A stretch of 48,336 bases of DNA. It comes from a virus. Lineage: Duplodnaviria; Heunggongvirae; Uroviricota; Caudoviricetes. Shown here piece by piece: positions 1 to 48,336 of the stretch. The translations under genes and the position numbers were made by a program. The stretch lies in IMG/VR virus record IMGVR_UViG_2874968258_000013. The stretch is one strand, 5' to 3'. The notes beneath the pieces are model-generated. The model did not search any database, had not been told where the DNA came from, and saw only the letters and a list, made by a program, of their open reading frames with translations. Positions within the stretch are counted from its first letter, which is position 1. Every line of letters begins with the position of its first letter.

Positions 1-336
1 ATGGCAGAATCATTTGCAACAGGTTCCGATCATCAGGTTGTAAACGAGCTCAACGGGGAAAGACTGAGAGAACCTAACGAAGTTTTTAAACGTTTAGGTC
101 GAGCAATAAGATATAATTTTCAAGTGGACGATGCAAAATTTAGACGCGACAATGTAAAAGAAATAATTTCTAATTTATTCGCTAACAAAGTTGACGTTGA
201 CCATCCTGAAAATAAATACAAAGACTTTAAGGATCTCGAAGATAACGTTGAAAAAAGACTTCAAAATCGCCAGGCGAAATATCAAAATGAAATTAATCAA
301 CTATCTGCGCCAGGTGTTAATTTTGATGATATTTAA
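1..336 (+). CDS. yfdF: C-terminal part of an uncharacterized protein (YfdF-like); 5' end lies upstream of the window
   Basis: ORF open from window position 1; placement upstream of mlaA matches recalled K-12 order yfdF-mlaA-yfdC-argW (not verified). Confidence 0.4.
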   Translation: MAESFATGSDHQVVNELNGERLREPNEVFKRLGRAIRYNFQVDDAKFRRDNVKEIISNLFANKVDVDHPENKYKDFKDLEDNVEKRLQNRQAKYQNEINQLSAPGVNFDDI

Positions 337-475
337 AATTATTTTTCCAGTTTTTTGATTTTTCAACGCCTGAATATCGGAAATAGTCAGTGACGAACAT
401 CAGTATTTTTACATCATTACGTCCGGGTCATTGTCGGTTTATCTCCTTTTACTTGTGGTAATTGAGGGATAACAA

Positions 476-510
476 CAAAAAAGGTGAGTTTTGCGACTCA
501 CCTTTTTTAT
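476..510. terminator. bidirectional rho-independent terminator between convergent genes
   Basis: hairpin GGTGAGT-tttgcg-ACTCACC (483-502) flanked by A-run upstream and T-run downstream. Confidence 0.6.
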
Positions 511-517
511 TTGTTTC

Positions 518-1273
518 TTATTCAGAATCAATATCTTTTAAATCATCCTGAATCGCTTGTGCGTTCGGATTTTCCTGCGGTTTGAGTTCGCCGCCATTAG
601 CGATGAAATCATGACGCTGGAAGTACGCTTCGCGCACCATAATATAAGGATCGGACGACTGACGCAGCAGACCATCGGAATCCAGCAGCTGAGCGCGGGT
701 TTCGATCCCTTCAAGCGTCCATTTACCCACAGACATCGGCCAGGTCAGCCAGGAAAGAACCGGGTAAAGACCATCCGCCATATCACCACCGTCATCACGC
801 AGCGTGAAGCTACCGTAGAACGGTAACTGAACGTAAGGCCCATAACCCACGCCATAATGACCAAGCGTACTACCGAAGCGGTGAGGTTCAGTCCGTTGCA
901 GTTTCGGGTTCGCCATCCCTGCAACATCAATAAAGCCGCCCATCCCCAAAATGGTGTTCAGGAAAAAGCGGGTAAAGTGGACCATCCCCTGATAAGGGTC
1001 GCCCTGCAAGAAGTAGTTAACCATCACCGCAGGTTCTTCAAGGTTGCCAGTAAAGTTGCTCAAACCATTACGCGCCGGTTGCGGAACATAATCACGCCAG
1101 GCGACAGCGACCGGTCGAACAATATACGGGTCTAATACGTTGAAGTTGAAGTTGTACATGGTGCGGTTGAACCCTTCTAACGGGTCAGAACGCCCTTGCT
1201 GATCTGTACCGGAACTCGCACACCCCACCAGAAGCGTAGTTCCCAGAGCAAGCGCCGACAGGCGAAGCTTCAT
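518..1273 (-). CDS. mlaA: phospholipid-binding outer membrane lipoprotein MlaA (VacJ)
   Basis: 251-aa ORF with lipoprotein signal (LLVGCASS) and recalled MlaA sequence; expected neighbour of yfdC/argW. Confidence 0.88.
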   Translation of the reverse strand: MKLRLSALALGTTLLVGCASSGTDQQGRSDPLEGFNRTMYNFNFNVLDPYIVRPVAVAWRDYVPQPARNGLSNFTGNLEEPAVMVNYFLQGDPYQGMVHFTRFFLNTILGMGGFIDVAGMANPKLQRTEPHRFGSTLGHYGVGYGPYVQLPFYGSFTLRDDGGDMADGLYPVLSWLTWPMSVGKWTLEGIETRAQLLDSDGLLRQSSDPYIMVREAYFQRHDFIANGGELKPQENPNAQAIQDDLKDIDSE

Positions 1274-1566
1274 AAATGTCTCCCTGTTTTTTTATGGCTT
1301 ATGCAGTTTGCCATCCATGACGGAACGATACCGTATCCGCCTGTTTAGGTGTGGGCGATTGTAACAGCACGTCAACTGATGTCCAGACGCCCTGATTTGC
1401 TGATTTGATCATAGCCTGGTAATCGCCGCCCTGTAGGCTACTTGATTCTATAGAAACAGAAAAAGGCAAACGCAGCCTTTTCTACATTTTCAGAGTAACT
1501 CCCGCCAGTTGCGAGCAAAAAAGCCGCTACGCTTTAGCTATACGTGCTAATTCAAGAGAAGAGACC

Positions 1567-2499
1567 ATGGACAACGACAAAATTGATCAACACAGCGACG
1601 AAATTGAAGTTGAGAGCGAAGAAAAAGAGCGCGGCAAAAAAATAGAAATAGATGAAGACCGACTCCCCTCCCGGGCGATGGCAATTCATGAGCATATCCG
1701 CCAGGATGGTGAAAAAGAGCTGGAACGCGACGCAATGGCGCTACTGTGGTCAGCCATTGCGGCGGGTCTGTCGATGGGCGCTTCGTTACTGGCAAAAGGG
1801 ATATTTCATGTCGAACTGGAAGGTGTGCCGGGCAGCTTCTTACTGGAGAATCTCGGTTATACCTTTGGTTTTATTATCGTCATAATGGCCCGCCAGCAAT
1901 TATTTACCGAAAACACCGTGACTGCGGTACTACCCGTCATGCAAAAACCGACAATGAGCAACGTTGGCTTACTTATGCGGTTATGGGGAGTCGTGCTGCT
2001 GGGTAATATTCTCGGGACTGGTATTGCTGCGTGGGCATTTGAATATATGCCTATCTTCAATGAAGAAACTCGCGATGCATTTGTCAAAATCGGCATGGAT
2101 GTGATGAAGAACACCCCCAGCGAGATGTTTGCCAACGCGATCATTTCCGGCTGGCTGATCGCCACTATGGTATGGATGTTTCCTGCAGCAGGTGCGGCAA
2201 AGATTGTGGTGATTATATTGATGACCTGGCTTATTGCCCTAGGTGACACCACCCATATCGTGGTCGGTTCTGTTGAAATCCTCTATCTGGTGTTTAACGG
2301 TACGCTGCACTGGAGCGATTTCATCTGGCCCTTCGCACTACCTACTTTAGCGGGGAACATCTGCGGCGGCACCTTTATCTTCGCGTTAATGAGTCATGCA
2401 CAGATTCGTAACGACATGAGCAACAAGCGTAAAGCAGAAGCACGCCAAAAAGCAGAACGTGCGGAAAACATTAAGAAAAATGATAAAAACCCGGCATAA
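1567..2499 (+). CDS. yfdC: formate/nitrite transporter family inner membrane protein YfdC
   Basis: 310-aa ORF, multiple hydrophobic segments, recalled YfdC sequence; lies immediately upstream of argW as in K-12. Confidence 0.85.
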   Translation: MDNDKIDQHSDEIEVESEEKERGKKIEIDEDRLPSRAMAIHEHIRQDGEKELERDAMALLWSAIAAGLSMGASLLAKGIFHVELEGVPGSFLLENLGYTFGFIIVIMARQQLFTENTVTAVLPVMQKPTMSNVGLLMRLWGVVLLGNILGTGIAAWAFEYMPIFNEETRDAFVKIGMDVMKNTPSEMFANAIISGWLIATMVWMFPAAGAAKIVVIILMTWLIALGDTTHIVVGSVEILYLVFNGTLHWSDFIWPFALPTLAGNICGGTFIFALMSHAQIRNDMSNKRKAEARQKAERAENIKKNDKNPA

Positions 2500-2574
2500 A
2501 TGGCGAGGGTTTAAGCAATCAAGCGGCAGCGTACTTACCCCGCACTCCATTAGCGGGTATACTCATGCCGCATT

Positions 2575-2649
2575 GTCCTCTTAGTTAAATGGATATAACG
2601 AGCCCCTCCTAAGGGCTAATTGCAGGTTCGATTCCTGCAGGGGACACCA
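2575..2649 (+). tRNA. argW: tRNA-Arg (anticodon CCU)
   Basis: 75-nt sequence GTCCTCTTAGTTAAATGGATATAACGAGCCCCTCCTAAGGGCTAATTGCAGGTTCGATTCCTGCAGGGGACACCA read directly; anticodon loop CT-CCT-AA. Confidence 0.92.
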
Positions 2650-2810
2650 TTTATCAGTTCGCTCCCATCCGTACCAGTCCGCAAAATCCCCTGAATATCA
2701 AGCCTTCCGTATATTCACGGTTCGTCATGGTTCGCGTCAGATCGTTGACAGCCGCACTCCATGACGGGTAAAAAGTGGATAAAATAATTTTACCCACCGG
2801 ATTTTTACCC

Positions 2811-3968
2811 ATGCTCACCGTTAAGCAGATTGAAGCAGCAAAGCCGAAAGAAAAACCATACCGCCTTCTCGATGGTAATGGCCTGTACCTTTATGTTCCT
2901 GTATCCGGGAAAAAGGTATGGCAGCTTCGCTACAAGATTGACGGTAAGGAGAAAATCCTGACCGTCGGAAAATATCCGCTTATGACTTTGCAGGAAGCAA
3001 GGGATAAGGCATGGACTGCGAGGAAAGACATCTCGGTTGGCATCGTTCCGGTAAAGGCGAAAAAGGCTTCGTCTAACAACAATTCATTTAGTGCGATTTA
3101 CAAGGAATGGTACGAGCACAAGAAGCAAGTCTGGTCAGTAGGCTATGCAACTGAACTTGCCAAAATGTTTGATGACGACATTTTACCCATCATCGGCGGT
3201 CTTGAGATTCAGGATATTGAGCCGATGCAACTGCTGGAAGTAATCCGCAGATTTGAAGATCGCGGTGCAATGGAGCGAGCCAACAAAGCCCGCAGAAGAT
3301 GCGGCGAGGTTTTTCGTTACGCTATTGTCACCGGAAGGGCTAAATATAACCCGGCACCTGACCTTGCAGACGCCATGAAAGGATACCGCAAGAAGAACTT
3401 CCCGTTCCTTCCAGCAGACCAGATGCCTGCATTCAACAAAGCACTGGCAACATTTTCAGGAAGTATCGTATCGCTCATTGCGACCAAAGTTTTACGCTAC
3501 ACAGCCCTAAGAACAAAAGAGCTTCGTTCCATGCTATGGAAGAACGTCGATTTTGAAAACAGGATTATCACCATCGACGCCAGTGTGATGAAGGGACGCA
3601 AAATTCATGTGGTCCCGATGTCAGACCAGGTGGTTGAACTGCTCACTACGCTAAGCTCAATCACCAAACCAGTCTCAGAGTTTGTTTTTGCCGGGCGCAA
3701 CGATAAGAAGAAGCCAATCTGCGAGAACGCGGTATTGCTTGTGATCAAACAAATCGGCTATGAAGGTCTGGAAAGCGGTCACGGATTCAGGCATGAATTC
3801 AGCACGATTATGAACGAGCACGAATGGCCTGCTGACGCTATTGAAGTGCAGCTGGCACATGCCAACGGCGGATCTGTGCGCGGTATTTACAACCATGCTC
3901 AGTATCTCGATAAGCGCAGAGAAATGATGCAGTGGTGGGCGGATTGGCTTGATGAAAAAGTGGAGTAA
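2811..3968 (+). CDS. intS: P4-type tyrosine integrase (CPS-53/KpLE1 IntS-like)
   Basis: 385 aa from MLTVKQIEAAKPKEKPYRL; directly downstream of argW; ORF-track start at 2775 is probably upstream of the true ATG. Confidence 0.88.
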   Translation: MLTVKQIEAAKPKEKPYRLLDGNGLYLYVPVSGKKVWQLRYKIDGKEKILTVGKYPLMTLQEARDKAWTARKDISVGIVPVKAKKASSNNNSFSAIYKEWYEHKKQVWSVGYATELAKMFDDDILPIIGGLEIQDIEPMQLLEVIRRFEDRGAMERANKARRRCGEVFRYAIVTGRAKYNPAPDLADAMKGYRKKNFPFLPADQMPAFNKALATFSGSIVSLIATKVLRYTALRTKELRSMLWKNVDFENRIITIDASVMKGRKIHVVPMSDQVVELLTTLSSITKPVSEFVFAGRNDKKKPICENAVLLVIKQIGYEGLESGHGFRHEFSTIMNEHEWPADAIEVQLAHANGGSVRGIYNHAQYLDKRREMMQWWADWLDEKVE

Positions 3969-4120
3969 TCCGGACCGTACTTCTTTATCCAGGCATAAAG
4001 GCTGTGGGTAGTGATATCGAGACGTGTTGCAACGCTGGCAACAGAATAACCGCGATCAACAACCTGTTTGACTGCTTCAGTTTTAAACTCTTCGGGATAA
4101 CGCTTACCGCTCATGGGCAC
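3969..4120 (-). pseudogene. IS3-family transposase OrfA N-terminal fragment (about 50 aa)
   Basis: MSGKRYPEEFKTEAVKQVVDRGYSVASVATRLDITTHSLYAWIKKYGPD helix-turn-helix motif; similarity ends at the int stop codon. Confidence 0.55.
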
Positions 4121-4180
4121 CTCTCTTTAAGCCATCTTAAATGACTCTGAGGTGTCTGTTAAACCCGTGGCGATTCAAAA

Positions 4181-4630
4181 CTGCGTGTTACGTTCGCCCT
4201 GGACTGTTGCGATCGTGAAGCCATAGACTGGGCCGCAAGCACGGGAGGTTACGATAAAGCGACAGTGCAGGATGTCATGTTAGGAGCGATAGAAAAACGC
4301 TTTGGCGATAAAGTACCGGAACAGTCCATCCAGTGGCTGACAGATAACGGTTCAGCGTATAGAGCGCATGAAACACGGCAGTTCGCCAGAGAGTTGAATC
4401 TGGAGCCCTGCACAACGGCAATCAGCAGTCCTCAGAGTAATGGAATGGCAGAAAGGTTCGTGAAAACGATGAAGGAAGACTACATCGCGTTCATGCCGAA
4501 ACCGAATGTAAGAACGGCATTGCATAATCTTGCAGTGGCGATCGAACATTACAATGAAAACCATCCGCACAGTGCGCTGGGTTATCGCTCTCCGCGAGAA
4601 TATCGACGTCAGCGGGTAACGTTAACTTAA
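4181..4630 (+). pseudogene. IS2-like transposase OrfB C-terminal fragment (DDE domain 3' half)
   Basis: frame opens with [13 protein letters not shown]..., colinear with C-terminal half of IS2 InsD; no N-terminal half present. Confidence 0.6.
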
Positions 4631-4671
4631 GATACACCCCCTGTCTGGAAATAAGGGGGCAAGAACAATGA

Positions 4672-5414
4672 TCAGATTCCCTGGTGAGTAAGAATTTTAC
4701 TTTCTGAACTCCTCTGAGAGTATTGACTTGGAGAAACACCAAAATAACGTCTAAATACATAAGTAAAGTATGAGACACTGGCATAACCACAGACCTTAGC
4801 TACTTTACTAATAGGATAACAACGAGTGCTGAGTAAATATTCAGCCATTTGCATCCTCTCATCAAGTATGATCTTACTGAATGATACCCCCTCTTCTTTC
4901 AATTTCATCTTTAGTAAACTTTCGCTGAGATATAATCTTGATGATATATCCTTAAGACGCCATGGTGCAGATAAATCCGTATGAATAATCGTTTTAACTT
5001 TAGCCCTGTGCTTTTCAAACATCCAAACAGAAATACTCCAAATTGTTTTTCAGAAGAAAATGCAGAGAGACATGTAAAAGCAATAGACTCATCAAAAATT
5101 TCTATGTATTCAGCACAGTGATTAGCCCAACTAATTAATCCTTTAATTAAACTGAAGTCAGCAAAGTTTATTTTTAAATAAGATGGATATTCCCTACAAT
5201 CAGAAATATCCCTTAAGTTATTAGCTTTCAAATAGCGACTAATAAACTCAGCGCCAAAATCCGCCACTATCACTCTTTCAGGATATGTCAGGAAAAAATC
5301 TCTAGAGCTAGAGTCGACAAGTACAGATGAACCTCTCTCCAGAAACACACTCTCTTTTCCGAAATAAACATCAAAGGACTCCAAAATCAATATAACTGAA
5401 CATGTAGTTGCCAT
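4672..5414 (-). pseudogene. AraC-family transcriptional regulator (AppY/EnvY-like), frameshifted
   Basis: N-terminal ORF (4911-5423) and C-terminal HTH ORF (4672-5022) are in different frames and overlap; AT-rich. Confidence 0.55.
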
Positions 5415-5444
5415 ATCATCCACCCAATTGGTAATGACTCCAAC

Positions 5445-5948
5445 TTATTGATAGTGTTTTATGTTCAGATAATGCCCGATGACTTTGTCATGCAGCTCCA
5501 CCGATTTTGAGAACGACAGCGACTTCCGTCCCAGCCGTGCCAGGTGCTGCCTCAGATTCAGGTTATGCCGCTCAATTCGCTGCGTATATCGCTTGCTGAT
5601 TACGTGCAGCTTTCCCTTCAGGCGGGATTCATACAGCGGCCAGCCATCCGTCATCCATATCACCACGTCAAAGGGTGACAGCAGGCTCATAAGACGCCCC
5701 AGCGTCGCCATAGTGCGTTCACCGAATACGTGCGCAACAACCGTCTTCCGGAGACTGTCATACGCGTAAAACAGCCAGCGCTGGCGCGATTTAGCCCCGA
5801 CATAGCCCCACTGTTCGTCCATTTCCGCGCAGACGATGACGTCACTGCCCGGCTGTATGCGCGAGGTTACCGACTGCGGCCTGAGTTTTTTAAGTGACGT
5901 AAAATCGTGTTGAGGCCAACGCCCATAATGCGTGCTGTTGCCCGGCAT
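5445..5948 (-). CDS. insB: IS1 InsB (expressed as InsAB' by frameshifting)
   Basis: 167-aa ORF within IS1, overlapping insA. Confidence 0.9.
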
Positions 5949-6142
5949 CCAACGCCATTCATGGCCATATCAATGATTTTCTGGTGCGTACCGGGTTGAG
6001 AAGCGGTGTAAGTGAACTGCAGTTGCCATGTTTTACGGCAGTGAGAGCAGAGATAGCGCTGATGTCCGGCAGTGCTTTTGCCGTTACGCACCACCCCGTC
6101 AGTAGCTGAACAGGAGGGACAGCTGATAGAAACAGAAGCCAC
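5867..6142 (-). CDS. insA: IS1 InsA
   Basis: 91-aa [21 protein letters not shown]... within IS1. Confidence 0.92.
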
Positions 6143-6830
6143 TGGAGCACCTCAAAAACACCATCATACACTAAATCAGTAAGTTGGCAGCATCACCAGC
6201 CTTCTTGAGGCTACCACCTGTTTTCAGGTGTCATTCAGACGTGATTTGCCCCAGATTGGGAAAGCACGCTTTTTTCTCAGCTATCGTCCTCTTATTTTGC
6301 CGTTACATTTCTTTTTGCACTCTAATGATTAATTTACAATAATAATATCGGTAATTATTGAGTAATAATAAATTGATTATTGCAAATGTAATTTAATTCC
6401 ATCTTCGCGTTATATTCCAATCTTTAATCTCCGCATGGAACAAGTTGCATGCGTGACTATATTAAGACAACTTATAACCACCAAAACATTTGCTTTGCAA
6501 GCAAAAACAGTGACCATTGACTCTAAGAAAATTCCGATCTATTGTTAGGGTCATCAAAGTTACTTAACAGTATTCCGAAATGAAAATACAAAGCAAGCTA
6601 ATTGTCTTATTAAACATTATTATTGCATTTATATTATTTGAGCTTTTAGCTCAAAAATTTGGTTTGAGTACATTATTTTAAAGCAAGATAAACAATATCG
6701 GGCACTCTAGTTTTTATAATTAACAATTAAACGTCCATAAAATGTTATTTACTTTTCTTCGCTATTGTCATATCTTAATATAGTGGCTTACGCCACTCTA
6801 CTTTCATCACATTTTGTACGTTTATGTACT

Positions 6831-6860
6831 CGCCATGAAGCTCTTTCATGGCGATTTTTT
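6831..6860 (+). terminator. rho-independent terminator-like hairpin in AT-rich spacer
   Basis: CGCCATGAA-gctct-TTCATGGCG followed by ATTTTTT. Confidence 0.5.
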
Positions 6861-6946
6861 ATTCTTAATCCAAGAACATACTCCCTACCTATAGCAAAAT
6901 CACTTTTTTAACAAAAGAATAACGTATTTAGGTAATCATTACGAAT

Positions 6947-7528
6947 TTACCCTATAGGTGCTACTGGCCATTCAATATCCGGTGCAGTTGATGTATCAAC
7001 ACGGTTCAGCAACACCCGATACTTTTTCCAGGCTTCCAGCAACAAGGTTTCTTTCTCCGTTGCGATCTCCAGATCCACAGCATCCTGAAGCGGCGCTATA
7101 TGCTCACTGGCTACCTGCATCAGGCTGTTTTTTGTTTCTTCCGCCTCCCGGATCCGGAACAGTTTTTCTGCTTCCGTATCCTTCACCCAGGCTGTGCCGT
7201 TCCACTTCTGAAACTCCCCTTCCGGGGATAACCAGGTGACATTTTCCGGTAATGAGCCGAGTTCAGAAATAAATAACGCGTCGCCGGAAGCCACGTCATA
7301 AACCGTTTTACCCCGATGATCTTCAACGAGATGCCACGATGACTCATCACTGTTGAAAACAGCCACGAAACCAGCCGGAATATCTGGCGGTGCAATATCG
7401 GTACTGTTTGCAGGCAGACCTGTATGAGGCGGAATATATGCGTCACCTTCACCAATAAATTCATTAGTTCCGGCCAGCAGGTTATAAATTTTTATGGTCC
7501 GTGCTTGTTCACTCATTCTGAATGCCAT
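6947..7528 (-). CDS. tfa: tail fiber assembly protein
   Basis: 193 aa, [22 protein letters not shown] typical Tfa N-terminus; follows stf. Confidence 0.85.
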
Positions 7529-10500
7529 TATGCGAGCCTCACAATATAGTTAAATGCGATGTTTTTGACGGTGTTTTCCGCGTTACCAGCAGCGTTAACG
7601 GTGATGGTGTGTCCATGTGAACCAATCGCAACAGAGTGCGTATGAGCACCAATACCGACAGTATGCGCGTGTGCACCCGCAGATGCTGCTGTGCCGGACA
7701 GTGAGTGTGTATGGTTTCCTTCTGAAGATGATTTACCTACCCATTGGGAGGTGCCACTGGTTAATGAGCCACTGATACCAACCTGATTAGTCCCGCTAAC
7801 TTGAGTACTCCCTGCCGGAAACATTCCAGTAGGTTGACTCCCGCTATTCGTTCTGGGCCCAGTCTGACTATGTTGGTGGGCCCCAGCTGAACTTGTAGAG
7901 CCGCTCAGACTGTGCGTATGCGCCCCGGTGTTATTCGTGGATTTAGTGCCGTAATCAAACGACGATGTGGTTTTCGTCCCCAAATCCGTACTGGATGCGC
8001 TGGCGCTGTGGGTGTGCGATTTAATGCCATCCTGTTCCTGAGACAATACGGCACGACCACTGGCGGGCTTGCCCTTAATCGTCCAGCCACGCATATCAGG
8101 GATCACGCCTGACGGATAAGCGGCTGCAAGTTTCGGGTAAGCAGATTTGTCAAAAGTCTGCCCCTGCATCAGGGCATAACCAGACGGAACGGTATCTGAT
8201 GGCCACGGGATTGGTGCACCGACTGGATAAAACTCTGCAGGAGGATGAGCCGAGGTGTAAAGCTGCGCCCACGGCGACCAGTTTGCGTCGGTCGTATCCC
8301 GTCGTGAACGAATAAATGCCGGAGCATGAGCACCGCTTGTACCACTCCAGCCGATGAGTAACTCACCTTCGCCAACGGCTGTCATCCCTTTCAGGTGAAT
8401 GATATTTCCATACGCTGTTGGATATCCGTTGTTATACACCTCGTATAACTCAAGACCTGCTGCCCCCTGCGTATTGTCTGTCAGCGCGGCTACCCGACCT
8501 TTTGAAGCCAGATTAACTGATGATACTGCTGTTCCACCTGACGGTAGCGCCCCGATCTCTGATGCCGTTGGCTTATTTCTGGAGTTATAGTCCCTTCGCC
8601 AGCCAGGTGAATAATCTGTTCCGTGATTAATATAGGTAAACTGGGCGTTGGTTGTTCCGCCACCGCTGGATGTGGTCGGAGTGGTAATGCGGATCGTCAT
8701 CGCTGACTTTATCCCCATTACTTCAATGACAGCTCCGGCGAGATGAATATTACCGCAGCCAGTATCAGTAATGATTTTATTATTGCCATAAGACCAGGAA
8801 CCCTTGCACATCCAGTATGGATGGTTAAATGCTCCCTGAGAATCCAGCCACTCGATAAACTGTGCAGTCGTCCAGTTTCCTGTTGTTGTGCTTACTGACC
8901 CACCGAAGGCACGGCAGGCACCAATATTTTTCGTAAAGGTGTCTTTGCCAGGGATATCCGCACCGTTCTGATCTTTCTGCAGACGTTTCTCAGCATTGTC
9001 ATTGGCTGCTTTTACTGCCTTTGGCGTTGCCGCCAGCGTTTCAGACGTGCTGTTGGTCGCGCTGCTTAGCTGGATTATCCCTTTCTGTGCTGTCGTTGCA
9101 TCCTGTGCGGTGTATTTCCCGTTAGCCAGGTCATACGCGGCCTTAACGGCTTTTGGTGTTGCCGCCAGTGACTCGGAAGTGCTGTTAGTCGCACTACTGA
9201 GCTGTACTATCCCCTTTTTCGTCGTGCTCGCATCCTCAAGCGCCACGGCGGATGCAATATCCTCTGCCCGTTTTGCCGCTGTCTCAGCGCGCGTTGCTGC
9301 AGATTCCGCCGTACTTTTGCTCTGAGCTGCTGCCGTCGCACTACCAGCAGCCTCTGTCGCCTTCGTGGATGCCGTCGTGGCGCTGCCCTTCGCTGCTGAC
9401 GCCTGTCTGGTCGCCTCATCTTTTGAAGCAGACGCCGATGATGCCGATGACGCCGCCGAACTGGCGGACGATGCGGCAGCCGTTTTTGAGGATTCTGCAC
9501 GGGTTTCCGACGCTTTCGCGTTCGTTTCGGATGTCTTCGCTGCGGAAGCTGACCTCGCTGCTGCCGTGGCCTGCTCAGTGGCTTCGCCAGCCTTCGTTGT
9601 GGCTGTTGAAGCGGATGATGCGGCGCTTTCTGCCGATTTTCCGGCGGCGGTGGCACTGGCTGAGGCCTGCCCGGCACTTGTTGACGCGGCGCTGGCAGAC
9701 GACGCAGCCGCTGTTTTTGAGCCTGCCGCAGCTGAGGCACTCTGTCCCGCTGCCGTTTCAGAAGACCTGGCGTTCGTCTCGGACGTTTTGGCCGCCTTCG
9801 CAGAATTTGCAGCCGCCGTCGCCGAGGAAGCTGCGCTACTGGCGCTTGATGATGCGTTCGTTTCTGATGATTTTGCCGCCTCTTTTGAAGCCGACGCATC
9901 CCGGGCTGAGGTGGCAGCTTCTGACGCTTTCGTGGTCGCGGTGGATGCAGAAGTGGCTGCTGATTGTTGTGACGCTGCCGCATTCGTTTCTAACGTTTTC
10001 GCCGCACCGGCACTGGTAGCCGCCGCGCTTTTTGAGGACTCTGCAGCGGCAGCACTTTTTGAGGCTTCAGTGGCCTTTGTTGATGCCGTTCCTGCGCTGG
10101 AAGACGCTGACTGAGCCGACGAAGCGGCCTGTCCGGCTGACGTGCTGGCTGCACGTGCTGAATCTGCAGCATCAGTCGCATGGGTTGCCGCCTCACGGGC
10201 TGATGTGCTGGCATCGCTGGCTGATTTCTTCGCGGCTGCCGTGTTCTGTGCCACCGCGGACGCGTTACGCGCCACCTCTTCCACCATCAGCTCAAAACGG
10301 CGCAGTGCCTCCGGACGGGCATCATCCTCCGTCATGGCACCGAGAAAATCATTCAGCGTACCGGGTCGGGAATCTTCATACACGGTGATGGTCCCGGCAT
10401 GTGACGGCGGGAATCCTTCCACCAACAGAATAACGCTGTACTGACCGTACTCAACGTCCATGCTGTAACGCCCGGCTTCATCCGGATTTTCTGAGGCCAG

Positions 10501-10611
10501 CGTGTTCACCACCACCGTGGTGCTGTTACGTTTTGCTTTCAGCTGGATTGTGCAGTTCTGTACCGGTTTTCCTGTGCCGTCTTTCAGTACACCTGAAATC
10601 TTTACTGCCAT
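7528..10611 (-). CDS. stf: side tail fiber protein (lambda Stf-like) with Ala/Ser-rich repeats
   Basis: about 1027 aa from [26 protein letters not shown]; conserved [26 protein letters not shown] motif duplicated; C-terminal His/Ser-rich region. Confidence 0.85.
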
Positions 10612-10709
10612 ATTCACCCCACAAAAAAGCCCGCCTGAACCGGCGGGCTGTCATAACACTGTGTTACCTGGCTAATCAGAATTTATAACCGACACCCACG
10701 ATGAAACCG

Positions 10710-11192
10710 TCAGTGCGCCAGAGACGTGTTGCTGTGGCGACCGTCATCACTTCCGGTCAGCACATCGTGCGTTTTCCCCTTATTGTCAGTTACGCGGATA
10801 TAATCCCCGGAAAAAGTCGACACACGGCTGTAAGCCACACCCGCCATCGCATACGCGCTGAACCATTCATTCACGCGCACAGACGGCCCCGCCATCACGC
10901 TGAACCAGCGGTTACGCACGGAATCTTCATGCCAGCGGGTATCGCTGTAACGGGTCAGCTGGCGATTCTTGTCTCCTGCATAGCTGAATGACGTCACCAG
11001 CCCCAGCGTATCCGTAAACTCATAACGGTATTTCACGTTAATCCCGTTCAGATCATCACTGCCGGGAACGTTGGTCCGGGCATGAAGATACCCCGCGCTC
11101 AGCGTGGACTGATGTTCAGACGCCCATGCAGGCGCACCGGATACGGCCAGGCAAATGGCTGCGGACAAAATGGCTGCACAAACTTTACGCAT
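10710..11192 (-). CDS. lom: Lom-like outer membrane protein (Ail/Lom family), C-terminally altered
   Basis: signal peptide plus Lom-like beta-barrel sequence; ORF ends at 160 aa while conserved C-terminal strand WRTDGFIVGVGYKF is encoded out of frame just downstream. Confidence 0.7.
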   Translation of the reverse strand: MRKVCAAILSAAICLAVSGAPAWASEHQSTLSAGYLHARTNVPGSDDLNGINVKYRYEFTDTLGLVTSFSYAGDKNRQLTRYSDTRWHEDSVRNRWFSVMAGPSVRVNEWFSAYAMAGVAYSRVSTFSGDYIRVTDNKGKTHDVLTGSDDGRHSNTSLAH

Positions 11193-11262
11193 AATTACCT
11201 CTCGCTTTTCTGCAATAAAAAAGGCGTCATTCCTGACGCCATTTATTGGGGTTATAAATATT

Positions 11263-14200
11263 TCAACGAATACTGATGCCGGAAGCCGCTTTTTTGGTCA
11301 CAATCACCGTACAGTCGGTGATATTGCCTGCCCCCTGATTGCCTTTCTGGAAAATCTTAAACTCCAGAGTGACGCTACCACCACCACTAGGCATATCAAT
11401 AACTGCACTGTAACTACCGGGAATGGCACCTTTAGTTTCTCTGGATGCGATTAATACGCCGTTTTTGCGAACTTCAAAACCATAACCCGTGTATCGCGTG
11501 CCTCCTGGGTTATTTCCGCTCCCCGGATCGTCATACGCTATACCGTTAAAAATAATGGGCGGAATAATAATCTGGCGGTCAAAGTTATGATCATCGCTTA
11601 TGGTGACTGTAACCGTCCCGTTTGGTGTTTCCGTGTTACCCCACGTACCAGCCTGTTTCGGAAATGATTTGGATACAGCTTTAACGAAGTCACCTCTGAC
11701 CTGAGTCGCCTCCAGCATGCCCTTAATCGTACAGTTTTCATTTACCGTGACATTGTTGAGCGTCCCGGCGTTCGCATTCACACTGCCACTGATATCCGCA
11801 TTTTTAGCGGTCAGCTTTCCGTCCGGAGTCAGGGAAAATGCCGATGGATTTCCACCGCTGGTAATGGTGGGGGCCGTCAGGCGTTTCAGGAACACGTCGT
11901 TCATGAATATCTGATCGCCCTGACCAACAAACATCGGTTTTGTGTTGCCATTCGCAGGATTAACCATCGCAATCCTGTCCGCCGCCAGCAGCACCTGACT
12001 CTGCATGCCGTCAGGGGTGTTCTCAATACCGGCACCAATACCCGCGATATAAAGGCGTCCGTCCTGCATCTGCTGCAGCTTCACAGCCCACATGCTGTTC
12101 AGGTTATTATTTGTATCAACCTGAACCTTCTGTATCTGCTGAATTGCCGCACTCTGGTCTTCCAGTTTCTTATTGACGGTCTGCGTGATTTCATTGCTGA
12201 CATCCGTAATGGACGTCCTGATTTCAGCCAGGTCAGGCGCAAGCTGACCGTTATCAATCTGCGTCCACAGCTCCTGAGCCAGATGGGTTTTCCCTATCTC
12301 GCCTTTGAAAAAATCCAGATAACCGGATGCATCATCACTCGGCTGACCGACAGCCTCCACGAATGCCGATTTGCCAACGGTGTTCACACTGCGGATATAA
12401 AAGTAATAATCATGGCCCGGTTTGATATTGATACTGGCGGCTATCCAGTACAGCGCCGTGCCAAGATAGCGTGCTGTGGTTTCAACCTGCCTGATATCCG
12501 CAATCCGCTTTTCCGAGAACCAGAACTCAAACTGTACCGTCGGATCATAAACCGCAAGATGCGGCGTGGCGGTTATCTGAAAATAGCCCGGCGTCAGCTC
12601 AATCCGCGACAGCGCTGCCGGTGCGGCAATCCGGAACGATACCGACGCCGGATCGCCCTGCTGCCCCCACGCATTTACTGCCCGGACTGTCAGCCTGTAG
12701 TTCCCCAGCGCCAGTTGTGTGAAGCGGTAAGTGGTTTCCGTCGTCCGGGCCGTGCTGACCAGCCGCTCACTGCCGTCATCCGCTGTTACGGTCAGACGGA
12801 GCAGGAAGCTCACGCCCTTCACCACCTTCGGCGTGTCCCAGCGCGCCAGCACCTGATATTCCCCGCTGTCTGCGGTGACTTCGGCAGTCAGGTGCTGCAC
12901 CGCTGGCGGCGTGACACCATTCACCGTGCCGCTCTGGTCGCCGTCAAAGTGCGCCCCGTTATCCACGATGGCTTCTTTTTCCGGCACATGCTGCACGGCG
13001 GTGATGGCATACGTGCCGTCGTCGTTCTCACGGATACTCACGCAGCGGAACAATCGCTGGTGCAGCGTCGGCAGCTTCAGCCCCCACACGCTGTATTCAG
13101 CAACACCGTCAGGAACACGGCTCACTTTTACCTTCACGCCGTCGGTGACGGACTGGACCTCCACGCTGACCGGATTCCCCTGCCCGTCAACCAGGCTTAT
13201 CAGCGTGGTGCCGGAGGATGGCAGCGTGATTTCACGGTCGAGCGTCAGCGTCCGGGTCTGGCTGTTCACCGCCAGCACGCGCCCGCCGGTGCGGATACCG
13301 GCATAGTCATCATCGCAGATTTCAATGACATCGCCCGGTACATGACGAAGCCCTTCAGCACCCACGCTGAAATCCACGGTCTGCGTCTCCAGCAGTTCCG
13401 TTTTAATCAGCCACAGCCCGGCGCGGTGTGCCTGCCCCCGGCTGGTACAGCCAAAGGCATCCATCTTCGTGACGTTACGACCGTAACGGACAATGGCCTG
13501 CGTATCCTCCACAAGCTCTGTCGCCGTCTCCCAGCCGTTATCCGGGTCAATCCAGTTCACCTCAACGGCATTATGGCGGTCTTTCAGGGCGCTGAAACTG
13601 TAGCGGAACGGCGCGCCATCATCCGGCATCACCACATTACTGCGGTTATAGGCCCACACCTTATCCGACTGTCGGTCCTGCACGAACGTCAGCGTCTGCC
13701 CGTTCCATACCGGCATACAGCGCATCGCCGAGCAGAAATCACTGAGCACATCCCACGCCTTGCGCTGTGTGGTCAGCCAGGCATTACAGGTGATGCGCGG
13801 CTCCGTGCTGCCAAAGCCGTCCGGCACCGACTGGTCACAGTACTGGCCGATGACATACAGCGCCCATTTATCCACATCTGCCGCACCAAGACGTTTCCCC
13901 ATGCCATAGCGCGGATGGGTCAGCATATCCCACAGACACCAGGCCATGTTGTTGCTGTATGCCGGTTTTAACGTTCCGTCCCAGATACCGCTGTATTGCC
14001 GCGTCTGCGGATTATAGTTCGACGGCACCTGCAGAATGCGCCCGCGAAGATGATAATTACGGCTCACCTGCTGGCTGCCGAACTGCTCCGAATCCACCTG
14101 TACGCCGACCAGTGCCGTGTTCGGGTAGCACTGTTTCACATCGATGATTTCGGTGTATGACGACCAGAGCGTTTTGTTCTGCAGCTGGTCTGTGGTGCTG

Positions 14201-14760
14201 TCCGGCGTCATTCTGCGCATCCGGATATTAAACGGGCGCGGCGGCAGGTTATCCACCACCACCGAGGCCAGATACTGCGAGGTGGTTTTGCCCTTAATGG
14301 TGATGTCTTTTTCCGTCACCCAGCCACCGTTACGCTGTATCTGAACCAGCAGGCGAACTTCAGACGGATTCCTGTCTCCCTTTGAGGTGGTTTCCACCAG
14401 TGCCTGTACACCGAAGGTAAAACGCAGTCGGTCAATGTTTGCCGACGTGATGGTCCGGGTGATCGGCGTGTCATATTTCACTTCCGTACCCAGCACCGTC
14501 TCGGAGCCGGAGGATTCAAATCCCTCCGGCGGTGACTGCTCCTGCTCACCTGCCCGGAACACCACCGTGACGCCGGAGATGTTGGTATTCCCCTCACTGT
14601 CCAGCACCGGCGTACTGTTCAGCAGCACGCTTTTTAATCCATCCACCGGACCTTCAACCGGCCCTTCGCTGATGGCATCGATCACACTCAGCAGCTGCGT
14701 GGACTTCAGGTTGTCCTTCGCTTCGCGCGGGGTATGCCCCTTACTGCTGCCTTTACCCAT
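11263..14760 (-). CDS. J: tail tip / host specificity protein J
   Basis: 1165 aa, N-terminal 900+ aa recalled as near-identical to lambda J. Confidence 0.92.
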
Positions 14761-14820
14761 TCGTCATGCTCCATAAACGATAAAACCGCCCGGAGGCGAT
14801 TTCACATAAAACATTTTGCA

Positions 14821-15492
14821 TCAGCGACCAATCACCACAACCTGACCACCGTCCCCTTCGTCTGCCGTGCTGATCTCCTGAGATACCACACGTGACCCCA
14901 CGCGCATTTCACCATACAGAACAGGCATAACATTGCCCTGGGCAACCATGTTATCCAGTGAGGAGAAATAGATGTTCTGCTTACCGTTATCCGTTGTCTG
15001 TGTGCGGGGAGTTCTGGCTTTCGGTGCCAGCATCTGAGCCACACCGCCGAGCACCATACTGGCACCGAGAGAAAACAGAATGCCGGTCATACCACCGGCA
15101 CCAATGGCAGCCCCCCATGCTGCAAGGGTGGCTCCGGCGGTAAAGAATGATCCGGCAATGGCGGCTGCTCCCAGGACAATCTGGAATACACCACCTGACT
15201 TGGCCCCGGCGACTCTGGGAACAATATGAATCACAGCGCCGTCAGGCAGAGCCTCATGTAACTGCGCCGTTAATCCGGACGTGCTAACATCCTGCCCGGC
15301 AATACGCACCTGATACCAGCCGTCGCTCAGCTTCTGACGAAACGCAGGGAGCTGTGTGGCCATCGCCCGGATGGCTTCGGCACCCGTTTTCACACGAAGG
15401 TCGATGCGGCGGCCAAATCGTTGCAAATCCCCGTAAAGGCAGATGCGTGCCATGCCCGGTGACGCCAGAGGGAGTGTGTGCGTCGCTGCCAT
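14821..15492 (-). CDS. I: tail assembly protein I
   Basis: 223 aa MAATHTLPLASPGMARICLYGDL..., lambda I-like. Confidence 0.9.
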   Translation of the reverse strand: MAATHTLPLASPGMARICLYGDLQRFGRRIDLRVKTGAEAIRAMATQLPAFRQKLSDGWYQVRIAGQDVSTSGLTAQLHEALPDGAVIHIVPRVAGAKSGGVFQIVLGAAAIAGSFFTAGATLAAWGAAIGAGGMTGILFSLGASMVLGGVAQMLAPKARTPRTQTTDNGKQNIYFSSLDNMVAQGNVMPVLYGEMRVGSRVVSQEISTADEGDGGQVVVIGR

Positions 15493-16133
15493 TTGTCGGT
15501 ATACCTCTCTCGTTTGCTCAGTTGTTCAGGAATATGGTGCAGCAGCTCGCCGTCACCACAGTAAATGGCGGCATGATTCGGCACCGATGAACCAAAACAG
15601 CACAGCAGCACATCGCCCGGCTGCGCCGCTGACAACGGCACCTGATACAGCCCTGTGGCCTCCAGATTATCCAGATAGAGATTCTGACCGTGACGCCACC
15701 AGTCATCCTCACGATGAAAATCCGGCATCTCAATCCCCGCCAGATGGTAAGCATCCCGGAACAGCGTGTAACAGTCCGTCACCCCGTGCTCAAAGCGCCG
15801 CCCGGTAAGATGTGGCACACAGCGGAACTTGTGAATCGCCCCCCGGCAGACCAGCCACCACGGCAAATCACTCTGCACCTGCAGCCGCCGGTCGGCCTCA
15901 CTCAGCCAGGGCAGACCACCGGGGTGGCTGTGGACCAGTGCCACAATCTCACCCTGCATCTCTGCCTGCAGCCAGTCTTCCGGCGACATACGGAAATACG
16001 CCTCCGGCTCACCGGAGATATTCACGCAGGGGAAATATCTTTCCCCCTCCGGCGTTCTTACCACGAAGCCGCACGACTCCGCTGGAGCACATCGCCGGGC
16101 GTGCGCCAGAATCGCTGATTCTGTCTCTGTCAT
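15390..16133 (-). CDS. K: tail tip assembly protein K (JAMM/MPN plus NlpC/P60 domains)
   Basis: HSHPGG...SEAD JAMM motif and Cys-containing NlpC/P60 region; ORF opens right after L; classical 199-aa lambda K start would be the internal Met at 15989. Confidence 0.85.
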   Translation of the reverse strand: MTETESAILAHARRCAPAESCGFVVRTPEGERYFPCVNISGEPEAYFRMSPEDWLQAEMQGEIVALVHSHPGGLPWLSEADRRLQVQSDLPWWLVCRGAIHKFRCVPHLTGRRFEHGVTDCYTLFRDAYHLAGIEMPDFHREDDWWRHGQNLYLDNLEATGLYQVPLSAAQPGDVLLCCFGSSVPNHAAIYCGDGELLHHIPEQLSKRERYTDKWQRRTHSLWRHRAWHASAFTGICNDLAAASTFV

Positions 16134-16138
16134 GGGAT

Positions 16139-16837
16139 TTACTGCGAAAGTTTGTTAATGGAAAGGAAGCCGCCAAAGTTGCCGACGTTATTGCGAAACT
16201 TACAGCCACTCAGGCATTTGCTGCATTTATCCTTCGTGATGTCGGACGTTGGCTGGTCATATTCATCCGCGACCGCCGGACCGTGATAACCGCACTCATC
16301 GCCGCGATAGGTCCAGGTGCAGGTGTTGGCCAGCATGATACGTCCCGGAAAAACAGCGCCATCTGTTTCCGTCGGCGTGGACAGTACAAAAGAGGCACTC
16401 ACCGCGCTCAGTTCGCTGCACTGCTCAATGCGCCAGCGGCTGATCACCTCCTGCTCCGGATCGGCGTCACTGTTTCCGTTGACGAAGTTCACCGCATCCA
16501 GAAAACGGGCGTAAACCTTACGCCGGACCACCGTTCCGCCGACCAGACTCTGTAGATCTTCCGCCATCCCGGTGACCATACCGTACAGGTTAGAAACCAT
16601 CAGCGTGGGGCGCGTACTGGTGCCTTTGCCATTCAGTTCAAAACCACTCCCCTGAATGGGATACGGCTGATACTGTCGCCCCTGCCAGGTGACCGGCTCA
16701 CCTTTTTCGTTCTGCTCATTACAGAAAAAATAACGTTCTCCACCGACCTCTGTCAGATCGATTTCCCAGAGCACCACGCTGGCCGACTGCTCCGCACGGG
16801 TGCATTCATTCAGTGTTTCCTGCCGGATATCCTGCAT
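16139..16837 (-). CDS. L: tail tip protein L
   Basis: 232 aa, lambda L-like with C-terminal Cys cluster. Confidence 0.9.
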   Translation of the reverse strand: MQDIRQETLNECTRAEQSASVVLWEIDLTEVGGERYFFCNEQNEKGEPVTWQGRQYQPYPIQGSGFELNGKGTSTRPTLMVSNLYGMVTGMAEDLQSLVGGTVVRRKVYARFLDAVNFVNGNSDADPEQEVISRWRIEQCSELSAVSASFVLSTPTETDGAVFPGRIMLANTCTWTYRGDECGYHGPAVADEYDQPTSDITKDKCSKCLSGCKFRNNVGNFGGFLSINKLSQ

Positions 16838-17166
16838 CAGTTCACCACCTGTTCAAACTCTGCGCTGAACTCAACACGCAGCATACTGACCCGCGACGAC
16901 CATTTTGCGCAGGTCACCTTTATCTGCCGCCACTCATAAGGCGGCGTCCACAGAAAGGCTTTCCAGCCCCCGTGCTCTTCCAGAAACGACTCCAGTACCA
17001 TGGCCTCCTCACGGGGGACAGAAAGCGTCACGCTGTACGTTTTCAGGTTGGCATTCAGCCCGGCAGGCGCTCGCTGGGAATAGCCATCACCAAAGCGCAC
17101 CTTTCTTACAGAAGGGGCCGAAGCCACATCCATACCGGGTTTCACTTTCCAGCGGAAGGTTTTCAT
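16837..17166 (-). CDS. M: tail tip protein M
   Basis: 109 aa, lambda M-like. Confidence 0.9.
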   Translation of the reverse strand: MKTFRWKVKPGMDVASAPSVRKVRFGDGYSQRAPAGLNANLKTYSVTLSVPREEAMVLESFLEEHGGWKAFLWTPPYEWRQIKVTCAKWSSRVSMLRVEFSAEFEQVVN

Positions 17167-19724
17167 CGTCCACCTCCGGAGAACAGGCCACCATCACGCA
17201 TCTGTGTCTGAATTTCATCACGGGCACCCTTGCGGGCCATGTCATACACGGCCTTCATCATCTGTGGACCTGGCAGACCATTCGTACCGTCGTTCTGAAT
17301 CACCACGTGATTGTTCTGATTAAAATTAATGCCTTCAGCCCGCCGCATCTGCGCCGGACTTCCGGCACCGCCCACATAACCACCTTCCGCATAGCCGCGC
17401 ATCAGCCGGTAGAGATTCCCCACGCCAATCCGGCTGGTTGCCTCCTTCGTGAAGACAAATTCACCACGGTGAACAATCCCCGCTGGCTCATATTTGCCGC
17501 CGGTTCCCGTAAATCCCCCGGTTGCAAAATGGAATTTCGCCGCAGCGGCCTGAATGGCTGTACCACCTGACGCGGATGCGCCGCCACCAACAGCCCCGCC
17601 AATGGCGCTGCCGATACTCCCGACAATCCCCACCATTGCCTGCTTAAGCAGAATTTCTGTCATCATGGACAGCACGGAGCGGGTGAAGCTGCGCCAGTTC
17701 TGTTCACTGCCGGTCAGCATCGCCGCCATATTCTGTGCAATACCATCAAAGGTCTGCGTGGCTGCACTTTTAACCTGTGACATACTGTCCGTGGCGCTCT
17801 CTTCCCACTCACTCCAGCCGGACTTCAGGCCTGCCATCCAGCTCCCGCGAAGCTGGTCTTCAGCCGCCCAGGTCTTTTTCTGCTCTGACATGACGTTATT
17901 CAGCGCCAGAGGATTATCGCCATACTGTTCCTTCAGGCGCTGTTCCGTGGCTTCCCGCGCTGCCTGCCGGTCAGTCAGCCCCCGGTTTTTCGCATCAATG
18001 GCTGCCCGTTTTGCCCGTTGCTGCTGTGCGAATTTATCCGCCTGCTGCGCCAGCGCATTCAGGTGCTCCTGATACGTAACCTTGTCACCAAGTGCAGCCA
18101 GCTGGCGTTTGTACTCCAGCGTCTCGTCTTTATGCGCCAGCAGGGATTTCTCCTGTGCGGACAGCTGGCGACGTTGTGCCGCCTCCTCCAGTACCGCGAA
18201 CTGACTTTCTGCCTTCCACAAATCCCGGCGCTGCTGGCTGATTTTCTCATTCGCTCCGGCATGCTTCTCCAGCGTCCGGAGTTCTGCCTGAAGCGTCAGC
18301 AGGGCCGCATGAGCACTGTCTTCCTGACGATCGCCCGCATACACCTTCACGCCGGACTGTTTCGGCTTTTTCAGCGTCGCTTCATAATCCTTTTTCGCCG
18401 CCGCCATCAGCGTGTTGTAATCTGCCTGCAGGATTTTTCCGTCTTTCAGTGCCTTGTTCAGTTCTTCCTGACGGGCGGTATATTTCTCCAGCGGCGTCTG
18501 CAGCCGTTCGTAAGCCTTCTGCGCCTCTTCGGTATATTTCAGCCGTGACGCTTCGGTATCGCTCTGCTGCTGCGCATTTTTGTCCTGTTGACGCTGTTGA
18601 TCTACCCTCTTTTGGGCTGCATCCCGCTCCAGGCGTTTTTTTTCACGATCATCCCAGTAACGCGCCCGTGCTTCATCGTTAACGAAATAATCATCCTTGC
18701 GCAGATTCCAGATGTCGTCTGCTTTCTTAAACGCAGCCTCTGCCTTAATCAGCATCTCCTGCGCGGTATCAGGACGACCAATATCCAGCACCGCATCCCA
18801 CATGGATTTGAATGCACGTGCAGTCCTGTCTGCCCAGGTCTCCAGCGTGCCCATGTTCTCTTTCAGGCGGCGGGTCTGGTCATCAAACCCTTTCGTTGCG
18901 GCCTCGTTCGCCGCCTGCAATGCCCCGGCTTCATCGCCGGAACGCTGCAACTGAGCAACATACGCAATCTGCTCCGCCGTCACGTTATGGAACTGGCGTG
19001 CCATCGCCGTCAGCCCCGACGTCGGGTCTGTGGTCAGCTTCCCGAAGGCTTCAGCGACCTTGTCCACCTCCACGCCGGATGCAGAGGAGAAACGCGCCAC
19101 ACTCTGGCTGATGGACGCAATCTGAGCCTCACCGCTTACCCCCGCCTTAACCAGTGCGCTGAGTGACTCGCTGGTCTGGTTAAACGTCAGCCCTGCCGCC
19201 TGCCCGGCTCTGGACAGGACCAGCATACGATCTGCCGTCAGTCCCGCCTGATTACCGGAAAGGACCAGCGTTTTGTTGAAATCGGACAGGGTTGAGTTGC
19301 CCTGATACCAGGCATACGCCAGCGCACCGGTCGCCACCGCCAGCGAGGTGGCCCCCACCATCGGCAGGGTGATCGCGCCGGCAAGCCCCCTGAACATGGG
19401 GATCATCCCGCCGAAGGAGTCCTTAACCTGACCACCCTGTTGCAGCAGGATCAGCCAGGGATTCTGCCCCCCTGCAAGCTGCGTGGCCACGTCGGTGAAC
19501 TGTGCAGGCAGCATACGCATGGCGGCTTTATACTGCCCGACGGAAATCCCCGCTTTCTGTGCAGCCAGCGCCTGTCGGCTCAGCGACTGTTCAACGACTG
19601 CCGCTGTTTTTTTCGCATCACTTTCCGTACCGGAAAAATGACGCCTGACTCTGGCCATCTGCTCGTCAAATCTGGCCGCATCCAGACTCAAATCAACGAC
19701 CAGATCGCCTACCGGTTCAGCCAT
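17163..19724 (-). CDS. H: tail tape measure protein H
   Basis: 853 aa, coiled-coil-rich, lambda H-like. Confidence 0.92.
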   Translation of the reverse strand: MAEPVGDLVVDLSLDAARFDEQMARVRRHFSGTESDAKKTAAVVEQSLSRQALAAQKAGISVGQYKAAMRMLPAQFTDVATQLAGGQNPWLILLQQGGQVKDSFGGMIPMFRGLAGAITLPMVGATSLAVATGALAYAWYQGNSTLSDFNKTLVLSGNQAGLTADRMLVLSRAGQAAGLTFNQTSESLSALVKAGVSGEAQIASISQSVARFSSASGVEVDKVAEAFGKLTTDPTSGLTAMARQFHNVTAEQIAYVAQLQRSGDEAGALQAANEAATKGFDDQTRRLKENMGTLETWADRTARAFKSMWDAVLDIGRPDTAQEMLIKAEAAFKKADDIWNLRKDDYFVNDEARARYWDDREKKRLERDAAQKRVDQQRQQDKNAQQQSDTEASRLKYTEEAQKAYERLQTPLEKYTARQEELNKALKDGKILQADYNTLMAAAKKDYEATLKKPKQSGVKVYAGDRQEDSAHAALLTLQAELRTLEKHAGANEKISQQRRDLWKAESQFAVLEEAAQRRQLSAQEKSLLAHKDETLEYKRQLAALGDKVTYQEHLNALAQQADKFAQQQRAKRAAIDAKNRGLTDRQAAREATEQRLKEQYGDNPLALNNVMSEQKKTWAAEDQLRGSWMAGLKSGWSEWEESATDSMSQVKSAATQTFDGIAQNMAAMLTGSEQNWRSFTRSVLSMMTEILLKQAMVGIVGSIGSAIGGAVGGGASASGGTAIQAAAAKFHFATGGFTGTGGKYEPAGIVHRGEFVFTKEATSRIGVGNLYRLMRGYAEGGYVGGAGSPAQMRRAEGINFNQNNHVVIQNDGTNGLPGPQMMKAVYDMARKGARDEIQTQMRDGGLFSGGGR

Positions 19725-20157
19725 ACCGGACTCCTCCTGCGATCCCTTCTGATACTGTCATCAGCATTACGTCATCCTCCGTCATGTCCGCCACATCCGG
19801 GGAAGCGGGGATAACTTCATTCCCGTCCGGGCCAAAGCGGACACCTCCGGCAAGCCCTGCCGCTTTCTGCATCAGCACATCATCTTCAGGCTCTTCGTCA
19901 GCCTCGCGCCGGTTCAGCAGACTGAAATCCAGCGGATGCATCTCCGGATCGCTGAAAAACAGGCTGAGCACGGTGTACGTCAGCCCGGAAAAGTGCATAT
20001 CCAGCAGAACATCATGAAAATAATGGGTACTGTAAAAGCGGTGCCAGTCGGCATACTCCGTGGATGACATCCCGGCAAGCATGGCGCGCCAGTCGGGTCG
20101 CCCCATCTCACGCGCCAGTTTCAGGGCAAAACTCAGCTCACCGTCGAACACTTTCCC
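19717..20157 (-). CDS. T: tail assembly chaperone T segment (made as G-T fusion by -1 frameshift)
   Basis: ORF in -1 frame relative to G beginning at the GGGAAAG slippery heptamer; lambda T-like sequence. Confidence 0.85.
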   Translation of the reverse strand, partial: GKVFDGELSFALKLAREMGRPDWRAMLAGMSSTEYADWHRFYSTHYFHDVLLDMHFSGLTYTVLSLFFSDPEMHPLDFSLLNRREADEEPEDDVLMQKAAGLAGGVRFGPDGNEVIPASPDVADMTEDDVMLMTVSEGIAGGVRYG

Positions 20158-20555
20158 GCAGAAACAGGCTCTGCAGGCCCGGCGTCCTCTGCCTGTTCAG
20201 GAGCATCATTCACCACAAACTCATACATACCGGACAGCCGGTACACCACGTTTTCAGCATGAGAAATTGCCTCTGTGGGCCAGGTGGTAAGCACTTCCTG
20301 CTCAATCTGTTTAACGGCTTCATTCATGGACGGCATCTGCGTCTTCTTCGGATGGTTATGCCACAGGGACATCGCAACCACAAAAGCGCCGGTTCTGATG
20401 GCGTCTTCCACAGTAAACTTCCGGTTGCTGTCTGACTCCGCCTGTTCTGCCTGCCGTTTCATCAGGTCGAGATGCTCAATACGCTGCAGGGCTGACAGTT
20501 CAGAAAGCGTGACGGTCACACCGTTATGTTCAAATGATTCGGTTTTCAGGAACAT
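20133..20555 (-). CDS. G: tail assembly chaperone G
   Basis: 140 aa ending ...SAGKCSTVS, lambda G-like. Confidence 0.9.
   Translation of the reverse strand: MFLKTESFEHNGVTVTLSELSALQRIEHLDLMKRQAEQAESDSNRKFTVEDAIRTGAFVVAMSLWHNHPKKTQMPSMNEAVKQIEQEVLTTWPTEAISHAENVVYRLSGMYEFVVNDAPEQAEDAGPAEPVSAGKCSTVS
20151..20157 (-). promoter_or_regulatory. programmed -1 ribosomal frameshift slippery site G GGA AAG (G to G-T)
   Basis: heptamer GGGAAAG read on minus strand at the G/T frame junction. Confidence 0.85.
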
Positions 20556-20570
20556 CGCTGACTCTCCGGA

Positions 20571-21311
20571 TTAACTGGCGGTGACGTTGATTTCTGCAAC
20601 CGCAGCAAACTCACCATTACCAGATACGACCGGAATGTTGACCTTGCCTGCAGCAACACCTTTCACGGTGATGGTCATACCACTGACCGACACGGTGGCT
20701 TTTGTTTTATCCGCAGACACCGCACGGAAGCTCTTGTCGGTTGCGCCATCCGGCTGGAATGCCACGGTCAGCGTGGTGCTCTGCCCTTTCACTACGGAAG
20801 CACTGGCGGGTGTCACCGTCATGCCGGTCGTCGCCGTCACCGTGCTGCGATCTTCTGCCATCGACGGACGTCCCACATTGGTGACCTTCACCGTGCGGGT
20901 AATCACCTCCTTCGCCGTCACCGCCTTACCGATACTGCTGACCCAGCCACGGAACACATCGACCGTGCCGTTCGGGAAGCGGATTTTATAGGCACGGGTA
21001 TCACCTTCATTAAACCACGCCAGCAGCGCCTGCTGCCCCTGCTCTCCGGGCATCCACGCCAGCGTGAAGCTGGTATCTCCGGCAGATTTCTGCCCCTGCC
21101 CGGTCGCAGTCCAGTCTGCATCTTCATCATCGAGATAGCTGTCGTCATAGGACTCAGCGGTCAGTTCGCCGGGCGTCAGGTCTTTAACTTTTGCCAGACG
21201 CGACCAGTCAACGTCTGAAAGCGGGTTCGCATAAGGGTCACCGCTCCCCTTATAAACCCACAGGGTGGTCCCGGCACCTTTCACCGGCATTGTAGGATTT
21301 GGTACAGGCAT
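20571..21311 (-). CDS. V: major tail protein V
   Basis: 246 aa from [22 protein letters not shown]; C-terminal Ig-like region. Confidence 0.92.
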
Positions 21312-21318
21312 AGCGTCC

Positions 21319-21714
21319 TCACATTTCATAGATAATGACATAAGTCAGATCGGCTGAACTCCACAGGCCCGCATCATCGTCGCGCCGGTAGTCATAGCCG
21401 CTGGCCACCATACTGGTGATCAAATCTGACAGTGCCGGGATATCGCTCATCACCGGATAAATCCGGGACTCCATCCACGAATCCAGCTCTGAATCCGGCA
21501 CCTGAGCAGGCAGGAAAACTTCAATATGCAGCTCCGCCTGCCAGGTATCGCTGTCCAGCTCTTCGCCCGTGTATTCAGCGCCGGTGAGATAAACGGCAAT
21601 TGCCGGAAAATCTTCCTCATCAAAAACAGCGGGGCGACCATCAAAAAGCGTCGCCCCGGTGTCATGCTTCTCCAGTGCATCCAGTACGGCTGCACGGAGT
21701 TCAGTATGTTTCAT
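21319..21714 (-). CDS. U: tail terminator protein U
   Basis: 131 aa, lambda U-like. Confidence 0.9.
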
Positions 21715-22289
21715 CGCTTTATTACCATTCTCAGTTGATGCTGCAGCGCATAGCCCAGCTCTTTCGGAAGACGTTCACGCCGTATCCGTTCAATATTCTG
21801 TTTAAACGCCGTGGTCAGCGGCACCGCCATCGGGATTTTCACCACATCAATGGGGTAACGGTTTTTCCCGGCCACACGCTGCATAACATGCCACCGGCCG
21901 TTTTTCAGTTGCTGAATAAACGCGCCGGGAATACGACGGTTACCCACCACAAGCACGCTGCCGCCACCTTTCAGGGATGAACGCTGCCCCTTTTTATGAC
22001 GCCTGCGGCGGGACAGGACAACCCGCGCATTACCCAGCTTGATTACGGGCAAATCCCCCCGGTTAACTTTGATTCTGGCCTGCGGATTTTTGACCGTGGC
22101 CCTTTTCAGCCTGGCCCTTTCCTTTACCAGTTTCCGGCGTACCTTTGTCTCACGGGCAACCTGTGACGCAGACTGCGATATCGCGGATGAAGCAACGCGG
22201 TTAATGGCCATTGCGGCGGCACCGGGCACCGCCGTTTTGCTGATACGGCTGAGGTTTTCAACGGCCTGCTCAAGACCTTTTATGGCCAT
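21711..22289 (-). CDS. Z: tail completion protein Z
   Basis: 192 aa, lambda Z-like. Confidence 0.88.
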   Translation of the reverse strand: MAIKGLEQAVENLSRISKTAVPGAAAMAINRVASSAISQSASQVARETKVRRKLVKERARLKRATVKNPQARIKVNRGDLPVIKLGNARVVLSRRRRHKKGQRSSLKGGGSVLVVGNRRIPGAFIQQLKNGRWHVMQRVAGKNRYPIDVVKIPMAVPLTTAFKQNIERIRRERLPKELGYALQHQLRMVIKR

Positions 22290-22300
22290 ACATCCCCCTT

Positions 22301-22654
22301 TCAGCGGCGACGGTTAACGGCAGGCGGTACGCCCCGTCCAAGCCAGAGATGACAACTTCCGCCATCATCCGGCGAAACCCGATCTACCCAGAAATTTTCC
22401 TCACCGATGGTCAGCGTGTCTCCACGCCGCAGCTGCCGCACCTCATCAGTCCGGACAAACAGGGACGGGCTGGAGCCTTCAACGCGCACGCCCTGTCCGG
22501 CATAGCTGATATTTTCAGGGTCATCAAAAACACCACGTATCACCGCACCTGACTGCTCACCGGATGTCATGGTGGCTGACGTTCCCATGTACCCGCGTAT
22601 CGTTTCATCGGCGCGGGCAATGGCAGCATCGAACAGGTTATCGAAATCAGCCAC
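22301..22654 (-). CDS. FII: head-tail joining protein FII
   Basis: 117 aa, lambda FII-like. Confidence 0.88.
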   Translation of the reverse strand: MADFDNLFDAAIARADETIRGYMGTSATMTSGEQSGAVIRGVFDDPENISYAGQGVRVEGSSPSLFVRTDEVRQLRRGDTLTIGEENFWVDRVSPDDGGSCHLWLGRGVPPAVNRRR

Positions 22655-22665
22655 AGCGCCTCCCG

Positions 22666-23064
22666 TTATTGCATTCTGGCCAGGCCGCGCTCTGTCATTT
22701 CGGCTGCCACACCGGCAGAGACACGAAACGCCGTTCCCGGCAGCACAAATGCCACAGGTTTATCCCGCGTGGCGTGAAGTGCATCAGTATGCAGCGTCAC
22801 CAGTGCCACGACCGTGACCAGTTCAGCCGTATCCTGAATCACGGTATCCGGCTGCGCTGATACCACCTCATTTTCATGCCCGGTCAGCACATTTTCCCGG
22901 CTGAGAGGGGTGTCCTGACCGGCAGTTTCATCCGTGTCATCAAGCTCTTCTTCCAGCTCTGCCACACGAAGCGCCAGTTCTTCTTTCGTTCCCGTCAAAC
23001 TGACATCGCGGTTCAATTGCTCACCCAGCTCCTGAAGACGGGCAATCAGTTCATCTTTCGTCAT
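22666..23064 (-). CDS. FI: DNA packaging protein FI
   Basis: 132 aa from MTKDELIARL, lambda FI-like. Confidence 0.88.
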   Translation of the reverse strand: MTKDELIARLQELGEQLNRDVSLTGTKEELALRVAELEEELDDTDETAGQDTPLSRENVLTGHENEVVSAQPDTVIQDTAELVTVVALVTLHTDALHATRDKPVAFVLPGTAFRVSAGVAAEMTERGLARMQ

Positions 23065-23105
23065 GAACTCCTCCACAGAGAGAAAATGGCCCCGAAGGGC
23101 CATGA

Positions 23106-24131
23106 TTACGCCAGTTGAACGGACACGAACTCATCAGGATCAGCCAGCAGCATCAGCGGTGCTGACTGAATCATGGTGAACTCACGCGCCGGATCGCCGG
23201 TGGTCACCCAGTTTTTCGGGTAACGGGCAGAGGCGTTAATGCCTTCGCGCTGTGCGTCCGCATCCTGAATGCAGCCATAGGTGCGCAGACCGCGAGCCTG
23301 AGTGTTCCCCAGCACCATCGTGTTGTCCGGCAGGAAGTTCTTTTTGACGCCGTTTTCCACGTACTGTCCGGAATACACGACGATGGCCACATCGCCATAC
23401 ATTCCCTTATAGGACACCGCTTTGCCCAGGTCTTTTACCGCTGTCTCCAGCTCGGAATGAGAGCCGCGACGGGTATCCAGCTTCTCCTTGACGGCTTTGA
23501 AGGAACGGAACAGCGCCCAGCCTTTCGGGTCAAACACGATGATATTCACCACACCGCTGGCGTTCAGCGCGTAGGCTTCGATATCGTCGGTCGGGTCATA
23601 CGTGGACTTGTCACGCTTGCTCCACTCCGTGACGCCGGACTGTGTGATGTTGTTCGCCGCACTGCGGCCCATATCCACCTCAACCGGATCGAAGGCTTCA
23701 CCGGTCATGGTGTATTTGCCCTTGAGCACGGCAGAAACTGCCTGCATCTCTTCGACCTGAGCAATGGCCAGCTCTTCGTCACGCATGTTCTGCATGATGA
23801 TGCGACGGCGGCGGTAAGCCGGGTCCGCCAGATTCTGCGGATCTTCATCCGGCAGGCGACGCAGGGTCATCTGCGGATTCACCTCATGCTTGGGTTTGAC
23901 ATATCCCGGCGTAAATTCAGAGGTGGAGCCGCCACGGGAACGGATAACCTCACCGGAAACAATCGGCGAAACGTACAGCGCCATGTTTACCAGTCCCGGA
24001 ATTTGTGAGAGATAGACTTTCTCCGTAGTGAAGGGATAGCTCTCACGGAAAAAGAGACGCAGAAACAGCGGATCAAACTTAAATTTCTGCTCATTTGCCG
24101 CCAGCAGCTGGGCGGTTGTGTACATCGACAT
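23106..24131 (-). CDS. E: major capsid protein E
   Basis: 341 aa from MSMYTTAQLLAANEQ, lambda E-like. Confidence 0.93.
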   Translation of the reverse strand: MSMYTTAQLLAANEQKFKFDPLFLRLFFRESYPFTTEKVYLSQIPGLVNMALYVSPIVSGEVIRSRGGSTSEFTPGYVKPKHEVNPQMTLRRLPDEDPQNLADPAYRRRRIIMQNMRDEELAIAQVEEMQAVSAVLKGKYTMTGEAFDPVEVDMGRSAANNITQSGVTEWSKRDKSTYDPTDDIEAYALNASGVVNIIVFDPKGWALFRSFKAVKEKLDTRRGSHSELETAVKDLGKAVSYKGMYGDVAIVVYSGQYVENGVKKNFLPDNTMVLGNTQARGLRTYGCIQDADAQREGINASARYPKNWVTTGDPAREFTMIQSAPLMLLADPDEFVSVQLA

Positions 24132-24186
24132 AAAAAAATCCCGTAAAAAAAGCCGCACAGGCGGCCTTTAGTGATGAAGGGTAAAG

Positions 24187-24519
24187 TTAAACGATGCTGA
24201 TTGCCGTTCCGGCAAACACGGTCCGTTTTTTCGTCTCGTCGCTGGCAGCCTCCGGCCAGAGCACATCCTCATAACGGAACGTGCCGGACTTGTAGAACGT
24301 CAGTGTGGTGCTGGTCTGGTCAGCAGCAACCGCAAGAATGCCAACGGCAGCACCGTCGGTGGTGCCATCCCACGCAACCAGCTTACGGGTGGAGGTGTCC
24401 AGCATCAGCGGGGTCATTGCAGGCGCTTTCGCACTCAATCCGCCGGGCGCGGTTGCGGTATGAGCCGGGTCACTATTGCCCAGCGGCTGGTAATGGGTAA
24501 AGGTTTCTTTGCTCGTCAT
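24187..24519 (-). CDS. D: head decoration protein D
   Basis: 110 aa from [12 protein letters not shown], lambda D-like. Confidence 0.92.
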
Positions 24520-24528
24520 AAACATCCC

Positions 24529-25828
24529 TTACACTGGTGTGTTCAGCAAATCGTTAACGGCATCAGATGCCGGGTTACCTGCAGCCAGCGGTGCCGGTGC
24601 CCCCTGCATCAGACGATCCAGCGCAGTGTCACTGCGCGTCTGTGCACTCTGTGGTGCTGCGGCCAGAATACGGCGGGCCGTTTCCACGGTCATACCGGGG
24701 GTTTCGGCCAGCACGCGTGCCTGTTCTTCGCGTCCGTGAGCCTCCTCACAGTTGAGGATCCCCATAATGCGACTGTTTTCTGCCGCAACCGCTGCGGTGA
24801 TCTGCGCGTTCACGTCCGGCTGCGCCGCGCTGGCGTTCTCGCCCTCCGTCGCTTGCACCACGCCAGTAACGTCAGCCTGCGAAGCAGTGGCTGAAACAGT
24901 TGTTGATTGAGTCTCTTTGGTCATTCGCCCTCCTGAGAGACGGGATTTACGTGCATCCAGTGCATCACGCATGACGGTGATCGCATCGGTACTGTTAACA
25001 AGTTCATCAGCCAGTCCGGCATCAATGGCCTCCTGACCGCTGTACACTGCAGCCTCGGTATCCAGCACAGCCTGCACGGACAGGCCGGTATATGCCGACA
25101 CCTTCTGTGCAAACATCCGGCGGGTTGCATCCATCCGGGACTGCAATGTTTCCCGGACATCATCCGGTAGATGGCTGTAGGGGTTGCCATCCACCTTATG
25201 GCTGCCGCTGTAAATCAGCGTGATTTCCACGCCCTGTTTCTCCAGTGCAGCGCCGTAATTACTGTGAGCCATCATGACGCCGATGGAGCCTGTCCGGGCG
25301 GTCTGCGTGACCAGACGCCGGGAGGCGGCACTGGCAAGCAGCTGACCTGCGCTGCAGTTCATGTCATTGGCCAGCGCCCATACCGGCTTTATGTCACGCA
25401 CACGGGCGATGATGTCAGCGCAGTCAAATGCTCCCGCCACCATTCCGCCCGGTGTGTCCATATCGAGCAGAATGCCGTCCACCATCGGGTCGCTGGCAGC
25501 CTGTTGCAGAAGGGCAATAATGCCGTTGTAACCGGTCATCCCCGAGTACGGCTGCAGCGCCCGCGTCCGGCTGACCAGCGTGCCGGACACCGGCAGCACG
25601 GCGATGCCGTTCATTACCTGATAACTGCGGGCCTGTCGTGGTCCGTCATCATCACCGGATAACGCCAGCGCCGCGGGTGCCTCTCCGGCAGTCAGGCTGT
25701 CGCCGGATACTGCATCCGTCAGGCAGCTGATCCCAAGCTGGCCTGCAAGCGCACAAAAGAAAACCCGCGCATAGGCGGGTTCAAGCATCAGCGGCTCATT
25801 AAAAGCCATGCTGGCAATATGCGGGAGA

Positions 25829-25848
<20 letters not shown>
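24529..25848 (-). CDS. C: head maturation protease/scaffold C (with nested Nu3 scaffold frame)
   Basis: 439 aa lambda C-like; codon at the conserved start position is GTG here. Confidence 0.85.
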
Positions 25849-29529
<3,681 letters not shown>

Positions 29530-29555
<26 letters not shown>

Positions 29556-30075
29556 TCAGCAACCCCGGTATCAGTTCATCCAGCGCGGCTGCTTTGTTCA
29601 TGGCTTTGATGATATCCCGTTTCAGGAAATCAACATGTCGGTTTTCCAGTTCCGGAAAACGCCGCTGCACCGACAGGGGGATCCCGTCGAGAATACTGGC
29701 AATTTCACCTGCGATCCGCGACAGCACGAAAGTACAGAATGCGGTTTCCACCACTTCAGCGGAGTCTCTGGCATTTTTCAGCTCCTGTGCGTCGGCCTGC
29801 GCACGCGTAAGTCGATGGCGTTCGTACTCAATAGTCCCTGGCTGGAGATCTGTCTCGCTGGCCTGCCGCAGTTCTTCAACTTCCCGGCGCAGCTTTTCGT
29901 TCTCAATTTCAGCATCCCTTTCGGCATACCATCTTATAACGGCGGCAGAGTCATAAAGCACCTCATTACCCTTGCCACCGCCTCGCAGAACGGGCATTCC
30001 CTGTTCCTGCCAGTTCTGAATGGTACGGATACTCGCACCGAAAATGTCAGCCAGCTGCTTTTTGTTGACTTCCAT
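29530..30075 (-). CDS. nu1: terminase small subunit Nu1
   Basis: 181 aa MEVNKKQLADIFGASIRTIQNWQEQGMPV, lambda Nu1-like. Confidence 0.93.
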
Positions 30076-30079
30076 TGTT

Positions 30080-30270
30080 CATTCCACGGACAAAAACAGA
30101 GAAAGGAAACGACAGAGGCCAAAAAGCCCGTTTTCAGCACCTGTCGTTTCCTTTCTTTTCAGGGGGTGTTTTAAATAAAAACATTAGGTTACGGCGAAGA
30201 AGAACGGAAACGCCTTAAACCGGAAAATTGTCATAAATAGCGAAAACCCGCGCGCCTTCCGCCCCGTAAC
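30080..30270 (-). other. cos site region (cosB plus cosN-like core at 30253-30264)
   Basis: minus-strand sequence GTTACG-GGGCGGAAGGCG-CGCGGGTTTTCGCTATTTATGA... colinear with recalled lambda cos; right half of the 12-nt core differs. Confidence 0.7.
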
Positions 30271-30463
30271 CTGTCGGATCGCCGGAAAGGACCCGCAGAA
30301 TGATAATAATTATCATCTACATGTCACAACGTGCATCTACGCCATCAAACCACGTCAAATAATCAATTATGACGCAGGTATCGTATTAATTGATCTGCAT
30401 CAACTTAACGTAAAAACAACTTCAGACAATACAAATCAGCGACACTGAATACAGGGCAACCTC

Positions 30464-30697
30464 ATGTCAACGAAGAACAGAACCCGCAGAACAACAACCC
30501 GCAACATCCGCTTTCCTAACCAAATGATTGAACAAATTAACATCGCTCTTGTTCAAAAAGGGTCCGGGAATTTCTCAGCCTGGGTCATTGAAGCCTGCCG
30601 CCGGAGACTGTGCTCAGAAAAAAGAGTTTCGCCTGAAGCAAACAAAGAAAAGAGTGACATTACTGAATTGCTCAGAAAACAGGTTAGACCAGATTGA
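30464..30697 (+). CDS. ribbon-helix-helix (Arc/CopG-like) DNA-binding protein, lambda right-end ORF homolog
   Basis: 77 aa; N-terminal region recalled as matching the ORF at the right end of lambda (complementary strand). Confidence 0.6.
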   Translation: MSTKNRTRRTTTRNIRFPNQMIEQINIALVQKGSGNFSAWVIEACRRRLCSEKRVSPEANKEKSDITELLRKQVRPD

Positions 30698-30739
30698 AGC
30701 AATTTAGATAATCGTGCAGACTACGCCCCCTCATATCAC

Positions 30740-31165
30740 ATGGAAGGTACTACAATGGCTCAGGTTGCCATTTTTAAACAAATATTCGATAAAGTGCGAA
30801 ATAATTTAAACTATCACTGGTTTTATTCTGAACTAAAACGTCACAATGTCTCACATTACATTTACTATTTAGCCACAGAGAATATTCATCTTGTTCTTGA
30901 AAACGATAATACGGTTTTAATAAAAGGACAGGGTAAGGTTGTAAATGTAAGATTTTCAAAAAATAAATGCCTTATAGAAGCCACCTTAAAAGGATTCAAA
31001 TCAGGAGAGTTATCATTTTACGAATACAGGAAAAATCTTGCTACAGCAGGGGTTTTCAGATGGATTACAAATATCCACGAAAACAAAAGGTATTACTATA
31101 CCTTTGATAATTCATTACTCTTTACTGAGAACATACAGAACACTACACAAATATTTCCGCACTAA
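30740..31165 (+). CDS. hypothetical prophage protein (possibly YbcV/DUF1398-like)
   Basis: 141-aa AT-rich ORF between cos and lysis genes; family assignment is a guess from position. Confidence 0.4.
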
Positions 31166-31344
31166 ATCATAACGTCCGGTTTCTTCCGTGCCAGAACCGG
31201 ACTCGCTGGCATGATGAAATATGTGTACCCGGTAACCCCGGTGTGCATCGTTTTTGATTATTCCCGCACACTCGCGCAGAAGGAGTTCCCCGTCGGGCTA
31301 CGGTCTCTGTTAATACGGGAATACGGCGACGATTGGATTTGCCC

Positions 31345-32250
31345 CTATATTTCCAGACATCTGTTATCACTTAACCCATTACAAGCCCGCTGCCGCAGAT
31401 ATTCCCGTGGCGAGCGATAACCCAGCGCACTATGCGGATGCCATTCGTTATAATGCTCGAACGCCTCTGCAAGGTTCTTTGCTGCCGTTAACCCGTCTGG
31501 TTTGGGCATGATACTGATGTAGTCACGCTTTATCGTTTTCACGAAGCTCTCTGCTATTCCGTTACTCTCCGGACTCCGCACCGCCGTGTTCTTCGGTTCA
31601 AGTCCCAACATCCGGGCGAACTGGCGTGTTTCATTAGCCCGGTAGCATGAACCATTATCCGTCAGCCACTCCACTGGAGACGACGGAAGATCGTTGCCGA
31701 AGCGGCGTTCCACCGCTCCCAGCATGACGTCCTGTACTGTTTCACTGTTGAAGCCGCCGGTAGTCACCGCCCAGTGCAGTGCCTCACGATCACAGCAGTC
31801 CAGCGCGAACGTGACACGCAGTCTCTCTCCGTTATCACAGCAGAACTCGAACCCGTCAGAGCACCATCGCTGATTGCTTTCTTTCACGGCCACTCTGCCT
31901 GTATGTGCCCGTTTCGATGGCGGTACAGCAGGTTTTCGCTCAAGCAACAGCGCATTCTGGCGCATGATCCGGTAAACACGTTTGGCATTGATCGCAGGCA
32001 TACCATCAAGTTCTGCCTGTCTGCGAAGCAGCGCCCATACCCGACGATAACCATACGTGGGCAGCTCTCCGATAACATGGTGTATACGGAGAAGCACATC
32101 CGTATCATCAGTGTGACGACTGCGGCGGCCATCCATCCAGTCATCGGTTCGTCTGAGAATGACGTGCAACTGCGCACGCGACACCCGGAGACAACGGCTG
32201 ACTAAGCTTACTCCCCATCCCCGGGCAATAAGGGCGCGTGCGCTATCCAC
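31345..32250 (-). CDS. insD: IS2 transposase OrfB (InsD)
   Basis: 301 aa DDE transposase, overlaps insC in -1 frame. Confidence 0.92.
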
Positions 32251-32618
32251 TTTTTTGCCCGTCCATATTCAACGGCTTCTTTGAGGAGTTCATTTTCCAT
32301 CGTTTTCTTGCCGAGCAGGCGCTGGAGTTCTTTAATCTGCTTCATGGCGGCAGCAAGTTCAGAGGCAGGAACAACCTGTTCTCCGGCGGCGACAGCAGTA
32401 AGACTTCCTTCCTGGTATTGCTTACGCCAGAGAAATAACTGGCTGGCTGCTACACCATGTTGCCGGGCAACGAGGGAGACCGTCATCCCCGGTTCAAAGC
32501 TCTGCTGAACAATTGCGATCTTTTCCTGTGTGGTACGCCGTCTGCGTTTCTCCGGCCCTAAGACATCAATCATCTGTACTCCAATGACTAGTCTAAAAAC
32601 TAGTATTAAGACTATCAC
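32208..32618 (-). CDS. insC: IS2 transposase OrfA (InsC)
   Basis: 136 aa [24 protein letters not shown]... Confidence 0.92.
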
Positions 32619-33089
32619 TTATTTAAGTGATACTGGTTGTCTGGAGATTCAGGGGGCCAGTCTAACGATACAGCGCATGATGTGTCAGGCTTGAATACCT
32701 TTATCCTTTAAAAGGGATATCAGTTAAGTTATCCCGTGTAGGGTATAAGCCATTATCAAAGCCACTCTGTAGGGAATGGCTTTTGTGATGGCATCACTTA
32801 CTCTTTACGCTGCTATCCCACTCATCCCGGAATTTTGATGGGTTATTGAAACCTTCTGCTGACATAACAACTCCTTCAATGTTTGGCTGAAATTGGGATG
32901 TCTTTCCATCAGTCCGCCACCACAAAGAATCTTTTTTGCCATAAGGCAGGAGGTTCATCTTTCAGTGGCTGCCGGTGTTATTTCCCCACTTACTGGCTTG
33001 GGTTGTTTCGTGGTACTGCCGTTAACTGGTGGCCCAGAATAAATTCCGGTTTCATTATCAAGCCCACCCGTAAATGGGCTTTGTAATGG

Positions 33090-33347
33090 CTACTTCGCTT
33101 TTGCTTCCGCTCGCTTACGCCGGCGCTCTTCTTTCCTCTCGGCTTTTGCCATGTCCATGAATGCCTGCATGATCGAGTTCCGCATCATGTAGCTAACAAA
33201 GTGATGATTGACACAGCCGTTGAGGCGCAGCTGCTCGCCAAACTCATCCACCGAGGCCAATGCTTCCATCATGCCCTTCTCGCCTTTCATGAACTCTGAG
33301 AAGTCGCGCCCCGCTCTGGAGGCGCATTCAATAACATGATCACTCAT
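33090..33347 (-). CDS. hypothetical protein translationally coupled to the KilA-N gene
   Basis: 85 aa, basic C-terminus; ATGA stop/start overlap with upstream gene. Confidence 0.45.
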   Translation of the reverse strand: MSDHVIECASRAGRDFSEFMKGEKGMMEALASVDEFGEQLRLNGCVNHHFVSYMMRNSIMQAFMDMAKAERKEERRRKRAEAKAK

Positions 33348-33841
33348 CCCGGAAGCCCGGGGATCGTAATCTGCAGCTGGTTAGCCAGGGAGTTAATCTC
33401 AGCGACCAACACTGGCTTCGTATAGCGCCATGCTGCCAGCCCTTGTCCGCAGAAGCTCGCCATGTCTTTCTTCTGGTCAAATTCATGACATTTCATGTTG
33501 AGCTGCGCACTTAAGCTGTTGCGATGCTGAAGTTCTCCGGTGAAGTAGTCATCGAGGACTTTATAGGCCGCGTACTTGAACCCGGGGTTTAACCAAGCCG
33601 CATAATCGTAAGCAACAAACTTCCCGCCATATGTTCCACCGTGTACACCGCGCTCAGTAAAAACCACAGATTCGTGGTTTTTCTCCAGCTCGGCTAAGAA
33701 CTCTTTGGTCTGCTTGTTTCGCAGGTAGTGGTAAGGCGATTCAGATTCACTTTTACCACTGGCTTTCCACATATCAGTGAGGCAGATCATGCCATCTTCA
33801 CCGATACGAATTGGTTGATTGAAGAGGGTTAATGATTTCAT
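33344..33841 (-). CDS. KilA-N domain protein
   Basis: 165 aa; IRIGEDGMICLTDMWKASGK...TKEFLAEL pattern typical of KilA-N. Confidence 0.6.
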   Translation of the reverse strand: MKSLTLFNQPIRIGEDGMICLTDMWKASGKSESESPYHYLRNKQTKEFLAELEKNHESVVFTERGVHGGTYGGKFVAYDYAAWLNPGFKYAAYKVLDDYFTGELQHRNSLSAQLNMKCHEFDQKKDMASFCGQGLAAWRYTKPVLVAEINSLANQLQITIPGLPG

Positions 33842-34042
33842 AGCGTGTACCTACTCTTTGAAATGAACCTTTGCCGCACAGGAAACCAGCCCACCGAGGC
33901 TCGCCAGCACTAACTGGTATCCTCAAAGGCCCATTCCAAAGGGGCAGGTTCGGTGTAAAAAACATGCGTTGCGGTACGCATTTATTGCAAAAAGCCCCGC
34001 ATCGCGAGGCTCATTAAATGGACTTTGTGATTTGCAAAAAAA

Positions 34043-34501
34043 TTATTTCAGGCATTGCGTCCTGATGTATTCCTGCAGGTAGTTAACCTGCGCGGTTATC
34101 TTGTCGATTCCACTTCGGAGACGGTAATAATTGAGTTCAGCATCTGCTGTAAGTCCTGGGCTTTCTCCATCGCCCATGCCGCTGGCTCCGGTCGTTGACT
34201 TTGCACAGGTGGCGGCGACTTGCAGGCGCTTACGCCCAGCAGAAACATCAGCACGGAGACTTTCGATAGTCGCGTTAGCATCAGCAAGCTCCTTTATGTA
34301 TCTTGCGTCGAGTTCTGCTACATCACGTTGACGCTTCCGCATGTCAGCGATGGTGGCGTTCGCCTTCTCCAGTTCACTGGCCTTGTTATCGCGCTGCTCT
34401 TTGTAGGCGATTGCGTTATCACGGTAATGATTAACAGCCAATGACAGGCAGACGATGATGCAGATAACCAGAGCGGAGATAATCGCGGTTACTCTGCTCA
34501 T
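34043..34501 (-). CDS. Rz: i-spanin Rz
   Basis: 152 aa from [20 protein letters not shown]; N-terminal TM plus coiled coil; overlaps R stop. Confidence 0.88.
34096..34287 (-). CDS. Rz1: o-spanin Rz1 (embedded in Rz, +1 frame)
   Basis: 63-aa ORF with lipobox LLGVSAC and Pro-rich region nested inside Rz. Confidence 0.75.
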
Positions 34502-34995
34502 TGTTTCCCCCACAAACAGACTTCACGCTCAATCTCACGGCGAGTCATCAGTCCTTTCCATTGATTACCGCCAGCGTATGTCCAGCGCCGTAGCTGATCA
34601 CATGCGCCTTTAATATCACCCTGGTTTATTTTGCGAAGAAGCGTCGATGTTCTGAAATTGCCAGCACCCACGTTGTAGACGAACGAGTAAAGAGCGCAGC
34701 GCGTTGTTTCCGGTATATCGACTTTGATGTACGGGTTAATTTGTCTGGCGACAGTGGCAAGGTCTTTATTCAGGAGGGCTTTGCACTCTGCTTCGGTATA
34801 CGTTTTACCGGGAATGATGTCTTTTCCTGTATGCCCGTAACATACAGTCCATACACCAACTATGTCTTTGTAAGGATTATGTCTCACACCTTCCAGACCA
34901 TCGTTACCACCTGGGCCAGTGATTAACACAGATGCTATAGCAATAGCCCCGCCACCAATAGCAGCAGCAACAGCTTTTCGTAATGATGGAGGCAT
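34498..34995 (-). CDS. R: SAR endolysin (phage lysozyme, phage-21 R-like)
   Basis: 165 aa; N-terminal Gly/Ala-rich signal-anchor-release segment followed by lysozyme domain. Confidence 0.85.
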
Positions 34996-35210
34996 TATCC
35001 ACCTCTCGCAGCCTTGCGCTTATCTTCTTTAATCTTGAAATAAAGGTTTGTCAGGTACGTCAGCAGGCCAAATACCAGGCTACCCAGCACTCCAATTGCC
35101 GCCCACTGTGAGGGCGTGACTTTATCTAGCAGCTGTAAAAACCAGTACCCGGCACTACCTGCTGAGGTGCCATAGGCGACACCCGTTGTTAACTTATCCA
35201 TGGATTTCAT
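34995..35210 (-). CDS. S: pinholin (phage-21 S21-like holin)
   Basis: 71 aa [26 protein letters not shown]..., two TM segments, basic C-terminus. Confidence 0.85.
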
Positions 35211-35321
35211 AACCCCACCTCGCAGACAAAGCGGGTGTAAATTGAGGGAATACTACGAAACGTAACAGACTCGGAGTCAGTGAATAACTCAGGTATTGGG
35301 TTATCAGCTAATATCGAGACT

Positions 35322-35345
35322 CAAAAAATGGAAAAACCCGCTCGA
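35322..35345 (-). terminator. tR'-like rho-independent terminator upstream of S
   Basis: minus-strand AAACCCGCCGTCGAGCGGGTTTTT hairpin about 115 bp upstream of S start. Confidence 0.55.
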
Positions 35346-35455
35346 CGGCGGGTTTAAGCTGTGTGACGAAGTAACCACTCTTAACAGCATAACCAATTTT
35401 GGTGATGCTGCCAACTTACTGATTTAGTGTATGATGGTGTTTTTGAGGTGCTCCA

Positions 35456-35731
35456 GTGGCTTCTGTTTCTATCAGCTGTCCCTCCTGTTCAGCTACTGAC
35501 GGGGTGGTGCGTAACGGCAAAAGCACTGCCGGACATCAGCGCTATCTCTGCTCTCACTGCCGTAAAACATGGCAACTGCAGTTCACTTACACCGCTTCTC
35601 AACCCGGTACGCACCAGAAAATCATTGATATGGCCATGAATGGCGTTGGATGCCGGGCAACTGCACGCATTATGGGCGTTGGCCTCAACACGATTTTACG
35701 TCACTTAAAAAACTCAGGCCGCAGTCGGTAA
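35456..35731 (+). CDS. insA: IS1 InsA
   Basis: 91-aa ORF within IS1. Confidence 0.92.
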
Positions 35732-36153
35732 CCTCGCGCATACAGCCGGGCAGTGACGTCATCGTCTGCGCGGAAATGGACGAACAGTGGGGCTATGTCG
35801 GGGCTAAATCGCGCCAGCGCTGGCTGTTTTACGCGTATGACAGTCTCCGGAAGACGGTTGTTGCGCACGTATTCGGTGAACGCACTATGGCGACGCTGGG
35901 GCGTCTTATGAGCCTGCTGTCACCCTTTGACGTGGTGATATGGATGACGGATGGCTGGCCGCTGTATGAATCCCGCCTGAAGGGAAAGCTGCACGTAATC
36001 AGCAAGCGATATACGCAGCGAATTGAGCGGCATAACCTGAATCTGAGGCAGCACCTGGCACGGCTGGGACGGAAGTCGCTGTCGTTCTCAAAATCGGTGG
36101 AGCTGCATGACAAAGTCATCGGGCATTATCTGAACATAAAACACTATCAATAA
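35650..36153 (+). CDS. insB: IS1 InsB
   Basis: 167-aa ORF within IS1. Confidence 0.9.
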
Positions 36154-36558
36154 GTTGGAGTCATTACCCCAATTTTTTACGTACGTAAACCACTAAATGA
36201 TATTTGCGAGAATGCTACCGAGTATTGAAAACACCACTACAAATACATAAGCAAATCCCAACAAATAACCAACAAATAATTTCCAGTGTTATTTTTAGCC
36301 GGTTTAAATTGAACCTTCAAATTATAGAGCACTTATAAATAACAGCCGTTAATATAAATTGGCTAATAGATTTATTTTTATTCAGCCAAGAGCCATGAAT
36401 AGGATTCGATAGAAAAAAGTTCAGATAAAAATAGAGATCTACTTCACAAATCAAACGAGAAACCAAAACTTACATCTTGAAATAATCACATTGATTAGAT
36501 GAATATTTATCGCGCAGTGACATCATTTTTTAATAATAGTTCAAAAAAAGGGCTCACG

Positions 36559-37641
36559 ATGAAAAAATTAACAGTGGCAATTTCTGCTGTAGCTGCATCA
36601 GTACTGATGGCGATGTCTGCTCAGGCAGCTGAAATTTATAATAAAGACAGTAACAAGCTGGATCTGTACGGGAAAGTTAATGCTAAGCACTACTTCTCCT
36701 CTAATGATGCAGATGATGGTGATACTACTTATGCCCGTCTTGGCTTCAAAGGTGAAACCCAAATCAACGATCAACTGACTGGTTTCGGTCAGTGGGAATA
36801 TGAATTCAAAGGCAACCGCGCTGAATCTCAAGGTTCCTCCAAAGATAAAACCCGTCTTGCCTTCGCTGGCCTGAAATTCGGTGACTACGGCTCCATCGAT
36901 TACGGCCGTAACTACGGTGTAGCATACGACATCGGTGCGTGGACTGACGTCCTGCCAGAATTCGGTGGTGACACTTGGACTCAAACAGATGTGTTCATGA
37001 CTGGTCGCACCACTGGTGTTGCAACTTATCGTAACAACGACTTCTTTGGTCTGGTTGATGGTCTGAACTTTGCTGCTCAGTATCAGGGTAAAAATGACCG
37101 CACTGACGTAACTGAAGCTAATGGTGATGGTTTCGGTTTCTCCACTACTTATGAGTATGAAGGATTCGGTGTAGGTGCAACCTATGCTAAATCTGACCGC
37201 ACTAATAATCAGGTTATCTACGGTAACAACAGCCTGAATGCATCTGGTCAAAATGCTGAAGTATGGGCAGCTGGTCTGAAATATGATGCGAACAACATCT
37301 ATCTGGCTACCACCTATTCTGAAACCCAGAACATGACTGTTTTTGGTAATAACCATATTGCCAACAAAGCACAAAACTTCGAAGTAGTTGCACAATATCA
37401 GTTCGACTTCGGTCTGCGTCCGTCCGTTGCTTACCTGCAATCTAAAGGAAAAGACTTGGGTGCGTGGGGTGATCAGGACCTGGTTGAATATATTGATGTA
37501 GGTGCAACCTATTACTTCAACAAAAATATGTCCACTTTTGTTGATTACAAAATCAACCTGATTGATAAGAGCGATTTCACGAAAGCATCTGGCGTTGCTA
37601 CCGATGATATCGTTGCTGTAGGTATGGTTTACCAGTTCTAA
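36559..37641 (+). CDS. nmpC: prophage-encoded general porin (NmpC/Lc-like, OmpC family)
   Basis: 360 aa from [23 protein letters not shown]; 16-strand porin signature ending ...VAVGMVYQF; apparently intact coding frame. Confidence 0.88.
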
Positions 37642-37770
37642 TTTGATTACTAAAAGATATGTTGCGGGAGGCTTTGCCTCCCCAACATATAAGTGGCTCC
37701 CTCAAGCCACTTCCTTTAGGAGCACAACCTTGCTTCTAACTATATAAACCTTCTGTTATATATTACCCTT

Positions 37771-37803
37771 TATTTTTGGGGGCGTTGCAACGCCCCATTT
37801 TTA
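37771..37803. terminator. bidirectional rho-independent terminator between convergent nmpC and Q
   Basis: TTTTT-GGGGCGTTGCAACGCCCC-ATTTTT palindrome. Confidence 0.65.
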
Positions 37804-37829
37804 ATAATTTTTAGTAAACAATTGGCATA

Positions 37830-38213
37830 TTAATTAGAGTTATTAACAACGATATCCATCTCTAACCGGATATCTAATGCCATTAACATCCCTTCAATTA
37901 TGCCCTCAGCCTTCTGTAACCTTTTCCCGATATAACCATCAGAGCAGCAATGCTTACCTGCCAGTGACATGAATGTCATACCGACTACATAATAATCTAC
38001 TAATAAATCGTGCAAATCGCTGTTGTTCTTTTTCAGACGGGCCATGTACCCGCAAATAATCATCGCGTCATCGTCACAACATTGCGGGCGAGATTTTACT
38101 TTTGAAGTAATTAATCCCTTAAAACCGGCGGCAATGGACGACCAGGTCACATCTTCATGATTATTAGCCGCCCACGCTCCCCAACGCTCAAGAACCATCT
38201 GAATATCACGCAT
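37830..38213 (-). CDS. quuD: late gene antiterminator Q (DLP12 QuuD-like)
   Basis: 127 aa from [24 protein letters not shown]... Confidence 0.85.
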
Positions 38214-38298
38214 CAACTTACTCCACAAAAATCAGACCAGAACGCCAATTACAAGCAAAAATCAACAAAACAGTATTAGTTGATTGTTATCTCTGACT

Positions 38299-38439
38299 TC
38301 ATACTCCTGCTCCTGTCAGGGTTTTGGCGTAATTCTTCAGTATTCGGTAATCGGTCAAAACAGAACCGGGGAAACGATATAAGCGCAGATGCCCCCAGCG
38401 GTGGCGAAGAAGTTCTGCCATATAAAACTCAAACATCAT
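38299..38439 (-). CDS. ylcG: small protein YlcG
   Basis: 46-aa [49 protein letters not shown] translated by hand; below ORF-track size cutoff. Confidence 0.7.
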
Positions 38440-38798
38440 TCATTCCCCATTTCGGTGATGGTCAGTTCCAGCCTCCCACCTTTGGTAACAGGCATCTTCA
38501 CAACGCGGTAATCAACGACCTGAGCATCATCCAGCCAGAAACCTGCTTTGGTGAGTGCGTCAAAAGCGGCTTTTTGCAGATTATCCAGGTCACGGCGACG
38601 GCGATCCGGCATGTGGCACTCAATACGGATTTTCACTGGCATAGCCAGGCCGATATCCAGCATTGCGTTTTTAATGATTCGGGTGACGTTATCGCGGTAT
38701 GCCTGCCCTTCTGCGCTGATGTGTGTGCGCCCGCGATTATGGCGGTAATAGCGGTTATTGCTCGGAGGCCAGGGTAATGTGATGCTGTAGGTATTCAC
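38436..38798 (-). CDS. rusA: Holliday junction resolvase RusA
   Basis: 120 aa, recalled RusA sequence. Confidence 0.88.
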
Positions 38799-39085
38799 GC
38801 CTTAATAACCCCCTCTTTCAGCCAGATAACCTGCGTTCTCGCCATACCTTCCAGCGCGCATTCTTTTGCATACTCAGCATCGACAAAATATGTGCGGCGG
38901 TCGATTTCGTCGTGACAGGCAGAACATGCAATGGTGGCAATCAGGTCTGGCGGTTTGATACCGGTACCGCACAATCCAGCCAGCCGGATATGTGCCAGTA
39001 CTGACGTTTCAGGATTGCCATTACATACGCCAGGGATTCTTACCTGGCATTCCCGACCACGCGCTGCTTTTCTCAAATCAGCCAT
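38795..39085 (-). CDS. ybcO: YbcO (DUF1364) putative nuclease
   Basis: 96 aa from [20 protein letters not shown]; Cys-rich. Confidence 0.8.
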
Positions 39086-39248
39086 GATTCCTCCTTGCTG
39101 CCAGTCGCAACCATTTTTTATCAACCAGGCTAGCGGTATATCCGAGCAGTGTTGGTATTTCGGATGGCTTCAGCTCAGGCTTACGCTTACGACGATTTGA
39201 TACTCTGTAGATGTGCCCGTTCATGACACGAATAAGCGGTGTAGCCAT
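39078..39248 (-). CDS. ninE: NinE
   Basis: 56-aa [59 protein letters not shown] translated by hand; TAATG overlap with ybcN stop. Confidence 0.75.
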   Translation of the reverse strand: MATPLIRVMNGHIYRVSNRRKRKPELKPSEIPTLLGYTASLVDKKWLRLAARRNHG

Positions 39249-39703
39249 TACGCCTCCTGCTTATCGCGCAGCTGCTGGTATTCACAGCTCTGCGGAATTG
39301 TCAGGTGGCAGCCGATATTCATCGCCCAGGCTTCGACTTTGCACAGGAAGATGTACATCTCGCCGGTTTCCAGCTCTGACGTATGGCGGAGGGATTGGAC
39401 GGTGGTGACCTCGCCGGACACGACATCTACACGGTCTTTGCTTTCGTAGCCGAGATAGGTGTGCTTCATCGCGTCTTTGACCCACTCAGGCGTAGCGAAG
39501 GTCTTGCCGCGGGCGATGAGATATTCGCTGATCTCCGTGTACCACATGTGGCTGAGCGCGTTCTGCGACAGGCTGCGCTTCTCGCGCCACGGCTTAACCT
39601 GCAGGCGTAAGCATTGCCCGGCATCCAGCAATGGCTGAATCTGCTGGCCGATGGCCGCGAAGTTACCGCGATGGAGTTTGATGCCGTCTACTGGCAGAGT
39701 CAT
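39248..39703 (-). CDS. ybcN: YbcN (DLP12-type nin-region protein)
   Basis: 151 aa, recalled YbcN sequence. Confidence 0.82.
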   Translation of the reverse strand: MTLPVDGIKLHRGNFAAIGQQIQPLLDAGQCLRLQVKPWREKRSLSQNALSHMWYTEISEYLIARGKTFATPEWVKDAMKHTYLGYESKDRVDVVSGEVTTVQSLRHTSELETGEMYIFLCKVEAWAMNIGCHLTIPQSCEYQQLRDKQEA

Positions 39704-39967
39704 ACGGCCTCCCTAACGGAAACCGCAGAATGCAGAAAATCGCAGGTGCATTTCTGCATCTGTGACAAGGTGATGAGTTCAGATTGTGGTCGCATTTAAG
39801 TCCCCTTAAATGCGCAGAAGTCACCGGAGTTGTTCAGGCTCCGATGAGAGGATTATGGCGGATTGATTACGATAAATCAAAACTATCTTGAAGCCAAAAC
39901 AGTGATCTTCGCTTTAAAAACCTTGTATACTTTCACCTAATCACAGCCAGAACTATGGATCTAACCA

Positions 39968-40345
39968 ATGACCAACAAAGAAAACAAAGATAAATATATT
40001 AACAAGTTCAAGAAAGAGCTTTCAAAATATATACAACCAACTGCTGGAGTGGACATTCAATTATTTAACTCTAAGGATGGTGGTGGTGTAATTAAAGCCA
40101 CTTTGAATAGAAGTGGAAAAAGAAAATCATCTATTGCTGGTAATTTTACTAAATTAGGTGAGGCAATTACCTCGAGTGGGCAGAGGGTTTTTGGTGGTGA
40201 TCTATCAAATGTGAATTTTTACGGAACAAATACGATTTTTGATGGAGATACAATATTTTTAATTAAATCACCTGATTCAGAGGAGTGGTCATCACAAAAA
40301 GCTTCCAAAGACGTAGAGGGCATCGTATTTGGAGGGAAAAAATGA
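39968..40345 (+). CDS. hypothetical soluble protein (125 aa, Gly/Lys-rich), first gene of a low-GC two-gene cassette
   Basis: AT-rich ORF with no recognisable family; stop overlaps next start (ATGA). Confidence 0.55.
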   Translation: MTNKENKDKYINKFKKELSKYIQPTAGVDIQLFNSKDGGGVIKATLNRSGKRKSSIAGNFTKLGEAITSSGQRVFGGDLSNVNFYGTNTIFDGDTIFLIKSPDSEEWSSQKASKDVEGIVFGGKK

Positions 40346-40770
40346 TTAACATTACTACTAAGGATGGCACTCAAGTCAGTGGTGAAGTAAGAGATCTAGT
40401 AATTCTTCTTGAAACTGATGGAAAAACGGTGTCTGATTATTTGCAGCCAATCCCTCCCAAAAAAGATACACACTGGAGCATGATTTTCATTCCGGTAGCA
40501 ATTTATATACTACTTAATCTTGTATACATTATTGCTCACCCATTATTTCCTGAAAAATATCTAAAAACATCAACATCTATATTTCTATTCATTTCCTTCA
40601 TATTAAGTGCAATAGTAGCATATTTTGTTTTCCATAAGCATAAATCTGCCACTCTATCCATATGCAGCTTAGTGTTCTTAGTGTTAATTGTAGGTGCTAA
40701 CGTAGGGTTTATCAGTTACAGCGACCTAACACAAAAAGCGACGCAAAAATTAGATAGTTTGTCTAAATAA
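40342..40770 (+). CDS. hypothetical small membrane protein (142 aa, soluble N-terminal 45 aa plus 3 predicted TM helices)
   Basis: hydrophobic stretches WSMIFIPVAIYILLNLVYII, SIFLFISFILSAIVAYFVF, LSICSLVFLVLIVGANVGFI; followed by hairpin 40778-40798. Confidence 0.55.
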   Translation: MINITTKDGTQVSGEVRDLVILLETDGKTVSDYLQPIPPKKDTHWSMIFIPVAIYILLNLVYIIAHPLFPEKYLKTSTSIFLFISFILSAIVAYFVFHKHKSATLSICSLVFLVLIVGANVGFISYSDLTQKATQKLDSLSK

Positions 40771-40932
40771 TTATGTTGCCATGCGAAGTATGCATGGCTG
40801 CATGTCTGCCTTCCATTTAAAATGGGCTAAGACCTATAACCCTAAATATTATTCTTTATTATCTTCTTTACCACTTCGGTGATGCTGCCAACTTACTGAT
40901 TTAGTGTATGATGGTGTTTTTGAGGTGCTCCA

Positions 40933-41108
40933 GTGGCTTCTGTTTCTATCAGCTGTCCCTCCTGTTCAGCTACTGACGGGGTGGTGCGTAACGGCAAAAG
41001 CACTGCCGGACATCAGCGCTATCTCTGCTCTCACTGCCGTAAAACATGGCAACTGCAGTTCACTTACACCGCTTCTCAACCCGGTACGCACCAGAAAATC
41101 ATTGATAT
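40933..41108 (+). pseudogene. insA: IS1 insA truncated by IS21 insertion
   Basis: InsA frame diverges after ...QKIID at the IS21 junction. Confidence 0.85.
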
Positions 41109-41209
41109 TGTCAGCGCCAGTGATATAAGACGGTAATTCGCCATTTGGATTGTCCGCTCCACCCAACATGTTGTTTCCTTAAGGTTCTCACACCAGAAAG
41201 GACATCAAC

Positions 41210-43179
<1,970 letters not shown>

Positions 43180-43260
43180 CGAAAGTATTTAGCGGGCATG
43201 AAAATGGCAAATAACGGTCAAACATCGTGGCGTTGACAATATGGCCATGAATGGCGTTGG

Positions 43261-43764
43261 ATGCCGGGCAACTGCACGCATTATGGGCGTTGGCCTCAAC
43301 ACGATTTTACGTCACTTAAAAAACTCAGGCCGCAGTCGGTAACCTCGCGCATACAGCCGGGCAGTGACGTCATCGTCTGCGCGGAAATGGACGAACAGTG
43401 GGGCTATGTCGGGGCTAAATCGCGCCAGCGCTGGCTGTTTTACGCGTATGACAGTCTCCGGAAGACGGTTGTTGCGCACGTATTCGGTGAACGCACTATG
43501 GCGACGCTGGGGCGTCTTATGAGCCTGCTGTCACCCTTTGACGTGGTGATATGGATGACGGATGGCTGGCCGCTGTATGAATCCCGCCTGAAGGGAAAGC
43601 TGCACGTAATCAGCAAGCGATATACGCAGCGAATTGAGCGGCATAACCTGAATCTGAGGCAGCACCTGACACGGCTGGGACGGAAGTCGCTGTCGTTCTC
43701 AAAATCGGTGGAGCTGCATGACAAAGTCATCGGGCATTATCTGAACATAAAACACTATCAATAA
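43261..43764 (+). CDS. insB: IS1 InsB (copy 3)
   Basis: 167-aa ORF in the right part of the split IS1. Confidence 0.85.
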
Positions 43765-43779
43765 GTTGGAGTCATTACC

Positions 43780-43841
43780 CGCTTGCAGTAACGGCGAAAG
43801 GGGCAATGACAGCGCTGCCATGTCGACAAGAACTGGAATAG
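43780..43841 (+). pseudogene. cscK: 3' terminal fragment of fructokinase gene cscK
   Basis: frame (A)LAVTAKGAMTALPCRQELE-stop begins at the IS1 junction; continues the cscK fragment at 48117-48336. Confidence 0.7.
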
Positions 43842-43912
43842 TGAGAAGTAAACGGCGAAGTCGCTCTTATCTCTAAATAGGACGTGAATTTTTTAACGAC
43901 AGGTAGGTAATT

Positions 43913-45160
43913 ATGGCACTGAATATTCCATTCAGAAATGCGTACTATCGTTTTGCATCCAGTTACTCATTTCTCTTTTTTATTTCCTGGTCGCTGTGGT
44001 GGTCGTTATACGCTATTTGGCTGAAAGGACATCTAGGGTTGACAGGGACGGAATTAGGTACACTTTATTCGGTCAACCAGTTTACCAACATTCTATTTAT
44101 GATGTTCTACGGCATCGTTCAGGATAAACTCGGTCTGAAGAAACCGCTCATCTGGTGTATGAGTTTCATCCTGGTCTTGACCGGACCGTTTATGATTTAA
44201 GTTTATGAACCGTTACTGCAAAGCAATTTTTCTGTAGGTCTAATTCTGGGAGCGCTCTTTTTTGGCCTGGGGTATCTGGCGGGATGCGGTTTGCTTGACA
44301 GCTTCACCGAAAAAATGGCGCGAAATTTTCATTTCGAATATGGAACAGCGCGCGCCTGGGGATCTTTTGGCTATGCTATTGGCGCGTTCTTTGCCGGCAT
44401 ATTTTTTAGTATCAGTCCCCATATCAACTTCTGGTTGGTCTCGCTATTTGGCGCTGTATTTATGATGATCAACATGTGTTTTAAAGATAAGGATCACCAG
44501 TGCGTAGCGGCGGATGCGGGAGGGGTAAAAAAAGAGGATTTTATCGCAGTTTTCAAGGATCGAAACTTCTGGGTTTTCGTCATATTTATTGTGGGGACGT
44601 GGTCTTTCTATAACATTTTTGATCAACAACTTTTTCCTGTCTTTTATGCAGGTTTATTCGAATCACACGATGTAGGAACGCGCCTGTATGGTTATCTCAA
44701 CTCATTCCAGGTGGTACTCGAAGCGCTATGCATGGCGATTATTCCTTTCTTTGTGAATCGGGTAGGGCCAAAAAATGCATTACTTATCGGTGTTGTGATT
44801 ATGGCGTTGCGTATCCTTTCCTGCGCGCTGTTCGTTAACCCCTGGATTATTTCATTAGTGAAGCTGTTACATGCCATTGAGGTTCCACTTTGTGTCATAT
44901 CCGTCTTCAAATACAGCGTGGCAAATTTTGATAAGCGCCTGTCGTCGACGATCTTTCTGATTGGTTTTCAAATTGCCAGTTCGCTTGGGATTGTGCTGCT
45001 TTCAACGCCGACTGGGATACTCTTTGACCACACAGGCTACCAGACAGTTTTCTTCGCAATTTCGGGTATTGTCTGCCTAATGTTGCTATTTGGCATTTTC
45101 TTCCTGAGTAAAAAACGCGAGCAAATAGTTATGGAAACGCCTGTACCTTCAGCAATATAG
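43913..45160 (+). pseudogene. cscB: sucrose:H+ symporter CscB with in-frame premature stop (TAA at 44198-44200)
   Basis: two in-frame ORFs (43913-44200, 44291-45160) collinear with recalled CscB; ...LTGPFMI-stop-VYEPLLQ... Confidence 0.8.
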
Positions 45161-45600
45161 ACGTAAACTTTTCCGGTTGTTGTCGATATCTCCCTATCCC
45201 TCAACCGGAAAATAATAATACTAAAGTGCTTAGCCCGGCTAATAATCACCTAATCCAAACGCCTCATTCATGTTCTGGTACAGTCGCTCAAATGTACTTC
45301 AGATGCGCGGTTCGCTGATTTCCAGGACATTGTCGTCATTCAGCGACCTGTCCCGTGTATCACGGTCCTGCGAATTCATCAAGGAATGCATTGCGGAGTG
45401 AAGTATCGAGTCACGCCATATTTCGCTATCAGGATTCTGTGTGATGGTTACATCGCCCGGCCCAGGGCTGTTTAGTCATCAGCGCTTTCTGACAGTGCTG
45501 AGATTTCAACCTGTTGCAGTAAAAATGAGTAGATATAAGGCAAGTGTGCTGCCAAACCCATCTTTTACGGGGTGAAGGTAGATTTCGTTTGAAGGGTATC

Positions 45601-45615
45601 TGGTGTCCCCTGCAG
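45601..45615 (-). repeat. second copy of argW 3' end (att core, 15 bp CTGCAGGGGACACCA), inverted relative to argW
   Basis: exact 15-mer identity with 2635-2649 on the opposite strand. Confidence 0.75.
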
Positions 45616-45688
45616 ACATCTACTTGAGGCGGCAGGGGATTGATTGGAATGCTGTTTTTTAGATTTGAAAAATATTTTACCCGCTATT

Positions 45689-45889
45689 TTACCCATTGGC
45701 GCGGCTTAAGAGCTTATTTTTGAATTCACAATGGTCACGATATAACCATCTTGCTCGTCCGTGGATAACTTTGGCTTTAGGCAGGTCGCCGGACTTAATC
45801 CGGTCATAGATGAAGGTCTTACCGAAGCCAGTATCAGCCATGATGAATTTCAAATCAACCAGTGAATCAGGTTGTAGTTCGTGTTGCAT
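45689..45889 (-). CDS. AlpA-family phage/island transcriptional regulator (small HTH protein)
   Basis: 66 aa; LVDLKFIMADTGFGKTFIYDRIKSGDLPKAKVIHGRARWL resembles AlpA/Phage_AlpA motif. Confidence 0.65.
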   Translation of the reverse strand: MQHELQPDSLVDLKFIMADTGFGKTFIYDRIKSGDLPKAKVIHGRARWLYRDHCEFKNKLLSRANG

Positions 45890-46011
45890 GAGTGCTATCT
45901 CCGAATATGGAATCGAACCTGCAAATCAGGCAATAAAAAGCCGCATTGATGCAGCAATGGTAGGTCTGGATATCTTGAGAAATGAACAGGCCTCATCGAG
46001 TGTGAGGCGGG

Positions 46012-46356
46012 TTAGTCCTTGCGTAGCTCGCTGATTCTTCTGTAAGTCTCTGGTGCTTTGTTCCCGTACGTCTTCATTTCAGACTTCAACAGAGCAACGA
46101 GTGAATCCCATTCGTTGAGGATTCCTTTGAATGCCGGAACGCGCTTTGCAACCTTGTCGAATGAATCTCTGATTTCTGGAATCTGCTCAACAAGTGCAAC
46201 GCATCGCCGAAAGTCTGCTGCGTCATGGGGAGCGCCGAAGTGATGACCATAGATATTCTTTTTCAGGCCACATGCGATTGAGGCAAGAGTTGCGCTACTG
46301 ATGCCGACATCGCCAGTTGATTGCCATTTCAAAACCTTCATAGCCAAATCTGACAT
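46012..46356 (-). CDS. hypothetical protein (114 aa)
   Basis: ORF upstream of and co-oriented with the AlpA-like gene; no recognisable family. Confidence 0.45.
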   Translation of the reverse strand: MSDLAMKVLKWQSTGDVGISSATLASIACGLKKNIYGHHFGAPHDAADFRRCVALVEQIPEIRDSFDKVAKRVPAFKGILNEWDSLVALLKSEMKTYGNKAPETYRRISELRKD

Positions 46357-46597
46357 TTCTTGTCTCCATAAAACAAAACTCGCCGTAGCGAGCTCAGATA
46401 AAAGAAATCCCCGTCAGTGCGAGGATGCTGTTCATTGCTGCTATACACTTTTTTGCTCTCAACGTAAGCGGTAGCCCATTCTGTTGGGTTGGTCAGTTGC
46501 TTTTAGGAAATGCTCTTTACCCCTTAAACGTCGGCTGAAAGAGCTAAAATCCATGCAAAAAATTTACGCAATTTTGTGTATTATTGTGCAGTAAGTA

Positions 46598-47200
46598 ATG
46601 AGCTATTTTCTGTGCAAAAAATGGATGATAAATTTGTCCGGGGCAGGAAAAATTTTATGGGCGCTAAACATGAAAAAAGATTCGTATCCTTATTTGATTT
46701 GCATGACAGTTTCAGGGCTGATCTTTATTTTCCTTTTCTTCTGGTGGCGGGCAGATATCTACAGGGTCACGTTTCTTAATCAGAGTATATCCCACTATTA
46801 CATTCTGTTTAGCATGGGAATAGCTTTTCTGTTATCTCTGTTTTGGGTTAAGAAGGGGATAGTAAAACAAAGCGGCTGGAAGAGTCTGTCAGCATACCTT
46901 AAGGTTTATGCAGGGATATGCATATTTTCTGGATTTTTTCTGATTATACCCCTTACAACACTAACTTATTTTTTGCCTGGAGAGACATCGTCTTATGTTG
47001 CACCGTATCGGTATACTTCCGGTAGTTCAAAAAGTTGTTCTGGAGCTGAGGTGGATGACCCCGATCTACATGAGAATATTCGCATTTGCTATCCGTATGG
47101 CAATTATGAGTACGATAATATTATCTATGTTGAAAAGAAAATTAATACATTAGGTGCGGTAGTGACATATGCACAGACCGCGCGTGATGATACTGAATGA
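46598..47200 (+). CDS. hypothetical membrane protein (3 predicted TM helices plus about 75-aa C-terminal soluble region)
   Basis: AT-rich ORF; true start may be an internal Met (about 46670); divergent from the 114-aa gene. Confidence 0.45.
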   Translation: MSYFLCKKWMINLSGAGKILWALNMKKDSYPYLICMTVSGLIFIFLFFWWRADIYRVTFLNQSISHYYILFSMGIAFLLSLFWVKKGIVKQSGWKSLSAYLKVYAGICIFSGFFLIIPLTTLTYFLPGETSSYVAPYRYTSGSSKSCSGAEVDDPDLHENIRICYPYGNYEYDNIIYVEKKINTLGAVVTYAQTARDDTE

Positions 47201-47363
47201 GATAGTATATAGCGGGCAAGTTTTAGTTAATTTATCGAGGTAATATAATTTACCTCGACTCGTTTATTCTGGTATGAATATTTCGCTTTACGATCGATTT
47301 TTATCTGATGATATCATGCGGTTTTCATATACTGACTTACTGTCTTTTGGTAATGACTCCAAC

Positions 47364-47867
47364 TTATTGATAGTGTTTTATGTTCAGATAATGCCCGATG
47401 ACTTTGTCATGCAGCTCCACCGATTTTGAGAACGACAGCGACTTCCGTCCCAGCCGTGCCAGGTGCTGCCTCAGATTCAGGTTATGCCGCTCAATTCGCT
47501 GCGTATATCGCTTGCTGATTACGTGCAGCTTTCCCTTCAGGCGGGATTCATACAGCGGCCAGCCATCCGTCATCCATATCACCACGTCAAAGGGTGACAG
47601 CAGGCTCATAAGACGCCCCAGCGTCGCCATAGTGCGTTCACCGAATACGTGCGCAACAACCGTCTTCCGGAGACTGTCATACGCGTAAAACAGCCAGCGC
47701 TGGCGCGATTTAGCCCCGACATAGCCCCACTGTTCGTCCATTTCCGCGCAGACGATGACGTCACTGCCCGGCTGTATGCGCGAGGTTACCGACTGCGGCC
47801 TGAGTTTTTTAAGTGACGTAAAATCGTGTTGAGGCCAACGCCCATAATGCGTGCAGTTGCCCGGCAT
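47364..47867 (-). CDS. insB: IS1 InsB
   Basis: 167-aa ORF within IS1. Confidence 0.9.
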
Positions 47868-48061
47868 CCAACGCCATTCATGGCCATATCAATGATTTTC
47901 TGGTGCGTACCGGGTTGAGAAGCGGTGTAAGTGAACTGCAGTTGCCATGTTTTACGGCAGTGAGAGCAGAGATAGCGCTGATGTCCGGCAGTGCTTTTGC
48001 CGTTACGCACCACCCCGTCAGTAGCTGAACAGGAGGGACAGCTGATAGAAACAGAAGCCAC
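47786..48061 (-). CDS. insA: IS1 InsA
   Basis: 91-aa ORF within IS1. Confidence 0.92.
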
Positions 48062-48116
48062 TGGAGCACCTCAAAAACACCATCATACACTAAATCAGTA
48101 AGTTGGCAGCATCACC

Positions 48117-48336
48117 CTGCAAGCGCTCCGCAACGTTGAGCGAGATCGATAATTCGTCGCATTTCTCTCTCATCTGTAGATAATCCCGTAGAGGACAGAC
48201 CTGTGAGTAACCCGGCAACGAACGCATCTCCCGCCCCCGTGCTATCGACACAATTCACAGACATTCCAGCAAAATGGTGAACTTGTCCTCGATAACAGAC
48301 CACCACCCCTTCTGCACCTTTAGTCACCAACAGCAT
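48117..48336 (-). pseudogene. cscK: fructokinase gene cscK truncated by IS1 (5' part continues beyond window end)
   Basis: frame ...MLLVTKGAEGVVVCYRGQ...DLAQRCGALA runs into the IS1 terminal repeat; ribokinase-family GAGD motif. Confidence 0.8.

What the first reader, a model, noticed from the sequence alone, without database searches (positions are those of the whole stretch)
3960..4670. IS3-family remnant begins exactly at the intS stop codon
The OrfA fragment similarity ends at the int stop and the OrfB fragment is inverted relative to OrfA, so the region downstream of int was replaced and scrambled by IS activity. In K-12 CPS-53 this position holds the gtr-like yfdGHI genes, which are absent here.
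Basis: partly seen in the sequence, partly recalled or inferred. Interest (0 to 1): 0.2.

Follow-up and report, generated by a model that had tools for sequence, protein, structure and literature searches.

The report
Two IS stubs after prophage integrase
Right after the stop codon of the prophage integrase gene intS lie the dead stubs of two different insertion sequences, an ordinary scar that is inherited as a block by many E. coli prophages and some free phages.

Summary
Homology to intS runs to 3966 and homology to an IS3-family element starts at 3967, so the junction lies inside the stop codon: TGA in IS-free intS alleles, TAA here.

The two fragments are not one scrambled IS. They are stubs of two unrelated IS3-family elements.
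- **IS-A (3967-4177, minus strand):** the first 211 nt of a 1229-bp element of the K-12 'ISX' / ISEhe3-like type. It keeps the left inverted repeat and 49 codons of orfA.
- **IS-B (4178-4667, plus strand):** the last 490 nt of a 1336-bp ISEc48-like, IS2-group element. It keeps the 3' part of orfB and the right inverted repeat.

The intact end of IS-A is flush with an internal point of IS-B, which is a transposition junction. The int|IS-A junction sits in a 10-of-13 microhomology patch, which suggests an illegitimate deletion.

The scar did not arise in this genome. Of 5426 complete E. coli genomes, 191 carry the same junction. About 178 of them keep only an 84-bp intS remnant in prophages at the lambda attachment site. 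Isolated phages ev099, mEp332 and PhiR70_1 carry that version too.

K-12 has yfdGHI at this position, and the window has no gtr homologue. RefSeq already annotates both stubs. The finding is ordinary and of low interest.

The parts
2575..2649 (+). argW tRNA-Arg(CCU), the chromosomal attachment site of the prophage (context)
   Evidence: ARAGORN. Same position as argW in K-12.
2811..3968 (+). intS, intact 385-aa tyrosine integrase. Its stop codon TAA (3966-3968) is chimeric: the T comes from int and the AA from IS-A.
   Evidence: Pfam Arm-DNA-bind_3, Phage_int_M and Phage_integrase. PGAP 'prophage integrase IntS' in 99.9%-identical loci. All five IS-free alleles examined end in TGA.
3960..3972 (.). 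Junction 1: a microhomology patch GTGGAnnnATCCG shared by the intS 3' end and IS-A. The crossover lies between 3966 and 3967.
   Evidence: Three-way alignments. A 10-of-13 match has chance probability 1.3e-4 for a pre-set 13-mer.
3967..4177 (-). IS-A stub: nt 1-211 of a 1229-bp IS3-family element (K-12 'ISX' type, ISEhe3-like). It contains the left inverted repeat (terminus TGAATCGCCACGG at 4177) and orfA codons 1-49 (4114 to 3968).
   Evidence: 98.6% identity to the full copy in L004. 98.7% over 314 nt to K-12 ISX. IR pair defined. HTH_Tnp_1. PGAP pseudo 'transposase, missing C-terminus'.
3899..4120 (-). Open frame of 73 aa (71 aa from the ATG at 4114): 49 residues of OrfA followed by 22 residues read antisense through the last 70 nt of intS. 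Probably meaningless.
   Evidence: ORF list and translation. A promoter-like site at 4162-4134 is not above chance.
4178..4667 (+). IS-B stub: nt 847-1336 of a 1336-bp ISEc48-like (IS3 family, IS2 group) element. It contains the 3' 150 codons of orfB (4178-4630) and the right inverted repeat ending ...GGGGGCAAGAACA at 4667. The first catalytic Asp is missing.
   Evidence: 97.4% to the full copy in L005. 96.5% to a copy PGAP labels ISEc48 family. The Sakai genome annotates the same fragment as 'ISEc48 Family: IS3 partial', ending at the same base. rve, rve_3 and IS2 TnpB hits. The WCSD motif lies upstream of the break.
4672..5415 (-). YdeO/GadX-like AraC-family regulator gene (probable patE), the cargo that the IS-B stub always accompanies. 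It is a pseudogene in this window through a 1-nt deletion near 5003.
   Evidence: Intact 247-aa CDS in L001, L006 and L010. Indel located. NCBIfam YdeO E=9e-43. The IS-B|AraC junction occurs in 656 genomes.
5430..6197 (-). Intact IS1, 14 bp upstream of the AraC start codon (context, not part of the IS3 remnant)
   Evidence: 768-bp copy, 99.7% identical to the IS1 copy PGAP annotates in L001, with three more copies in the window, one split by an IS21-like element. Homology to IS1-free relatives stops at 5427-5429.

Best explanation
**What it is.** The interval holds two inactive stubs of two different IS3-family insertion sequences, placed back to back between an intact intS and an AraC-family (patE-like) cargo gene.

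**Most likely history.**
1. An ISEc48-like element (IS-B) inserted 4 bp beyond the stop codon of the AraC gene. This IS-B|AraC junction is the most widespread one.
2. An ISX/ISEhe3-like element (IS-A) placed its left end at IS-B nt 846/847, in the opposite orientation. This happened either by insertion into IS-B or by an IS-A-end-mediated adjacent deletion. It cut off the first catalytic Asp of IS-B.
3. An illegitimate recombination joined the last base pairs of intS to IS-A nt 211. It used a 10-of-13 microhomology patch (GTGGAnnnATCCG). It removed the rest of IS-A, the 5' 846 nt of IS-B if still present, and whatever lay after intS, which in relatives is gtr, acyltransferase or EpsG cargo. 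It turned the native TGA stop into TAA without changing the integrase protein.

**How it spread.** The scar then travelled as a block. Module exchange placed it, with only 84 bp of intS, next to a lambda-type sib/attP/int module in lambdoid phages. Exchange at the IS-A stub gave it a different right-hand flank in strain PM7.

**Shown versus inferred.** The identities of the pieces and the junction coordinates are shown. The order of events and the deletion mechanism are inferred. Neither stub can transpose.
For: - **Junction coordinates:**
- **Two distinct elements:** the full-length reference copies are 1229 bp and 1336 bp, each with terminal inverted repeats. They share no DNA similarity.
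- **Domains:**. The catalytic Asp lies upstream of the break.
- **Stop codon:** TGA in five IS-free intS alleles, followed by about 40 nt of conserved tail that is missing here.
- **Microhomology:** chance probability 1.3e-4.
- **Nested frequency of the junctions in 5426 genomes:** IS-B|AraC 656, IS-A|IS-B 184, int|IS-A 191, full-length intS with the junction 13.
- **Independent truncation:** O157:H7 carries the IS-B stub cut at 4194 without IS-A.
- **Presence in phages:** the block with the 84-bp intS remnant lies beside a lambda-type core and P arm in strain PI7, and occurs in isolated phages ev099, mEp332 and PhiR70_1.
- **Different right flank:** PM7 has the same int|IS-A junction with other DNA to the right of IS-A.
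Against: - No precursor was found among 5426 genomes. All 184 carriers of the IS-A|IS-B junction also carry the int|IS-A junction, so no genome has a full-length IS-A nested in IS-B. The order of steps 2 and 3 therefore rests on parsimony.
- PM7 shows that the int|IS-A junction can exist without IS-B. The junction may have arisen in a P22-like argW phage and acquired IS-B/patE later, by recombination within the 211-nt IS-A homology.
- The A at 3967 could instead be a point mutation, with the crossover 1-5 nt further right.
- No target-site duplications survive that could prove the transposition steps.
Confidence: 0.8

Rival explanations
1. One reading: a single IS3-family element downstream of int was broken, and one half was inverted in place by IS activity.
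For: The OrfA and OrfB pieces are adjacent, on opposite strands, and both belong to the IS3 family.
Against: The full-length relatives of the two pieces share no DNA similarity. They differ in length (1229 vs 1336 bp) and in their terminal repeats. One piece is of the K-12 ISX / ISEhe3 type and the other of the ISEc48 / IS2 type. The OrfA piece ends at a complete IS terminus that is flush with IS-B.
Confidence: 0.03
2. The scar arose in a P22-like argW phage, as in strain PM7: intS, cargo, a full IS-A, an SGNH hydrolase gene, then the tailspike gene. The microhomology deletion happened there. The IS-B/patE flank was acquired later, by homologous recombination within the 211-nt IS-A stub with another IS-A copy nested in IS-B.
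For: PM7 carries the identical int|IS-A junction with the IS-A terminus joined to a truncated SGNH-hydrolase gene next to a P22-like tailspike gene. Strain FACU 2024 has a nearly full IS-A 480 bp upstream of that point in the same phage context. The int genes of P22-like phages (HK620, CUS-3) match the intS 3' end.
Against: Only about 7 of the 191 carriers can be of this type (191 minus 184). No full IS-A nested in IS-B was found to serve as the recombination partner. The history needs one more event than the main model.
Confidence: 0.2
3. The stubs have been co-opted. Three forms are conceivable. The IS-A promoter and the 71-73-aa truncated OrfA frame, read antisense into intS, might modulate integrase expression. 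The truncated OrfA might act as a trans-acting HTH regulator. The hairpin in the IS-B right repeat might terminate the AraC (patE) transcript.
For: The block is kept at 99% identity or more in 184-191 genomes and in viable phages. An open frame runs from 4120 to 3899. A promoter-like site lies at 4162-4134. A CCCCCT...AGGGGG inverted repeat lies about 10 nt beyond the AraC stop codon (sequence).
Against: The promoter-like count is not above chance (4 found vs 3.5 expected). The terminator scan did not flag the IS-B hairpin. Near-identity of all copies is explained by recent common descent and gives no evidence of selection. O157:H7 and PM7 do without one or the other stub.
Confidence: 0.03

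Closest known systems
ISX (insX pseudogene) in E. coli K-12 cryptic prophage CP4-6
   Same: Same element type. It is 98.7% identical over 314 nt to the full-length IS-A reference and 96.9-97.7% identical to the window stub. It is also a dead 5' stub that starts at the same left terminus.
   Different: K-12 keeps 312 nt and the window 211 nt. The flanks differ: IS30/IS1 and yagB in K-12, intS and IS-B here.
ISEhe3-like element annotated in Shigella phage SfIV (IS3 family)
   Same: Collinear over all 1229 nt with the IS-A reference, at 88.8% identity. It is also located in the cargo region between tail-fibre and serotype-conversion genes of a temperate phage.
   Different: It is below the roughly 95% identity used to call the same IS. 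It is full length in SfIV. The formal ISfinder name of IS-A was not determined.
ISEc48 (IS3 family, IS2 group), partial copy in prophage Sp1 of O157:H7 Sakai
   Same: The same IS-B|AraC junction and the same right terminus. Sakai's 'ISEc48 Family: IS3 partial' ends at the base equal to window 4667, next to ECs_0287. The window stub is 96.5% identical to a copy PGAP labels ISEc48 family.
   Different: In O157:H7 the stub is cut at the base equal to window 4194, has no IS-A beside it, and borders a P4-like prophage. In the window the cut is at 4178 and was made by the IS-A terminus.
IS2 of E. coli K-12
   Same: Same group. The orfB fragment hits NCBIfam 'IS2 transposase TnpB'. The inverted-repeat architecture and the DDE motifs align.
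   Different: Only about 69% nucleotide identity, so it is a different IS.
Cryptic prophage CPS-53 of K-12 (argW, intS, yfdGHI)
   Same: Same attachment site and integrase, 97.9% identical over window 266-3966.
   Different: K-12 has a TGA stop, a conserved tail of about 40 nt and the gtr-type yfdG/H/I genes. The window has the two IS stubs and a patE-like gene instead, and no gtr homologue.
Lambdoid phages ev099 (Radostvirus), mEp332 and PhiR70_1
   Same: They carry window 3885-5427 at 99.2-99.4% identity, with both IS junctions and the AraC gene, between the tail-fibre genes and the int/xis module.
   Different: They keep only the last 84 nt of intS and use a lambda-type integrase and attP. 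They have no IS1.

Membership tests
IS3 family (IS-A stub, 3967-4177) | Terminal inverted repeat beginning 5'-TG | tested here: met
   The terminus TGAATCGCCACGG lies at 4177 on the minus strand. In the full reference copy the two ends match 13 of 13 at the tips.
IS3 family (IS-A stub, 3967-4177) | OrfA with an N-terminal helix-turn-helix | tested here: met
   Pfam HTH_Tnp_1, E=7.6e-15, profile positions 3-47 of 75. The 49 residues are identical to the full-length OrfA.
IS3 family (IS-A stub, 3967-4177) | orfB DDE transposase reached by a programmed -1 frameshift, and a second terminal repeat (an autonomous element) | tested here: not met
   Only nt 1-211 of 1229 are present. The frameshift site, orfB and the right repeat are absent. 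The full copy in L004 has them (PGAP 'programmed frameshift').
ISEc48 / IS2 group of the IS3 family (IS-B stub, 4178-4667) | DDE (rve) catalytic domain with all three acidic residues | tested here: not met
   rve profile positions 24-102 of 102, plus rve_3. The second Asp (LTDNGS) and the Glu (NGMAERF) are present. The first Asp (WCSD) lies just upstream of the break.
ISEc48 / IS2 group of the IS3 family (IS-B stub, 4178-4667) | At least about 95% nucleotide identity to a named ISEc48 copy, and the same right terminus | tested here: met
   96.5% to a copy PGAP labels 'IS3-like element ISEc48 family' (H84). 97.4% to full copy L005. Sakai's 'ISEc48 partial' feature ends at the same base. ISfinder itself was not available.
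ISEc48 / IS2 group of the IS3 family (IS-B stub, 4178-4667) | orfA, the left terminal repeat and flanking target duplication | tested here: not met
   Nt 1-846 are absent, so a duplication cannot be assessed.
IntS (CPS-53/Sf6-type, P4-like tyrosine integrase at argW) | Full-length integrase with arm-binding, central and catalytic domains, directly downstream of argW | tested here: met
   385 aa with three Pfam domains. 95.9% identical to the K-12 intS 3' part. tRNA-Arg(CCU) lies 162 nt upstream. Activity was not tested.
PatE/Psr group of prophage-encoded YdeO/GadX-like AraC regulators (neighbouring gene) | Identity with the characterised PatE (Z0321) and an intact reading frame | tested here: inconclusive
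   99.5% DNA identity to Sakai ECs_0287 in prophage Sp1. Z0321 is the 'putative regulator' of prophage CP-933H / OI-8. The frame is broken in the window.

The most novel reading that the evidence does not exclude
The IS-A stub may not be inert. Its own promoter would drive a short transcript and a 71-73-aa truncated OrfA (HTH) product that reads antisense across the last 70 nt of intS. This would give these phages an IS-derived brake on integrase expression, or a trans-acting repressor of resident ISX-type elements. That could explain why the stub is kept in viable phages.
Probability: 0.03. Interest if true: 0.4.

Novelty: already known. Interest (0 to 1): 0.08.

Why it matters
It matters little beyond correct annotation.
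- It shows that the 'IS3 remnant' is a composite of two named element types. RefSeq/PGAP and the Sakai genome annotation already flag both.
- It shows that the scar is an inherited marker of a patE-type cargo module that moves between argW, att-lambda and P4-adjacent prophages.
- The three nested junctions could serve as cheap lineage markers for tracing that module.
- The chimeric stop codon is a tidy textbook case of a microhomology deletion that stops at the last base that still leaves the integrase protein intact.

Tried and rejected
- **intS stop as a general module boundary.** I first thought all argW prophages diverge within 4 nt of the stop, because megablast hits ended at 3971-3972. 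Direct alignment showed that the IS-free alleles share about 40 more nucleotides with each other. The idea was dropped.
- **Precursors.** I looked for a full IS-A nested in IS-B. The carrier sets of the two junctions coincide (184 and 184), so none was found.
- **IS-free AraC locus.** I looked for one in order to define the empty IS-B target site. Every high-identity AraC copy carries the IS-B stub.
- **ISEc52 as the identity of IS-A.** There was no similarity.
- **Exact-pattern scan for the junction** in one genome per species (GTDB representatives): 0 hits. The same pattern in IMG/VR gave 6 viral contigs.
- **Exact lambda core GCTTTTTTATACTAA** in the loci and the window: no match. The PI7 site has a one-mismatch variant, seen by eye.
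- **Bender et al. 2012 (PatE paper)** is not held, and the EDL933 record NC_002655 is not in the collection. The PatE equivalence is therefore inferred.
- **Promoter and terminator scan of 3800-5500:** nothing above chance for promoters.
- **Source of the window:** not identified. No complete E. coli genome covers 80% or more of 36000-48336.

Full report
**Setting**

The window starts in the chromosome with mlaA (518-1273, minus strand), yfdC (1567-2499) and argW tRNA-Arg(CCU) at 2575-2649. It then enters a prophage. The first prophage gene is intS (2811-3968, 385 aa). It has the arm-binding, central and catalytic integrase domains. PGAP annotates it as 'prophage integrase IntS' in loci that are 99.8-99.9% identical over the query (strains STEC409 and C7).

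After intS come the interval in question, then an AraC-family gene (4672-5415, minus strand), an IS1 (5430-6197), and lambdoid tail-fibre assembly and tail-fibre genes (6947-7528 and 7528-10617).

**Checking the observation**

BLAST against K-12 shows intS homology ending at 3966. BLAST against a full-length IS3-family element (strain 1517k, locus L004) shows homology from 3959 to 4177. In the base-by-base alignment this homology is perfect from 3967, preceded by a shared GTGGA at 3960-3964.

Five IS-free intS alleles were examined: K-12, CFSAN061763, SF-088, H9Ecoli and C 236-04A. All read GTGGAG TGA TCC(G/A)CC... and then share roughly 40 further nucleotides with each other. The window reads GTGGAG TAA TCCGGACC..., and the IS reads GTGGAA GAA TCCGGACC....

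So the crossover lies between 3966 and 3967, inside the stop codon. The stop changed from TGA to TAA and the protein is unchanged. At the protein level the OrfA fragment is identical to residues 1-49 of the intact OrfA and diverges at the codon that overlaps the stop.

**What the two fragments are**

The minus-strand piece (3967-4177) is nt 1-211 of a 1229-bp element, here called IS-A.
- Its terminal repeats are TGAATCGCCACGG...CCGTGGCGATTCA.
- It carries the left repeat and 49 codons of orfA (Pfam HTH_Tnp_1, E=7.6e-15).
- The reference copy is 98.7% identical over 314 nt to the stub that the K-12 record calls 'insertion sequence ISX' / insX.
- It is 88.8% identical over its full length to the element annotated 'ISEhe3 orfA' in Shigella phage SfIV.

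The plus-strand piece (4178-4667) is nt 847-1336 of a 1336-bp element, here called IS-B.
- It is 97.4% identical to a full plasmid copy (L005) and 96.5% identical to a copy PGAP labels 'IS3-like element ISEc48 family'.
- Its 150 codons match Pfam rve and rve_3, and NCBIfam 'IS2 transposase TnpB' positions 143-289 of 301.
- It is only about 69% identical to IS2 itself.
- The O157:H7 Sakai record annotates the very same fragment as 'ISEc48 Family: IS3 partial', ending at the base that corresponds to 4667.

The full-length IS-A and IS-B have no detectable DNA similarity to each other. 'OrfB inverted relative to OrfA' is therefore true as a description, but it does not mean that one element was scrambled. 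These are two elements.

**The three junctions**

- **Junction 2 (4177|4178).** The complete left terminus of IS-A is flush with an internal point of IS-B orfB, directly after ...[14 protein letters not shown]. This is what an insertion of IS-A into IS-B produces. An IS-A-end-mediated adjacent deletion would give the same result. Either way the first catalytic Asp of IS-B is removed.
- **Junction 3 (4667|4668).** The complete right terminus of IS-B lies 4 bp from the stop codon of the AraC gene.
- **Junction 1 (3966|3967).** This junction is internal to IS-A, so transposition cannot have made it. It lies in a patch where the intS end and IS-A agree at 10 of 13 positions (GTGGAnnnATCCG). The chance probability is about 1.3e-4 for a fixed 13-mer, although the patch was chosen after the fact. 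I read it as a microhomology-guided illegitimate deletion. It removed IS-A nt 212-1229, the 5' part of IS-B, and the native sequence after intS. This mechanism is an inference.

**What used to be there**

In relatives, the space after intS holds variable cargo:
- yfdG/H/I (gtr type) in K-12 and CFSAN061763;
- an acyltransferase in SF-088;
- an EpsG-family gene in H9Ecoli;
- directly the tail-fibre assembly gene in C 236-04A.

The window has no homologue of YfdG, YfdH or YfdI anywhere (tblastn). Which cargo was lost here cannot be told.

**The scar is inherited, not local**

Counts among 5426 complete E. coli genomes:

| Feature | Genomes |
|---|---|
| int\|IS-A junction | 191 |
| IS-A\|IS-B junction | 184 |
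| Both junctions over 3800-4700 (count equals the row above) | 184 |
| Full-length intS plus the junction | 13 |
| IS-B\|AraC junction | 656 |

By subtraction, about 178 genomes have only the last 84 nt of intS (window 3885-3968) in front of the stubs.

In strain PI7 that version lies next to ybhB/bioA, directly beside a lambda-like P arm and a core that reads CTTTTTTATACTAACTTGAGCG. That is the lambda attachment site, as the b-region end of a lambdoid prophage. The recognition of the lambda attP and sib sequences rests on my knowledge of the lambda sequence.

The same 84-nt version is present at 99.2-99.4% identity in isolated phages ev099, PhiR70_1 and mEp332, between the tail-fibre genes and a lambda-type int/xis module. 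It also occurs in IMG/VR contigs.

Full-intS versions occur in several prophage types:
- a myovirus-tailed prophage in strain C7;
- a lambdoid prophage carrying espJ and tccP in strain 2013C-3264;
- the lambdoid prophage of this window.

O157:H7 carries the IS-B stub plus the AraC gene without IS-A. There the stub is cut 17 nt further in, at the base equal to 4194, and borders a P4-like prophage. So IS-B|AraC is the oldest and most widespread junction, and the stubs travel with the AraC cargo through phage mosaicism.

**A complication**

Strain PM7 has the identical int|IS-A junction. There the IS-A terminus is flush with the inside of an SGNH-hydrolase gene next to a P22-like tailspike gene, not with IS-B. 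Strain FACU 2024 has a nearly full IS-A 480 bp upstream of that point in the same phage context.

One left junction with two right flanks at the exact IS terminus is most simply explained by homologous recombination within the 211-nt IS-A homology with another IS-A copy. The original context of the deletion could therefore be either an IS-B/patE-bearing phage or a P22-like phage. I could not decide between them. No precursor with a full IS-A nested in IS-B exists in the collection.

**Function**

Neither stub can transpose. IS-A lacks orfB and its right end. IS-B lacks orfA, its left end and one catalytic residue.

An open frame of 73 aa (3899-4120, minus strand) joins 49 OrfA residues to 22 residues read antisense to intS. 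A promoter-like site lies upstream of it at 4162-4134, but the number of such sites is what shuffled sequence gives. I see no evidence of co-option. The near-identity of all copies reflects recent common descent.

**Comparison with what is known, and verdict**

Everything here belongs to known kinds:
- K-12 'ISX' and ISEc48 stubs, which RefSeq/PGAP and the Sakai annotation already flag as partial transposase genes;
- a CPS-53-type integrase at argW;
- a prophage-borne YdeO/GadX-like regulator.

It needs correcting on three points: there are two elements rather than one scrambled element, the int-side junction is a non-transpositional microhomology deletion, and the scar is inherited rather than local. 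Interest is low.

Noticed in passing
window 4672-5415 (minus strand), indel near 5003: The AraC-family gene next to the stubs is a YdeO/GadX-like regulator (NCBIfam YdeO E=9e-43). It is 99.5% identical to Sakai ECs_0287 in prophage Sp1, so it is probably PatE (Z0321 of CP-933H / OI-8). It is intact (247 aa) in relatives but broken here by a 1-nt deletion.
   Followed up: partly
window 5430-6197: An IS1 lies 14 bp upstream of the AraC start codon. Compared with strain PI7, 136 bp next to the IS1 are missing. Compared with IS1-free phage ev099, the IS1 replaces 743 bp. This looks like IS1-adjacent deletion. One IMG/VR contig (L014) shares the window's exact IS1 position.
   Followed up: partly
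window 35401-36168, 47349-48116, 40878-41108 with 43239-43779, and 41210-43179: There are three further IS1 copies. One is split by an IS21-like element, with istA at 41210-42379 (Mu-transposase C-terminal and rve domains). The far end of the prophage is heavily IS-ridden.
   Followed up: partly
window 44291-45157: This is a LacY C-terminal fragment (Pfam LacY_symp positions 125-412 of 413, E=1e-132), a few hundred bases beyond an IS1 end. The prophage appears to be cut off and joined to the lac region. No complete E. coli genome in the collection covers 36000-48336. The pattern is Shigella-like, but the source was not identified.
   Followed up: no
window 31339-32528: A separate IS2-type element, about 69% identical to IS-B, sits inside the prophage late/lysis region. 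ORFs of 301 and 136 aa lie at 31345-32250 and 32208-32618.
   Followed up: no
L002 (strain PI7) 5770-6084; also phage ev099, L020 5705-6084: In att-lambda lambdoid phages the last 84 nt of intS survive as a remnant, about 15 nt from a lambda-like sib/tI hairpin and P arm. This marks the point where an intS/argW integration module was swapped for a lambda-type one, or the reverse.
   Followed up: partly
L024 (strain PM7) 7260-7480 and L025 (strain FACU 2024) 3807-5531: PM7 has the same int|IS-A junction with a different right flank: a truncated SGNH-hydrolase gene beside a P22-like tailspike gene. FACU 2024 has a near-full IS-A 480 bp upstream in the same phage context. In that copy, IS-A nt 218-312 are replaced by about 110 unrelated nt, with a breakpoint only about 6 nt from the window's nt-211 break.
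   Followed up: partly
L007 (K-12) 2709-2745 compared with window 4178-4215: The DNA just outside the ISX terminus in K-12 (AAATTGCG...CCCATGACTG) resembles the IS-B sequence outside the IS-A terminus in the window (AAACTGCG...CCCTGGACTG). This could reflect target-site preference, a decayed IS2-group relic in K-12, or chance.
   Followed up: no
window 7528-10617 (minus strand): The 1029-aa tail-fibre ORF has a stretch of roughly 350 residues that is rich in Ala, Ser and Thr and is repetitive. Identity to relatives drops to 88-95% across it, and homology is patchy.
   Followed up: no

Follow-up and report, generated by a model that had tools for sequence, protein, structure and literature searches.

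The nicking site cosN of the lambda-like phages is functionally asymmetric. Base pairs 7-12, which comprise the right half of the site, vary naturally with little effect on cleavage (Feiss et al. 2015, PMC4669245), and many mutations in this half have a minimal phenotype, whereas symmetric mutations in the left half are severe; the G2C change carries a cost of about 10-fold, whereas C11G has no effect (PMC4669245). The left half and the CG pairs that flank the nicks are conserved, selected positions of cosN, and cosQ, a 7-bp site, is conserved along with these CG pairs (PMC4669245). In the published account of the asymmetry, the bottom strand is nicked by cosB-anchored TerL with little dependence on the sequence (PMC4669245); the endonuclease centres of TerL are not highly sequence-specific, the enzyme is anchored by cosB-bound TerS, and the spacing between TerS and R3 positions the nick (PMC9026076). 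The cosN of N15 and phiD326 (GGGCGGCGTCCG) differs from that of lambda at positions 9 and 12, and the N15 site has been shown by experiment to be interchangeable with the lambda site for both terminases, neither of which displays cosN specificity (PMC4669245). In the Salmonella phage Gifsy-1, which is lambda-like and whose cosB is complex, the right half is likewise a natural variant, with bp 8, 9 and 11 different from those of lambda (PMC4669245).

The DNA analyzed here is a stretch of 48,336 nucleotides (IMG/VR record IMGVR_UViG_2874968258_000013; hereafter, the window) in which an initial annotation had noticed a cos site with a divergent core. On the minus strand, positions 30270..30241 read GTTACG-GGGCGGAAGGCG-CGCGGGTTTTCG, letter for letter as annotated, with the 12-nt core at 30264..30253. 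The lambda genome (NC_001416) starts with GGGCGGCGACCT CGCGGGTTTTCG, so the lambda core with which the site had been compared in the initial annotation was correct. The core differs from that of lambda at positions 7, 8, 9, 10 and 12, so that the right half of cosN changes from CGACCT in lambda to AAGGCG in the window; C11 is unchanged, and the original statement that the last six positions differ holds for the other five. The likeness to the lambda cos is not a matter of chance because a collinear lambda alignment extends on both sides of the site and breaks at the core: positions 30252..12264 correspond to lambda bp 13-18002 at 96.9% identity, positions 30626..30265 correspond to the last 362 bp of lambda (48141-48502) at 94.8% identity, and the interruption falls precisely at the 12 nt. 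The alignment to NC_001416 and to other cos sites, which had been proposed as a check, confirms the variant and shows that it is shared with other lambdoid loci. In the vicinity of the core, immediately before cosQ on the minus strand (30297), the window has CATTCTGCGGG in place of CATTTTGCGGG, a substitution seen nowhere else among 247 related loci; two further changes that looked private, +35 A>C and +78 T>C, are common to 12 and 24 other loci, respectively. The 321-bp cos region has no exact match in complete E. coli genomes, with the best match at 98.1%, which hints that the window may come from a genome of the Shigella type. Inspection by eye ruled out an inversion as the origin of the variant 6-mer because CGACCT reads AGGTCG, and not AAGGCG, on the opposite strand.

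The other cos subsites are intact. The heptamer GGGTCCT, which we take to be cosQ, the packaging-termination signal (presumably lambda bp 48473-48479), is located at 30288..30294 on the minus strand, at the lambda spacing from cosN and without indels, and the window shares GGGTCCTTTCCGG with 187 related loci. The 16-bp cosN, CG-GGGCGGAAGGCG-CG (30251..30266, minus strand), has the same left half, GGGCGG, as lambda and the same CG pair on either side, and the conserved cosN pattern CG-GGGCGG......-CG is present at 30266..30251. By analogy with lambda (PMC9026076), we infer that the top strand would be nicked between 30265 and 30264 and the bottom strand between 30253 and 30252, yielding a predicted 12-nt 5' cohesive end GGGCGGAAGGCG (30253..30264, minus strand) with the five differences from lambda listed above. 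The right half is not lambda-identical, C11 alone being common to both, but this mismatch does not bar membership among the lambda-type sites because such differences are 'common' among members (PMC4669245). Within cosB, R3 (AGGCGTTTCCGTTCTT; 30200..30215; cos bp 50-65 by the R3 coordinates of PMC9026076), the inverted R2 (AGAAAGGAAACGACAG; 30141..30156) and R1 (CTGTCGTTTCCTTTCT; 30100..30115), all on the minus strand, are exact lambda matches, which bears out the original remark that the downstream cosB-like sequence is largely conserved. The R3-R2 interval (30157..30199, minus strand), the place of the IHF site I1 in lambda, is of the right length and contains several substitutions, for example, GCCGTAACCTAATG for the lambda GTCATAACTTAATG; substitutions in the I1 interval are seen in other loci as well. 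Overall, the window is the same as lambda in cosQ, GGGCGG, the nick-flanking CG pairs, the 12-bp stagger geometry and the three R sites, but its R2-R1 spacer is 1 nt shorter, so that Nu1 starts at +190, compared with +191 in lambda. The site fits the published asymmetry exactly, with the constrained parts conserved and all the changes located in the zone reported to be free.

Compared with the cosN of N15 and phiD326, the window allele has C11 and G12 in common but differs from lambda at five positions rather than two, and unlike the simple cosB of N15, with its single R3, the window possesses the full lambda arrangement of R3, R2 and R1, with the interval of a putative I1 between R3 and R2. 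Gifsy-1, by its published description, changes other positions, including bp 11, which is kept in the window. With five of the six right-half positions changed, the allele exceeds every experimentally tested variant (two changes in N15 and three in Gifsy-1). The G+C content of the variant end (10/12) is the same as in lambda, and its self-duplex is nearly as stable (-18.6 kcal/mol vs -19.0 kcal/mol), whereas the rotational symmetry of the 16-bp cosN is 8/16 bp in the variant compared with 10/16 in lambda, two of the five symmetric pairs of lambda, 3:10 and 6:7, being lost. Given the five changed positions and the removal of two symmetric pairs, some loss of efficiency may be possible.

The terminase genes that follow the site are intact, and the terminase is 99.5% identical to that of lambda. 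Nu1 (TerS; 29530..30075, minus strand; 181 aa) and A (TerL, or gpA; 27630..29555, minus strand; 641 aa) each differ from the lambda proteins at three residues only, K48R, A75T and L132I in Nu1, and T151S, D185E and T466I in gpA. All these differences are at polymorphic sites, and those in gpA are polymorphic in both cosN allele classes. The lambda genes W to J (11263..27633, minus strand) are all full-length, with a single full-length tblastn HSP for each lambda protein and identities of 94-100%, except for J, and across the 18 kb of morphogenesis genes the identity to lambda is 96.9%. The J protein (11263-14760) consists of 1165 aa, compared with 1132 aa in lambda, and is 81.6% identical, diverging toward the C-terminus; the pattern of divergence suggests a different receptor specificity. 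Beyond J, Lom (10710-11192) is seemingly truncated at the C-terminus (160 aa; Pfam Ail_Lom 1-159 of 199), and a Stf-like fibre of 1029 aa (7528-10617) is full-length, with Tfa at 6947-7528.

The AAGGCG allele is rare but widespread. In a search with allele-specific 51-mers, such that no 28-mer was common to the two alleles, the variant core was detected at 170 places in 159 of the 5,426 complete E. coli genomes, with 16 of these places on plasmids, compared with 8,412 places in 4,486 of the same genomes for the canonical core; thus, the variant accounts for about 2% of the lambda-type cos sites in complete E. coli genomes. The variant core is also present in 78 IMG/VR contigs and 31 public metagenome contigs. 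Its upstream contexts include at least 12 different 16-nt flanks, and it is paired with three TerS/cosB types, namely, the lambda type, the 'MKVNKKKLAEIF...' type, which presumably resembles that of phage 21, and an N15-related type, each of which is also found with the canonical allele. In the best-match alignment, prophages of E. coli 582 and APEC E14033 carry the AAGGCG core, whereas phage 2H10 and lambda(DE3) carry the canonical one. Among 185,579 species-representative genomes searched for occurrences outside Escherichia, the variant in a lambda context was found only in Escherichia sp. E1V33; the other 8 matches were chance hits in GC-rich genomes that lacked lambda flanks.

Several other right-half alleles occur at low frequency. 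A degenerate-pattern scan revealed the rare sister alleles CGACCG, CAGACG, CAGGCG and CTGACG with lambda flanks, of which CAGGCG is a single step away from AAGGCG. In four IMG/VR loci, the rare cosN alleles GGGCGGCGACCG, GGGCGGCAGACG, GGGCGGCAGGCG and GGGCGGCTGACG form, together with the N15 right half, CGTCCG, a partial single-step network in which all the members have C11 and G12. The rare alleles and that of N15 show that the right half of cosN drifts. The allele spectrum is nevertheless bimodal, with about 98% CGACCT, about 2% AAGGCG and very rare intermediates, so that simple neutrality does not fully explain it. When papers mentioning the 12-mer, or the sequence complementary to it, were sought in the searchable library, only irrelevant plant and Streptomyces papers were retrieved and no phage paper. 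Within this scope, AAGGCG is a previously undescribed allele, albeit of a well-documented kind of variation. The initial annotation had named two observations that would undercut it: an incorrect lambda core, which was not the case, and a variant that is the norm in a known phage group, which largely was, in the sense that variation at bp 7-12 is an established pattern.

The variant is not confined to chromosomal prophages. Three complete N15-type linear phage-plasmids carry it, PhiR46_1 (PV340565; host field ECOR13), which is annotated with telL/telR, ParAB, a primase, cI and full lysis, head and tail gene sets, YDC107_1, classed as a Ravinvirus, and pCAVP367-48, a linear plasmid of a clinical isolate that encodes a protelomerase. 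In the E. coli group made up of PV340565, CP025712 and NZ_CP145143, the protelomerase/ParAB/RepA backbone is joined to a three-R cosB and to Nu1/A, all of the lambda type. The TerS of pCAVP367-48 has the same accession (WP_000453567.1) as that of the chromosomal prophage of E. coli 582. A literature search for a paper on the PhiR phage set (PV3405xx) returned none, and plaque formation by PhiR46_1 is presumed from its GenBank host field. The N15-type phage-plasmids depend on packaging for their horizontal spread.

Several lines of comparative evidence address the question whether the variant site is used. Among the loci with enough downstream sequence, both Nu1 and gpA are intact in 42 of the 47 that carry the variant, compared with 40 of 57 canonical ones, and the pN/pS of gpA is virtually the same in the carriers of the variant and of the canonical allele (0.058 and 0.057, respectively). 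As pS among the variant carriers is about 0.07, the allele has endured in diverged backgrounds under normal purifying selection. Covariation of the terminase with the cosN allele was sought and rejected: 4 distinct Nu1 sequences and 3 distinct gpA sequences each occur, in identical form, with both alleles, and there is no diagnostic residue, the largest difference in residue frequency between the allele classes being 0.36 in gpA and 0.35 in Nu1. Perfect association with the allele is limited to the five core positions, and no linked compensatory changes were detected elsewhere in cos, where the strongest association in the flanks, at +71 and +97, is 0.61. In the phage collection, IMG/VR and the metagenome contigs, no record was found with a terminus at the variant cohesive end. 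As judged from sequences, the evidence for AAGGCG as a working cohesive end is indirect but consistent. Of the two possibilities raised originally, a different cohesive end in this lineage gains support, on comparative grounds, from the recurrence of the allele in hundreds of independent Escherichia prophages, viral contigs and complete N15-type phage-plasmids, and from the intactness of, and strong purifying selection on, the linked terminases. The other, a cosN that degenerated in a defective prophage, finds no support as the source of the variant because the variant is a shared allele and the other subsites and both terminase genes are intact.

The element in the window itself does appear to be a defective prophage with a heavy load of insertion sequences. 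The left flank includes the K-12-like backbone genes mlaA (518-1273, minus strand) and a yfdC-like gene of the formate/nitrite-transporter family (1567-2499), followed by argW, a tRNA-Arg(CCT) gene (2575-2649), a P4/IntS-type integrase in the same orientation as argW (2775-3968), an IS3-family transposase fragment (4265-4630) and IS1, and then by tfa, stf, lom, J to Nu1 and cos. The integrase looks like a CPS-53-type remnant rather than the own int of the lambda-like prophage. Beyond cos lie DUF1398, an IS3-family element, KilA-N, Rz, R, an S21-type holin, IS1, a porin, Q, RusA, YbcO and NinB (39248-39703); past NinB, IS21, IS1 and a fragment of lacY take the place of phage sequence. The IS open reading frames (5445-5948, 31345-32618, 35650-36153, 41210-43179, 43261-43764 and 47364-47867) include four IS1 transposases, one IS3-family orfA/orfB and one IS21-family istA/istB pair. 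The late region is interrupted by the IS3-family orfA/orfB element, which sits between cos and the lysis genes, and by an IS1 inserted between the porin (36499-37641, itself between Q and the holin) and the holin. No immunity or replication genes were detected in a scan that covered ORFs of at least 55 aa and Pfam-recognizable repressors, and no early-region similarity to lambda or PhiR46_1 was found in the alignment. A contiguous set of its own immunity (cI/cro), replication and integration modules, as in a complete inducible lambdoid prophage, was not found in the window. The original suspicion of a defective prophage is borne out by the IS insertions and by the immunity and replication genes not seen, but decay as the origin of the variant is not.

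Some features of this region are of separate interest. The late segment at 34995-38228, with the S21-type holin, R, Rz and the porin, is closer to DLP12 of E. coli K-12 than to lambda; Q is located at 37830-38228, with RusA, YbcO and NinB upstream. The same kinds of genes follow in the same order in DLP12 (NinB, YbcO, RusA, Q, porin, S21-type holin, R, Rz, DUF1398), the late order of which we take to be ybcO-rusA-Q-porin-S-R-Rz ... ylcI-nohD, and the close relatives are annotated with the DLP12 names rrrD, rzpD, ylcI and nohD. In contrast to the window, DLP12 lacks a complete morphogenesis module. The lacY 3' fragment (44291-45160; Pfam LacY_symp 125-412 of 413) adjoins IS1 past the truncated prophage and is distant from its K-12 neighbourhood, which implies an IS-mediated chromosomal rearrangement.

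Taken together, these findings indicate, with a probability of about 0.8, that the cos site in the window is genuinely of the lambda type, with cosQ, cosN and cosB ahead of Nu1 and A, and that the right half of its cosN is a naturally occurring minority allele. This conclusion draws on the observed sequence, the conservation of the subsites, the distribution of the allele, the lack of covariation with the terminase and the purifying selection on the linked terminases. Under the mechanism that we consider most plausible, Nu1 dimers would bind R3, R2 and R1, probably with bending by IHF, and so place gpA on cosN; the enzyme would presumably nick the top strand at the junction of G(-1) with G1 and the bottom strand at the junction of bp 12 with bp 13. 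The products would be 12-nt 5' ends, 5'-GGGCGGAAGGCG and its complement, which should anneal and cyclise as well as those of lambda. Across bp 7-12, where the changed bases lie, nicking of the bottom strand would be set by cosB-anchored TerS, without base-specific contacts, so that the ordinary lambda terminase could use the site without adaptation, and we infer that the variant is neutral. The allele itself is probably old and appears to move, through recombination, within a pool of lambda-like prophages of Escherichia and phage-plasmids of the N15 type; the prophage in the window would have inherited it and would have been disabled later, elsewhere, by IS elements. Because the prophage is defective, its cos site is probably idle, that is, an unused but intact relic.

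An alternative view of the same facts is that AAGGCG was selected to differ, defining a second class of cohesive ends such that chromosomes with mixed ends cannot cyclise. Mixed ends could come from tandem heteroallelic prophages, recombined concatemers or packaging by a helper, and the outcome would be partial isolation from canonical co-residents. In favour of this view, a hybrid of a lambda and a variant end would pair over 6 bp only (-9.5 kcal/mol compared with -19 kcal/mol for matched ends), a 2-nt mismatch between ends, as with N15, already costs about 4-fold in yield (PMC4669245), and a single E. coli genome often contains several cos sites of the lambda type, with a maximum of 8-9. The bimodal spectrum with rare intermediates fits this scheme as well. 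However, both ends of a chromosome normally derive from one cos sequence, so that ends would fail to match in special situations only, the frequency of the allele is low (about 2%), the data contain no fitness effect or sign of selection, and neutral spread via recombination at the conserved flanks accounts for them equally well, which makes this explanation quite unlikely. It is decidedly unlikely that the variant is a crippled cosN with poor cutting of the bottom strand that persists through passive carriage in prophages. The defective state of the window prophage, the drop in symmetry from 10/16 to 8/16 bp and the failure to see cleaved ends in the collections listed above are compatible with such impairment, but the linked terminases are intact at least as often as the canonical ones and are subject to identical purifying selection, the allele is known from at least 12 flank contexts, from 3 TerS types and from complete phage-plasmids that need packaging to spread, and changes at bp 7-12 are tolerated in the published genetics (PMC4669245).

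A terminase co-adapted to the variant, with true cosN specificity, is very improbable. Apart from the a priori expectation that a nuclease tracks its site, nothing speaks for such co-adaptation, and it is effectively refuted by the identical gpA and Nu1 that accompany both alleles. Against it also stand the lack of a diagnostic residue, the three polymorphic-site differences that separate each of the window proteins from its lambda counterpart, and the experiments that found no cosN specificity in the lambda and N15 terminases (PMC4669245). Five clustered changes within 6 bp would look odd in isolation and might hint at a sequencing or assembly error, or at private decay in one prophage, but the identical 12-mer in hundreds of independent assemblies refutes these explanations, leaving them practically no probability.

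In its broadest form, the proposal that AAGGCG constitutes a second, mutually non-annealing class of ends in Escherichia lambda-like phages and N15-type phage-plasmids, kept because it blocks hybrid cyclisation, is unlikely; if true, it would present the most extreme natural case of a TerL bottom-strand nick without base contacts at bp 7-10 and 12. The minority-allele reading has more modest implications, and the significance of AAGGCG is modest only. Genome-end tools that search for GGGCGGCGACCT would miss about 2% of the E. coli lambda-type sites, including those in linear phage-plasmids of clinical isolates, and in in vitro packaging or cos cloning with AAGGCG phages, the ends would not anneal to those of lambda. 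AAGGCG is a minor allele in the change-tolerant half of cosN, not a decayed or novel site, and represents the fifth and most divergent natural right-half allele of the lambda-type cosN, with five of the six positions changed. The occurrence of the same terminases with both alleles at the population scale supports the published functional asymmetry of cosN.

Follow-up and report, generated by a model that had tools for sequence, protein, structure and literature searches.

An IS1 insertion within the predicted late promoter of a defective lambda-like prophage probably uncouples late transcription from the antiterminator Q

We analyzed a stretch of 48,336 nucleotides from a virus of the Caudoviricetes (IMG/VR record IMGVR_UViG_2874968258_000013; hereafter, the window) and found that an IS1 element interrupts the spacer of what is, by homology, the late promoter pR' of a prophage. 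A homologue of an experimentally mapped pR' straddles the insertion site. On the evidence of the sequence, we favor with some confidence the reading that IS1 removes the -35 box and a palindrome from the promoter, supplies a hybrid -35 box instead, and uncouples the late operon from Q.

The late strand of this prophage is the minus strand of the window, along which the order of the genes is Q, nmpC (on the opposite strand), S, R, and Rz. The gene of the antiterminator Q (37830-38213, minus strand; QuuD-like, 127 aa) is intact and its product matches PF06530 (Phage_antitermQ) over the full length of the profile (E = 9e-52). Q shares 77-81% of its residues with the Q of 933W-type phages (144 aa) and matches the solved Q21 structures (6P18/6JNX) at a distance (E = 9e-7). 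Among the loci that we fetched, no Q is more than 36% identical to that of phage 21. Hence, the structural data on Q21 apply here by analogy only. The nmpC/lc-type porin gene (36559-37641, plus strand) is an intact moron encoding 360 aa (Porin_1, E = 3e-153), and lies antisense to the late strand. The lysis cassette (34043-35210, minus strand) is also intact. It comprises S (35210-34995), R (34995-34498), and Rz (34513-34043), which match the Pfam families Phage_holin_2_1, Phage_lysozyme, and Phage_lysis.

The IS1 element, the second copy in the window, occupies 768 bp of the plus strand (35401-36168). It starts with GGTGATGCTGCC and ends with GGAGTCATTACC, and both ends are as expected, with imperfect terminal inverted repeats of around 23 bp (GGTGATGCTGCCAACTTACTGAT and GGTAATGACTCCAACTTATTGAT). 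It has two ORFs in tandem and frameshifted, insA (35456-35731, 91 aa) and insB' (35650-36153, 167 aa), and the same sequence is annotated in RefSeq and in E. coli genomes as an IS1A-family transposase with a programmed frameshift. This copy is 100% identical to two further full copies; the window also has a fourth, which another element splits. The target duplication, CCAATTTT, is found at 35393-35400 on the left and at 36169-36176 on the right. It reads AAAATTGG on the late strand and corresponds to positions -21 to -14 of the native promoter. The target-site duplications of IS1 are mostly of 9 bp and at times of 8 bp. Around this element we tried a direct repeat of 9 bp, which does not fit, and one of 8 bp, which does.

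Once IS1 and one copy of the repeat are removed, the resulting empty site can be searched for in other genomes. Of 5426 complete E. coli genomes, 2353 have it in uninterrupted form, with 99.9% identity for the best match and 99.1% for the DLP12 prophage of K-12. As the empty site is common among E. coli genomes, the insertion is real and derived. Both junctions are present in GCA_013147205.1 (CP049179.1), at 99.94% identity over 7 kb. They are absent from all the complete E. coli genomes of the collection (n=5426), and the left one has no match among the GTDB species-representative genomes. The first-pass annotation of this DNA had proposed an IS1 with an 8-bp duplication between Q/nmpC and the lysis genes, and the ends of the element, the repeats, and the empty site all agree with it.

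The late strand of the reconstructed empty site carries TTTACG, 16 nt, TATGCT, and GTTAAGAGTGGTTAC, and further down a hairpin. It aligns base for base with Sakai Sp5 and with the region of Stx phage 24B annotated as a putative pR', qut, and terminator, which there come right after Q (AGTTTACGATCGTAAAAATCTGCATATCATGATAAGAGTGGTTACATTGCCACGCAGTCGAACCCGCCGATGCGCGGGTTTTTTT in 24B and GGTTTACGTACGTAAAAAATTGGTTATGCTGTTAAGAGTGGTTACTTCGTCACACAGCTTAAACCCGCCGTCGAGCGGGTTTTTCC in the window). In the window, the orphaned upstream half of pR' is at 36176-36191 (minus strand). It contains the -35 box TTTACG (36189-36184) and a perfect 14-bp palindrome, TTTACGTACGTAAA (36189-36176, native -34 to -21), and has homologues in the pR' annotated in 24B and in Sakai Sp5. 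All that was upstream of the native -21, including the -35 box and the palindrome, is shifted 776 bp away, on the side of Q and nmpC. This half faces the right end of IS1, where we found no -10 box. On the other side of the element, S-R-Rz and around 25 kb of morphogenesis genes are still preceded by the -10 hexamer, the start site, a conserved block, and the hairpin. The -10 hexamer TATGCT (35386-35391, minus strand) aligns with the TATCAT of Sp5 and 24B. The predicted start (A at 35379) is around 7 nt past it, which places the start codon of S at +170, and lies in the conserved block GTTAAGAGTGGTTAC (35371-35385, minus strand; -6 to +9). This block may hold a sigma-dependent pause element: its invariant part from +1 to +9 (AGTGGTTAC) is rightly placed for such an element, yet it shows no clear -10-like hexamer. 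Both halves of pR', i.e., the palindrome side and the conserved block, are unique within the window.

The homologous promoter of Sakai Sp5 provides an experimental anchor. There, the pR' start identified by dRNA-seq and the RNA 3' end identified by Term-seq are 258 nt apart (Sy et al. 2020, PMC7547250). In the Sp5 sequence, a start predicted 7 nt after TATCAT precedes the end of the T-run of tR', the second terminator, by exactly 258 nt. The predicted distance equals the published one and the promoter homologous to ours is thus anchored by experiment. The earlier view had been that, by analogy with lambda, pR' would lie around 200 nt upstream of the hairpin and that IS1 would cut late-promoter elements from the lysis operon. 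The cut is well supported, but the geometry borrowed from lambda is not: comparison with the uninterrupted homologues 24B and Sp5 locates pR' at the insertion site, which it spans. The -10 hexamer, the predicted start, and the block fall within 35346-35400, downstream of IS1 on the late strand and in the very interval where a pR' was to count against the first-pass annotation, and the -35 box and the palindrome are upstream of the element.

To place this promoter among its relatives, we scanned viral contigs for the conserved block GWTAAGAGTGGTTAC. The scan returned 120 loci, of which around 110 are phage late regions. The 60 unique homologous promoters have the signature of a -10 box (TAnnnT), with a T at -12 in 52 of them, and an A at -11 and a T at -7 in all 60. 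Across the family, a hairpin with a T-run is found at a constant distance from the start site. We could compare the positions of Q and of the promoter in the 95 phage loci where a Q gene could be identified. The promoter is at the canonical place, less than 100 nt from the stop codon of Q, in 34 loci. It is 0.5-3 kb from Q, with variable DNA in between, in the other 61. PhiR40_1, for instance, has an antisense ORF there, and Lambda_2E9 a gene for a lipocalin. The Q-porin-S layout also occurs in viable phages (PhiR34_1, ev243, mEp332, and 434B), among which 434B is a recombinant carrying the K-12 module with IS5 in nmpC. Judging from these arrangements, nmpC is one more moron inserted between Q and pR' in DLP12-type prophages. 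Hence, late transcription is not expected to run antisense through nmpC.

Within this family, the positions from -6 to around +50 are common to all types of promoters, and the positions from -18 to -13 are variable even within a type. The types of upstream elements are TTTAC-N4-GTAAA, variants of GCG-N-CGC, TTGTG...CAAAA, and TTCGTTACGAA, each of them palindromic and followed by an A-run. The type A palindrome (around -35 to -19) is paired with a Q that is at least 70% identical to that of the window in 45 out of 45 loci. The other types are paired with a Q less than 70% identical to it in 50 out of 50 loci. The type of palindrome and the allele of Q agree in the 95 phage loci, with no exception, and Lambda_2E9 retains both the type A element and the type A Q despite its different downstream block. 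Since the type tracks the allele of Q in this way, we infer that the Q-binding element is probably this palindrome (-34 to -21 in the window). In the case of Q21, a template with the region from -40 to -1 of pR'21 and the pause element is sufficient for loading (bioRxiv 10.1101/651190). The candidate element in the window is an inverted repeat, whereas the binding element of Q21 is a direct repeat. The covariation between the palindrome and Q could also stem from their physical linkage instead of their function.

At its left end, IS1 brings a new box next to the resident -10. The left inverted repeat carries an outward -35 box, TTGGCA (35409-35414, minus strand), that is exactly 17 bp from TATGCT, and the late strand reads AAGTTGGCAGCATCACC, AAAATTGGT, and TATGCT across the junction. 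A promoter scan lists TTGGCA-17-TATGCT on the minus strand (35414 to 35386) with a score of 9/12, compared with 8/12 for the native promoter. The first-pass annotation had missed this box. It is documented that IS1, when suitably placed, creates hybrid promoters (PMC9330008) by means of an outward -35 box within its inverted repeat (PMC8764528, citing Prentki 1986). Initiation probably persists through an IS1/pR' hybrid promoter, and the coupling to Q is the part that is probably lost.

The hybrid promoter would be followed by a terminator-like hairpin and a U-tract (35320-35355, minus strand) identified by a terminator scan. Its stem spans 35355-35334 (+25 to +46), with 8 bp and a loop of 6 nt, and is followed by UUUUUCCAUUUUUU. 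The hairpin alone folds at about -12 kcal/mol (centroid structure). It is the only candidate tR' ahead of S and is homologous to the first leader hairpin downstream of pR' in 933W-type phages. In Sp5, the homologous hairpin is inside the 258-nt StxS precursor, i.e., it does not stop all transcripts, which are read through to the terminator at +258 (PMC7547250). The position of IS1 upstream of a tR'-like hairpin had been noted before, at a distance of 58 bp. The position holds, but the gap to the stem is 45 bp, and 58 bp reaches around the middle of the hairpin. A search in Rfam gave a hit to Trp_leader over the hairpin and the end of IS1 (28.8 bits for a cut-off of 41 bits), which is below threshold and which we attribute to chance.

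These elements lead us to propose the following mechanism. The insertion duplicated the native positions -21 to -14, separating the -35 box and the palindrome from the -10. The Q of this prophage, a Q21-family antiterminator, probably binds the palindrome to load onto RNA polymerase paused soon after initiation. The IS1/pR' hybrid promoter would still fire, constitutively. Its transcripts would probably be beyond modification by Q and most of them should end at the hairpin. Q would then no longer govern the lysis genes and the around 25 kb of morphogenesis genes, and Q-dependent late transcription is probably uncoupled in this way. Transcripts starting farther upstream would also have to cross IS1. 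For example, the lysis start of DLP12 in K-12 is described as RpoE-regulated (PMC7918800, citing Rueggeberg 2015). We mapped the primers given in PMC7918800 onto the window and onto L003 to reconstruct this published +1. With these primers and the range of "-121 to +650" given there, the start is placed approximately at 36505-36545 (around 36509, minus strand). As reconstructed from these partial indications, it is around 320 nt upstream of the proposed pR', which counts against our placement of this promoter, and upstream of IS1, so that it would be severed from S too.

Two alternatives concern the place where Q acts. The promoter might have been swapped while the control by Q survives, if the Q-binding element is downstream of -21. 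A weak -35 box would then have been replaced by a better one, perhaps with stronger induction. This alternative, which we regard as unlikely, draws on the block from -6 to +24, nearly invariant across all types of Q, and on the record of 24B, where a putative qut is placed at +8 to +15, on the downstream side of the insertion; if the latter is right, the control by Q would survive. The -10, the start site, the block, and the hairpin are untouched and the hybrid promoter outscores the native one. Furthermore, by our own estimate, an IS landing at random in the 572-bp spacer would be 16-18 bp from the -10 and rightly oriented in around 0.3% of cases, which hints that selection favored a functional promoter. 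Yet, an element common to Q proteins that are just 39-50% identical cannot account for the specificity of Q, and only the palindrome, upstream of -19, is specific to the type of Q. If Q21 and lambda are a guide, the element bound by Q would be upstream of the start, around 10-30 bp ahead of the pause element, a span that includes the insertion point. The other alternative is the canonical layout of lambda, with pR'/qut directly after Q (37830-37640), transcription running antisense through nmpC, and IS1 being extra leader DNA that is read through. Textbook cassettes have pR' directly after Q, as do 34 of the 95 related loci, and the IS5 that 434B carries between Q and S leaves this phage viable. 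But we searched the 190 bp after Q and they have no homologue of the promoter family and nothing resembling a promoter on the late strand; they mainly contain hairpins terminating plus-strand (nmpC) transcription. IS1 sits where the homologue of the mapped pR' is found, and relatives with other inserts carry the promoter after the insert. The IS5 of 434B is in nmpC, upstream of the proposed pR', and does not discriminate between the layouts. We thus consider the canonical layout extremely improbable.

Other alternatives concern the consequences of the insertion. The lambda-like late region appears complete from the terminase to the tail fibers (around 6.2-31 kb), and an IS3-family element separates the terminase genes from the lysis cassette. 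No early, immunity, and replication region follows past around 40.9 kb; in its place are an IS1 interrupted by an IS21-family element and a lacY pseudogene with a frameshift. Hence, the prophage is defective, having lost its early region and carrying other IS elements, and the host genome is rich in IS and probably Shigella-like. As the early region is lost, Q may not be made at all, in which case the regulatory effect is moot. The insertion could then have had no functional effect, in a prophage that was already dead and with Q unexpressed, the position of IS1 reflecting a preference for AT-rich DNA bound by H-NS. We give this possibility slightly less than an even chance. The replacement of the early region and the IS3-family element in the late operon point in this direction, as does the intergenic region itself: in K-12, H-NS binds the nmpC-essD spacer, a "promoter island" (PMC3661553), and the locus was hit repeatedly by IS in other strains, with an IS1 around 95 bp upstream of the porin gene in TA8571, an IS1 inside nmpC in E. 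coli B, and an IS5 within nmpC in K-12 and 434B. On the other hand, the lysis genes of DLP12 are expressed in K-12, with phenotypes, although the prophage is defective (PMC7918800), and the promoter context can matter to the host. A lack of effect concerns the consequence of the insertion and not its anatomy, and is compatible with our preferred explanation. The main effect could also be on the porin, with IS1 activating or silencing nmpC, which we find very unlikely. IS1 points toward nmpC, making read-through possible, and lies within the H-NS-bound AT-rich region. Moreover, nmpC is expressed in Shigella flexneri, with an anaerobic induction that depends in part on FNR (PMC4229854). However, the end of IS1 is 390 bp from the ATG of nmpC (36559), as the first-pass annotation had it, and around 50 bp outside the conserved block upstream of the gene, which begins around 36222. 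We tried to identify a hybrid promoter toward nmpC at the right end of IS1 and found a TTGGAG with no -10 box at 16-18 bp; in the promoter scan, the insertion created no plus-strand promoter. The earlier suggestion that IS1 alters the porin promoter thus finds no support, although IS1 may affect the expression of nmpC indirectly.

The loss of Q control that we favor can be taken further, at a much higher risk of error. The palindrome would be the Q-binding element of the 933W/DLP12 branch of the Q21 family, and the window a natural "qut-minus" allele, where a promoter blind to Q and driven by IS1 (possibly repressible by InsA) gives a low, constitutive, and phage-independent expression of S-R-Rz in the host, perhaps kept by selection and not by chance. 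We regard this extended scenario as distinctly unlikely.

The arrangement can be compared with several known systems. As in the IS1 hybrid promoters described at blaTEM, acrEF, and afaA (Prentki et al. 1986), the outward -35 box is 17 bp from a resident -10. In contrast to these cases, the IS1 described here activates no silent gene and instead replaces the -35 and regulatory half of an antitermination-dependent promoter. The Stx phages of the 933W/Sp5 type (StxS) share with the window the -35 box TTTACG, the TTTAC-N4-GTAAA palindrome, the TAnnnT -10, the start block GWTAAGAGTGGTTAC, and the first hairpin. The promoter of Sp5 abuts Q and its mapped tR' is the second terminator at +258, whereas in the DLP12 type 1.6 kb separate the promoter from Q, with nmpC in between, and the StxS part and the second terminator are absent. 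The cassette of Q21 (Yin et al. 2019; Shi et al. 2019) resembles that of the window in its PF06530 Q, in the loading site close to the promoter, and in the terminator ahead of the late genes, but the Q of the window is only around 33% identical to Q21 and pR' of phage 21 lacks the conserved block. Finally, DLP12 of K-12 (qsr') and the lc region of PA-2 have the same ylcG-Q-nmpC-S-R-Rz module as the window. DLP12 has an IS5 in nmpC and has lost the morphogenesis genes, whereas the window has an intact nmpC, an IS1 in pR', and a full lambda-like late region.

The type of event described here is already known, i.e., an IS inserted into a promoter and creating a hybrid promoter in a decaying prophage, and nothing in it is categorically new. 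It has useful by-products: the true position and the modular make-up of pR' in this family of Q, and a testable candidate for the binding of Q. For annotation, it means that the late promoter of the DLP12/nmpC type and of many relatives (61 of the 95 loci) is not adjacent to Q, and that porins and other morons are outside the late transcript. The palindrome is a candidate Q-binding element that can be cheaply tested for the Q933 family of Stx phages, which controls the release of Shiga toxin. In the prophage itself, IS1 probably leaves around 26 kb of lysis and morphogenesis genes, otherwise intact, cut off from their sole dedicated activator, which would make it a compact example of how the expansion of IS disables prophages in Shigella-like genomes.

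The region of the porin gene nmpC was struck several times, independently, by IS elements: in E. coli TA8571 (NZ_AP024205.1) the porin start codon is preceded, at a distance of around 95 bp, by an IS1, in E. coli B (REL606) the gene itself is interrupted by IS1, and in K-12 and in phage 434B it carries an IS5. Between the stop codons of nmpC and of the antiterminator gene Q, the window has two GC-rich hairpins (37779-37796 and 37667-37685). Given the plus-strand T-run that follows the hairpin at 37779-37796, this structure is likely to be the terminator of nmpC, and would also guard Q against antisense transcription.

The window also holds other IS elements. Two ORFs of an IS3-family transposase (136 aa and 301 aa, minus strand, about 31345-32618), with rve and HTH_21 domains, interrupt the late operon: the lysis/KilA-N region lies on one side of them and the terminase genes on the other. 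This element is a potential second block of the operon, of the polar kind. An inverted repeat of 285 nt with 74% identity (4332-4616 and 31386-31670) suggests that a related copy is present near the left end of the window. The end of the prophage early region is marked by a fourth copy of IS1, which is in two pieces (40875-41113 and 43239-43779) separated by an IS21-family element (about 41114-43238) encoding istA (41210-42382) and istB (42379-43179). We identified two more full IS1 copies (5430-6198 and 47349-48116), both inverted relative to IS1 copy 2, the one inserted in the late promoter. Because the flanks of these two full copies lack matching target duplications, they suggest IS1-mediated rearrangement or deletion at the prophage ends. 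Finally, a pseudogene of a LacY-type permease (43913-45160), split in two ORFs of 95 aa and 289 aa, adjoins IS elements, an arrangement that fits a Shigella-like host.

Beyond this prophage, many phages with a PF06530-type Q have one late-promoter family in common, as seen among the viral contigs L009-L128 of our comparison set and in sequences L005, L006, and L007. Around two thirds of the loci have morons between Q and the late promoter. The block from -6 to about +50, i.e., the start region and the hairpin, is almost invariant across the family. Upstream of it, there are at least four discrete types of palindrome, the candidate Q-binding element, and these track the Q allele. In phages of the 933W/Sp5 type, the first hairpin and its T-run are conserved at about +25 to +55 (764-790 in Sakai Sp5, 2329-2351 in L007), within the 258-nt StxS precursor, the RNA running from pR' to tR'. 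The study describing StxS (PMC7547250) does not comment on this conserved hairpin inside the precursor. In these phages, the first hairpin may either be only a partial terminator or have another role, e.g., in pausing or Q loading.

Follow-up and report, generated by a model that had tools for sequence, protein, structure and literature searches.

The window, the whole stretch of DNA analysed here, comprises 48,336 nucleotides from a virus of the Caudoviricetes (IMG/VR record IMGVR_UViG_2874968258_000013). It carries an operon in the order ybcN-ninE-ybcO-rusA-ylcG-quuD. The gene ybcN encodes a NinB/Orf-family recombination mediator (NCBIfam PRK09741, E = 2.5e-78; Pfam NinB), and the annotation of the identical locus in E. 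coli CV839-06 gives a YbcN family protein. Its neighbour is a low-GC cassette, with 28-40% GC over 39900-40800 versus 53-60% in ybcN, in agreement with an earlier note on this DNA. That note drew attention to two palindromes between ybcN and the cassette, placed them upstream of both divergent units, and suggested that they may be operators or terminators left over from a missing early region.

A repeat search found both palindromes where they had been placed, each 100% complementary. In palindrome 1, ATGCAGAAA (39730-39738) pairs with TTTCTGCAT (39751-39759) over 9 bp around a 12-nt loop. In palindrome 2, CGCATTTAAG (39791-39800) pairs with CTTAAATGCG (39805-39814) over 10 bp around a 4-nt loop; the stem is thus two pairs longer than the 8 bp with a 6-nt loop first described. 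Such repeats are rare. In 5000 dinucleotide-preserving shuffles of 39704-39967, perfect inverted repeats with arms of at least 9 and loops of 3-20 occurred with a mean of 0.015 (P = 0.015 for at least one, P = 0.0004 for at least two), and the whole 48-kb window holds only 10. The region does lie at the border of ybcN and the low-GC cassette, but it is not purely intergenic: a 31-codon ORF covers palindrome 1 and has its ATG in the 3' arm of palindrome 2. A third, better-supported hairpin, at 39821-39847, had been missed. We refer to this third structure as hairpin 1 and to palindrome 2 as hairpin 2 (Table 1).

Table 1. Features of the ybcN leader region, from the promoter-like site to the downstream gene
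Feature	Position	Strand	Description
Conserved module	39700-39880	minus	promoter-like site, four RNA hairpins and 31-codon leader ORF, 5' of ybcN
-35-like hexamer	39875..39880	minus	TTGATT; consensus scan and conservation; left edge of the conserved module
-10-like hexamer	39852..39857	minus	CATAAT; consensus scan and conservation
18-bp palindrome	39863..39880	none	TTGATT-N6-AATCAA; overlaps the -35 hexamer and spacer
Hairpin 1	39821..39847	minus	9-bp stem UCAUCGGAG/CUCCGGUGA, conserved 9-nt loop CCUGAACAA
Linker	39812..39822	minus	GACUUCUGCGC; nearly invariant in alignments A1 and A2
Hairpin 2 (palindrome 2)	39791..39814	minus	GCATTTAA...TTAAATGC; 10-bp stem, GGGA loop at 39801-39804
Leader ORF	39700..39795	minus	31 codons, MRPQSELITLSQMQKCTCDFLHSAVSVREAV; homologue of phage 82 orf33 and K-12 ylcH
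Hairpin 3'	39743..39762	minus	CAG-a-UGCA-GAAA-UGCA-c-CUG; 7 bp, GNRA loop, inside the leader ORF
U-rich tract	39734..39740	minus	AUUUUCU; starts 3 nt after hairpin 3'
Palindrome 1	39730..39759	minus	ATGCAGAAA/TTTCTGCAT; overlaps hairpin 3', mutually exclusive pairing
Hairpin 4	39703..39727	minus	UGCGGUUUCC-GUUAG-GGAGGCCGUA; in the MFE structure of the window RNA
ybcN	39248..39703	minus	NinB/Orf-family recombination mediator; gene served by the leader

A mosaic module with a promoter-like site at its edge

Comparison with ~140 distinct relatives places the palindromes in a conserved, mosaic module of ~180 bases. It is present in 2778 of 5426 complete E. coli genomes, in 37 phage records (Escherichia, Enterobacter, Klebsiella) and in IMG/VR contigs, that is, in about half of the complete genomes of this species and in temperate phages of the three genera. 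A contig scan confirmed 6 further carriers (Trabulsiella, three Enterobacter species, Scandinavium); its gap of N{7,12} left out the commonest variant (gap 6), and 8 of its 58 matches (lengths 27-28) are candidate true ones. Part of the sequence set was gathered with patterns from the element itself, and the apparent invariance of those stretches is inflated accordingly. Comparison with DLP12-like prophages, suggested by the earlier note, bore out its expectation: the palindromes are conserved, look regulatory and are common to DLP12-like and other lambdoid phages. The idea of a remnant did not survive, as the module is intact and has the same layout as in the complete phages phi80, HK225, HK639, CobraSix and 82.

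The module begins abruptly. When the window is compared with phages that lack the low-GC cassette, homology stops at the -35 hexamer (39880/39881), where information content rises from ~0.1 to 1.3-2.0 bits. Everything from the -35 hexamer on belongs to the ybcN unit, which rules against elements serving both divergent units. The genes 5' of the module differ among carriers, and the downstream gene may have a YbcN-type or another N-terminus. At one locus (L154) the promoter-like site, hairpin 1, hairpin 2 and the AUG precede an unrelated 74-aa membrane ORF; at another (L176) the promoter-like site and hairpins 1 and 2 are followed by a strong terminator, forming an sRNA-like unit; and at four loci (L145, L033, L034 and L119) two module copies bracket a 2.4-kb cargo.

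The sharp edge, the differing flanks, the bracketing copies and a single locus in which the hairpin 2 loop is flipped (TCCC for GGGA) are what one would expect if the sequence were conserved mainly as a recombination joint, a 'boundary sequence' for lambdoid module exchange in which the hairpins are incidental. We give this explanation very little credence. It leaves unexplained the compensatory changes, the strand-specific G·U pairs, the kept frame and the ATGA overlap described below, and the diverged Klebsiella copy keeps every structural element while sharing little sequence. Use as a joint is nonetheless compatible with a regulatory role, as a secondary property of the module.

The two hexamers at the edge, TTGATT-17-CATAAT, match the sigma-70 consensus at 9 of 12 positions and predict a transcription start at A39845. 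Among 96 distinct upstream regions, TTGATT occurs in 74, the 17-bp spacer in 82 and CATAAT in 71, with the alternatives AATAAT, TATAAT and CATACT keeping nAnnnT; hexamers and spacing are kept while the spacer sequence varies. The Klebsiella phages have TTGCTT and GATAAT at the same spacing. There, hairpin 1 starts exactly 7 nt past the -10 hexamer; in variants of the E. coli type only 3-5 nt separate the end of the -10 hexamer from the hairpin 1 stem. The phage 82 record (X92588) labels a putative -35 and -10 at the same site, and the locus is not listed in the published TSS/operon datasets examined. From this conservation we infer a sigma-70-type promoter at the mosaic boundary. In the E. coli-type variants a normal start would fall inside the 5' arm of hairpin 1, yet the outer three pairs of that hairpin covary, which indicates that at least some functional transcripts start further upstream. 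Expression of rusA in DLP12 reportedly depends on an inserted promoter (PMC4118853); thus any transcription from the promoter-like site does not reach far in K-12.

An 18-bp palindrome, TTGATT-N6-AATCAA, overlaps this site. The spacer AATCA reaches the same conservation (1.25-1.9 bits) as the hexamers of the promoter-like site and the palindrome centre varies, so that the palindrome has the operator feature of conserved half-sites around a variable centre. It is absent from the Klebsiella phage version. Judged by its pattern of conservation, it is a possible candidate operator.

Hairpins 1 and 2 as structures of the ybcN-sense RNA

Nearly all of the 59 distinct variants of hairpin 1 fold as hairpins of 8-15 bp. 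On alignment A3, 94% of cells are paired versus 63% in shuffles, and compensatory changes occur at 9 of 10 pairs, a level that none of 500 shuffles reached. In an anchored, ungapped count, the wobbles on the ybcN-sense strand comprise 51 G·U versus 6 A·C. Comparison of the two strands by MFE was uninformative for this hairpin (the sense strand was the more stable one in 30 of the 59 variants), and free-fold G·U counts and MFE strand assignment were dropped, antisense folds gaining extra loop pairs. The loop, YCUGRRCAA, is kept even where the stem has been replaced or shortened; this independence from the stem points to sequence-specific recognition by a partner. A long-range pairing of the linker (UUCUGCG with UGCAGAA) was considered and rejected, as variants altering GCAGAA (CTTAACGG) leave the linker unchanged.

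For hairpin 2 there are 15 distinct variants, which fall into six stem classes; each has 10-12 bp and a GGGA loop, and the sense strand is the more stable in 14 of the 15. In Klebsiella it reads GCGCCAAGUG-GGGA-CACAUGGCGC. The GGGA loop serves as the Shine-Dalgarno sequence for the leader ORF, whose AUG (39793-39795) lies in the 3' arm; the phage 82 record X92588 likewise annotates the loop as an RBS. The MAFFT alignment A2 misaligns hairpins 1 and 2 across stem classes, which is why RNAalifold on A2 recovers them only in part; loop-anchored alignments were used instead. At the scale of the whole leader, a 156-nt sense-strand RNA has a folding z of -4.81 against shuffles, and whole-leader z-scores were -4.8, -4.2, -4.3 and -2.7.

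These results bear directly on the operator reading, in which the palindromes would bind a dimeric regulator controlling ybcN, the divergent low-GC cassette, or both. Their perfect dyad symmetry, their location between two divergent units and the phage 82 record, in which the hairpin 1 repeat is annotated as a 'possible regulator-binding site' (X92588), would all suit such a role. However, it is complementarity that is conserved and not the half-sites: the stems change sequence and keep pairing, as the six stem classes of hairpin 2 and the nine covarying pairs of hairpin 1 attest. The G·U wobbles, tolerated on one strand only, place the structures on the ybcN-sense RNA and therefore argue against DNA operators. 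In addition, conservation is highest in the asymmetric loops; the palindromes sit within an ORF, 30-125 nt downstream of the promoter-like site; phages without the cassette carry the same elements; and the only element that behaves like an operator, the TTGATT-N6-AATCAA palindrome at the -35 hexamer, is a separate one. We consider the operator reading very improbable.

The terminator reading fared differently. Term-seq in E. coli K-12 lists RNA 3' ends at MG1655 572349/572350 (+), in the sequence ...CTCCGGTGACTTCTG^C, which puts them 19 nt ahead of ylcH (Adams et al. 2021, eLife 10:e62438, Supplementary files 1 and 3). The homologous positions in the window are 39815 and 39814. The ends lie 5-6 nt past the 10-bp stem of hairpin 1 and are present in two condition lists of that study, with weak signal (scores ~1600-1900). 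They could equally reflect termination or an exonuclease stop. The tail of hairpin 1, UUCUGCGC (UUCUG), is weak, and a simple terminator scan did not call the hairpin. In Klebsiella, hairpin 1 has a 5-bp stem without a U tract, so termination cannot be its conserved role. Hairpin 1 is thus not a canonical intrinsic terminator. Hairpin 2 has no U tract either (sense flank ACCACAAUCUG, other strand CAGAAGUC); its stem is AU-rich, and the scan was silent on both strands. What stands of the terminator suggestion is therefore its place, the position being the counterpart of lambda tR2 with a K-12 RNA 3' end within the module; neither palindrome that had been named appears to be the terminator-like element, and the 3' end follows the third hairpin.

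A discrete 3' end in vivo, together with a loop that is conserved despite replacement or shortening of its stem and with the sRNA-like unit at L176 and its strong terminator, raises the alternative that the module encodes a small trans- or cis-acting RNA. It would be ~31 nt long (promoter to the hairpin 1 3' end) or ~110 nt (to hairpin 3'), and the hairpin 1 loop would be its seed or protein-binding part. This seems improbable to us: at every locus but one, which is degenerate, the element is joined to a translated leader and a downstream gene, and it matches none of the Rfam sRNA families. A permissive Rfam search of 39300-40300 gave no match in the leader hairpins (39700-39850) and none in that interval better than E = 1.8 or above 21.1 bits; at gathering score, the whole window yielded only IS009 and a tRNA, both outside the module, and in five related loci the matches also lie outside it. 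STnc100, AgvB, AsxR, isrK and C4 specifically have no match at the module. Matches to isrK and C4 at L145 fall in the cargo between the two module copies, which has its own promoter, and the prophage sRNAs AgvB, AsxR and Pas map to the late region.

The leader ORF and its junction with ybcN

By position and alignment, its core SQMQKCTC-FLH and its overlap with a NinB/YbcN-family gene, the leader ORF belongs with orf33/YlcH. Records of K-12, HK225, phage 82 and Chronis list it as a CDS, whereas Pfam, NCBIfam and PHROG contain no model for it. Of 142 distinct variants, 135 keep the ORF intact, at 29-34 codons apart from a few outliers. Stop and ybcN start overlap in an ATGA at 39700-39703, and an ATGA or GTGA overlap with the start of the next gene is found in 130 of the 135 intact ORFs. 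Variable sites are spread evenly over the codon positions (15/17/18 and 19/18/20), indicating that the reading frame is kept and the peptide is not. The Cys residues are not conserved in the Klebsiella phages.

Within the ORF lies hairpin 3', capped by a GNRA loop. Of its cells, 99.6% are paired, a level that none of 500 shuffles reached, one of the search patterns being the hairpin 3' sequence itself; among 14 distinct variants free of this search bias, 11 keep all 7 pairs. The Klebsiella form, CCGaUGGC-GAAA-GCCAcCGG, has three doubly compensated pairs, and UGCC/GGCA and CCG/CGG variants also occur. In the tract that follows, T-richness persists (GATTTTCTG, GTTTTTTTG, AATTCTTTG, GGTTTTTTA) while the encoded residues vary. 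The simple scan calls a 5-bp TGCAG...CTGCG followed by ATTTTCTGCA terminator-like; the 7-bp GAAA hairpin is followed by cgAUUUUCU, the U tract being offset by 3 nt. Palindrome 1 uses the same bases and cannot form together with hairpin 3'. Its covariation is no better than that of shuffles (93.9% of cells paired, 194/500; covariation score, 70/500), and in the Klebsiella homologues it is broken by two central mismatches with the 3' arm unchanged.

Attenuation within the leader ORF could, on this evidence, be the core function of the region. Hairpin 3' and the U tract would terminate transcription unless a ribosome on ylcH trails the RNA polymerase closely, as at pyrBI, and palindrome 1, which engages the U tract, would thereby act as the anti-terminator pairing. 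A conserved GNRA-capped hairpin with compensatory changes and a persistent T-rich tract behind it, flagged by the scan, lying wholly within an ORF whose peptide escapes selection and mutually exclusive with palindrome 1, is consistent with this mechanism. Several observations fit it poorly. The U tract is interrupted and begins 3 nt past the stem, the ORF shows no evident regulatory codons, the anti-terminator pairing is lost in the Klebsiella phages and does not covary, and the K-12 Term-seq tables list no 3' end at hairpin 3' or its U tract, though K-12 combines the weakest tract with low expression. As the core function we regard attenuation as rather unlikely.

At the junction itself, the Shine-Dalgarno sequence of ybcN (39708-39713) is paired within hairpin 4, as is the A of the ybcN AUG. 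The predicted MFE structures of 83 distinct junctions, which fall into three junction classes, leave no base of the downstream Shine-Dalgarno sequence unpaired in 78 cases. The leader ORF thus has the architecture of a coupled ORF, with a stop-start overlap and an occluded Shine-Dalgarno sequence, and this predicted arrangement suggests translational coupling to ybcN.

A proposed working of the leader and its relation to known systems

We think it probable, with confidence somewhat above even, that the palindromes are pieces of one conserved, portable cis-regulatory module, the 5' leader of the nin operon of lambdoid phages. For this module we infer promoter, termination and coupling functions. 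Transcription would enter from the putative sigma-70-type promoter at the mosaic boundary. Hairpin 1 would then form at or near the 5' end of this promoter's RNA, and within transcripts arriving from upstream, and together with ACUUCUG it may set the RNA 3' end, by termination or by stopping an exonuclease, as a counterpart of lambda tR2. The structure in this step comes from covariation and the 3' end from the K-12 experiment of others; the mechanism is our suggestion. Further on, hairpin 2 would display the Shine-Dalgarno sequence in its GGGA tetraloop and lock the AUG, thereby setting or limiting initiation at the leader ORF; here the structure is demonstrated and the effect on initiation is proposed. 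The leader ORF would count as a frame and not for its peptide, with the GAAA hairpin and the U-rich tract as a candidate translation-sensitive attenuator and palindrome 1 as an alternative, poorly conserved pairing of the hairpin 3' bases. Finally, because the ATGA overlap lies within the Shine-Dalgarno-sequestering hairpin 4, we propose that ybcN would be translated, by coupling, only by ribosomes that have translated the leader ORF.

A broader possibility, which we put forward tentatively and hold to be less likely than not, is that the module represents an undescribed family of phage cis-regulatory RNAs. A host or phage factor reading the invariant loop YCUGRRCAA of the promoter-proximal hairpin 1, together with the translation-sensitive attenuator, would gate how transcription and translation enter the nin region, and thereby the supply of both recombination functions and the late-gene antiterminator Q, independently of the phage's N, put or Q systems. 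The covariation is strong enough for an RNA family, yet there is no Rfam entry, and the module sits at the gateway to the genes preceding the late-gene antiterminator. If the proposed working of the leader holds, it would offer a concrete handle on what holds nin-region genes such as ninB/ybcN and rusA down in prophages and frees them in lytic growth, it would explain an orphan RNA 3' end in the K-12 Term-seq data, and it would amount to a compact, portable cassette for expression and insulation that phages have reused for unrelated cargo. For annotation, the 'intergenic' region upstream of ybcN should list the leader ORF and the RNA structures.

Known systems resemble parts of this module. 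Lambda tR2, the classical intrinsic terminator between ren and ninB, has the same position directly 5' of a NinB/Orf-family gene, at the entry to the nin region. It differs in having a canonical GC stem followed by UUUUUAUUU, with neither promoter nor leader ORF nor homology to the module, whereas hairpin 1 has a weak UUCUG tail and a conserved 9-nt loop, and loses its terminator features in the Klebsiella phages.

The boxB of a lambda nut site is likewise a promoter-distal hairpin of an early operon with a conserved loop and a covarying stem, and the hairpin 1 loop begins CCUGAA, as does lambda boxB (GCCCUGAAAAAGGGC). The consensus of such sites is CGCUCUUA just upstream of a hairpin with a 5-nt GNRA-like loop. 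The module instead has a 9-nt loop, in contrast to the GNRA-like pentaloop of boxB, and no boxA-like sequence (CGCUCUUA) between the -10 hexamer and the hairpin 1 stem. Moreover, it is unchanged across phages with different antitermination systems, including HK639, which uses RNA-based put-type antitermination. Comparison by eye with consensus sequences also set aside boxB/nut, rrn boxA, FNR (TTGAT-N4-ATCAA), Fur and IHF, each a misfit in its core bases, its spacing or the length of its loop.

Should the promoter be genuine, hairpin 1 would lie at or within a few nucleotides of +1, like the stabilising stem-loop of the ompA 5' UTR; a 5'-terminal stem-loop of this geometry is known to protect against 5'-end-dependent decay. 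A conserved loop is not needed in stabilisers of that type, however, and in hairpin 1 even outer pairs upstream of the predicted start covary.

Leader-ORF control regions, among them attenuators of the pyrBI and trp type and translationally coupled upstream ORFs with a sequestered Shine-Dalgarno sequence, share with the module a short ORF whose translation, and not its product, matters, an internal hairpin with a U tract, a stop-start overlap and a Shine-Dalgarno-sequestering hairpin before the main gene. The module differs in having no evident regulatory codons or sensed metabolite, its internal terminator is putative, and it is phage-borne and mosaic. We conclude that the module, itself uncharacterised, belongs to an ordinary kind of gene-expression leader and is not a leftover pair of operators.

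In the records examined, the module bears only two labels, a note of 1996 ('possible regulator-binding site') and the repeat name 'IR4'. The latter belongs to phi80 (NC_021190), whose IR4 consists of exactly CGCATTTAAG/CTTAAATGCG upstream of a YbcN-family gene; that record gives the repeat no function, and the leader ORF is unannotated in phi80. The closest precedents are orf33 of phage 82 (X92588, from the rusA study of 1996) and the ylcH-ybcN region of DLP12 in K-12; both are the same element as in the window and align with it base for base. Phage 82 has the putative -35 and -10, the hairpin 1 repeat, an RBS at GGGA and an orf33 overlapping orf151/ybcN. The window differs from both in its phi80/HK225-type hairpin 2 and in the N-terminus of the ORF (MRPQSEL... 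versus MRTYNPN...). The 1996 annotation treats hairpin 1 as a DNA site; the covariation found here makes it an RNA hairpin.

A mosaic leader on the ybcN side

A DLP12-like prophage segment lies reversed in the window, with the gene order ompC/nmpC-like porin (plus strand), quuD, ylcG, rusA, ybcO, ninE and ybcN (the last six on the minus strand), as in an annotated, 100%-identical locus of E. coli CV839-06. An inverted-repeat search recovered both palindromes that an earlier note had placed between ybcN and a low-GC cassette. Two perfect inverted repeats of at least 9 bp arose at a frequency of 0.0004 in 5000 dinucleotide-preserving shuffles of 39704-39967, and just ten such repeats occur across the 48-kb window, so palindromes 1 and 2 are unlikely to be chance products. 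The cassette is indeed low in GC (28-40%, versus 53-60% in ybcN). The stretch does lie between ybcN and the cassette, but it is not simply intergenic, as it holds a 31-codon minus-strand leader ORF; this ORF encloses palindrome 1, and its ATG falls within the 3' arm of palindrome 2.

BLAST located the region in 2778 of 5426 complete E. coli genomes and in lambdoid phages including 82, phi80, HK225, HK639 and CobraSix, as well as Klebsiella phages, and pattern scans located it in many IMG/VR contigs. The comparison with DLP12-like prophages that had been proposed, extended to other lambdoid relatives, found the region kept in K-12, phage 82, phi80, HK225 and HK639. Our comparison set comprised 142 distinct 260-nt versions. 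The upstream genes vary among phages (replication genes, ren, eae-type, DNA polymerase III theta and others), and the downstream gene, annotated NinB/Orf in HK639, is YbcN-type or has a different N-terminus (MKQHYC-, MSIKFY-/VTVKFY-type). Information content per column jumps from ~0.1 bit upstream to 1.3-2.0 bits right at the -35-like hexamer. Because of this jump and the varying flanks, 39700-39880 is a self-contained mosaic module of the ybcN side.

Beyond it, the divergent cassette (39968-40770, plus strand) encodes two proteins, one of 125 aa and one of 142 aa rich in transmembrane segments. Their matches are phrog_18061 (E = 1e-84) and phrog_16940 (E = 2e-96), both PHROGs without an assigned function, and neither Pfam nor NCBIfam gave a family above cutoff. 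The first cassette ORF is broken by IS1 in E. coli CV839-06. An IS1 insA-like fragment (40933-41136), a complete IS21-like istA/istB pair (41210-43179) and an insB-sized 167-aa ORF (43261-43764) follow in the window, which suggests that 40933-43764 is an IS1 split through IS21 insertion; further insertion-sequence-sized ORFs extend beyond 43764, up to 48 kb.

Features of the leader module (window positions)
Feature	Position	Strand	Description
-35-like hexamer	39880-39875	minus	TTGATT; consensus scan, conservation
-10-like hexamer	39857-39852	minus	CATAAT; 17-bp spacing from TTGATT
18-bp palindrome	39863-39880		TTGATT-N6-AATCAA, over -35 hexamer and promoter spacer; conservation
Hairpin 1	39847-39821	minus	9-bp stem, loop CCUGAACAA; missed by the earlier note
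Linker	39822-39812	minus	GACUUCUGCGC, near-invariant
Hairpin 2 (palindrome 2)	39814-39791	minus	six stem classes, GGGA loop
Palindrome 2 arms	39791-39800, 39805-39814		CGCATTTAAG/CTTAAATGCG, 4-nt loop
Leader ORF	39700-39795	minus	31 codons; overlaps ybcN start codon as ATGA
Hairpin 3'	39762-39743	minus	CAG-a-UGCA-GAAA-UGCA-c-CUG, inside leader ORF
Palindrome 1 arms	39730-39738, 39751-39759		ATGCAGAAA/TTTCTGCAT, 12-nt loop
U-rich tract	39740-39734	minus	starts 3 nt after hairpin 3'
Hairpin 4	39727-39703	minus	predicted to pair ybcN Shine-Dalgarno GGGAGG and A of AUG

The promoter-like site and hairpin 1

The promoter-like hexamers are kept in 71-82 of 96 distinct upstream regions with a variable spacer, and Klebsiella phages carry TTGCTT-17-GATAAT at the equivalent place; TTGATT-17-CATAAT is presumably an active promoter. 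Within the spacer, AATCA is conserved like the hexamers (~100 distinct upstream regions). The resulting TTGATT-N6-AATCAA palindrome, absent in the Klebsiella phage version, is the one element of the module with operator-like behaviour, and could be the operator of some factor.

Nearly all of the 59 distinct versions of hairpin 1 fold as hairpins of 8-15 bp. We compared a loop-anchored alignment of 50 distinct 29-mers with 500 shuffles. Cells were paired in 94% of cases versus 63% in shuffles, a percentage inflated by pre-filtering the set for at least 7/10 pairs, which leaves the compensatory counts unaffected. Both sides were changed in 138 cells versus 49 in shuffles, compensatory change occurred in 9 of 10 pairs, and none of the 500 shuffles matched the observed value. 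Since there are 51 G·U pairs against 6 A·C oppositions, the helix is under selection in ybcN-sense RNA. The loop consensus YCUGRRCAA is kept despite stems being swapped or shortened to 5 bp, and the conserved loop probably has a role.

E. coli-type versions have just 3-5 nt between the end of the -10 hexamer and the hairpin 1 stem, and the start predicted at the usual distance is A39845, three nucleotides into the 5' arm. The outer pairs, upstream of this predicted start, covary, which implies that transcripts from upstream would also use hairpin 1. In Klebsiella phages the 5-bp stem starts exactly at the predicted +1. From these two patterns we think that both kinds of transcript exist, one from the module's own predicted start and one arriving from upstream.

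Term-seq places RNA 3' ends of MG1655 19 nt before ylcH, at positions 572349 and 572350 (+), with the class 'orphan, upstream ORF' and low scores of about 1600-1900 (Adams et al. 2021, eLife 10:e62438). Their context, ...GTCACCGGAGCCTGAACAACTCCGGTGACTTCTG^C, puts them 5-6 nt past hairpin 1; hairpin 1 does mark a genuine RNA end in K-12. The hairpin has a weak tail (UUCUG), was not called by a simple terminator scan and lacks a U tract in its Klebsiella versions, all of which argues that termination cannot be its conserved function. An exonuclease stop is as good a reading of the K-12 signal as termination, and either would be a plausible cause of that end.

The leader ORF and its hairpins

Hairpin 2 stems include CGCAUUUAAG/CUUAAAUGCG, GCGCUAAACG/CGUUUAuGCGC, GCGCUUUGAG/CUCAAAGUGC and, in Klebsiella, GCGCCAAGUG/CACAUGGCGC. 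The GGGA loop is present in every class and is the Shine-Dalgarno of the leader ORF, with the AUG in the 3' arm. The ORF, counterpart of phage 82 orf33 and K-12 ylcH, is unbroken in 135 of the 142 versions; 130 of these 135 overlap the start of the following gene through a terminal ATGA or GTGA. Because variable sites are even across codon positions (15/17/18 and 19/18/20), it is the frame that is kept, not the peptide. Klebsiella phages have other residues in place of both cysteines of the ORF's apparent core, and no Pfam, NCBIfam or PHROG model was found for it.

The invariance of hairpin 3' in much of the set is partly an artefact, as the same sequence served as one of the search patterns. 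In bias-free sequences, all seven pairs are kept in 11 of 14 distinct variants, and the Klebsiella form, CCG-a-UGGC-GAAA-GCCA-c-CGG, has three doubly compensated pairs; these comparisons support hairpin 3' as real despite the bias. Palindrome 1 overlaps it, and the two cannot form together. Across 131 sequences palindrome 1 is 93.9% paired, with covariation not above shuffles (194/500 for cells paired, 70/500 for covariation score) and frequent pair-breaking changes in its 3' arm. In Klebsiella phages its 5' arm is altered so as to preserve hairpin 3' and its 3' arm is unaltered, leaving two central mismatches. Palindrome 1 is therefore at most an alternative conformer, in E. coli-type versions; the conservation of its 3' arm probably reflects the U-rich tract that this arm forms.

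In 78 of the 83 distinct junctions, spread over three sequence classes, folding predicts pairing of the whole downstream-gene Shine-Dalgarno, which in the window is occluded by the predicted hairpin 4. Whole-leader RNA folding z-scores are -4.8 (window), -4.3 (K-12) and -2.7 (Klebsiella phage).

Building on the demonstrated structures, kept frame and stop-start overlap, the predicted Shine-Dalgarno occlusion and the K-12 3' end mapped by Term-seq, we propose that the structured leader would end or mark transcripts from the variable accessory region upstream and supply its own transcription start. Hairpin 2 would set initiation at the leader ORF, and ribosomes would reach ybcN solely via this ORF, by likely translational coupling; the internal GAAA hairpin (3') and U tract may add translation-sensitive attenuation. 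DLP12 rusA is reported to require an inserted promoter (PMC4118853), which fits a leader passing little in the prophage state.

Module re-use and comparison with known elements

In one related locus (L154, 4790-5103) an unrelated 74-residue membrane ORF is joined to the promoter, both first hairpins (1 and 2) and the AUG of the module. In another (L176, 5640-5830) hairpin 2 carries a flipped loop, TCCC for GGGA, and the leader ORF is truncated, followed by a strong terminator; adjoining is a LexA-box-like CTGTATAAAAACACAG before a dinI-like gene. Four more (L145, L033, L034, L119) carry 2.4 kb of cargo between two module copies. Given this re-use and duplication, the module is also a favoured joint of mosaic exchange; exchange by itself does not account for the compensatory changes. 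Within L145 500-3100, which covers both module copies, the cargo runs from a 31-residue hydrophobic ORF through a separate promoter and Rfam matches (c4-a1b1, isrK, C4 antisense RNA) to a 147-aa antirepressor-like ORF.

No Rfam family matches the module in the region, the whole window or the related loci. Matches at gathering score in the window, unrelated to the module, are IS009 (6987-7185, minus strand, 218 bits) and a tRNA (2575-2646, plus strand). HK639 (L005) has STnc100, tRNA and weak isrJ matches (416-621, 967-1038, 1048-1120) downstream of a Q-like gene; sRNA-like elements cluster in lambdoid late-promoter regions, and these matches fit.

Of the interpretation in the earlier note, position, conservation and a terminator flavour hold up. 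Operators the palindromes are not: hairpin 2 has six stem classes, and only the TTGATT/AATCAA palindrome at -35 looks operator-like. Nor do they serve both divergent units, the module belonging to the ybcN side and the cassette starting past its edge, and we judge wrong their description as remnants of a missing early region. As identities for the module, a nut site, an operator pair and a canonical terminator were rejected.

In phage 82 the module was already annotated in 1996 (putative promoter, 'possible regulator-binding site', orf33); palindrome 2 is the 'IR4' of phi80. The classical lambda terminator tR2 holds the equivalent place between ren and ninB, which makes hairpin 1 its positional counterpart. 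By analogy, the module would work like a leader-ORF and translational-coupling region joined to a tR2-like hairpin. We conclude that it is a well-supported regulatory leader, known in kind, of which this example is new.

Follow-up and report, generated by a model that had tools for sequence, protein, structure and literature searches.

A two-gene cassette at the replication/nin junction of lambdoid prophages belongs to a soluble–membrane protein module of several bacterial phyla with a candidate role in phage conflict

Two small adjacent genes carried by a decayed lambdoid prophage, here named A and B, form a two-gene module that is present in several bacterial phyla and for which we found no earlier description. 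They lie in a 48,336-nt stretch of DNA that was analysed as a whole and is called the window below (Table 1). The general kind of arrangement, in which a prophage encodes a soluble partner together with a small membrane effector, is known; the two protein families are new. Guided by sequence features and genomic context, we tentatively propose, at somewhat less than an even chance, that A is a sensor or regulator and B a membrane effector in phage exclusion or abortive infection.

Table 1 Features of the A–B cassette and its surroundings in the window.
Feature	Position	Strand	Description
Gene A	39968-40345	+	125 aa, soluble predicted alpha/beta protein; phrog_18061
Gene B	40342-40770	+	142 aa, predicted inner-membrane protein; phrog_16940
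Translational-coupling junction	40331-40345	+	Shine-Dalgarno GGAGGG at 40331-40336 within gene A, then ATGA at 40342-40345
Candidate -10 hexamer TATACT	39926-39931	+	Read directly; aligned with diverged cassettes
GC-rich hairpin	40773-40803		Stem GCCATGC/GCATGGC, directly after the gene B stop, between convergent B and P
ybcN (NinB-position gene)	39248-39703	-	First nin-block gene; defines the insertion junction; context
Gene P remnant	40849-40877	-	Last 29 nt of replication gene P; from alignment to the E. coli 536 prophage
IS1	40875-41108 and 43239-43779		Split by the IS21-family element; context, outside the module
IS21-family element	41109-43238		istA 41210-42382, istB 42379-43179

A preliminary description of this DNA had reported two AT-rich open reading frames that run antisense to the adjacent nin genes and share an ATGA stop/start overlap, and each of these points held. 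Both frames are present and intact, the overlap is there, and the pair has a GC content of 34% (34.1% for gene A and 33.6% for gene B) against about 50% in the flanks (50.1% for the nin block); GC at third codon positions is 26–28% in the pair and 76% in ybcN. The Shine-Dalgarno sequence GGAGGG lies 5 nt upstream of the gene B ATG. We take the ATG at 40342 as the real start of gene B because its full-length homologues are nearly all 142 aa long and begin with MI(N/I)ITTKDG; the mechanical list of open reading frames also holds a longer version of 161 aa that starts at a GTG at 40285. Compared with a diverged cassette (DNA about 72% identical, dS saturated), dN/dS was 0.08–0.09 for gene A and 0.09–0.10 for gene B. 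Genes A and B are real and under purifying selection.

The residues of A that are conserved across its family are Y10, G39, F84, G86, T87, K100, W107 and D115; the conserved signature reads F-x-G-T-N ... K ... W ... D. Protein B is built as the preliminary description had it, with a soluble N terminus of about 45 aa followed by three hydrophobic segments (residues 47–65, 79–97 and 106–124), and it has in addition a basic loop between the second and third transmembrane (TM) helices and an amphipathic C-terminal tail. Residues 1–36, which make up an N-terminal mini-domain, are near-invariant within Enterobacteriaceae, and polar residues inside the helices are conserved in the enterobacterial clade (N59 and G118-A-N-V-G122). 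Positive-inside charge counts predict that the N terminus of B is inside and the C terminus outside, with the N-terminal domain and the TM2–TM3 loop in the cytoplasm. Structure models were of low confidence (pLDDT 58 for A and 68 for B), and since their fold-search matches were generic, they did not demonstrate a sensor or pore fold for either protein.

The host element is a decayed lambdoid prophage of the DLP12 type. To the left of the cassette, on the opposite strand, lie ybcN, ninE, ybcO, rusA, ylcG and quuD, followed by an ompC/nmpC-like porin gene. To the right, the early end is truncated, as had been noted from the sequence alone: IS1 cuts off all of P except the last nucleotides of its 3′ end, homology to the intact E. 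coli 536 prophage ends at 40878, where IS1 begins, and unrelated chromosomal DNA of the csc/torI region follows beyond IS1. The prophage remnant is heavily damaged by insertion sequences, and the pair in it is intact.

The limits of the cassette were read from the extent of homology. The nin backbone that the window has in common with phi80, HK225, HK639 and phage 82 extends to about position 39882, and from about 39900 on the DNA can be aligned solely with other copies of the cassette; with the hairpin that follows gene B, this start of cassette-only homology delimits a mobile unit of about 0.9 kb. The palindromes upstream of gene A (39730-39759 and 39791-39814), which had been assigned to the cassette, are nin-region backbone common to phi80, HK225 and phage 82. 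The TATACT hexamer pointed out earlier is present, and it aligns with TATGAT and TATAAT in cassettes that encode A proteins with only 76% and 67% identity to that of the window and whose DNA around the -10 position is otherwise diverged. A generic sigma-70 promoter scan made no call at TATACT, because the -35 element is weak (gTGAtc at 39902-39907, 18-nt spacer). At the other end, the hairpin has a folding energy of -18.2 kcal/mol (z -2.6); every version of the cassette preserves the stem, and the loop is variable. It is likely a bidirectional terminator-like element without a canonical U-tract. The hairpin announced in the preliminary description is therefore real but sits at the coordinates of Table 1 rather than at 40778-40798, and the claim that the cassette has its own promoter and terminator was in part over-read: the conserved -10 hexamer and the hairpin support it, and the weak -35 element, the missing U-tract and the silent promoter scan do not. 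No Rfam RNA family matched in the region.

Among 5426 complete E. coli genomes, the cassette occurs in 46 at 99.6% identity or more, and a 72%-identical version occurs in 2; the adjacent backbone segment is found in 2779. Uropathogenic E. coli such as 536 and F11 carry the cassette. The exact proteins are encoded on at least 1000 contigs, whose source names are Shigella sonnei and E. coli, which makes S. sonnei or a near relative the probable origin of the window, and the pair is present in 10 prophage-derived IMG/VR contigs. None of 50,697 sequenced phage genomes and none of 72,556 plasmids contained a member of the enterobacterial clade. In E. coli 536 and CV839-06, the cassette lies within the prophage between P and ybcN, and the CV839-06 prophage is located at icd. 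The same junction holds the pair in DY612 and in assemblies source-named Klebsiella, Enterobacter or ‘Enterobacteriaceae’, where it falls between the replication/ren block and NinB, DUF1367 or YbcN, always antisense. The prophages that carry it vary in their replication genes (O/P, DnaB, DnaC-like), Q type, lysis and packaging modules. Other cargo can occupy the site, namely ybcK with emrE in O157:H7 and an alpha/beta hydrolase gene in two other strains. The replication/nin junction of lambdoid prophages is a variable cargo site. Presence/absence polymorphism, atypical GC content and a cargo-variable junction all agree with the suggestion made at the outset that the pair sits as a moron beside the nin region, and its recurrence at that junction in other lambdoid prophages, in the same antisense orientation, agrees with it as well.

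Two variants interrupt the pair. In E. coli CV839-06, IS1 disrupts gene A and leaves gene B intact, and gene B appears truncated in one IMG/VR contig. Both variants are compatible with several models.

Neither protein had been recognised by eye, and profile searches gave the same answer. Neither A nor B matched a Pfam family at E≤1, an NCBIfam family, or a family of PADLOC-DB v2.0.0 (2023, which includes candidate systems) at E≤1. Searches of the PDB by sequence with three profiles returned nothing significant. For 69 members of the A family, there was no Pfam match at E≤0.01 and no significant PDB match, and PADLOC yielded just four single-member matches (E 0.002–0.009), none of them meaningful. 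In PHROGs, A and B each matched one family over the full length (phrog_18061 and phrog_16940, both of ‘unknown function’), and there was no other significant match. Homology to a housekeeping or phage structural family was looked for and not found, and searches of the literature and its supplements for the protein accessions found no mention of them. One database labels B as ‘VIT1/CCC1 family’; Pfam does not back this label, with no VIT1 match for B at E≤1.

Word-index searches with A and B returned matches in Enterobacteriaceae only. An exhaustive HMMER search with an A profile (cut-off E≤1e-3) reached much further and retrieved A relatives in 111 representative clusters, most of them 120–135 aa long and aligned over the full length. 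The scan of genomes for A relatives was run with a sub-clade alignment of A, and distant relatives of B came to light solely by their synteny with A relatives. The sequence reached far enough downstream at 38 loci, which came from genomes, metagenomes and read assemblies, the genome sources being a Deltaproteobacteria MAG, Ca. Aadella, Bacteroides and a Bacteroidetes MAG. At 37 of these loci, the gene directly after the A relative is B-like and encodes three TM helices, down to about 22–30% identity in A; at the remaining locus, which holds the most distant A relative, the partner has two TM helices. The distant B-like genes encode 124–155 aa and repeat the plan of B, with a short N-terminal domain (consensus MK-G--EG---EI-----NNGL---DYL in most), three TM helices, a basic TM2–TM3 loop (consensus Q-L-R-F-K-N) and an amphipathic tail. 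Profile–profile comparison by hhalign showed the B proteins of the enterobacterial loci to be homologous to the distant ones (probability 97.6%, E=3e-12), and 17 of 28 non-redundant distant pairs repeat the 4-nt start/stop overlap.

Across loci, the more alike two A proteins were, the more alike were their B partners (tight correlation of pairwise identities, Mantel r=0.91, a value reached by none of 2000 permutations), which indicates that the two genes travelled and diverged as one unit. A–B pairing was conserved across genomes, and no conserved third gene was found nearby. One relative, P0104 (447 aa, recovered from independent read sets), carries the A domain fused to an HNH endonuclease, which Pfam identified at E=1.3e-12. 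IMG/VR viral contigs yielded no member of the ‘YINNFRR’ sub-clade of A.

Several of the distant pairs lie next to conflict systems or mobile-element genes. In a Bacteroides genome, the pair is inserted between Mod and Res of a type III restriction–modification (R-M) system, on the same strand; in the Deltaproteobacteria MAG it is immediately upstream of brxA-brxB-brxC; on one metagenomic contig (L048) an AbiTii-domain gene lies directly downstream, and on another (L013) the pair stands beside PIN and DUF4160/DUF2442 pairs; and in a further genome (L068) it is in a prophage next to the integrase gene. Scans of 108 neighbour ORFs also identified the PADLOC candidate PDC-S05, HKD+Snf2, DUF4391, EVE, integrases and transposases, together with ordinary metabolic genes and many unknowns. 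A recognisable defence neighbour was present in a minority of the distant loci, and many neighbours were housekeeping or unknown genes. A link to lactococcal AbiT was considered. AbiTi is 127 aa long. A review superimposes part of AbiTi on an endoribonuclease structure. Because AbiTii stands directly beside just one locus, AbiT was set aside as a component and kept as neighbourhood evidence.

The mixed neighbourhoods bear on whether the pair acts in phage conflict at all. An accessory membrane function, for instance in tolerance of stress, in the handling of small molecules or ions, in signalling or as a lysogenic-conversion trait of benefit to the host, would account for the many metabolic neighbours of the distant pairs and for the non-defence cargo (emrE and the alpha/beta hydrolase gene) found at the same prophage junction, and the VIT1/CCC1 label of B would point in that direction. 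That label has no Pfam support, however, three TM helices without a recognisable transporter fold give it little footing, and recurrent insertions within or next to R-M, BREX and AbiTii loci would not be expected of such a function, nor would the HNH fusion; we therefore regard it as rather improbable.

SieA, T4 Imm and HK97 gp15 block entry of the incoming phage genome. B could do likewise as an inner-membrane protein in the envelope, with A as an assembly or regulatory factor and without cell death: it is small, prophage-borne and encoded antisense to the early operon, and known exclusion proteins are described as small prophage-encoded membrane proteins (PMC10883804, PMC11436027). A distribution over several phyla (Proteobacteria, Deltaproteobacteria, Bacteroidetes), and into places outside prophages such as R-M and BREX loci, is nevertheless hard to square with blocking the entry of one phage, the tightly co-diversifying cytoplasmic A and the A–HNH fusion point to an activity inside the cell, and PHROGs matched the proteins to families of unknown function only and to no described exclusion family (SieA, Imm, Cor or gp15 types). 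Superinfection exclusion at the envelope is thus very unlikely.

An addiction module, in which B would be a membrane toxin and A its upstream-encoded, translationally coupled antitoxin, would stabilise the prophage or island rather than sense phages. In its favour are the layout, which is the classic one of protein toxin–antitoxin operons (two small genes, the upstream partner first, a 4-nt overlap), the survival of an intact pair in a heavily IS-damaged prophage remnant, the PIN and DUF4160/DUF2442 pairs beside the distant pair L013, and documented protein-neutralised toxins that depolarise the membrane and have TM helices (PanAT, PMC8832971). A, however, contains no recognisable DNA-binding or antitoxin domain, Pfam, NCBIfam and PADLOC gave no toxin–antitoxin match, and the A–HNH fusion is more in keeping with a domain for sensing or regulation than with a dedicated antitoxin. 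CV839-06 also tolerates IS1 in gene A with gene B intact. This speaks against a B that kills constitutively whenever A is missing, but polarity is likely, and a lost promoter together with lost translational coupling could explain how the strain survives. We consider an addiction module unlikely. Many toxin–antitoxin modules also act in abortive infection, and in this respect the two readings overlap.

The reading of A and B as a sensor or regulator with a membrane effector in phage exclusion or abortive infection fits best with the antisense prophage cargo, the occasional R-M, BREX and Abi neighbours and the fusion of A to a nuclease, and the obligate A–B pairing, the co-divergence, the low dN/dS and the cargo behaviour support it further. 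What speaks against it is that PADLOC gave no match, that defence neighbours are confined to a minority of loci, that the structure models are of low confidence, that the enterobacterial clade is absent from the sequenced phage genomes and plasmids searched and, with the same reservation about polarity, that CV839-06 keeps gene B intact beside a disrupted gene A.

On this proposal, the cassette would be a self-contained two-gene cargo, or moron, that lambdoid prophages carry at their replication/nin junction. A weak promoter of its own would drive transcription of the cassette antisense to the early-right operon, and it is for this reason that its products would probably be made in the lysogen. 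A, as a small cytoplasmic alpha/beta protein, may be kept in a fixed ratio to B by translational coupling and may bind the N-terminal mini-domain of B, its basic TM2–TM3 loop or both; such contact is plausible because the topology counts place these parts of B in the cytoplasm, like A. A might then hold B inactive or relay an infection cue to it. B, a predicted three-helix inner-membrane protein in the N-in/C-out orientation with polar residues within its helices, would oligomerise upon the trigger and collapse membrane integrity or potential, and the invading phage would be stopped. Expression in the lysogen, contact between A and B, membrane damage and an anti-phage phenotype are thus what we infer for the pair. 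The fusion of A to an HNH domain would, by analogy, follow the pattern of defence proteins in which a sensor is combined with a swappable effector. Extended to the whole family, the proposal would make A and B a new anti-phage system across several phyla, in which the A domain is a new infection-sensing or regulatory module coupled to a three-helix membrane effector or, rarely, to an HNH nuclease, and from which a low-GC lineage was captured by lambdoid prophages of Enterobacteriaceae as a lysogen-expressed moron. This wider version is possible, on balance doubtful.

Among known systems, lambda RexA/RexB comes close in organisation, as it too consists of adjacent prophage-expressed genes for a soluble partner and a small polytopic protein of the inner membrane, about 140 aa long (RexB, 144 aa). 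A has 125 aa and no DUF4747, whereas RexA has 279 aa; B has three TM helices and RexB four; and the pair occupies the P/nin junction, where it runs antisense to the early-right operon, whereas rexAB lies next to cI under PRM. Comparison by hhalign rejected homology to Rex, with a probability of 0.3% when the B family was set against RexB and of 0.04% when the A family was set against RexA. Tail-assembly inhibition (Tai) systems were likewise set aside, as they consist of different genes at a different locus; the idea of a non-contiguous operon alone carries over from them.

Other two-gene systems pair a soluble with a membrane protein. In CptB/CptA (SdhE/YgfX), a small soluble protein is encoded beside a small TM protein that damages the membrane. 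PanA/PanT is alike in that the gene for a soluble protein adjoins that for a small TM protein, PanT, which depolarises the membrane (PMC8832971); unlike PanA, A has no Panacea/DUF4065 or other antitoxin domain, and toxicity of B is putative. The Rex-like two-gene prophage defences of mycobacteriophage Sbash (gp30/gp31) and Gordonia phage CarolAnn (gp44/gp43) also combine a cytoplasmic with a small membrane component. For RexAB, Sbash gp30/gp31 and CarolAnn gp43/gp44, which are precedents for the mechanism proposed above, the soluble partner is proposed to activate the small membrane protein, which leads to loss of membrane potential (PMC6426596). Sbash gp31 has a conserved cytoplasmic loop that is functionally essential (PMC6426596), and B resembles it in its conserved basic cytoplasmic TM2–TM3 loop. 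Sbash gp30 has DUF4747 and gp31 has four TM helices (PMC6426596), whereas A has no Pfam domain and B three TM helices.

In its packaging, the cassette resembles lambdoid morons such as DLP12 nmpC and HK97 gp15: it is a compositionally atypical insert, present or absent among otherwise similar prophages, with promoter-like and terminator-like flanks and an orientation that permits expression from a repressed prophage (for the moron concept, see PMC3594210). The term ‘moron’ denotes genetic packaging, not function, and the A–B cargo family itself has no prior description.

Should the pair act in defence or abortive infection, it would be a new and very compact system of about 0.9 kb, made of two families that no database annotates, and it would supply a new candidate sensor domain, one that can be coupled to a membrane effector or to a nuclease effector. 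If it is a plain addiction module instead, it would still represent a new family of protein-neutralised membrane toxins. Its presence in S. sonnei and E. coli, uropathogenic strains included, means that in clinical strains it could have consequences for phage typing, phage therapy and prophage dynamics. The replication/nin junction of lambdoid prophages stands out as a cargo hotspot worth systematic mining, and at one enterobacterial locus (L010) a colicin-like/immunity pair lies beside the cassette.

Distant relatives of the pair formed by gene A (a soluble protein) and gene B (a membrane protein with three transmembrane helices) were found in settings outside Enterobacteriaceae. In a Bacteroides genome (locus L016, 2969-8922), a type III restriction-modification system has an A-B pair inserted between its mod and res genes. 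All of these genes share one strand and only short gaps separate the pair from its neighbours, so that mod, the A-B pair and res are arranged as if they were co-transcribed. The most distant A relative that we examined (L073, 382-1118) is followed by a 117-aa protein instead of a three-helix B-like protein. The soluble N-terminus of this protein is longer, and its transmembrane helices number only two, both C-terminal; it may be an alternative membrane partner. The A domain also occurs in a fusion: P0104, a 447-aa relative from the profile search that was recovered from short contigs of independent read sets (L019 and L020), carries the A domain at residues 7-119, followed at 191-231 by an HNH endonuclease motif and then by an uncharacterised C-terminal half.

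Each gene of the pair was also found disrupted while the other was intact. In E. coli CV839-06 (L001, 12269-13848), gene A is interrupted by an internal IS1 and B is intact, and in one IMG/VR contig (L026, 6375-6596) B ends after 73 codons and A is intact; both loci are natural knockouts.

Other genes lie beside the pair at several loci. In two small read-assembly contigs (L011 and L012), the pair is directly 3′ of, and overlaps, a gene whose product has a C-terminus resembling, by eye, the PriCT-type end of a primase or Rep protein, as in a plasmid or satellite replication protein. Immediately 5′ of a distant pair at L055 (944-2613), a P-loop ATPase gene (GPNGSGKST motif) is followed by an overlapping 218-aa gene, and the two resemble by eye an ATPase-plus-partner defence pair; two weak LeoBC matches in an aggregated PADLOC scan may correspond to them. 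In an enterobacterial prophage (L010, 5665-7348), the A-B pair shares the cargo junction, between the replication and nin genes, with two adjoining convergent genes: one with a weak pore-forming colicin domain, the other colicin-immunity-like. Farther along come a DndB-like gene and an HNH gene.

In the window, the hairpins near the pair are conserved in phi80, HK225, HK639 and phage 82, being annotated as IR4 in phi80 and as a 'possible regulator-binding site' in phage 82. They are probably a nin-region terminator or regulatory element lying outside the A-B cassette.

Features flanking the A-B cassette in the window
Feature	Position	Strand	Remarks
ompC/nmpC-like porin gene	36499-37641	+	intact; between Q antiterminator and lysis genes
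Two strong hairpins	39715-39825	-	just 5′ of ybcN, the first nin-block gene; -35 kcal/mol, z=-3.5
IS1, two parts	40875-41108 and 43239-43779		split by IS21-family element
IS21-family element, istA/istB	41109-43238		inside IS1

The porin gene occupies the classical nmpC moron position of DLP12, and AT-rich DNA (about 30% GC, 36150-36600) lies 5′ of it. To the right of the cassette, the whole early, immunity and integration half of the prophage is replaced by IS1, to the right of which lies the chromosomal csc/torI region.

Follow-up and report, generated by a model that had tools for sequence, protein, structure and literature searches.

An IS1-split cscK and an adjoining 3.6-kb inversion between two IS1 copies in Shigella sonnei

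Introduction

How did cscK come to lie in separate pieces, on opposite strands, beside two IS1 copies that carry the same 9 bp at their junctions with the gene? The question is raised by the window analysed here, i.e., the whole stretch of 48,336 nucleotides, which is a part of the Shigella sonnei chromosome (CP044191.1; no paper on accession CP044191 was found). The original prediction, made from the sequence of this window, read the arrangement as the signature of one IS1 insertion followed by homologous recombination between inverted IS1 copies.

Adjacent deletions and inversions are classical consequences of IS1. Such IS1-mediated events were reportedly described by Reif & Saedler 1975, Cornelis & Saedler 1980, and Turlan & Chandler 1995. 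IS copies number in the hundreds in the S. sonnei genome, and IS1 makes up about half of them (PMC7373316). IS1-family elements also transpose replicatively, according to a remark in PMC4471558, and replicative movement of IS1 within a chromosome has been reported (PMC12428005). According to PMC11251922, the cscK and cscB genes of S. sonnei and other Shigella are usually disrupted by IS1, IS3, or IS4 elements, while cscA and cscR persist. The breakage of Shigella csc loci by IS elements is thus previously published and nothing new in kind.

Results

An exact search for the terminal repeats located four IS1 copies of 768 bp in the window. These are given below, along with the element nested in one of them.

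5430-6197, minus strand: IS1 copy A, with exact IRL and IRR
35401-36168, plus strand: IS1 copy B, with exact IRL and IRR
40878-43779, plus strand: IS1 copy C, whole, interrupted by a 2130-bp IS21 element at 41109-43238
40878-41108, plus strand: left part of IS1 copy C (IRL to IS1 nt 231)
41109-43238, plus strand: IS21 element nested in IS1 copy C (istA, 390 aa; istB, 265-266 aa)
43239-43779, plus strand: right part of IS1 copy C (IS1 nt 228-768, up to IRR), with a private G658A variant
47349-48116, minus strand: IS1 copy D, complete, 768 bp

Each of the four copies had the exact 23-bp imperfect terminal inverted repeats (IRL, GGTGATGCTGCCAACTTACTGAT; IRR, GGTAATGACTCCAACTTATTGAT) at its two ends. 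The length was 768 bp for copies A, B, and D, and for copy C without its nested IS21. In copies B, C, and D, Pfam matches on the called genes (Zn_ribbon_InsA/HTH_Tnp_IS1 and DDE_Tnp_IS1) identified the insA and insB' frames. The A6C frameshift motif (TTAAAAAACTC) was present in copy C, and its complement in copy D. The IS21 element, absent from the original prediction, is flanked by a 4-bp duplication, ATAT (41105-41108 and 43239-43242).

Leaving the later IS21 aside, copies C and D differ at 1 of 768 positions, and copy A differs from copies B and D at one. Only two positions are polymorphic among the copies, namely 262 (copy A) and 658 (copy C). With two variable positions there is no power to map a crossover point. 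Since hardly any differences separate the IS1 copies of the window, the similarity between C and D likewise has no discriminating power.

The cscK sequences that adjoin copies C and D are as follows.

43780-43788, plus strand: first 9-bp target copy, CGCTTGCAG (cscK nt 854-862), inside the inverted segment, adjoining the IRR of copy C
43780-43841, plus strand: 3' end of cscK (nt 854-915, the last 20 codons and the stop)
48117-48125, minus strand: second 9-bp target copy, CGCTTGCAG (plus strand CTGCAAGCG), outside the inverted segment, adjoining the IRL of copy D
48117-48336, minus strand: middle piece of cscK (nt 643-862); the window ends inside it

When every IRL flank was paired with every IRR flank (16 pairings), the only 9/9 match was that between the IRL flank of copy D and the IRR flank of copy C. 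With 16 pairings, about 16 x 4^-9 = 6e-5 such matches would be expected by chance (our arithmetic). The second-best pairing was that of copy B with itself, which has a direct 8-bp duplication (CCAATTTT). No target duplication was found in the flanks of copy A. The 9-bp duplication is split between copies C and D, and the interval 43771-48125, given in the original prediction, indeed starts within the IRR of copy C and finishes with the second 9-mer.

Comparison with an intact gene was made using E. coli CEA224S (locus L001, 5148-6062). The reverse complement of 48117-48336, followed by 43789-43841, was colinear with nt 643-915 of intact cscK. The gene rejoined in this way, with one 9-mer removed, showed two synonymous differences from the intact gene and encoded an identical protein. 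The 9-mer occurs only once in intact cscK, at nt 854-862. In the window, the reading frame of the middle piece stops two codons into the IS1 IRL. One IS1 transposition event in S. sonnei therefore targeted cscK nt 854-862, and the two 9-mers are the halves of a single target duplication, as had been proposed.

The csc regulon lies at the argW-dsd hotspot. cscK (a PfkB fructokinase) is followed by cscB (a LacY-type permease), colinear with annotated intact loci, and the Pfam matches were PfkB and LacY_symp. cscK-cscB is divergent from cscA and is located near dsdX/dsdA and an argW-integrated element. That element has the features of a KplE1/CPS-53-type argW prophage (IntS/TorI): argW (2575-2649) serves as attL with an intS ORF (2775-3968) beside it, and at the far end torI is accompanied by a 15-nt repeat of the 3' end of argW, which is inverted. 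The segment between copies C and D contains the 3' end of cscK and the following.

43780-47348: inverted segment, 3,569 bp, colinear with L001 6001-9569 and L005 5001-8571, running opposite to the remainder of the locus
43913-45160, plus strand: cscB (sucrose permease), with a strain-private nonsense codon, TAC>TAA, at 44198-44200
45601-45615, minus strand: attR core, a repeat of the final 15 nt of argW (2635-2649), with its orientation now reversed with respect to attL/argW
45689-45889, minus strand: torI-type excisionase gene, 66 aa
46012-47200: two prophage ORFs of unknown function (114 aa, minus strand; 200 aa, plus strand)

The torI-type gene, earlier called the AlpA module, had HTH_17 as its only Pfam match, and that below threshold. 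As judged against the intact argW-prophage/csc loci L001 and L005, the whole segment (cscB, att core, and torI included) is inverted relative to the rest of the prophage and to the 5' part of cscK, and the copies C (plus) and D (minus) that bound it are inverted relative to each other. The original prediction was right on both counts. When the 95-aa CscB fragment left by the strain-private nonsense codon was looked up, it matched only the source genome and no relatives.

The outer IRL flank of copy C is TACCACTTC (40869-40877) and the inner IRR flank of copy D is AAAAGACAG (reverse complement of 47340-47348). Neither has a matching duplication, and the two agree at 1 of 9 positions, i.e., the partner copy has no split duplication of its own. 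A clean prophage deletion of 9,253 bp abuts this partner IS1 (L005 8572-17824 is missing), and it can account for the missing second duplication under either of the two main models discussed below. That the partner lacks a target duplication and marks this deletion had not been pointed out earlier.

The same junctions and connectivity were found in CP044191.1 and in nine other S. sonnei chromosome assemblies, 53G (HE616528.1) among them. These ten chromosome-scale assemblies, which come from different projects, are colinear with 40000-48336 of the window at an identity of at least 99.8%, with the same junctions in the same order. The count is of the 10 chromosomes among the matches listed; 11 further similar places lie outside it. 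All 10 carry the inverted orientation, and no orientation polymorphism was seen among them. It is clear that the breakage of cscK by IS1 and the flipping of the neighbouring 3.6-kb stretch between two IS1 copies are real.

Junction probes were also run. The IS1|cscK 3' junction was found in 0 of 5,426 complete E. coli genomes, and an uninverted IS1 at this site of cscK in none of these or of the 10 listed S. sonnei chromosomes. For an ancestor with IS1 at the deletion junction only, the junctions 40877|IRL and 47348|IRR were likewise found in 0 of the 5,426. An exact scan of GTDB species representatives for the IS1-IRR|cscK junction gave 0 matches, and is uninformative because GTDB folds Shigella into the E. 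coli species.

Discussion

The structure observed is that predicted for duplicative inversion, a-[IRL..IRR]-t'-inverted segment-[IRR..IRL]-t-d. One target copy lies inside the segment at an IRR, the other lies outside at an IRL, the two are mutually inverted, and inverted IS1 copies bracket the segment. We consider a single intramolecular replicative transposition of an older IS1 to be the likeliest route, slightly favoured over insertion followed by recombination; we would put its chances at about even. By this route, the older IS1 would already have been resident at the 9.25-kb deletion junction in the early region of the prophage, where its IRL would have faced 40877 and its IRR the complement of 47348. 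In the inverting orientation, both of its 3' ends would then have attacked a staggered cut made 3.6 kb away on that chromosome, within cscK. Replication through IS1 would have yielded another copy in opposite orientation and, with it, turned round the DNA in between and separated the two halves of the target duplication. IS21 presumably entered copy C afterwards, where G658A would also have arisen, and all these events would be older than the ancestor shared by the sampled S. sonnei.

The outcome predicted for this one step, a-IS(+)-t'-inverted segment-IS(-)-t-d, is base for base the structure that two steps should leave. In the latter case, a simple IS1 insertion into cscK nt 854-862, with a direct 9-bp duplication, would have come to lie opposite to an IS1 3.6 kb away, and a RecA-dependent crossover would then have flipped the segment, parting the 9-mers. 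Insertion followed by homologous recombination is hence a possible route, as originally proposed, but the split duplication is not a specific signature of it. The sequence of the product does not discriminate between the two, which speaks against a firm choice of the one-step route, as do two general observations. Simple IS1 insertions are clearly common in the region: copy B, with its intact duplication, is one, and an independent IS1 lies between cscK and cscB in the unrelated E. coli isolate 602. Moreover, close inverted IS1 pairs are to be expected in S. sonnei from the IS load described in PMC7373316, and in E. coli evolution experiments inversions are documented to arise chiefly by IS-IS recombination, which accounts for most of those in the long-term evolution experiment (PMC4173774). 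In addition, the ancestor that the one-step route calls for, with IS1 at the deletion junction and cscK intact, was not met with in the 5,426 E. coli genomes either. Against the two-step route, the insertion-only intermediate was not met with in the 5,426 E. coli genomes or the 10 listed S. sonnei chromosomes, although it may be extinct. The 10 assemblies also show no flipping polymorphism, despite 231 + 537 bp of homology between copies C and D, which argues weakly that crossover between these copies is rare. We regard the two-step route as a substantial possibility, somewhat below an even chance.

The number of events weighs further against recombination once the neighbouring deletion is included. 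As the partner IS1 has no duplication and abuts the 9,253-bp deletion, one resident IS1 and two intramolecular events could cover the deletion and the inversion together. The tally would be one insertion and two intramolecular transpositions, compared with three insertions and two crossovers if everything proceeded by recombination. The locus may then be a fossil of transposase-driven, rather than RecA-driven, restructuring, in which one resident IS1 first deleted the adjacent 9.25 kb and afterwards moved into cscK by duplicative inversion, a reading that we hold at just under even chances.

It is improbable that the donor and target were the other way round, with IS1 first in cscK and then attacking the prophage between the 200-aa ORF and a TraR-like gene, inverting the segment. 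The cscK 9-mers would likewise be left at the IRL of D and the IRR of C; however, a second split duplication is predicted at the IRL of C and the IRR of D, where the flanks (TACCACTTC and AAAAGACAG) fail to match. This model therefore needs an added, later adjacent deletion of 9.25 kb to remove the second duplication. IS1-adjacent deletions being classical, such an event is conceivable, but as a primary explanation the reverse order was rejected.

An artefact is extremely improbable. Because the junctions stay the same when a segment flips between IS copies, short reads cannot verify connectivity (PMC5009759), but ten independent assemblies share the arrangement, and the fragments rejoin into one cscK with an identical protein in a region with a single csc locus, on which grounds chimeric assembly across IS1 repeats and origin of the fragments from different paralogous genes were both rejected.

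The arrangement has parallels in known systems. In the classical IS1 events, as in the route favoured here, a resident IS1 deletes DNA flush with one of its ends, inverts a stretch while adding a second, oppositely oriented copy and a 9-bp target repeat, or does both; those events were watched as they occurred in the laboratory, whereas here the end product alone is seen. The argument that two routes give the same inversion product was made by He et al. 2015 for IS26 and Tn4401 (PMC4471558). In their 'in trans' replicative transposition on resistance plasmids, opposite element copies bracket an inverted, gene-splitting segment, as at cscK. The present case differs in involving IS1, a 9-bp target and a chromosome, in being an old event common to all the sampled S. 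sonnei assemblies, and in having a donor copy without its own duplication, because that copy sits at a deletion junction. Inversions by IS-IS recombination (PMC4173774; mutation-accumulation lines, PMC5009759) resemble this one in that inverted IS copies lie at the two limits of the segment and the flip makes no novel IS-flank junction. Those are mostly large and formed between pre-existing copies with separate histories, whereas the segment here is only 3.6 kb and one copy was born of the event that hit cscK.

As to consequences, cscK is without its last 17 codons and cscB is severed from its promoter. attL and attR of the prophage are now inverted relative to each other, which should lock the prophage in place; already crippled, it would not be excisable by IntS/TorI.

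The IS1 event at cscK is ordinary, textbook genome decay. The locus shows exactly the pattern reported for cscRAKB decay in Shigella (PMC11251922), the split target duplication and the inversion not being described in the part of that source consulted. It adds one step to the well-known IS-driven decay of the csc locus and the argW prophage in S. sonnei, little beyond bookkeeping. It also illustrates cleanly that finding a target duplication split over inverted IS copies is not enough to separate recombination from one-step replicative transposition. If the transposase-driven reading is true, a sizeable part of the genome reduction and scrambling in Shigella may come directly from intramolecular IS1 transposition and not from recombination between passive repeats. 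Annotators should be warned that cscK here consists of three pieces. It may be noted that cscK is broken twice more just past the end of the window, a point that had been missed earlier.

IS1 copies and their flanks

Exact terminal-repeat matches placed four IS1 copies in the whole window:

5430–6197, minus strand: IS1 copy A, without a target duplication
35401–36168, plus strand: IS1 copy B, with a direct 8-bp duplication of its own, CCAATTTT
40878–43779, plus strand: IS1 copy C, with an IS21 element inside
41109–43238: the IS21 element, 2,130 bp and complete, after IS1 nt 231 of copy C, encoding IstA and IstB (istA/istB)
47349–48116, minus strand: IS1 copy D, complete, 768 bp

The elements matched IS1 in length, in their terminal repeats and reading frames, and in the duplicated target; the copies varied only at positions 262 (in A) and 658 (in C). 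The flanks of all copies were compared in IS1 orientation, giving 16 pairings of a flank at the left terminal repeat (IRL) with one at the right (IRR). A 9/9 match occurred in a single pairing, where CGCTTGCAG stands next to both the IRL of D and the IRR of C; by our arithmetic, the chance expectation of such a match among 16 pairings is about 6e-5. No partner flank was found in these pairings for copy A, the C IRL flank (TACCACTTC) or the D IRR flank (AAAAGACAG).

Splitting of cscK

The csc locus was recognised through colinearity with annotated genomes. When the reverse complement of 48117–48336 was joined to 43789–43841 and one 9-mer was dropped, the product was colinear with nt 643–915 of cscK in E. 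coli CEA224S (intact, 915 nt), with two synonymous differences and the same translation. In the intact gene CGCTTGCAG occurs only once, at nt 854–862. Hence, the original prediction that an IS1 insertion had split cscK at a 9-bp target duplication was borne out by the flank match and the colinear rejoining. An origin of the two fragments from different paralogues was ruled out, as they are parts of one gene with an identical protein.

Beyond the right end of the window (L004, 14496–17740), cscK has two further breaks, one made by an IS3-family element (about 1.25 kb, with a 3-bp overlap at nt 572–574) and one by an IS4, whose overlap at the start of the gene is 12 bp; both cscA and cscR look intact. 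The cscB nonsense codon (TAC>TAA, 44198–44200) is strain-private, the codon being TAC in the nine other S. sonnei assemblies. A 2024 study (PMC11251922) describes csc loci of Shigella, S. sonnei among them, that kept cscA and cscR while cscK and cscB were interrupted by IS1, IS3 or IS4 elements. In agreement with this, cscK is struck here also by the IS3-family element and IS4. Such an event is textbook, and public reference genomes have contained the locus for years.

Inversion and deletion in the prophage

Colinearity with annotated genomes identified the prophage as an IntS/TorI argW prophage. The intact order is dsdA – dsdX' – cscR – cscA – cscK – cscB – (attR) – torI – two ORFs – TraR-like gene – lambdoid early genes ... 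late genes – intS – argW. Comparison with a locus of E. coli JNEC-KY177 (L005) gave the following:

Window 6966–40878, L005 48039–17825: reverse, backbone orientation
Window 43780–47348, L005 5001–8571: forward, flipped segment
Absent from the window, L005 8572–17824: 9,253 bp deleted, IS1 copies in its place

The predicted inversion of a segment between two IS1 copies is therefore real, its orientation being opposite to that of the backbone. The inverted block is bounded, to the base, by the inner ends of copies C and D. It contains the 3' end of cscK, cscB, the attR core (45601–45615, 15 nt duplicating the 3' end of argW), torI and the two ORFs, and attR now runs in the opposite direction to argW/attL.

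The missing lambdoid early region comprises the TraR-like gene, exo/bet/gam, the immunity genes and replication genes O and P. Its deletion junctions (40877 and 47348) lie at copies C and D, and the junction IS1 has no target duplication. The loss therefore leaves a prophage without repressor and replication module. A second argW-derived sequence, the 16-mer TTGCAGGTTCGATTCC (argW 2620–2635), was found at 45909–45924, between torI and a 114-aa ORF, with about 300 bp separating it from the attR core; an earlier or tandem argW integration may have left this trace.

Mechanism of the rearrangement

In the original prediction, IS1 first inserted simply, and inverted copies then underwent homologous recombination. 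This route does yield the structure of the window; a single intramolecular replicative transposition (duplicative inversion) yields the same structure, and we give the latter an even chance of being the origin. From the layout a – [IRL..IRR] – b...c – t – d, the IRR 3' end would be joined to the bottom-strand 5' end of a staggered target cut and the IRL 3' end to the top-strand 5' end. Once the element had been replicated, the product would be a – [IRL..IRR] – t' – c'...b' – [IRR..IRL] – t – d. This predicted product corresponds to the window, with a ending at 40877, t' being CGCTTGCAG (43780–43788), c'...b' 43789–47348, D the second copy, and t–d running from 48117 onward.

Several findings favour the single step. 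The partner IS1, without target duplication, is flush against the 9.25-kb deletion; one resident IS1 and two intramolecular events (deletion, then inversion) cover everything, whereas a history of recombination alone would take three insertions plus two crossovers; the inverted span is only 3.6 kb long; and no orientation polymorphism was found among ten S. sonnei assemblies, despite the 231 + 537 bp of homology left. The same pattern is shown by IS26 and Tn4401, an earlier "insertion then inversion" case was argued to be more likely single-step, and IS1-family elements also transpose replicatively (He et al. 2015, PMC4471558). Replicative IS1 movement inside the E. coli chromosome was described in a 2025 study (PMC12428005).

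Insertion followed by recombination is a serious possibility, if somewhat short of even. Simple IS1 insertions are evidently common here, as for copy B, and E. coli isolate 602 has an independent IS1 between cscK and cscB. IS copies number in the hundreds in S. sonnei, with IS1 making up about half (PMC7373316), and of the inversion sources documented in experimental evolution, IS–IS recombination is the chief one (PMC4173774). With so few differences between the IS1 copies, crossover mapping has no power. Three junctions were looked for in complete E. coli genomes, and 0 of 5,426 had any; since IS–IS inversion makes no new junction (PMC5009759), junction data cannot separate the two states. 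No evidence here decides between one step and two. Under a reverse-donor variant a second split duplication would be expected; the flank pairings showed none, and this variant is improbable.

Conservation in S. sonnei

Through a CscB fragment private to the strain, the window was identified as CP044191.1 (GCA_008727295.1), with 100% identity over 14.4 kb. The 74-aa product that starts in cscK and runs on into copy D's IRL is junction-specific, and 346 blocks of the collection of assemblies index it. Ten chromosome-scale places were compared, eleven "similar" places being left out; HE616528.1 (Shigella sonnei 53G, lineage II) was among the ten. All were colinear with 40000–48336 at an identity of at least 99.8%, and were alike in the four junction 9-mers, connectivity, nested IS21 and the copy C G658A variant. 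The arrangement is therefore older than the common ancestor of these strains. Misassembly across the repeats, named at the outset as a possible refutation, failed against these shared junctions, and it is hardly conceivable that an artefact explains the split cscK.

Other mobile elements and ORFs

The nested IS21 has its own 4-bp duplication (ATAT) and is 100% identical to copies annotated by PGAP (NCBI) as "IS21-like element IS21 family". Identical copies occur on E. coli plasmids and chromosomes.

Copy A, flanked by AAGAAGGCT and AATTGGGTG, parts an AraC-family regulator remnant beside intS from the tail-fibre end of the prophage, and probably marks a further deletion or rearrangement associated with IS1. 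Between the prophage porin and holin genes lies copy B, a simple insertion. Two minus-strand ORFs (136 and 301 aa, 31345–32618) between the terminase region and the lysis genes resemble an IS2-type (IS3 family) element, and a transposase remnant at 4332–4616 pairs with this candidate (285 nt, 74% complementary). Finally, a low-GC (about 36%) pair of plus-strand ORFs (39968–40770), one with predicted membrane segments, lies between the P/nin boundary and ybcN, antiparallel to the surrounding prophage genes, and is shared with related E. coli prophages.

What the first reader, a model, noticed from the sequence alone, without database searches (positions are those of the whole stretch)
43913..45160. 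cscB inactivated by an in-frame nonsense codon
The CscB reading frame is continuous except for TAA at 44198-44200, where the recalled protein has Tyr (ATT TAA GTT TAT versus I-Y-V-Y). The rest of the frame is intact, so this is a recent single-base inactivation. Together with the IS1-disrupted cscK it shows decay of the sucrose locus.
Basis: partly seen in the sequence, partly recalled or inferred. Interest (0 to 1): 0.4.

Follow-up and report, generated by a model that had tools for sequence, protein, structure and literature searches.

The report
Private nonsense mutation in Shigella cscB
The sucrose-permease gene cscB in this Shigella sonnei-type chromosome does carry a real single-base premature stop codon, but it is a late hit, seen in one strain only, in a sucrose locus that insertion sequences had already taken apart, so it is ordinary gene decay of a kind already described for Shigella.

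Summary
The cscB frame (43913-45160, +) is 415 codons long and collinear with E. coli cscB. It has no indels and one internal stop, TAA at 44198-44200 (codon 96), made by a C->A change at 44200 (TAC Tyr -> TAA). None of 2,643 complete E. coli genomes that carry cscB has it. The window comes from assembly GCA_008727295.1 (CP044191.1), a Shigella sonnei-type chromosome. A sister assembly (CP044151.1) is identical over 20,288 bp except for this one base and encodes the intact 415-aa protein. Twelve related S. sonnei loci all have TAC. An independent assembly of read set SRR3290647 reproduces the TAA, so an assembly error is unlikely. In every relative examined, those with intact cscB included, cscK is already broken by IS4, IS911 and IS1. 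A 3.6-kb segment flanked by IS1 copies and carrying cscB is inverted, away from the cscK promoter. The nonsense codon is therefore a recent secondary lesion seen in one strain, not the event that ended sucrose use. Decay of csc loci in Shigella is published (PMC11251922). Interest is low.

The parts
43913..44200 (+). cscB codons 1-95 plus the premature TAA. The product would contain only the region aligned with LacY helices I-III.
   Evidence: ORF list, translation, LacY alignment placing Y96 at LacY F93
44198..44200 (+). Premature stop TAA in place of TAC (Tyr96), caused by C->A at 44200.
   Evidence: Base-by-base comparison with E. coli O26 cscB and with 12 S. sonnei loci, all of which have C. 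The TAA is reproduced in the Logan assembly of SRR3290647 (L017).
44201..45160 (+). Rest of the cscB frame (codons 97-415 plus stop). It is intact and holds the counterparts of LacY E126, R144, R302, H322 and E325 (CscB D129, R147, R300, H320, E323). A 289-aa TTG-started ORF is callable from 44291.
43780..43842 (+). The last 60 nt plus the stop codon of cscK, cut off by IS1. The first 9 bp (CGCTTGCAG, 43780-43788) are one copy of the IS1 target duplication.
   Evidence: BLAST mapping of reference csc locus positions 6001-7500 onto window 43779-45278
40878..43779 (+). IS1 copy (40878-41108 plus 43239-43779) split by a nested IS21 (41109-43238, istA and istB, 4-bp target duplication ATAT). It lies directly upstream of the cscK 3' end and cscB.
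   Evidence: IS1 self-BLAST, junction sequences, NCBIfam IS21 transposase and IstB, 100% identity to annotated IS21 copies in E. coli
43780..47348 (.). A 3,569-bp segment (cscK 3' end, cscB, a torI-like ORF and two small ORFs) inverted relative to the chromosome backbone and bounded by inverted IS1 copies.
   Evidence: Reference mapping shows the cscK 3' end and cscB forward but the cscK 5' and middle parts, cscA and cscR reversed. Short-read contigs of relatives end at both IS1 boundaries.
47349..48116 (-). Complete 768-bp IS1 in inverted orientation. Its IRL end abuts the cscK middle fragment.
48117..48336 (-). Internal cscK fragment reading leftwards into IS1. Bases 48117-48125 (CTGCAAGCG) are the reverse complement of the 9-bp target copy at 43780-43788.
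   Evidence: ORF 48112-48336 (-) with PfkB-type sequence; reference positions 5719-6009 map to window 48406-48116

Best explanation
This is a cscB (sucrose:H+ symporter, LacY-type MFS) pseudogene made by one C->A transversion that turns Tyr96 (TAC) into TAA. Translation would stop after 95 residues, which correspond to about the first three of twelve transmembrane helices. That product lacks every residue that corresponds to the sugar-binding and proton-coupling residues of LacY, so it cannot transport. The mutation is real and very young, and it is confined to one S. sonnei-type strain (one closed genome plus one matching read set). It arose in a locus that was already out of action. In the whole clade, cscK is cut by IS4 (at its start), IS911 (in the middle) and IS1 (near the 3' end). 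The 3.6-kb piece carrying the cscK 3' end and cscB has been inverted between two inverted IS1 copies, so cscB no longer lies downstream of the cscK promoter. Shown: the base change, its uniqueness, its independent support, the IS structure, and the order of events (IS rearrangements shared by all, then A374T/S59N, then Y96*). Inferred: cscB was already unexpressed and the nonsense codon was fixed neutrally.
For: The frame and the single stop are confirmed. There are six substitutions and no indel against E. coli O26 cscB. No complete E. coli genome among 2,643 with cscB has the TAA. The exact 95-aa product occurs on one contig only among the indexed assemblies, CP044191.1. The back-mutated 415-aa protein (N59/Y96/T374) exists in S. 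sonnei-labelled records on 9 contigs, and its precursor (S59/Y96/T374) exists on 22. L003 and L004 differ at one base in 20,288 bp, and that base is window position 44200. L017, assembled from SRR3290647, is 100% identical to window 43754-47374 and includes the TAA. The same IS1::IS21, IS1, IS911 and IS4 context is present around intact cscB in L004 and L010. Reference mapping shows the inversion and the inverted 9-bp target copies. No sigma-70-like site lies between the IS1 end and the cscB start. Y96 aligns to LacY F93, and the CscB residues D129, R147, R300, H320 and E323 lie downstream. The literature reports Shigella csc loci as defective, with cscK and cscB hit by IS1, IS3 or IS4, and S. 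sonnei as 1% sucrose-positive (PMC11251922).
Against: Nothing here measures expression or phenotype. IS1 insB and IS21 istAB lie upstream and read in the same direction as cscB, so low-level read-through transcription into cscB is not excluded, and the stop could then have a small phenotypic effect. I could not inspect raw reads. SRR3290647 may come from the same isolate and may have been used to polish the closed genome. That would still be read-level support, but it would not be a second isolate. The organism name was not shown for the record itself; S. sonnei is inferred from the names on identical or near-identical proteins.
Confidence: 0.88

Rival explanations
1. The TAA is a sequencing or assembly error and the strain really has TAC.
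For: It is a single-base difference from all relatives, and the exact 95-aa product is on one assembled genome only.
Against: A separate assembly built directly from read set SRR3290647 gives the same TAA within 3,621 bp of perfect identity. The closed genome shows no indels and no other mismatch against its sister over 20 kb, so local assembly quality is high. The change is a substitution outside any homopolymer run, which is not a typical long-read error.
Confidence: 0.04
2. One reading: cscB was still a working, expressed permease, driven for example by read-through from IS1 or IS21, and this nonsense codon is what inactivated it, possibly under selection against sucrose uptake.
For: The cscB ORF, cscA and cscR are all still intact in the relatives despite the IS damage. 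The upstream IS genes are co-oriented with cscB. From my own knowledge, not tested here, cscK is dispensable for sucrose growth in E. coli W. PMC11251922 proposes selection against csc in Shigella.
Against: cscB is separated from the cscK promoter by an inversion and 2.9 kb of IS1::IS21. No promoter-like site is found upstream of it. S. sonnei is reported 1% sucrose-positive although more than 99% of genomes carry cscA, so the loss of function predates this strain. One SNP in one strain gives no basis for inferring selection.
Confidence: 0.07
3. The stop is bypassed by suppression, read-through, reinitiation or split-permease complementation, so a functional transporter is still made.
For: The downstream 319 codons are intact, and an in-frame TTG ORF of 289 aa exists. 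From my own knowledge, LacY can be reconstituted from co-expressed complementary fragments.
Against: From established knowledge, UAA is read by both release factors and is the least leaky stop. The only tRNA gene in the window is argW tRNA-Arg(CCT), not a suppressor. The two ORFs would leave residues 96-126 missing, so they are not complementary halves. The gene also lacks its promoter.
Confidence: 0.01

Closest known systems
E. coli CscB sucrose:H+ symporter (oligosaccharide:H+ symporter family, LacY-like MFS) of the chromosomal csc regulon (cscR, cscA, cscK, cscB at argW/dsd)
   Same: The nucleotide sequence is 99.5% identical (6 differences in 1248 nt) to E. coli O26 cscB. It has the same length and the same neighbours (the cscK 3' end upstream, a torI-like gene downstream), and the conceptual translation gives a full-length TIGR00882/PF01306 match.
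   Different: The frame is interrupted at codon 96. Two further amino-acid changes are present (S59N, A374T). The gene is detached from cscK and its promoter by IS1 and an inversion.
Defective csc loci of Shigella species described in PMC11251922 (Front Microbiol 2024)
   Same: cscA and cscR are intact, while cscK is interrupted by IS1, IS3-family (IS911) and IS4 elements. This matches the pattern that paper reports for Shigella.
   Different: In this S. sonnei clade the cscB ORF itself is normally intact. The Y96* point mutation is an extra lesion seen in one strain only. The paper's text as searched does not mention it, nor the 3.6-kb inversion (I could not see its figures).
IS1-flanked inversions, arising from intramolecular replicative transposition or from recombination between inverted IS1 copies
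   Same: Two IS1 copies in inverted orientation bracket the inverted segment, and the 9-bp cscK target is present once at each IS1, in inverted orientation.
   Different: The outer flanks (TACCACTTC and CTGTCTTTT) do not form a target duplication, so the two routes cannot be told apart. One IS1 later received an IS21 insertion.

Membership tests
CscB / oligosaccharide:H+ symporter MFS (TIGR00882, Pfam PF01306 LacY_symp) | Full-length profile match above the curated cut-off | tested here: met
   The conceptual translation with Y at codon 96 scores 591.3 bits against TIGR00882 (cut-off 220) over residues 9-399, and 558.8 bits against NF007077 (cut-off 429). It matches LacY structures at E=2.8e-63 over residues 11-399.
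CscB / oligosaccharide:H+ symporter MFS (TIGR00882, Pfam PF01306 LacY_symp) | Uninterrupted ORF of about 415 aa encoding all 12 transmembrane helices | tested here: not met
   TAA at codon 96 splits the frame into 95-aa and 289-aa ORFs. It is therefore a pseudogene of this family, not a functional member.
CscB / oligosaccharide:H+ symporter MFS (TIGR00882, Pfam PF01306 LacY_symp) | Counterparts of the LacY sugar-binding and H+-coupling residues (E126, R144, R302, H322, E325) | tested here: met
   The pairwise alignment gives CscB D129, R147, R300, H320 and E323. LacY E269 aligned to V267, so that position is unresolved. All of these residues lie downstream of the stop.
CscB / oligosaccharide:H+ symporter MFS (TIGR00882, Pfam PF01306 LacY_symp) | Sucrose transport activity | not testable with these tools
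   This needs uptake or growth assays.
csc regulon (cscR, cscA, cscK, cscB) at the argW/dsd region | cscK and cscB co-transcribed, divergent from cscA, with cscR adjacent | tested here: not met
   All four genes are recognisable, but cscK is in four pieces (cut by IS4, IS911 and IS1), and the cscK 3' end with cscB is inverted relative to the cscK 5' part, cscA and cscR.
Recent nonsense pseudogene (Shigella-type reductive evolution) | Orthologue intact in the closest relatives, with a single-base difference creating the stop | tested here: met
   Twelve S. sonnei loci and 2,643 E. coli genomes have TAC. The sister assembly differs only at this base in 20,288 bp.
Recent nonsense pseudogene (Shigella-type reductive evolution) | The stop is supported by data independent of the assembly | tested here: met
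   The Logan assembly of SRR3290647 (L017) carries the TAA. The raw read pile-up was not inspected.
IS1-mediated inversion | Inverted IS1 copies at both ends, with the 9-bp target copies in inverted orientation | tested here: met
   The IS1 copies lie at 40878-43779 (+) and 47349-48116 (-). CGCTTGCAG is at 43780-43788 and its reverse complement is at 48117-48125.

The most novel reading that the evidence does not exclude
S. sonnei keeps the cscB, cscA and cscR ORFs intact despite the wrecked operon because read-through from the co-oriented IS1/IS21 upstream gives a low level of CscB, which supports slow or conditional sucrose use. If so, this strain would be a natural cscB knockout with a measurable phenotype, and the stop would be a functional loss, possibly a selected one.
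Probability: 0.06. Interest if true: 0.3.

Novelty: already known. Interest (0 to 1): 0.08.

Why it matters
It matters little beyond strain-level annotation. It adds one more documented step in the decay of the csc sucrose locus in Shigella, which has already been described. The useful lesson is about method. The visible stop codon is not what disabled the pathway. The comparison with sister genomes shows that the IS insertions and a small inversion came first and the point mutation came last. This strain and its near-identical TAC sister could serve as a natural isogenic pair for anyone who wants to test whether cscB has residual function in S. sonnei.

Tried and rejected
1. I looked for the TAA allele in 5,426 complete E. 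coli genomes with a 61-nt probe and found none.

2. I searched the paper library for the accessions CP044191, CP044151, GCA_008727295 and SRR3290647 and got no hits, so the strain's provenance and sequencing platform remain unknown.

3. I searched for literature on late sucrose fermentation by S. sonnei. The only hit was a methods paper that lists Shigella as a non-fermenter of sucrose.

4. I tried to tell intramolecular IS1 transposition from IS1-IS1 recombination using the outer flanks. They do not form a target duplication, so the question is undecidable.

5. I looked for a suppressor tRNA in the window and found only argW tRNA-Arg(CCT).

6. I looked for a promoter between IS1 and cscB with the consensus scan and found none. 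This is weak negative evidence.

7. I considered split-permease complementation and rejected it, because the two ORFs leave residues 96-126 uncovered.

8. The small ORFs downstream of cscB (66, 114 and 200 aa) gave no NCBIfam match, and I did not pursue them.

Full report
**1. The observation**

Window 43913-45160 on the + strand translates as 415 codons with one internal stop at codon 96 and a normal terminal stop. The local sequence is ATT TAA GTT TAT, with the TAA at 44198-44200. The mechanical ORF list shows the frame broken into a 95-aa ORF (43913-44200) and a 289-aa TTG-started ORF (44291-45160). A megablast of 43780-45200 found the region in 2,649 of 5,426 complete E. coli genomes. The best matches were 99.6% identical and annotated 'oligosaccharide MFS transporter' next to 'aminoimidazole riboside kinase', which is how PGAP labels cscB and cscK.

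An ungapped comparison with the E. coli O26 gene (L001 6134-7381) shows equal length and six substitutions:
- S59N (44088)
- Y96* (44200, TAC->TAA)
- A374T (45032)
- three synonymous changes

**2. Identity of the gene**

With Tyr restored, the protein matches TIGR00882 (oligosaccharide MFS transporter) at 591 bits against a cut-off of 220. It matches lactose permease structures at E=2.8e-63 over residues 11-399. In the alignment to LacY, Y96 falls on LacY F93, in the segment I know as the end of helix III. The counterparts of LacY E126, R144, R302, H322 and E325 (CscB D129, R147, R300, H320, E323) all lie downstream of the stop. A 95-residue product therefore has about three of twelve helices and none of the residues aligned with LacY's catalytic ones.

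**3. Where the window comes from and how widespread the stop is**

An exact-sequence look-up of the 95-aa product found it on one contig only: CP044191.1 of GCA_008727295.1, a 5.04-Mb chromosome. The window matches that record exactly. The record's organism name is not shown by the tools. Identical or near-identical proteins are labelled Shigella sonnei, and the IS load fits that, so I infer S. sonnei.

I back-mutated the protein in silico and looked the variants up:
- N59/Y96/T374 exists (P0033, 9 contigs, labelled S. sonnei).
- S59/Y96/T374 exists (P0032, 22 contigs, labelled S. sonnei).
- S59/Y96/A374 is the widespread E. coli form (P0031, at least 1,000 contigs).
- N59/Y96/A374 is absent from the collection.

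This gives a nested series: A374T, then S59N, then Y96*.

A sister closed genome, CP044151.1 (L004), carries the intact N59/T374 gene. Over the 20,288 bp shared with L003 the two differ at one position and have no indel. That position is window 44200. Across the 3.6-kb segment around cscB, all 12 related S. sonnei loci (L004-L015) have C at 44200. A 61-nt probe found no complete E. coli genome with the TAA.

**4. Is it an error?**

The 289-aa downstream ORF is also on record from a Logan assembly of read set SRR3290647 (L017). That 3,621-bp contig is 100% identical to window 43754-47374, TAA included. So a data set assembled independently of the GenBank record supports the A. I cannot tell whether it comes from the same isolate, and I could not see the reads themselves. 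The closed genome's perfect agreement with its sister over 20 kb, with no indels, also argues against local assembly noise. I put the error hypothesis at about 4%.

**5. The context changes the interpretation**

Mapping the intact E. coli csc locus (L001) onto L003 and the window gives four blocks:
- cscR, cscA and the intergenic promoter region up to cscK codon 6 are in reverse orientation.
- Then comes a 1,426-bp insertion whose 442-aa product carries IS4-type transposase domains (PF13006, PF01609), flanked by a 12-bp repeat of cscK nucleotides 5-16.
- Then come 570 bp of cscK, a 1,249-bp IS911 (3-bp repeat; named from PGAP annotation of 99.8%-identical copies), and 291 bp more of cscK. All of this is reversed, and it ends at window 48116 against the IRL end of a complete IS1 (47349-48116, - strand).
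- The last 62 nt of cscK and all of cscB are in forward orientation, starting at window 43780 against the IRR end of another IS1.

That second IS1 (40878-41108 plus 43239-43779) is itself split by a 2,130-bp IS21 (41109-43238). The IS21 carries istA and istB, has a 4-bp ATAT duplication, and is 100% identical to E. coli IS21 copies.

The 9-bp cscK target CGCTTGCAG is present at 43780-43788 and, reverse-complemented, at 48117-48125. The 3,569-bp segment 43780-47348 is therefore an inversion bounded by inverted IS1 copies. It contains the cscK 3' end, cscB, a torI-like ORF and two small ORFs. The orientation of argW, cscA, cscR and dsdA relative to E. coli shows that this small segment is the flipped one, not the backbone. 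The outer flanks do not form a target duplication, so I cannot say whether the inversion arose by intramolecular replicative IS1 transposition into cscK or by recombination between two IS1 copies.

Either way, cscB no longer lies downstream of the cscK promoter. From my own knowledge (Jahreis et al. 2002, cited in PMC11251922), that promoter drives the cscKB operon. A consensus scan finds no sigma-70-like site between the IS1 end and the cscB start.

**6. Order of events**

The whole IS architecture is present around the intact cscB in L004 and in L010 (GCA_000268005.1, S59/T374 allele). The short-read contigs of the other relatives break at the same two IS1 boundaries. The rearrangements therefore predate S59N, which predates Y96*. 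The stop codon is the most recent lesion, seen in one strain only, in a locus that had already lost cscK and had its permease gene disconnected.

PMC11251922 reports the same general picture: csc loci are defective in nearly all Shigella genomes, cscK and cscB are usually interrupted by IS1, IS3 or IS4, cscA and cscR are often intact, and S. sonnei is 1% sucrose-positive although more than 99% of genomes carry cscA. The phenomenon is published, and only this particular allele is unrecorded.

**7. Mechanism and rivals**

Best explanation (0.88): a neutral, recent nonsense mutation in an already silent gene, which truncates the permease to a non-functional stub of about three helices.

Rivals:
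- Sequencing error (0.04).
- The stop is the functionally inactivating event, because IS-driven read-through still expressed cscB (0.07). This is not excluded, since insB and istAB are co-oriented with cscB, and cscB, cscA and cscR are all otherwise intact in the clade.
- Suppression or split-permease rescue (0.01). UAA is the least leaky stop, there is no suppressor tRNA in the window, and the two ORFs leave residues 96-126 uncovered.

**8. Verdict**

This is ordinary pseudogene decay in a Shigella-type genome, already known as a phenomenon. Interest is about 0.08.

Noticed in passing
window 43780-47348, with IS1 copies at 40878-43779 (+) and 47349-48116 (-): A 3,569-bp segment carrying the cscK 3' end, cscB and a torI-like ORF is inverted relative to the backbone, between inverted IS1 copies. 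The 9-bp cscK target CGCTTGCAG sits at 43780-43788 and, reverse-complemented, at 48117-48125. The outer flanks (TACCACTTC, CTGTCTTTT) do not form a duplication, so transposition and recombination cannot be told apart.
   Followed up: yes
window 41109-43238: A complete IS21 (istA 41210-42382, istB 42379-43179) is nested inside an IS1, with a 4-bp ATAT target duplication. It is 100% identical to IS21 copies on E. coli chromosomes and plasmids.
   Followed up: yes
L003 14496-15744 and 16315-17740 (just beyond the window's right end): cscK is further broken by an IS911 (3-bp repeat) and by a 1,426-bp IS4-type insertion at cscK codons 2-6 (12-bp repeat). cscA and cscR remain intact, and the cscA-side intergenic region is untouched.
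   Followed up: partly
window 5430-6197 (-), 35401-36168 (+), 40878-43779 (+), 47349-48116 (-): There are four IS1 copies in 48 kb, 99.6-100% identical to each other. Two of them lie inside the prophage. This density is typical of Shigella genomes.
   Followed up: partly
window 2575-40800: argW tRNA-Arg(CCT) (2575-2649) is followed by a tyrosine integrase (2775-3968) and a lambda-like prophage: tail fibre 7528-10617, gpJ 11263-14760, tape measure 17163-19724, portal 25829-27430, terminase 27630-29555, lysis genes about 33344-34995, and a porin gene at 36499-37641. It fills the space between argW and the csc remnant. IS1 and an IS3-family element (31345-32618) sit within it, so it is probably defective.
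   Followed up: partly
window 44088 and 45032: There are two further amino-acid changes in cscB relative to the common E. coli allele: S59N (aligned with LacY S56) and A374T. Within the S. sonnei clade examined, the changes seen in cscB are S59N and the stop, with no synonymous change. This is compatible with relaxed constraint, but the numbers are too small to test.
   Followed up: partly
L003 versus L004 (window 33912-48336 and beyond): Gene calls differ between the two sister records: a 46-aa YlcG call is present in one only, a 200-aa versus a 49-aa call is made at window 46598-47200, and the IS911 and IS4 transposase calls differ. Yet the DNA differs at a single base, so these are annotation differences, not sequence differences.
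   Followed up: yes
window 45689-47200: Three small ORFs lie downstream of cscB: 66 aa at 45689-45889 (-), whose position matches a gene annotated torI in E. coli CAU16175, 114 aa at 46012-46356 (-), and 200 aa at 46598-47200 (+). None matches any NCBIfam model. Three of the five variable sites seen in this clade's 3.6-kb segment fall in the 200-aa ORF region (46754, 46936, 47148).
   Followed up: no

Follow-up and report, generated by a model that had tools for sequence, protein, structure and literature searches.

Probable IS1-bounded inversion of the attR end of a degraded lambdoid prophage at argW

The K-12 element KplE1 (CPS-53) carries one copy of a 16-nt core, CTGCAGGGGACACCAT, at either border; its gene order begins with intS and ends with torI, and its recombination module is also displayed by HK620, Sf6 and other argW phages (PMC2951348, PMC3509656). 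The attR copy of this core is annotated in K-12 as the pseudogene pawZ, which lies on the argW strand, 73 nt after torI. Site-specific recombinases are not confined to integration and excision: lambda Int, when presented with inverted att sites on laboratory substrates, generates an inversion instead of an excision, and Hin, Gin and Cin operate on natural invertible segments. Rearrangements of another kind are brought about by IS1, which classically causes adjacent deletions and inversions.

The 48,336-nt stretch of DNA analyzed here (the window; Table 1) was compared with these systems. A sequence-only reading had proposed that an inverted 15-bp copy of the argW 3′ end marks the far att site of an integrated element and that the segment carrying it was flipped after integration. 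We consider it very probable that this copy is the attR core of a degraded lambdoid argW prophage, and that the 3,569-bp block containing it was turned around between opposite IS1 copies, most likely by homologous recombination. Both the site and the mechanism are already known; an IS1-bounded inversion is an ordinary event, and no new mechanism is involved.

Table 1. Features of the window, its alignment to the reference prophage of JNEC-KY177 and the att junctions
Feature	Position	Strand	Basis or remarks
argW, tRNA-Arg(CCT), integration target	2575-2649	+	ARAGORN; same sequence as K-12 argW
attL core (B-O-P′)	2635-2649	+	With T2650, the full 16-nt KplE1 core CTGCAGGGGACACCAT
P′ arm and intS promoter region	2650-2810	+	GGGTAAAA-type arm-type motifs; ~97% identical to K-12 attL
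intS, intact 385-aa tyrosine integrase	2811-3968	+	Arm-binding, central and catalytic domains; annotated intS in relatives
IS1-a	5430-6197	-	No target duplication; junction common to E. coli F404 and others
Lambdoid late region (tail fibres, tail, head, terminase, lysis)	6198-35400	-	Collinear with reference
IS1-b	35401-36168	+	Simple insertion, 8-bp direct target duplication CCAATTTT
Prophage porin, quuD, rusA, ybcO, ninE, ybcN region	36169-40877	-	Ends at deletion junction with IS1-c
IS1-c, left boundary of inverted block	40878-41108 and 43239-43779	+	Split by IS21 at 41109-43238
Inverted 3,569-bp block	43780-47348		cscK 3′ end, cscB pseudogene, B′ flank, attR core, P arm, torI, two hypothetical genes
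IS1 target duplication copy 1, cscK	43780-43788	+	CGCTTGCAG, reverse complement of copy 2
cscB pseudogene	43913-45160	+	TAC to TAA at codon 96
B′ flank, native chromosome after argW in prophage-free genomes	45161-45600	-	attB reconstruction
attR core (P-O-B′), equivalent to K-12 pawZ	45601-45615	-	Exact, 15/15 against argW end
P arm	45616-45688	-	Two GGGTAAAAT arm-type motifs, 45674-45682 and 45686-45694
torI, intact 66-aa recombination directionality factor	45689-45889	-	DNA alignment to K-12 torI; RefSeq torI annotation
IS1-d, right boundary of inverted block	47349-48116	-	Identical to IS1-b
IS1 target duplication copy 2	48117-48125	-	CTGCAAGCG, first 9 bp of the cscK body at 48117-48336
cscK body, ancestral orientation	48117-48336	-	Alignment to JNEC-KY177
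Aligned to reference argW and intS	2574-3972	-	Alignment to JNEC-KY177
Aligned to reference late genes	6966-35400	-	Alignment to JNEC-KY177
Aligned to reference up to 15824	36169-40878	-	Alignment to JNEC-KY177
Aligned to reference 3000-6570	43780-47348	+	Alignment to JNEC-KY177
Aligned to reference 3008-2789	48117-48336	-	Alignment to JNEC-KY177
attB			...GATTC-core-GATACCC... (B-O-B′)
attL			...GATTC-core-TTTATCAG... (B-O-P′)
attR (reverse complement)			...AGATGT-core-GATACCC... (P-O-B′)

Both positions of the 15-mer CTGCAGGGGACACCA, at 2635-2649 (+) and 45601-45615 (-), were verified in the window, which holds no third copy even with two mismatches. The first is the exact 3′ end of argW, the single tRNA that ARAGORN finds in the window. 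The identity between the two copies spans exactly 15 nt, with C (argW) versus T (inverted copy) as the preceding base, and T (attL) versus G (inverted copy) as the following one. The earlier statement that a chance 15-mer match is very unlikely survives only in a restricted form. When all 15-mers of the window except those in IS elements were counted, two apparently random inverted pairs were found, against ~1.6 expected by chance in 48 kb, a background that would suit the match being fortuitous, or a piece of an unrelated conserved element, with no att site involved. For CTGCAGGGGACACCA, the expectation is 9e-5, and the match owes its significance solely to the prior choice of this 15-mer as a tRNA end with an integrase gene behind it; the statement thus holds for the pre-specified tRNA end but not for 15-mers at large. 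Against a fortuitous match also stand the position of the 15-mer, exactly at the cscB-torI junction where phage homology stops, the possibility of rebuilding attB from it and the agreement of the published and annotated cores. In light of the attB reconstruction, the K-12 alignment and the phage-homology endpoint at the core, we reject a chance match or unrelated element as exceedingly improbable.

The surroundings of the inverted site are those of an attR. To its left is cscB (sucrose permease) and to its right torI, a junction that is present in 110 genomes according to a BLAST search of 44600-46600 against 5,426 complete E. coli genomes. The reverse complement of 45480-45900 aligns base for base with K-12 torI, the P arm and the core, and the match runs to the final base of the 15-mer; beyond the core, K-12 runs into its dsdC side and the window into its csc side. 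Homology to the phages HK620, Sf6 and Kapi1 stops exactly at 45601, where HK620 and Sf6 annotate their 16-nt attP core. Toward the chromosome, a synthetic attB, made by joining argW 2350-2649 to the reverse complement of 45301-45600, was recovered in one unbroken piece with 99.7% identity, and a coverage of at least 80% is reached in 1,415 genomes. Thus, the comparison with argW regions of prophage-free E. coli that the sequence-only reading had recommended returns an empty, uninterrupted attB in more than 1,400 genomes, among them WCHEC020031 (yfdC-argW(+)-cscB(-)-cscK(-)-cscA(+)-cscR(-)). In the rebuilt attB, argW is followed by GATACCCTTCAAACG..., and the 16th base of the attR core is G, as in attB and as predicted for a P-O-B′ junction. 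The alignment gives B-O-B′ for attB, B-O-P′ for attL and P-O-B′ for attR. The inverted copy is thus a genuine attR in reverse and, on sequence grounds, a complete one, comprising the cscB-side chromosome, the core, the P arm with its arm-type sites and torI.

Of the recombination module, intS and torI are both intact. The attL region (2570-2830) shows ~97% identity to K-12 attL, and the adjoining IntS displays the Arm-DNA-bind_3, Phage_int_M and Phage_integrase domains. For the arm-type motif GGGTAAAAT, four occurrences stand against 0.43 expected, and three of them are inside the att arms, the second P-arm motif reaching 6 nt into the 3′ end of torI. As in K-12, 73 nt separate the torI stop codon from the core, and this region also aligns base for base with HK620 and Sf6. 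As TorI gave no match to Pfam at E < 0.001, it was identified by DNA alignment to K-12 torI and by the RefSeq torI annotation of the matching regions. The proposed far att site is therefore upheld by a core equal to the published one, by the P arm and torI on one side and by native argW-downstream chromosome on the other. The earlier reading had held that finding the 15-mer within a longer conserved element would speak against an att duplication; it does lie within one, but only in a trivial sense, as that element is the torI-attP recombination module. The core, the P arm with torI, a reconstructable attB and an IntS beside attL are all present, and the one sequence feature of an attR that is lacking is the direct-repeat orientation relative to attL, which was probably lost secondarily through the IS1-bounded inversion.

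The flanks of the 15-mer, which had been described as unrelated on both sides, are indeed so immediately around it; however, a second piece of argW lies close by. The T-arm 16-mer TTGCAGGTTCGATTCC (argW 2620-2635, directly upstream of the core in the tRNA) recurs exactly, and again inverted, at 45909-45924 (-). In the window as well as in K-12 KplE1, HK620 and Sf6, it precedes torI by 20 nt and the core by 293 nt, and in HK620 it falls inside an annotated cII-dependent "phage integration" promoter, where it overlaps the annotated cII box. This 16-mer may be left over from a longer tRNA-derived attP of the past, or be there by coincidence. Between a gene for a hypothetical protein of 114 aa and the T-arm 16-mer, the stretch 45925-46011 (-) translates to ...LDEACSFLKISRPTIAASMRLFIA*, without a start codon. 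The translation resembles the N-terminal helix-turn-helix of excisionase/AlpA-type proteins, and the stretch may be what is left of an earlier directionality-factor gene. A mosaic joint lies at 45944, above which HK620-like DNA gives way to HK022/HK97-like DNA.

Strain JNEC-KY177, whose lambdoid prophage lies intact between argW/intS on one side and torI/csc on the other, served as the reference. Across ~66 kb of alignment, the sole reversed piece is the block 43780-47348, and the minus-strand collinearity continues past the window through cscK, cscA and cscR in the source record. The claim that a segment was flipped after integration is hence supported and narrowed: only this block is reversed relative to collinear argW prophages, and inverted IS1 copies and a 9-bp duplication stand at its borders. 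In CEA224S, the block is matched at 99.5% in the direct layout intS(+)...torI(+)-cscB(-), and JNEC-KY177, CEA224S, K-12 and the empty-site genome are all collinear, that is, non-inverted. JNEC-KY177 also bears a second tyrosine integrase and a second prophage directly on the other side of argW, leaving the tRNA flanked by mobile elements on both sides.

A further difference from the reference adjoins the block. Reference 6571-15823 (~9.25 kb) is missing beside IS1-c and with it the early genes, from a TraR/DksA-family regulator gene and exo/bet/gam via the repressor to the replication genes. The gap represents an IS1-adjacent deletion. The sequence-only reading had noticed neither this loss of ~9 kb nor the IS1 brackets, nor that the orientation is documented by a single assembly.

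The block has oppositely oriented IS1 copies at its borders, IS1-c (+) ending at 43779 and IS1-d (-) starting at 47349, which are one SNP apart, the difference being private to IS1-c at IS1 position 658. At the right flanks of IS1-c and IS1-d, we found a 9-bp sequence in inverted copies, CGCTTGCAG and CTGCAAGCG, both corresponding to reference 3000-3008 within cscK. They are one IS1 target duplication that the inversion has parted. Opposite IS1 borders, a split 9-bp duplication and collinear relatives, three marks of an IS1-mediated inversion, are hence all present. The prophage-side junctions display no inverted target duplication (IS1-c is preceded on its left by ...TACCACTTC and IS1-d by ...CTGTCTTTT); therefore, an extra deletion step must be assumed, and the adjacent deletion would explain why the duplication is missing at this second junction pair. 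Movement of the block as a unit in a composite IS1 transposon was considered and rejected, because the outer flanks, TACCACTTC and CTGCAAGCG, have no duplication in common. IS1-c is itself interrupted by an IS21 element of 2,130 bp at 41109-43238 (+), with istA (390 aa), istB (265-266 aa), a 4-bp duplication ATAT and TGTCA...TGACA ends. A pre-formed IS1::IS21 composite was likewise rejected, as the IS21 and IS1 matches in IAI39-like genomes are separate elements.

We propose the following as the most likely history, in which insertion preceded homologous recombination. IntS would have integrated a lambdoid prophage with a KplE1/HK620-type IntS-TorI module at the argW 3′ end, yielding direct repeats, namely attL (argW-core-P′-intS) at 2635 and attR (torI-P-core-chromosome) beside the csc sucrose genes. 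The early region, ~9.25 kb in the reference prophage, would then have been lost in association with IS1-c, and IS1-d would have inserted into cscK, with the creation of a 9-bp target duplication. Homologous recombination between the opposite IS1-c and IS1-d could thereafter have flipped the 3,569 bp that contain the cscK 3′ end, cscB, attR and torI, and IS21 would have entered IS1-c at some point.

The same final structure could have been reached in a single step, if replicative intramolecular transposition of IS1-c into cscK made IS1-d, the inverted 9-bp duplication and the inversion together. The inverted duplication at the cscK junctions and the inverted IS1 pair are the exact product predicted for such an event, and the deletion adjoins IS1-c. 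However, IS1-d equals IS1-b while differing from IS1-c at position 658, which would call for a later mutation in IS1-c, and IS21 now sits inside IS1-c, so that the event would have to precede the IS21 insertion; moreover, once two inverted copies are present, homologous recombination between them is expected to be frequent. We regard this one-step route as possible but rather unlikely, being weakly disfavored by the identity of IS1-d with IS1-b and the private SNP of IS1-c, and retain insertion followed by homologous recombination.

Alternatively, the inversion might not be fixed in the organism, the assembler having mis-oriented the block or the culture being a mixture that flips via the IS1 repeats: the IS1/unique junctions are identical in both orientations, and only reads spanning the 541-768 bp of IS1 should decide between them. 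The un-flipped state would in addition be the simpler one, as IS1-d would be a plain insertion with a direct 9-bp duplication, and the locus is on one public contig only. The orientation is documented by one assembly, CP044191.1 (GCA_008727295.1), which is identical to the window over 14,424 bp and does not belong to the RefSeq complete E. coli set used for the searches. When 39500-48336 was compared to 5,426 complete E. coli genomes, no place covered more than 49% of it, and neither the inverted nor a pre-inversion arrangement was found in complete RefSeq E. coli genomes; therefore, no sister strain confirms the polarity. Among species-representative genomes, the IS1/cscK junction had 0 matches, and Res13-Lact-PEA14-20, a candidate for a pre-inversion relative, was rejected as its IS1 is at a different site. 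Against an artifact or a mixture, the source is a single contig of 5.04 Mb, which suggests long-read support, and such reads normally span a 0.8-kb repeat; further, the IS21 in IS1-c makes the left repeat distinguishable beyond 541 bp. We accordingly deem an inversion that is not fixed improbable.

The neighboring sucrose genes have suffered repeatedly. cscK is cut by IS1-d at nt 854-862, its pieces in the window being 43780-43841 and 48117-48336, and beyond the window it is cut again by an IS3-family element, with an IS4-family element between cscK and cscA. The premature stop in cscB is not one held in common with the empty-site genome WCHEC020031: it is at codon 99 there versus 96 in the window, and the two are independent.

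Elsewhere in the prophage, an IS2-like element of the IS3 family (31345-32618 (-); orfA of 136 aa and orfB of 301 aa) is lodged between the terminase and lysis regions, and a transposase fragment of the same family (rve) at 4265-4630 (+), near intS, is 74%-similar to it. The JNEC-KY177 prophage has nothing that corresponds to region 30627-34231, which contains DUF1398 and KilA-N/ORF11CD3 genes. IS1-a, with the flanks CACCCAATT and AGCCTTCTT, separates the 4265-4630 fragment from a tail-fibre assembly gene, and relatives annotate an AraC-family regulator beside the same IS1-a. Its junction is also found in E. coli F404, ETEC1746 and STEC409 and therefore reflects an older, shared rearrangement that has nothing to do with the flip of attR. 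With IS1, IS2-like, IS21, IS3-family and IS4-family elements at such density, the source may belong to a Shigella-like lineage or another with expanded IS content.

As attL and attR are now inverted relative to each other, IntS and TorI would be able to invert the intervening DNA but not to excise it. From what is known of tyrosine recombinases, we infer that the defective prophage is locked in place, the inverted att sites and the missing early genes together probably leaving it immobile. Conversely, intS and torI are intact and attL and attR face each other, so that the locus could act as an accidental invertible segment of ~43 kb driven by IntS and TorI, a prospect that we hold to be improbable. 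If it did, an excisive-type recombination would flip 2635-45615 and re-form attB (argW-core-csc flank) and attP (torI-core-intS) in cis, and IntS alone could reverse the ~43-kb flip. The prophage proper consists of 2650-40877 and 45616-47348, and the two parts enclose a 1.8-kb piece of csc chromosome. Prophage finders that look for att sites as direct repeats would overlook such a scrambled element or misplace its bounds. The locus thus offers a clean example of IS1 immobilizing a prophage, in which attR has been turned, the early genes deleted and the neighboring sucrose operon destroyed.

The closest comparison is with KplE1, which has in common with this prophage the argW target, 15 of the 16 published core nucleotides at attR and all 16 at attL, an attL that is ~97% identical, a near-identical P arm and torI, the placement of intS first and torI last, and the arm-type motifs. 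In K-12, 10.2 kb separate the two directly repeated cores and the element is still excisable (PMC2951348), whereas here they are inverted and ~43 kb apart. Unlike KplE1, the prophage described here has a lambdoid siphovirus-type cargo, and the chromosome past attR is csc rather than dsdC. The P22-like phages HK620, Sf6 and Kapi1 share the module of hkaC/gene 18 (TorI), attP core and int at 96-97% identity, with the T-arm 16-mer likewise 293 nt upstream of the core; however, theirs are free circular genomes with an intact attP (P-O-P′), which is split here into attL and attR, and the module is here joined to unrelated lambda-like structural genes. The inversion substrates of lambda Int and the Hin, Gin and Cin systems resemble the locus in having two cognate sites inverted on one molecule, with the recombinase and accessory genes intact. 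It departs from these systems in its accidental IS1 origin, in the 43 kb between the sites and in the missing early operon upstream of torI. Finally, with classical IS1 rearrangements and Shigella-type IS decay it shares the inverted IS1 pair, the split 9-bp duplication, the adjacent deletion and the further IS insertions, and the only point that sets it apart from classical IS1 inversions is that the flipped block holds an att site and a directionality factor.
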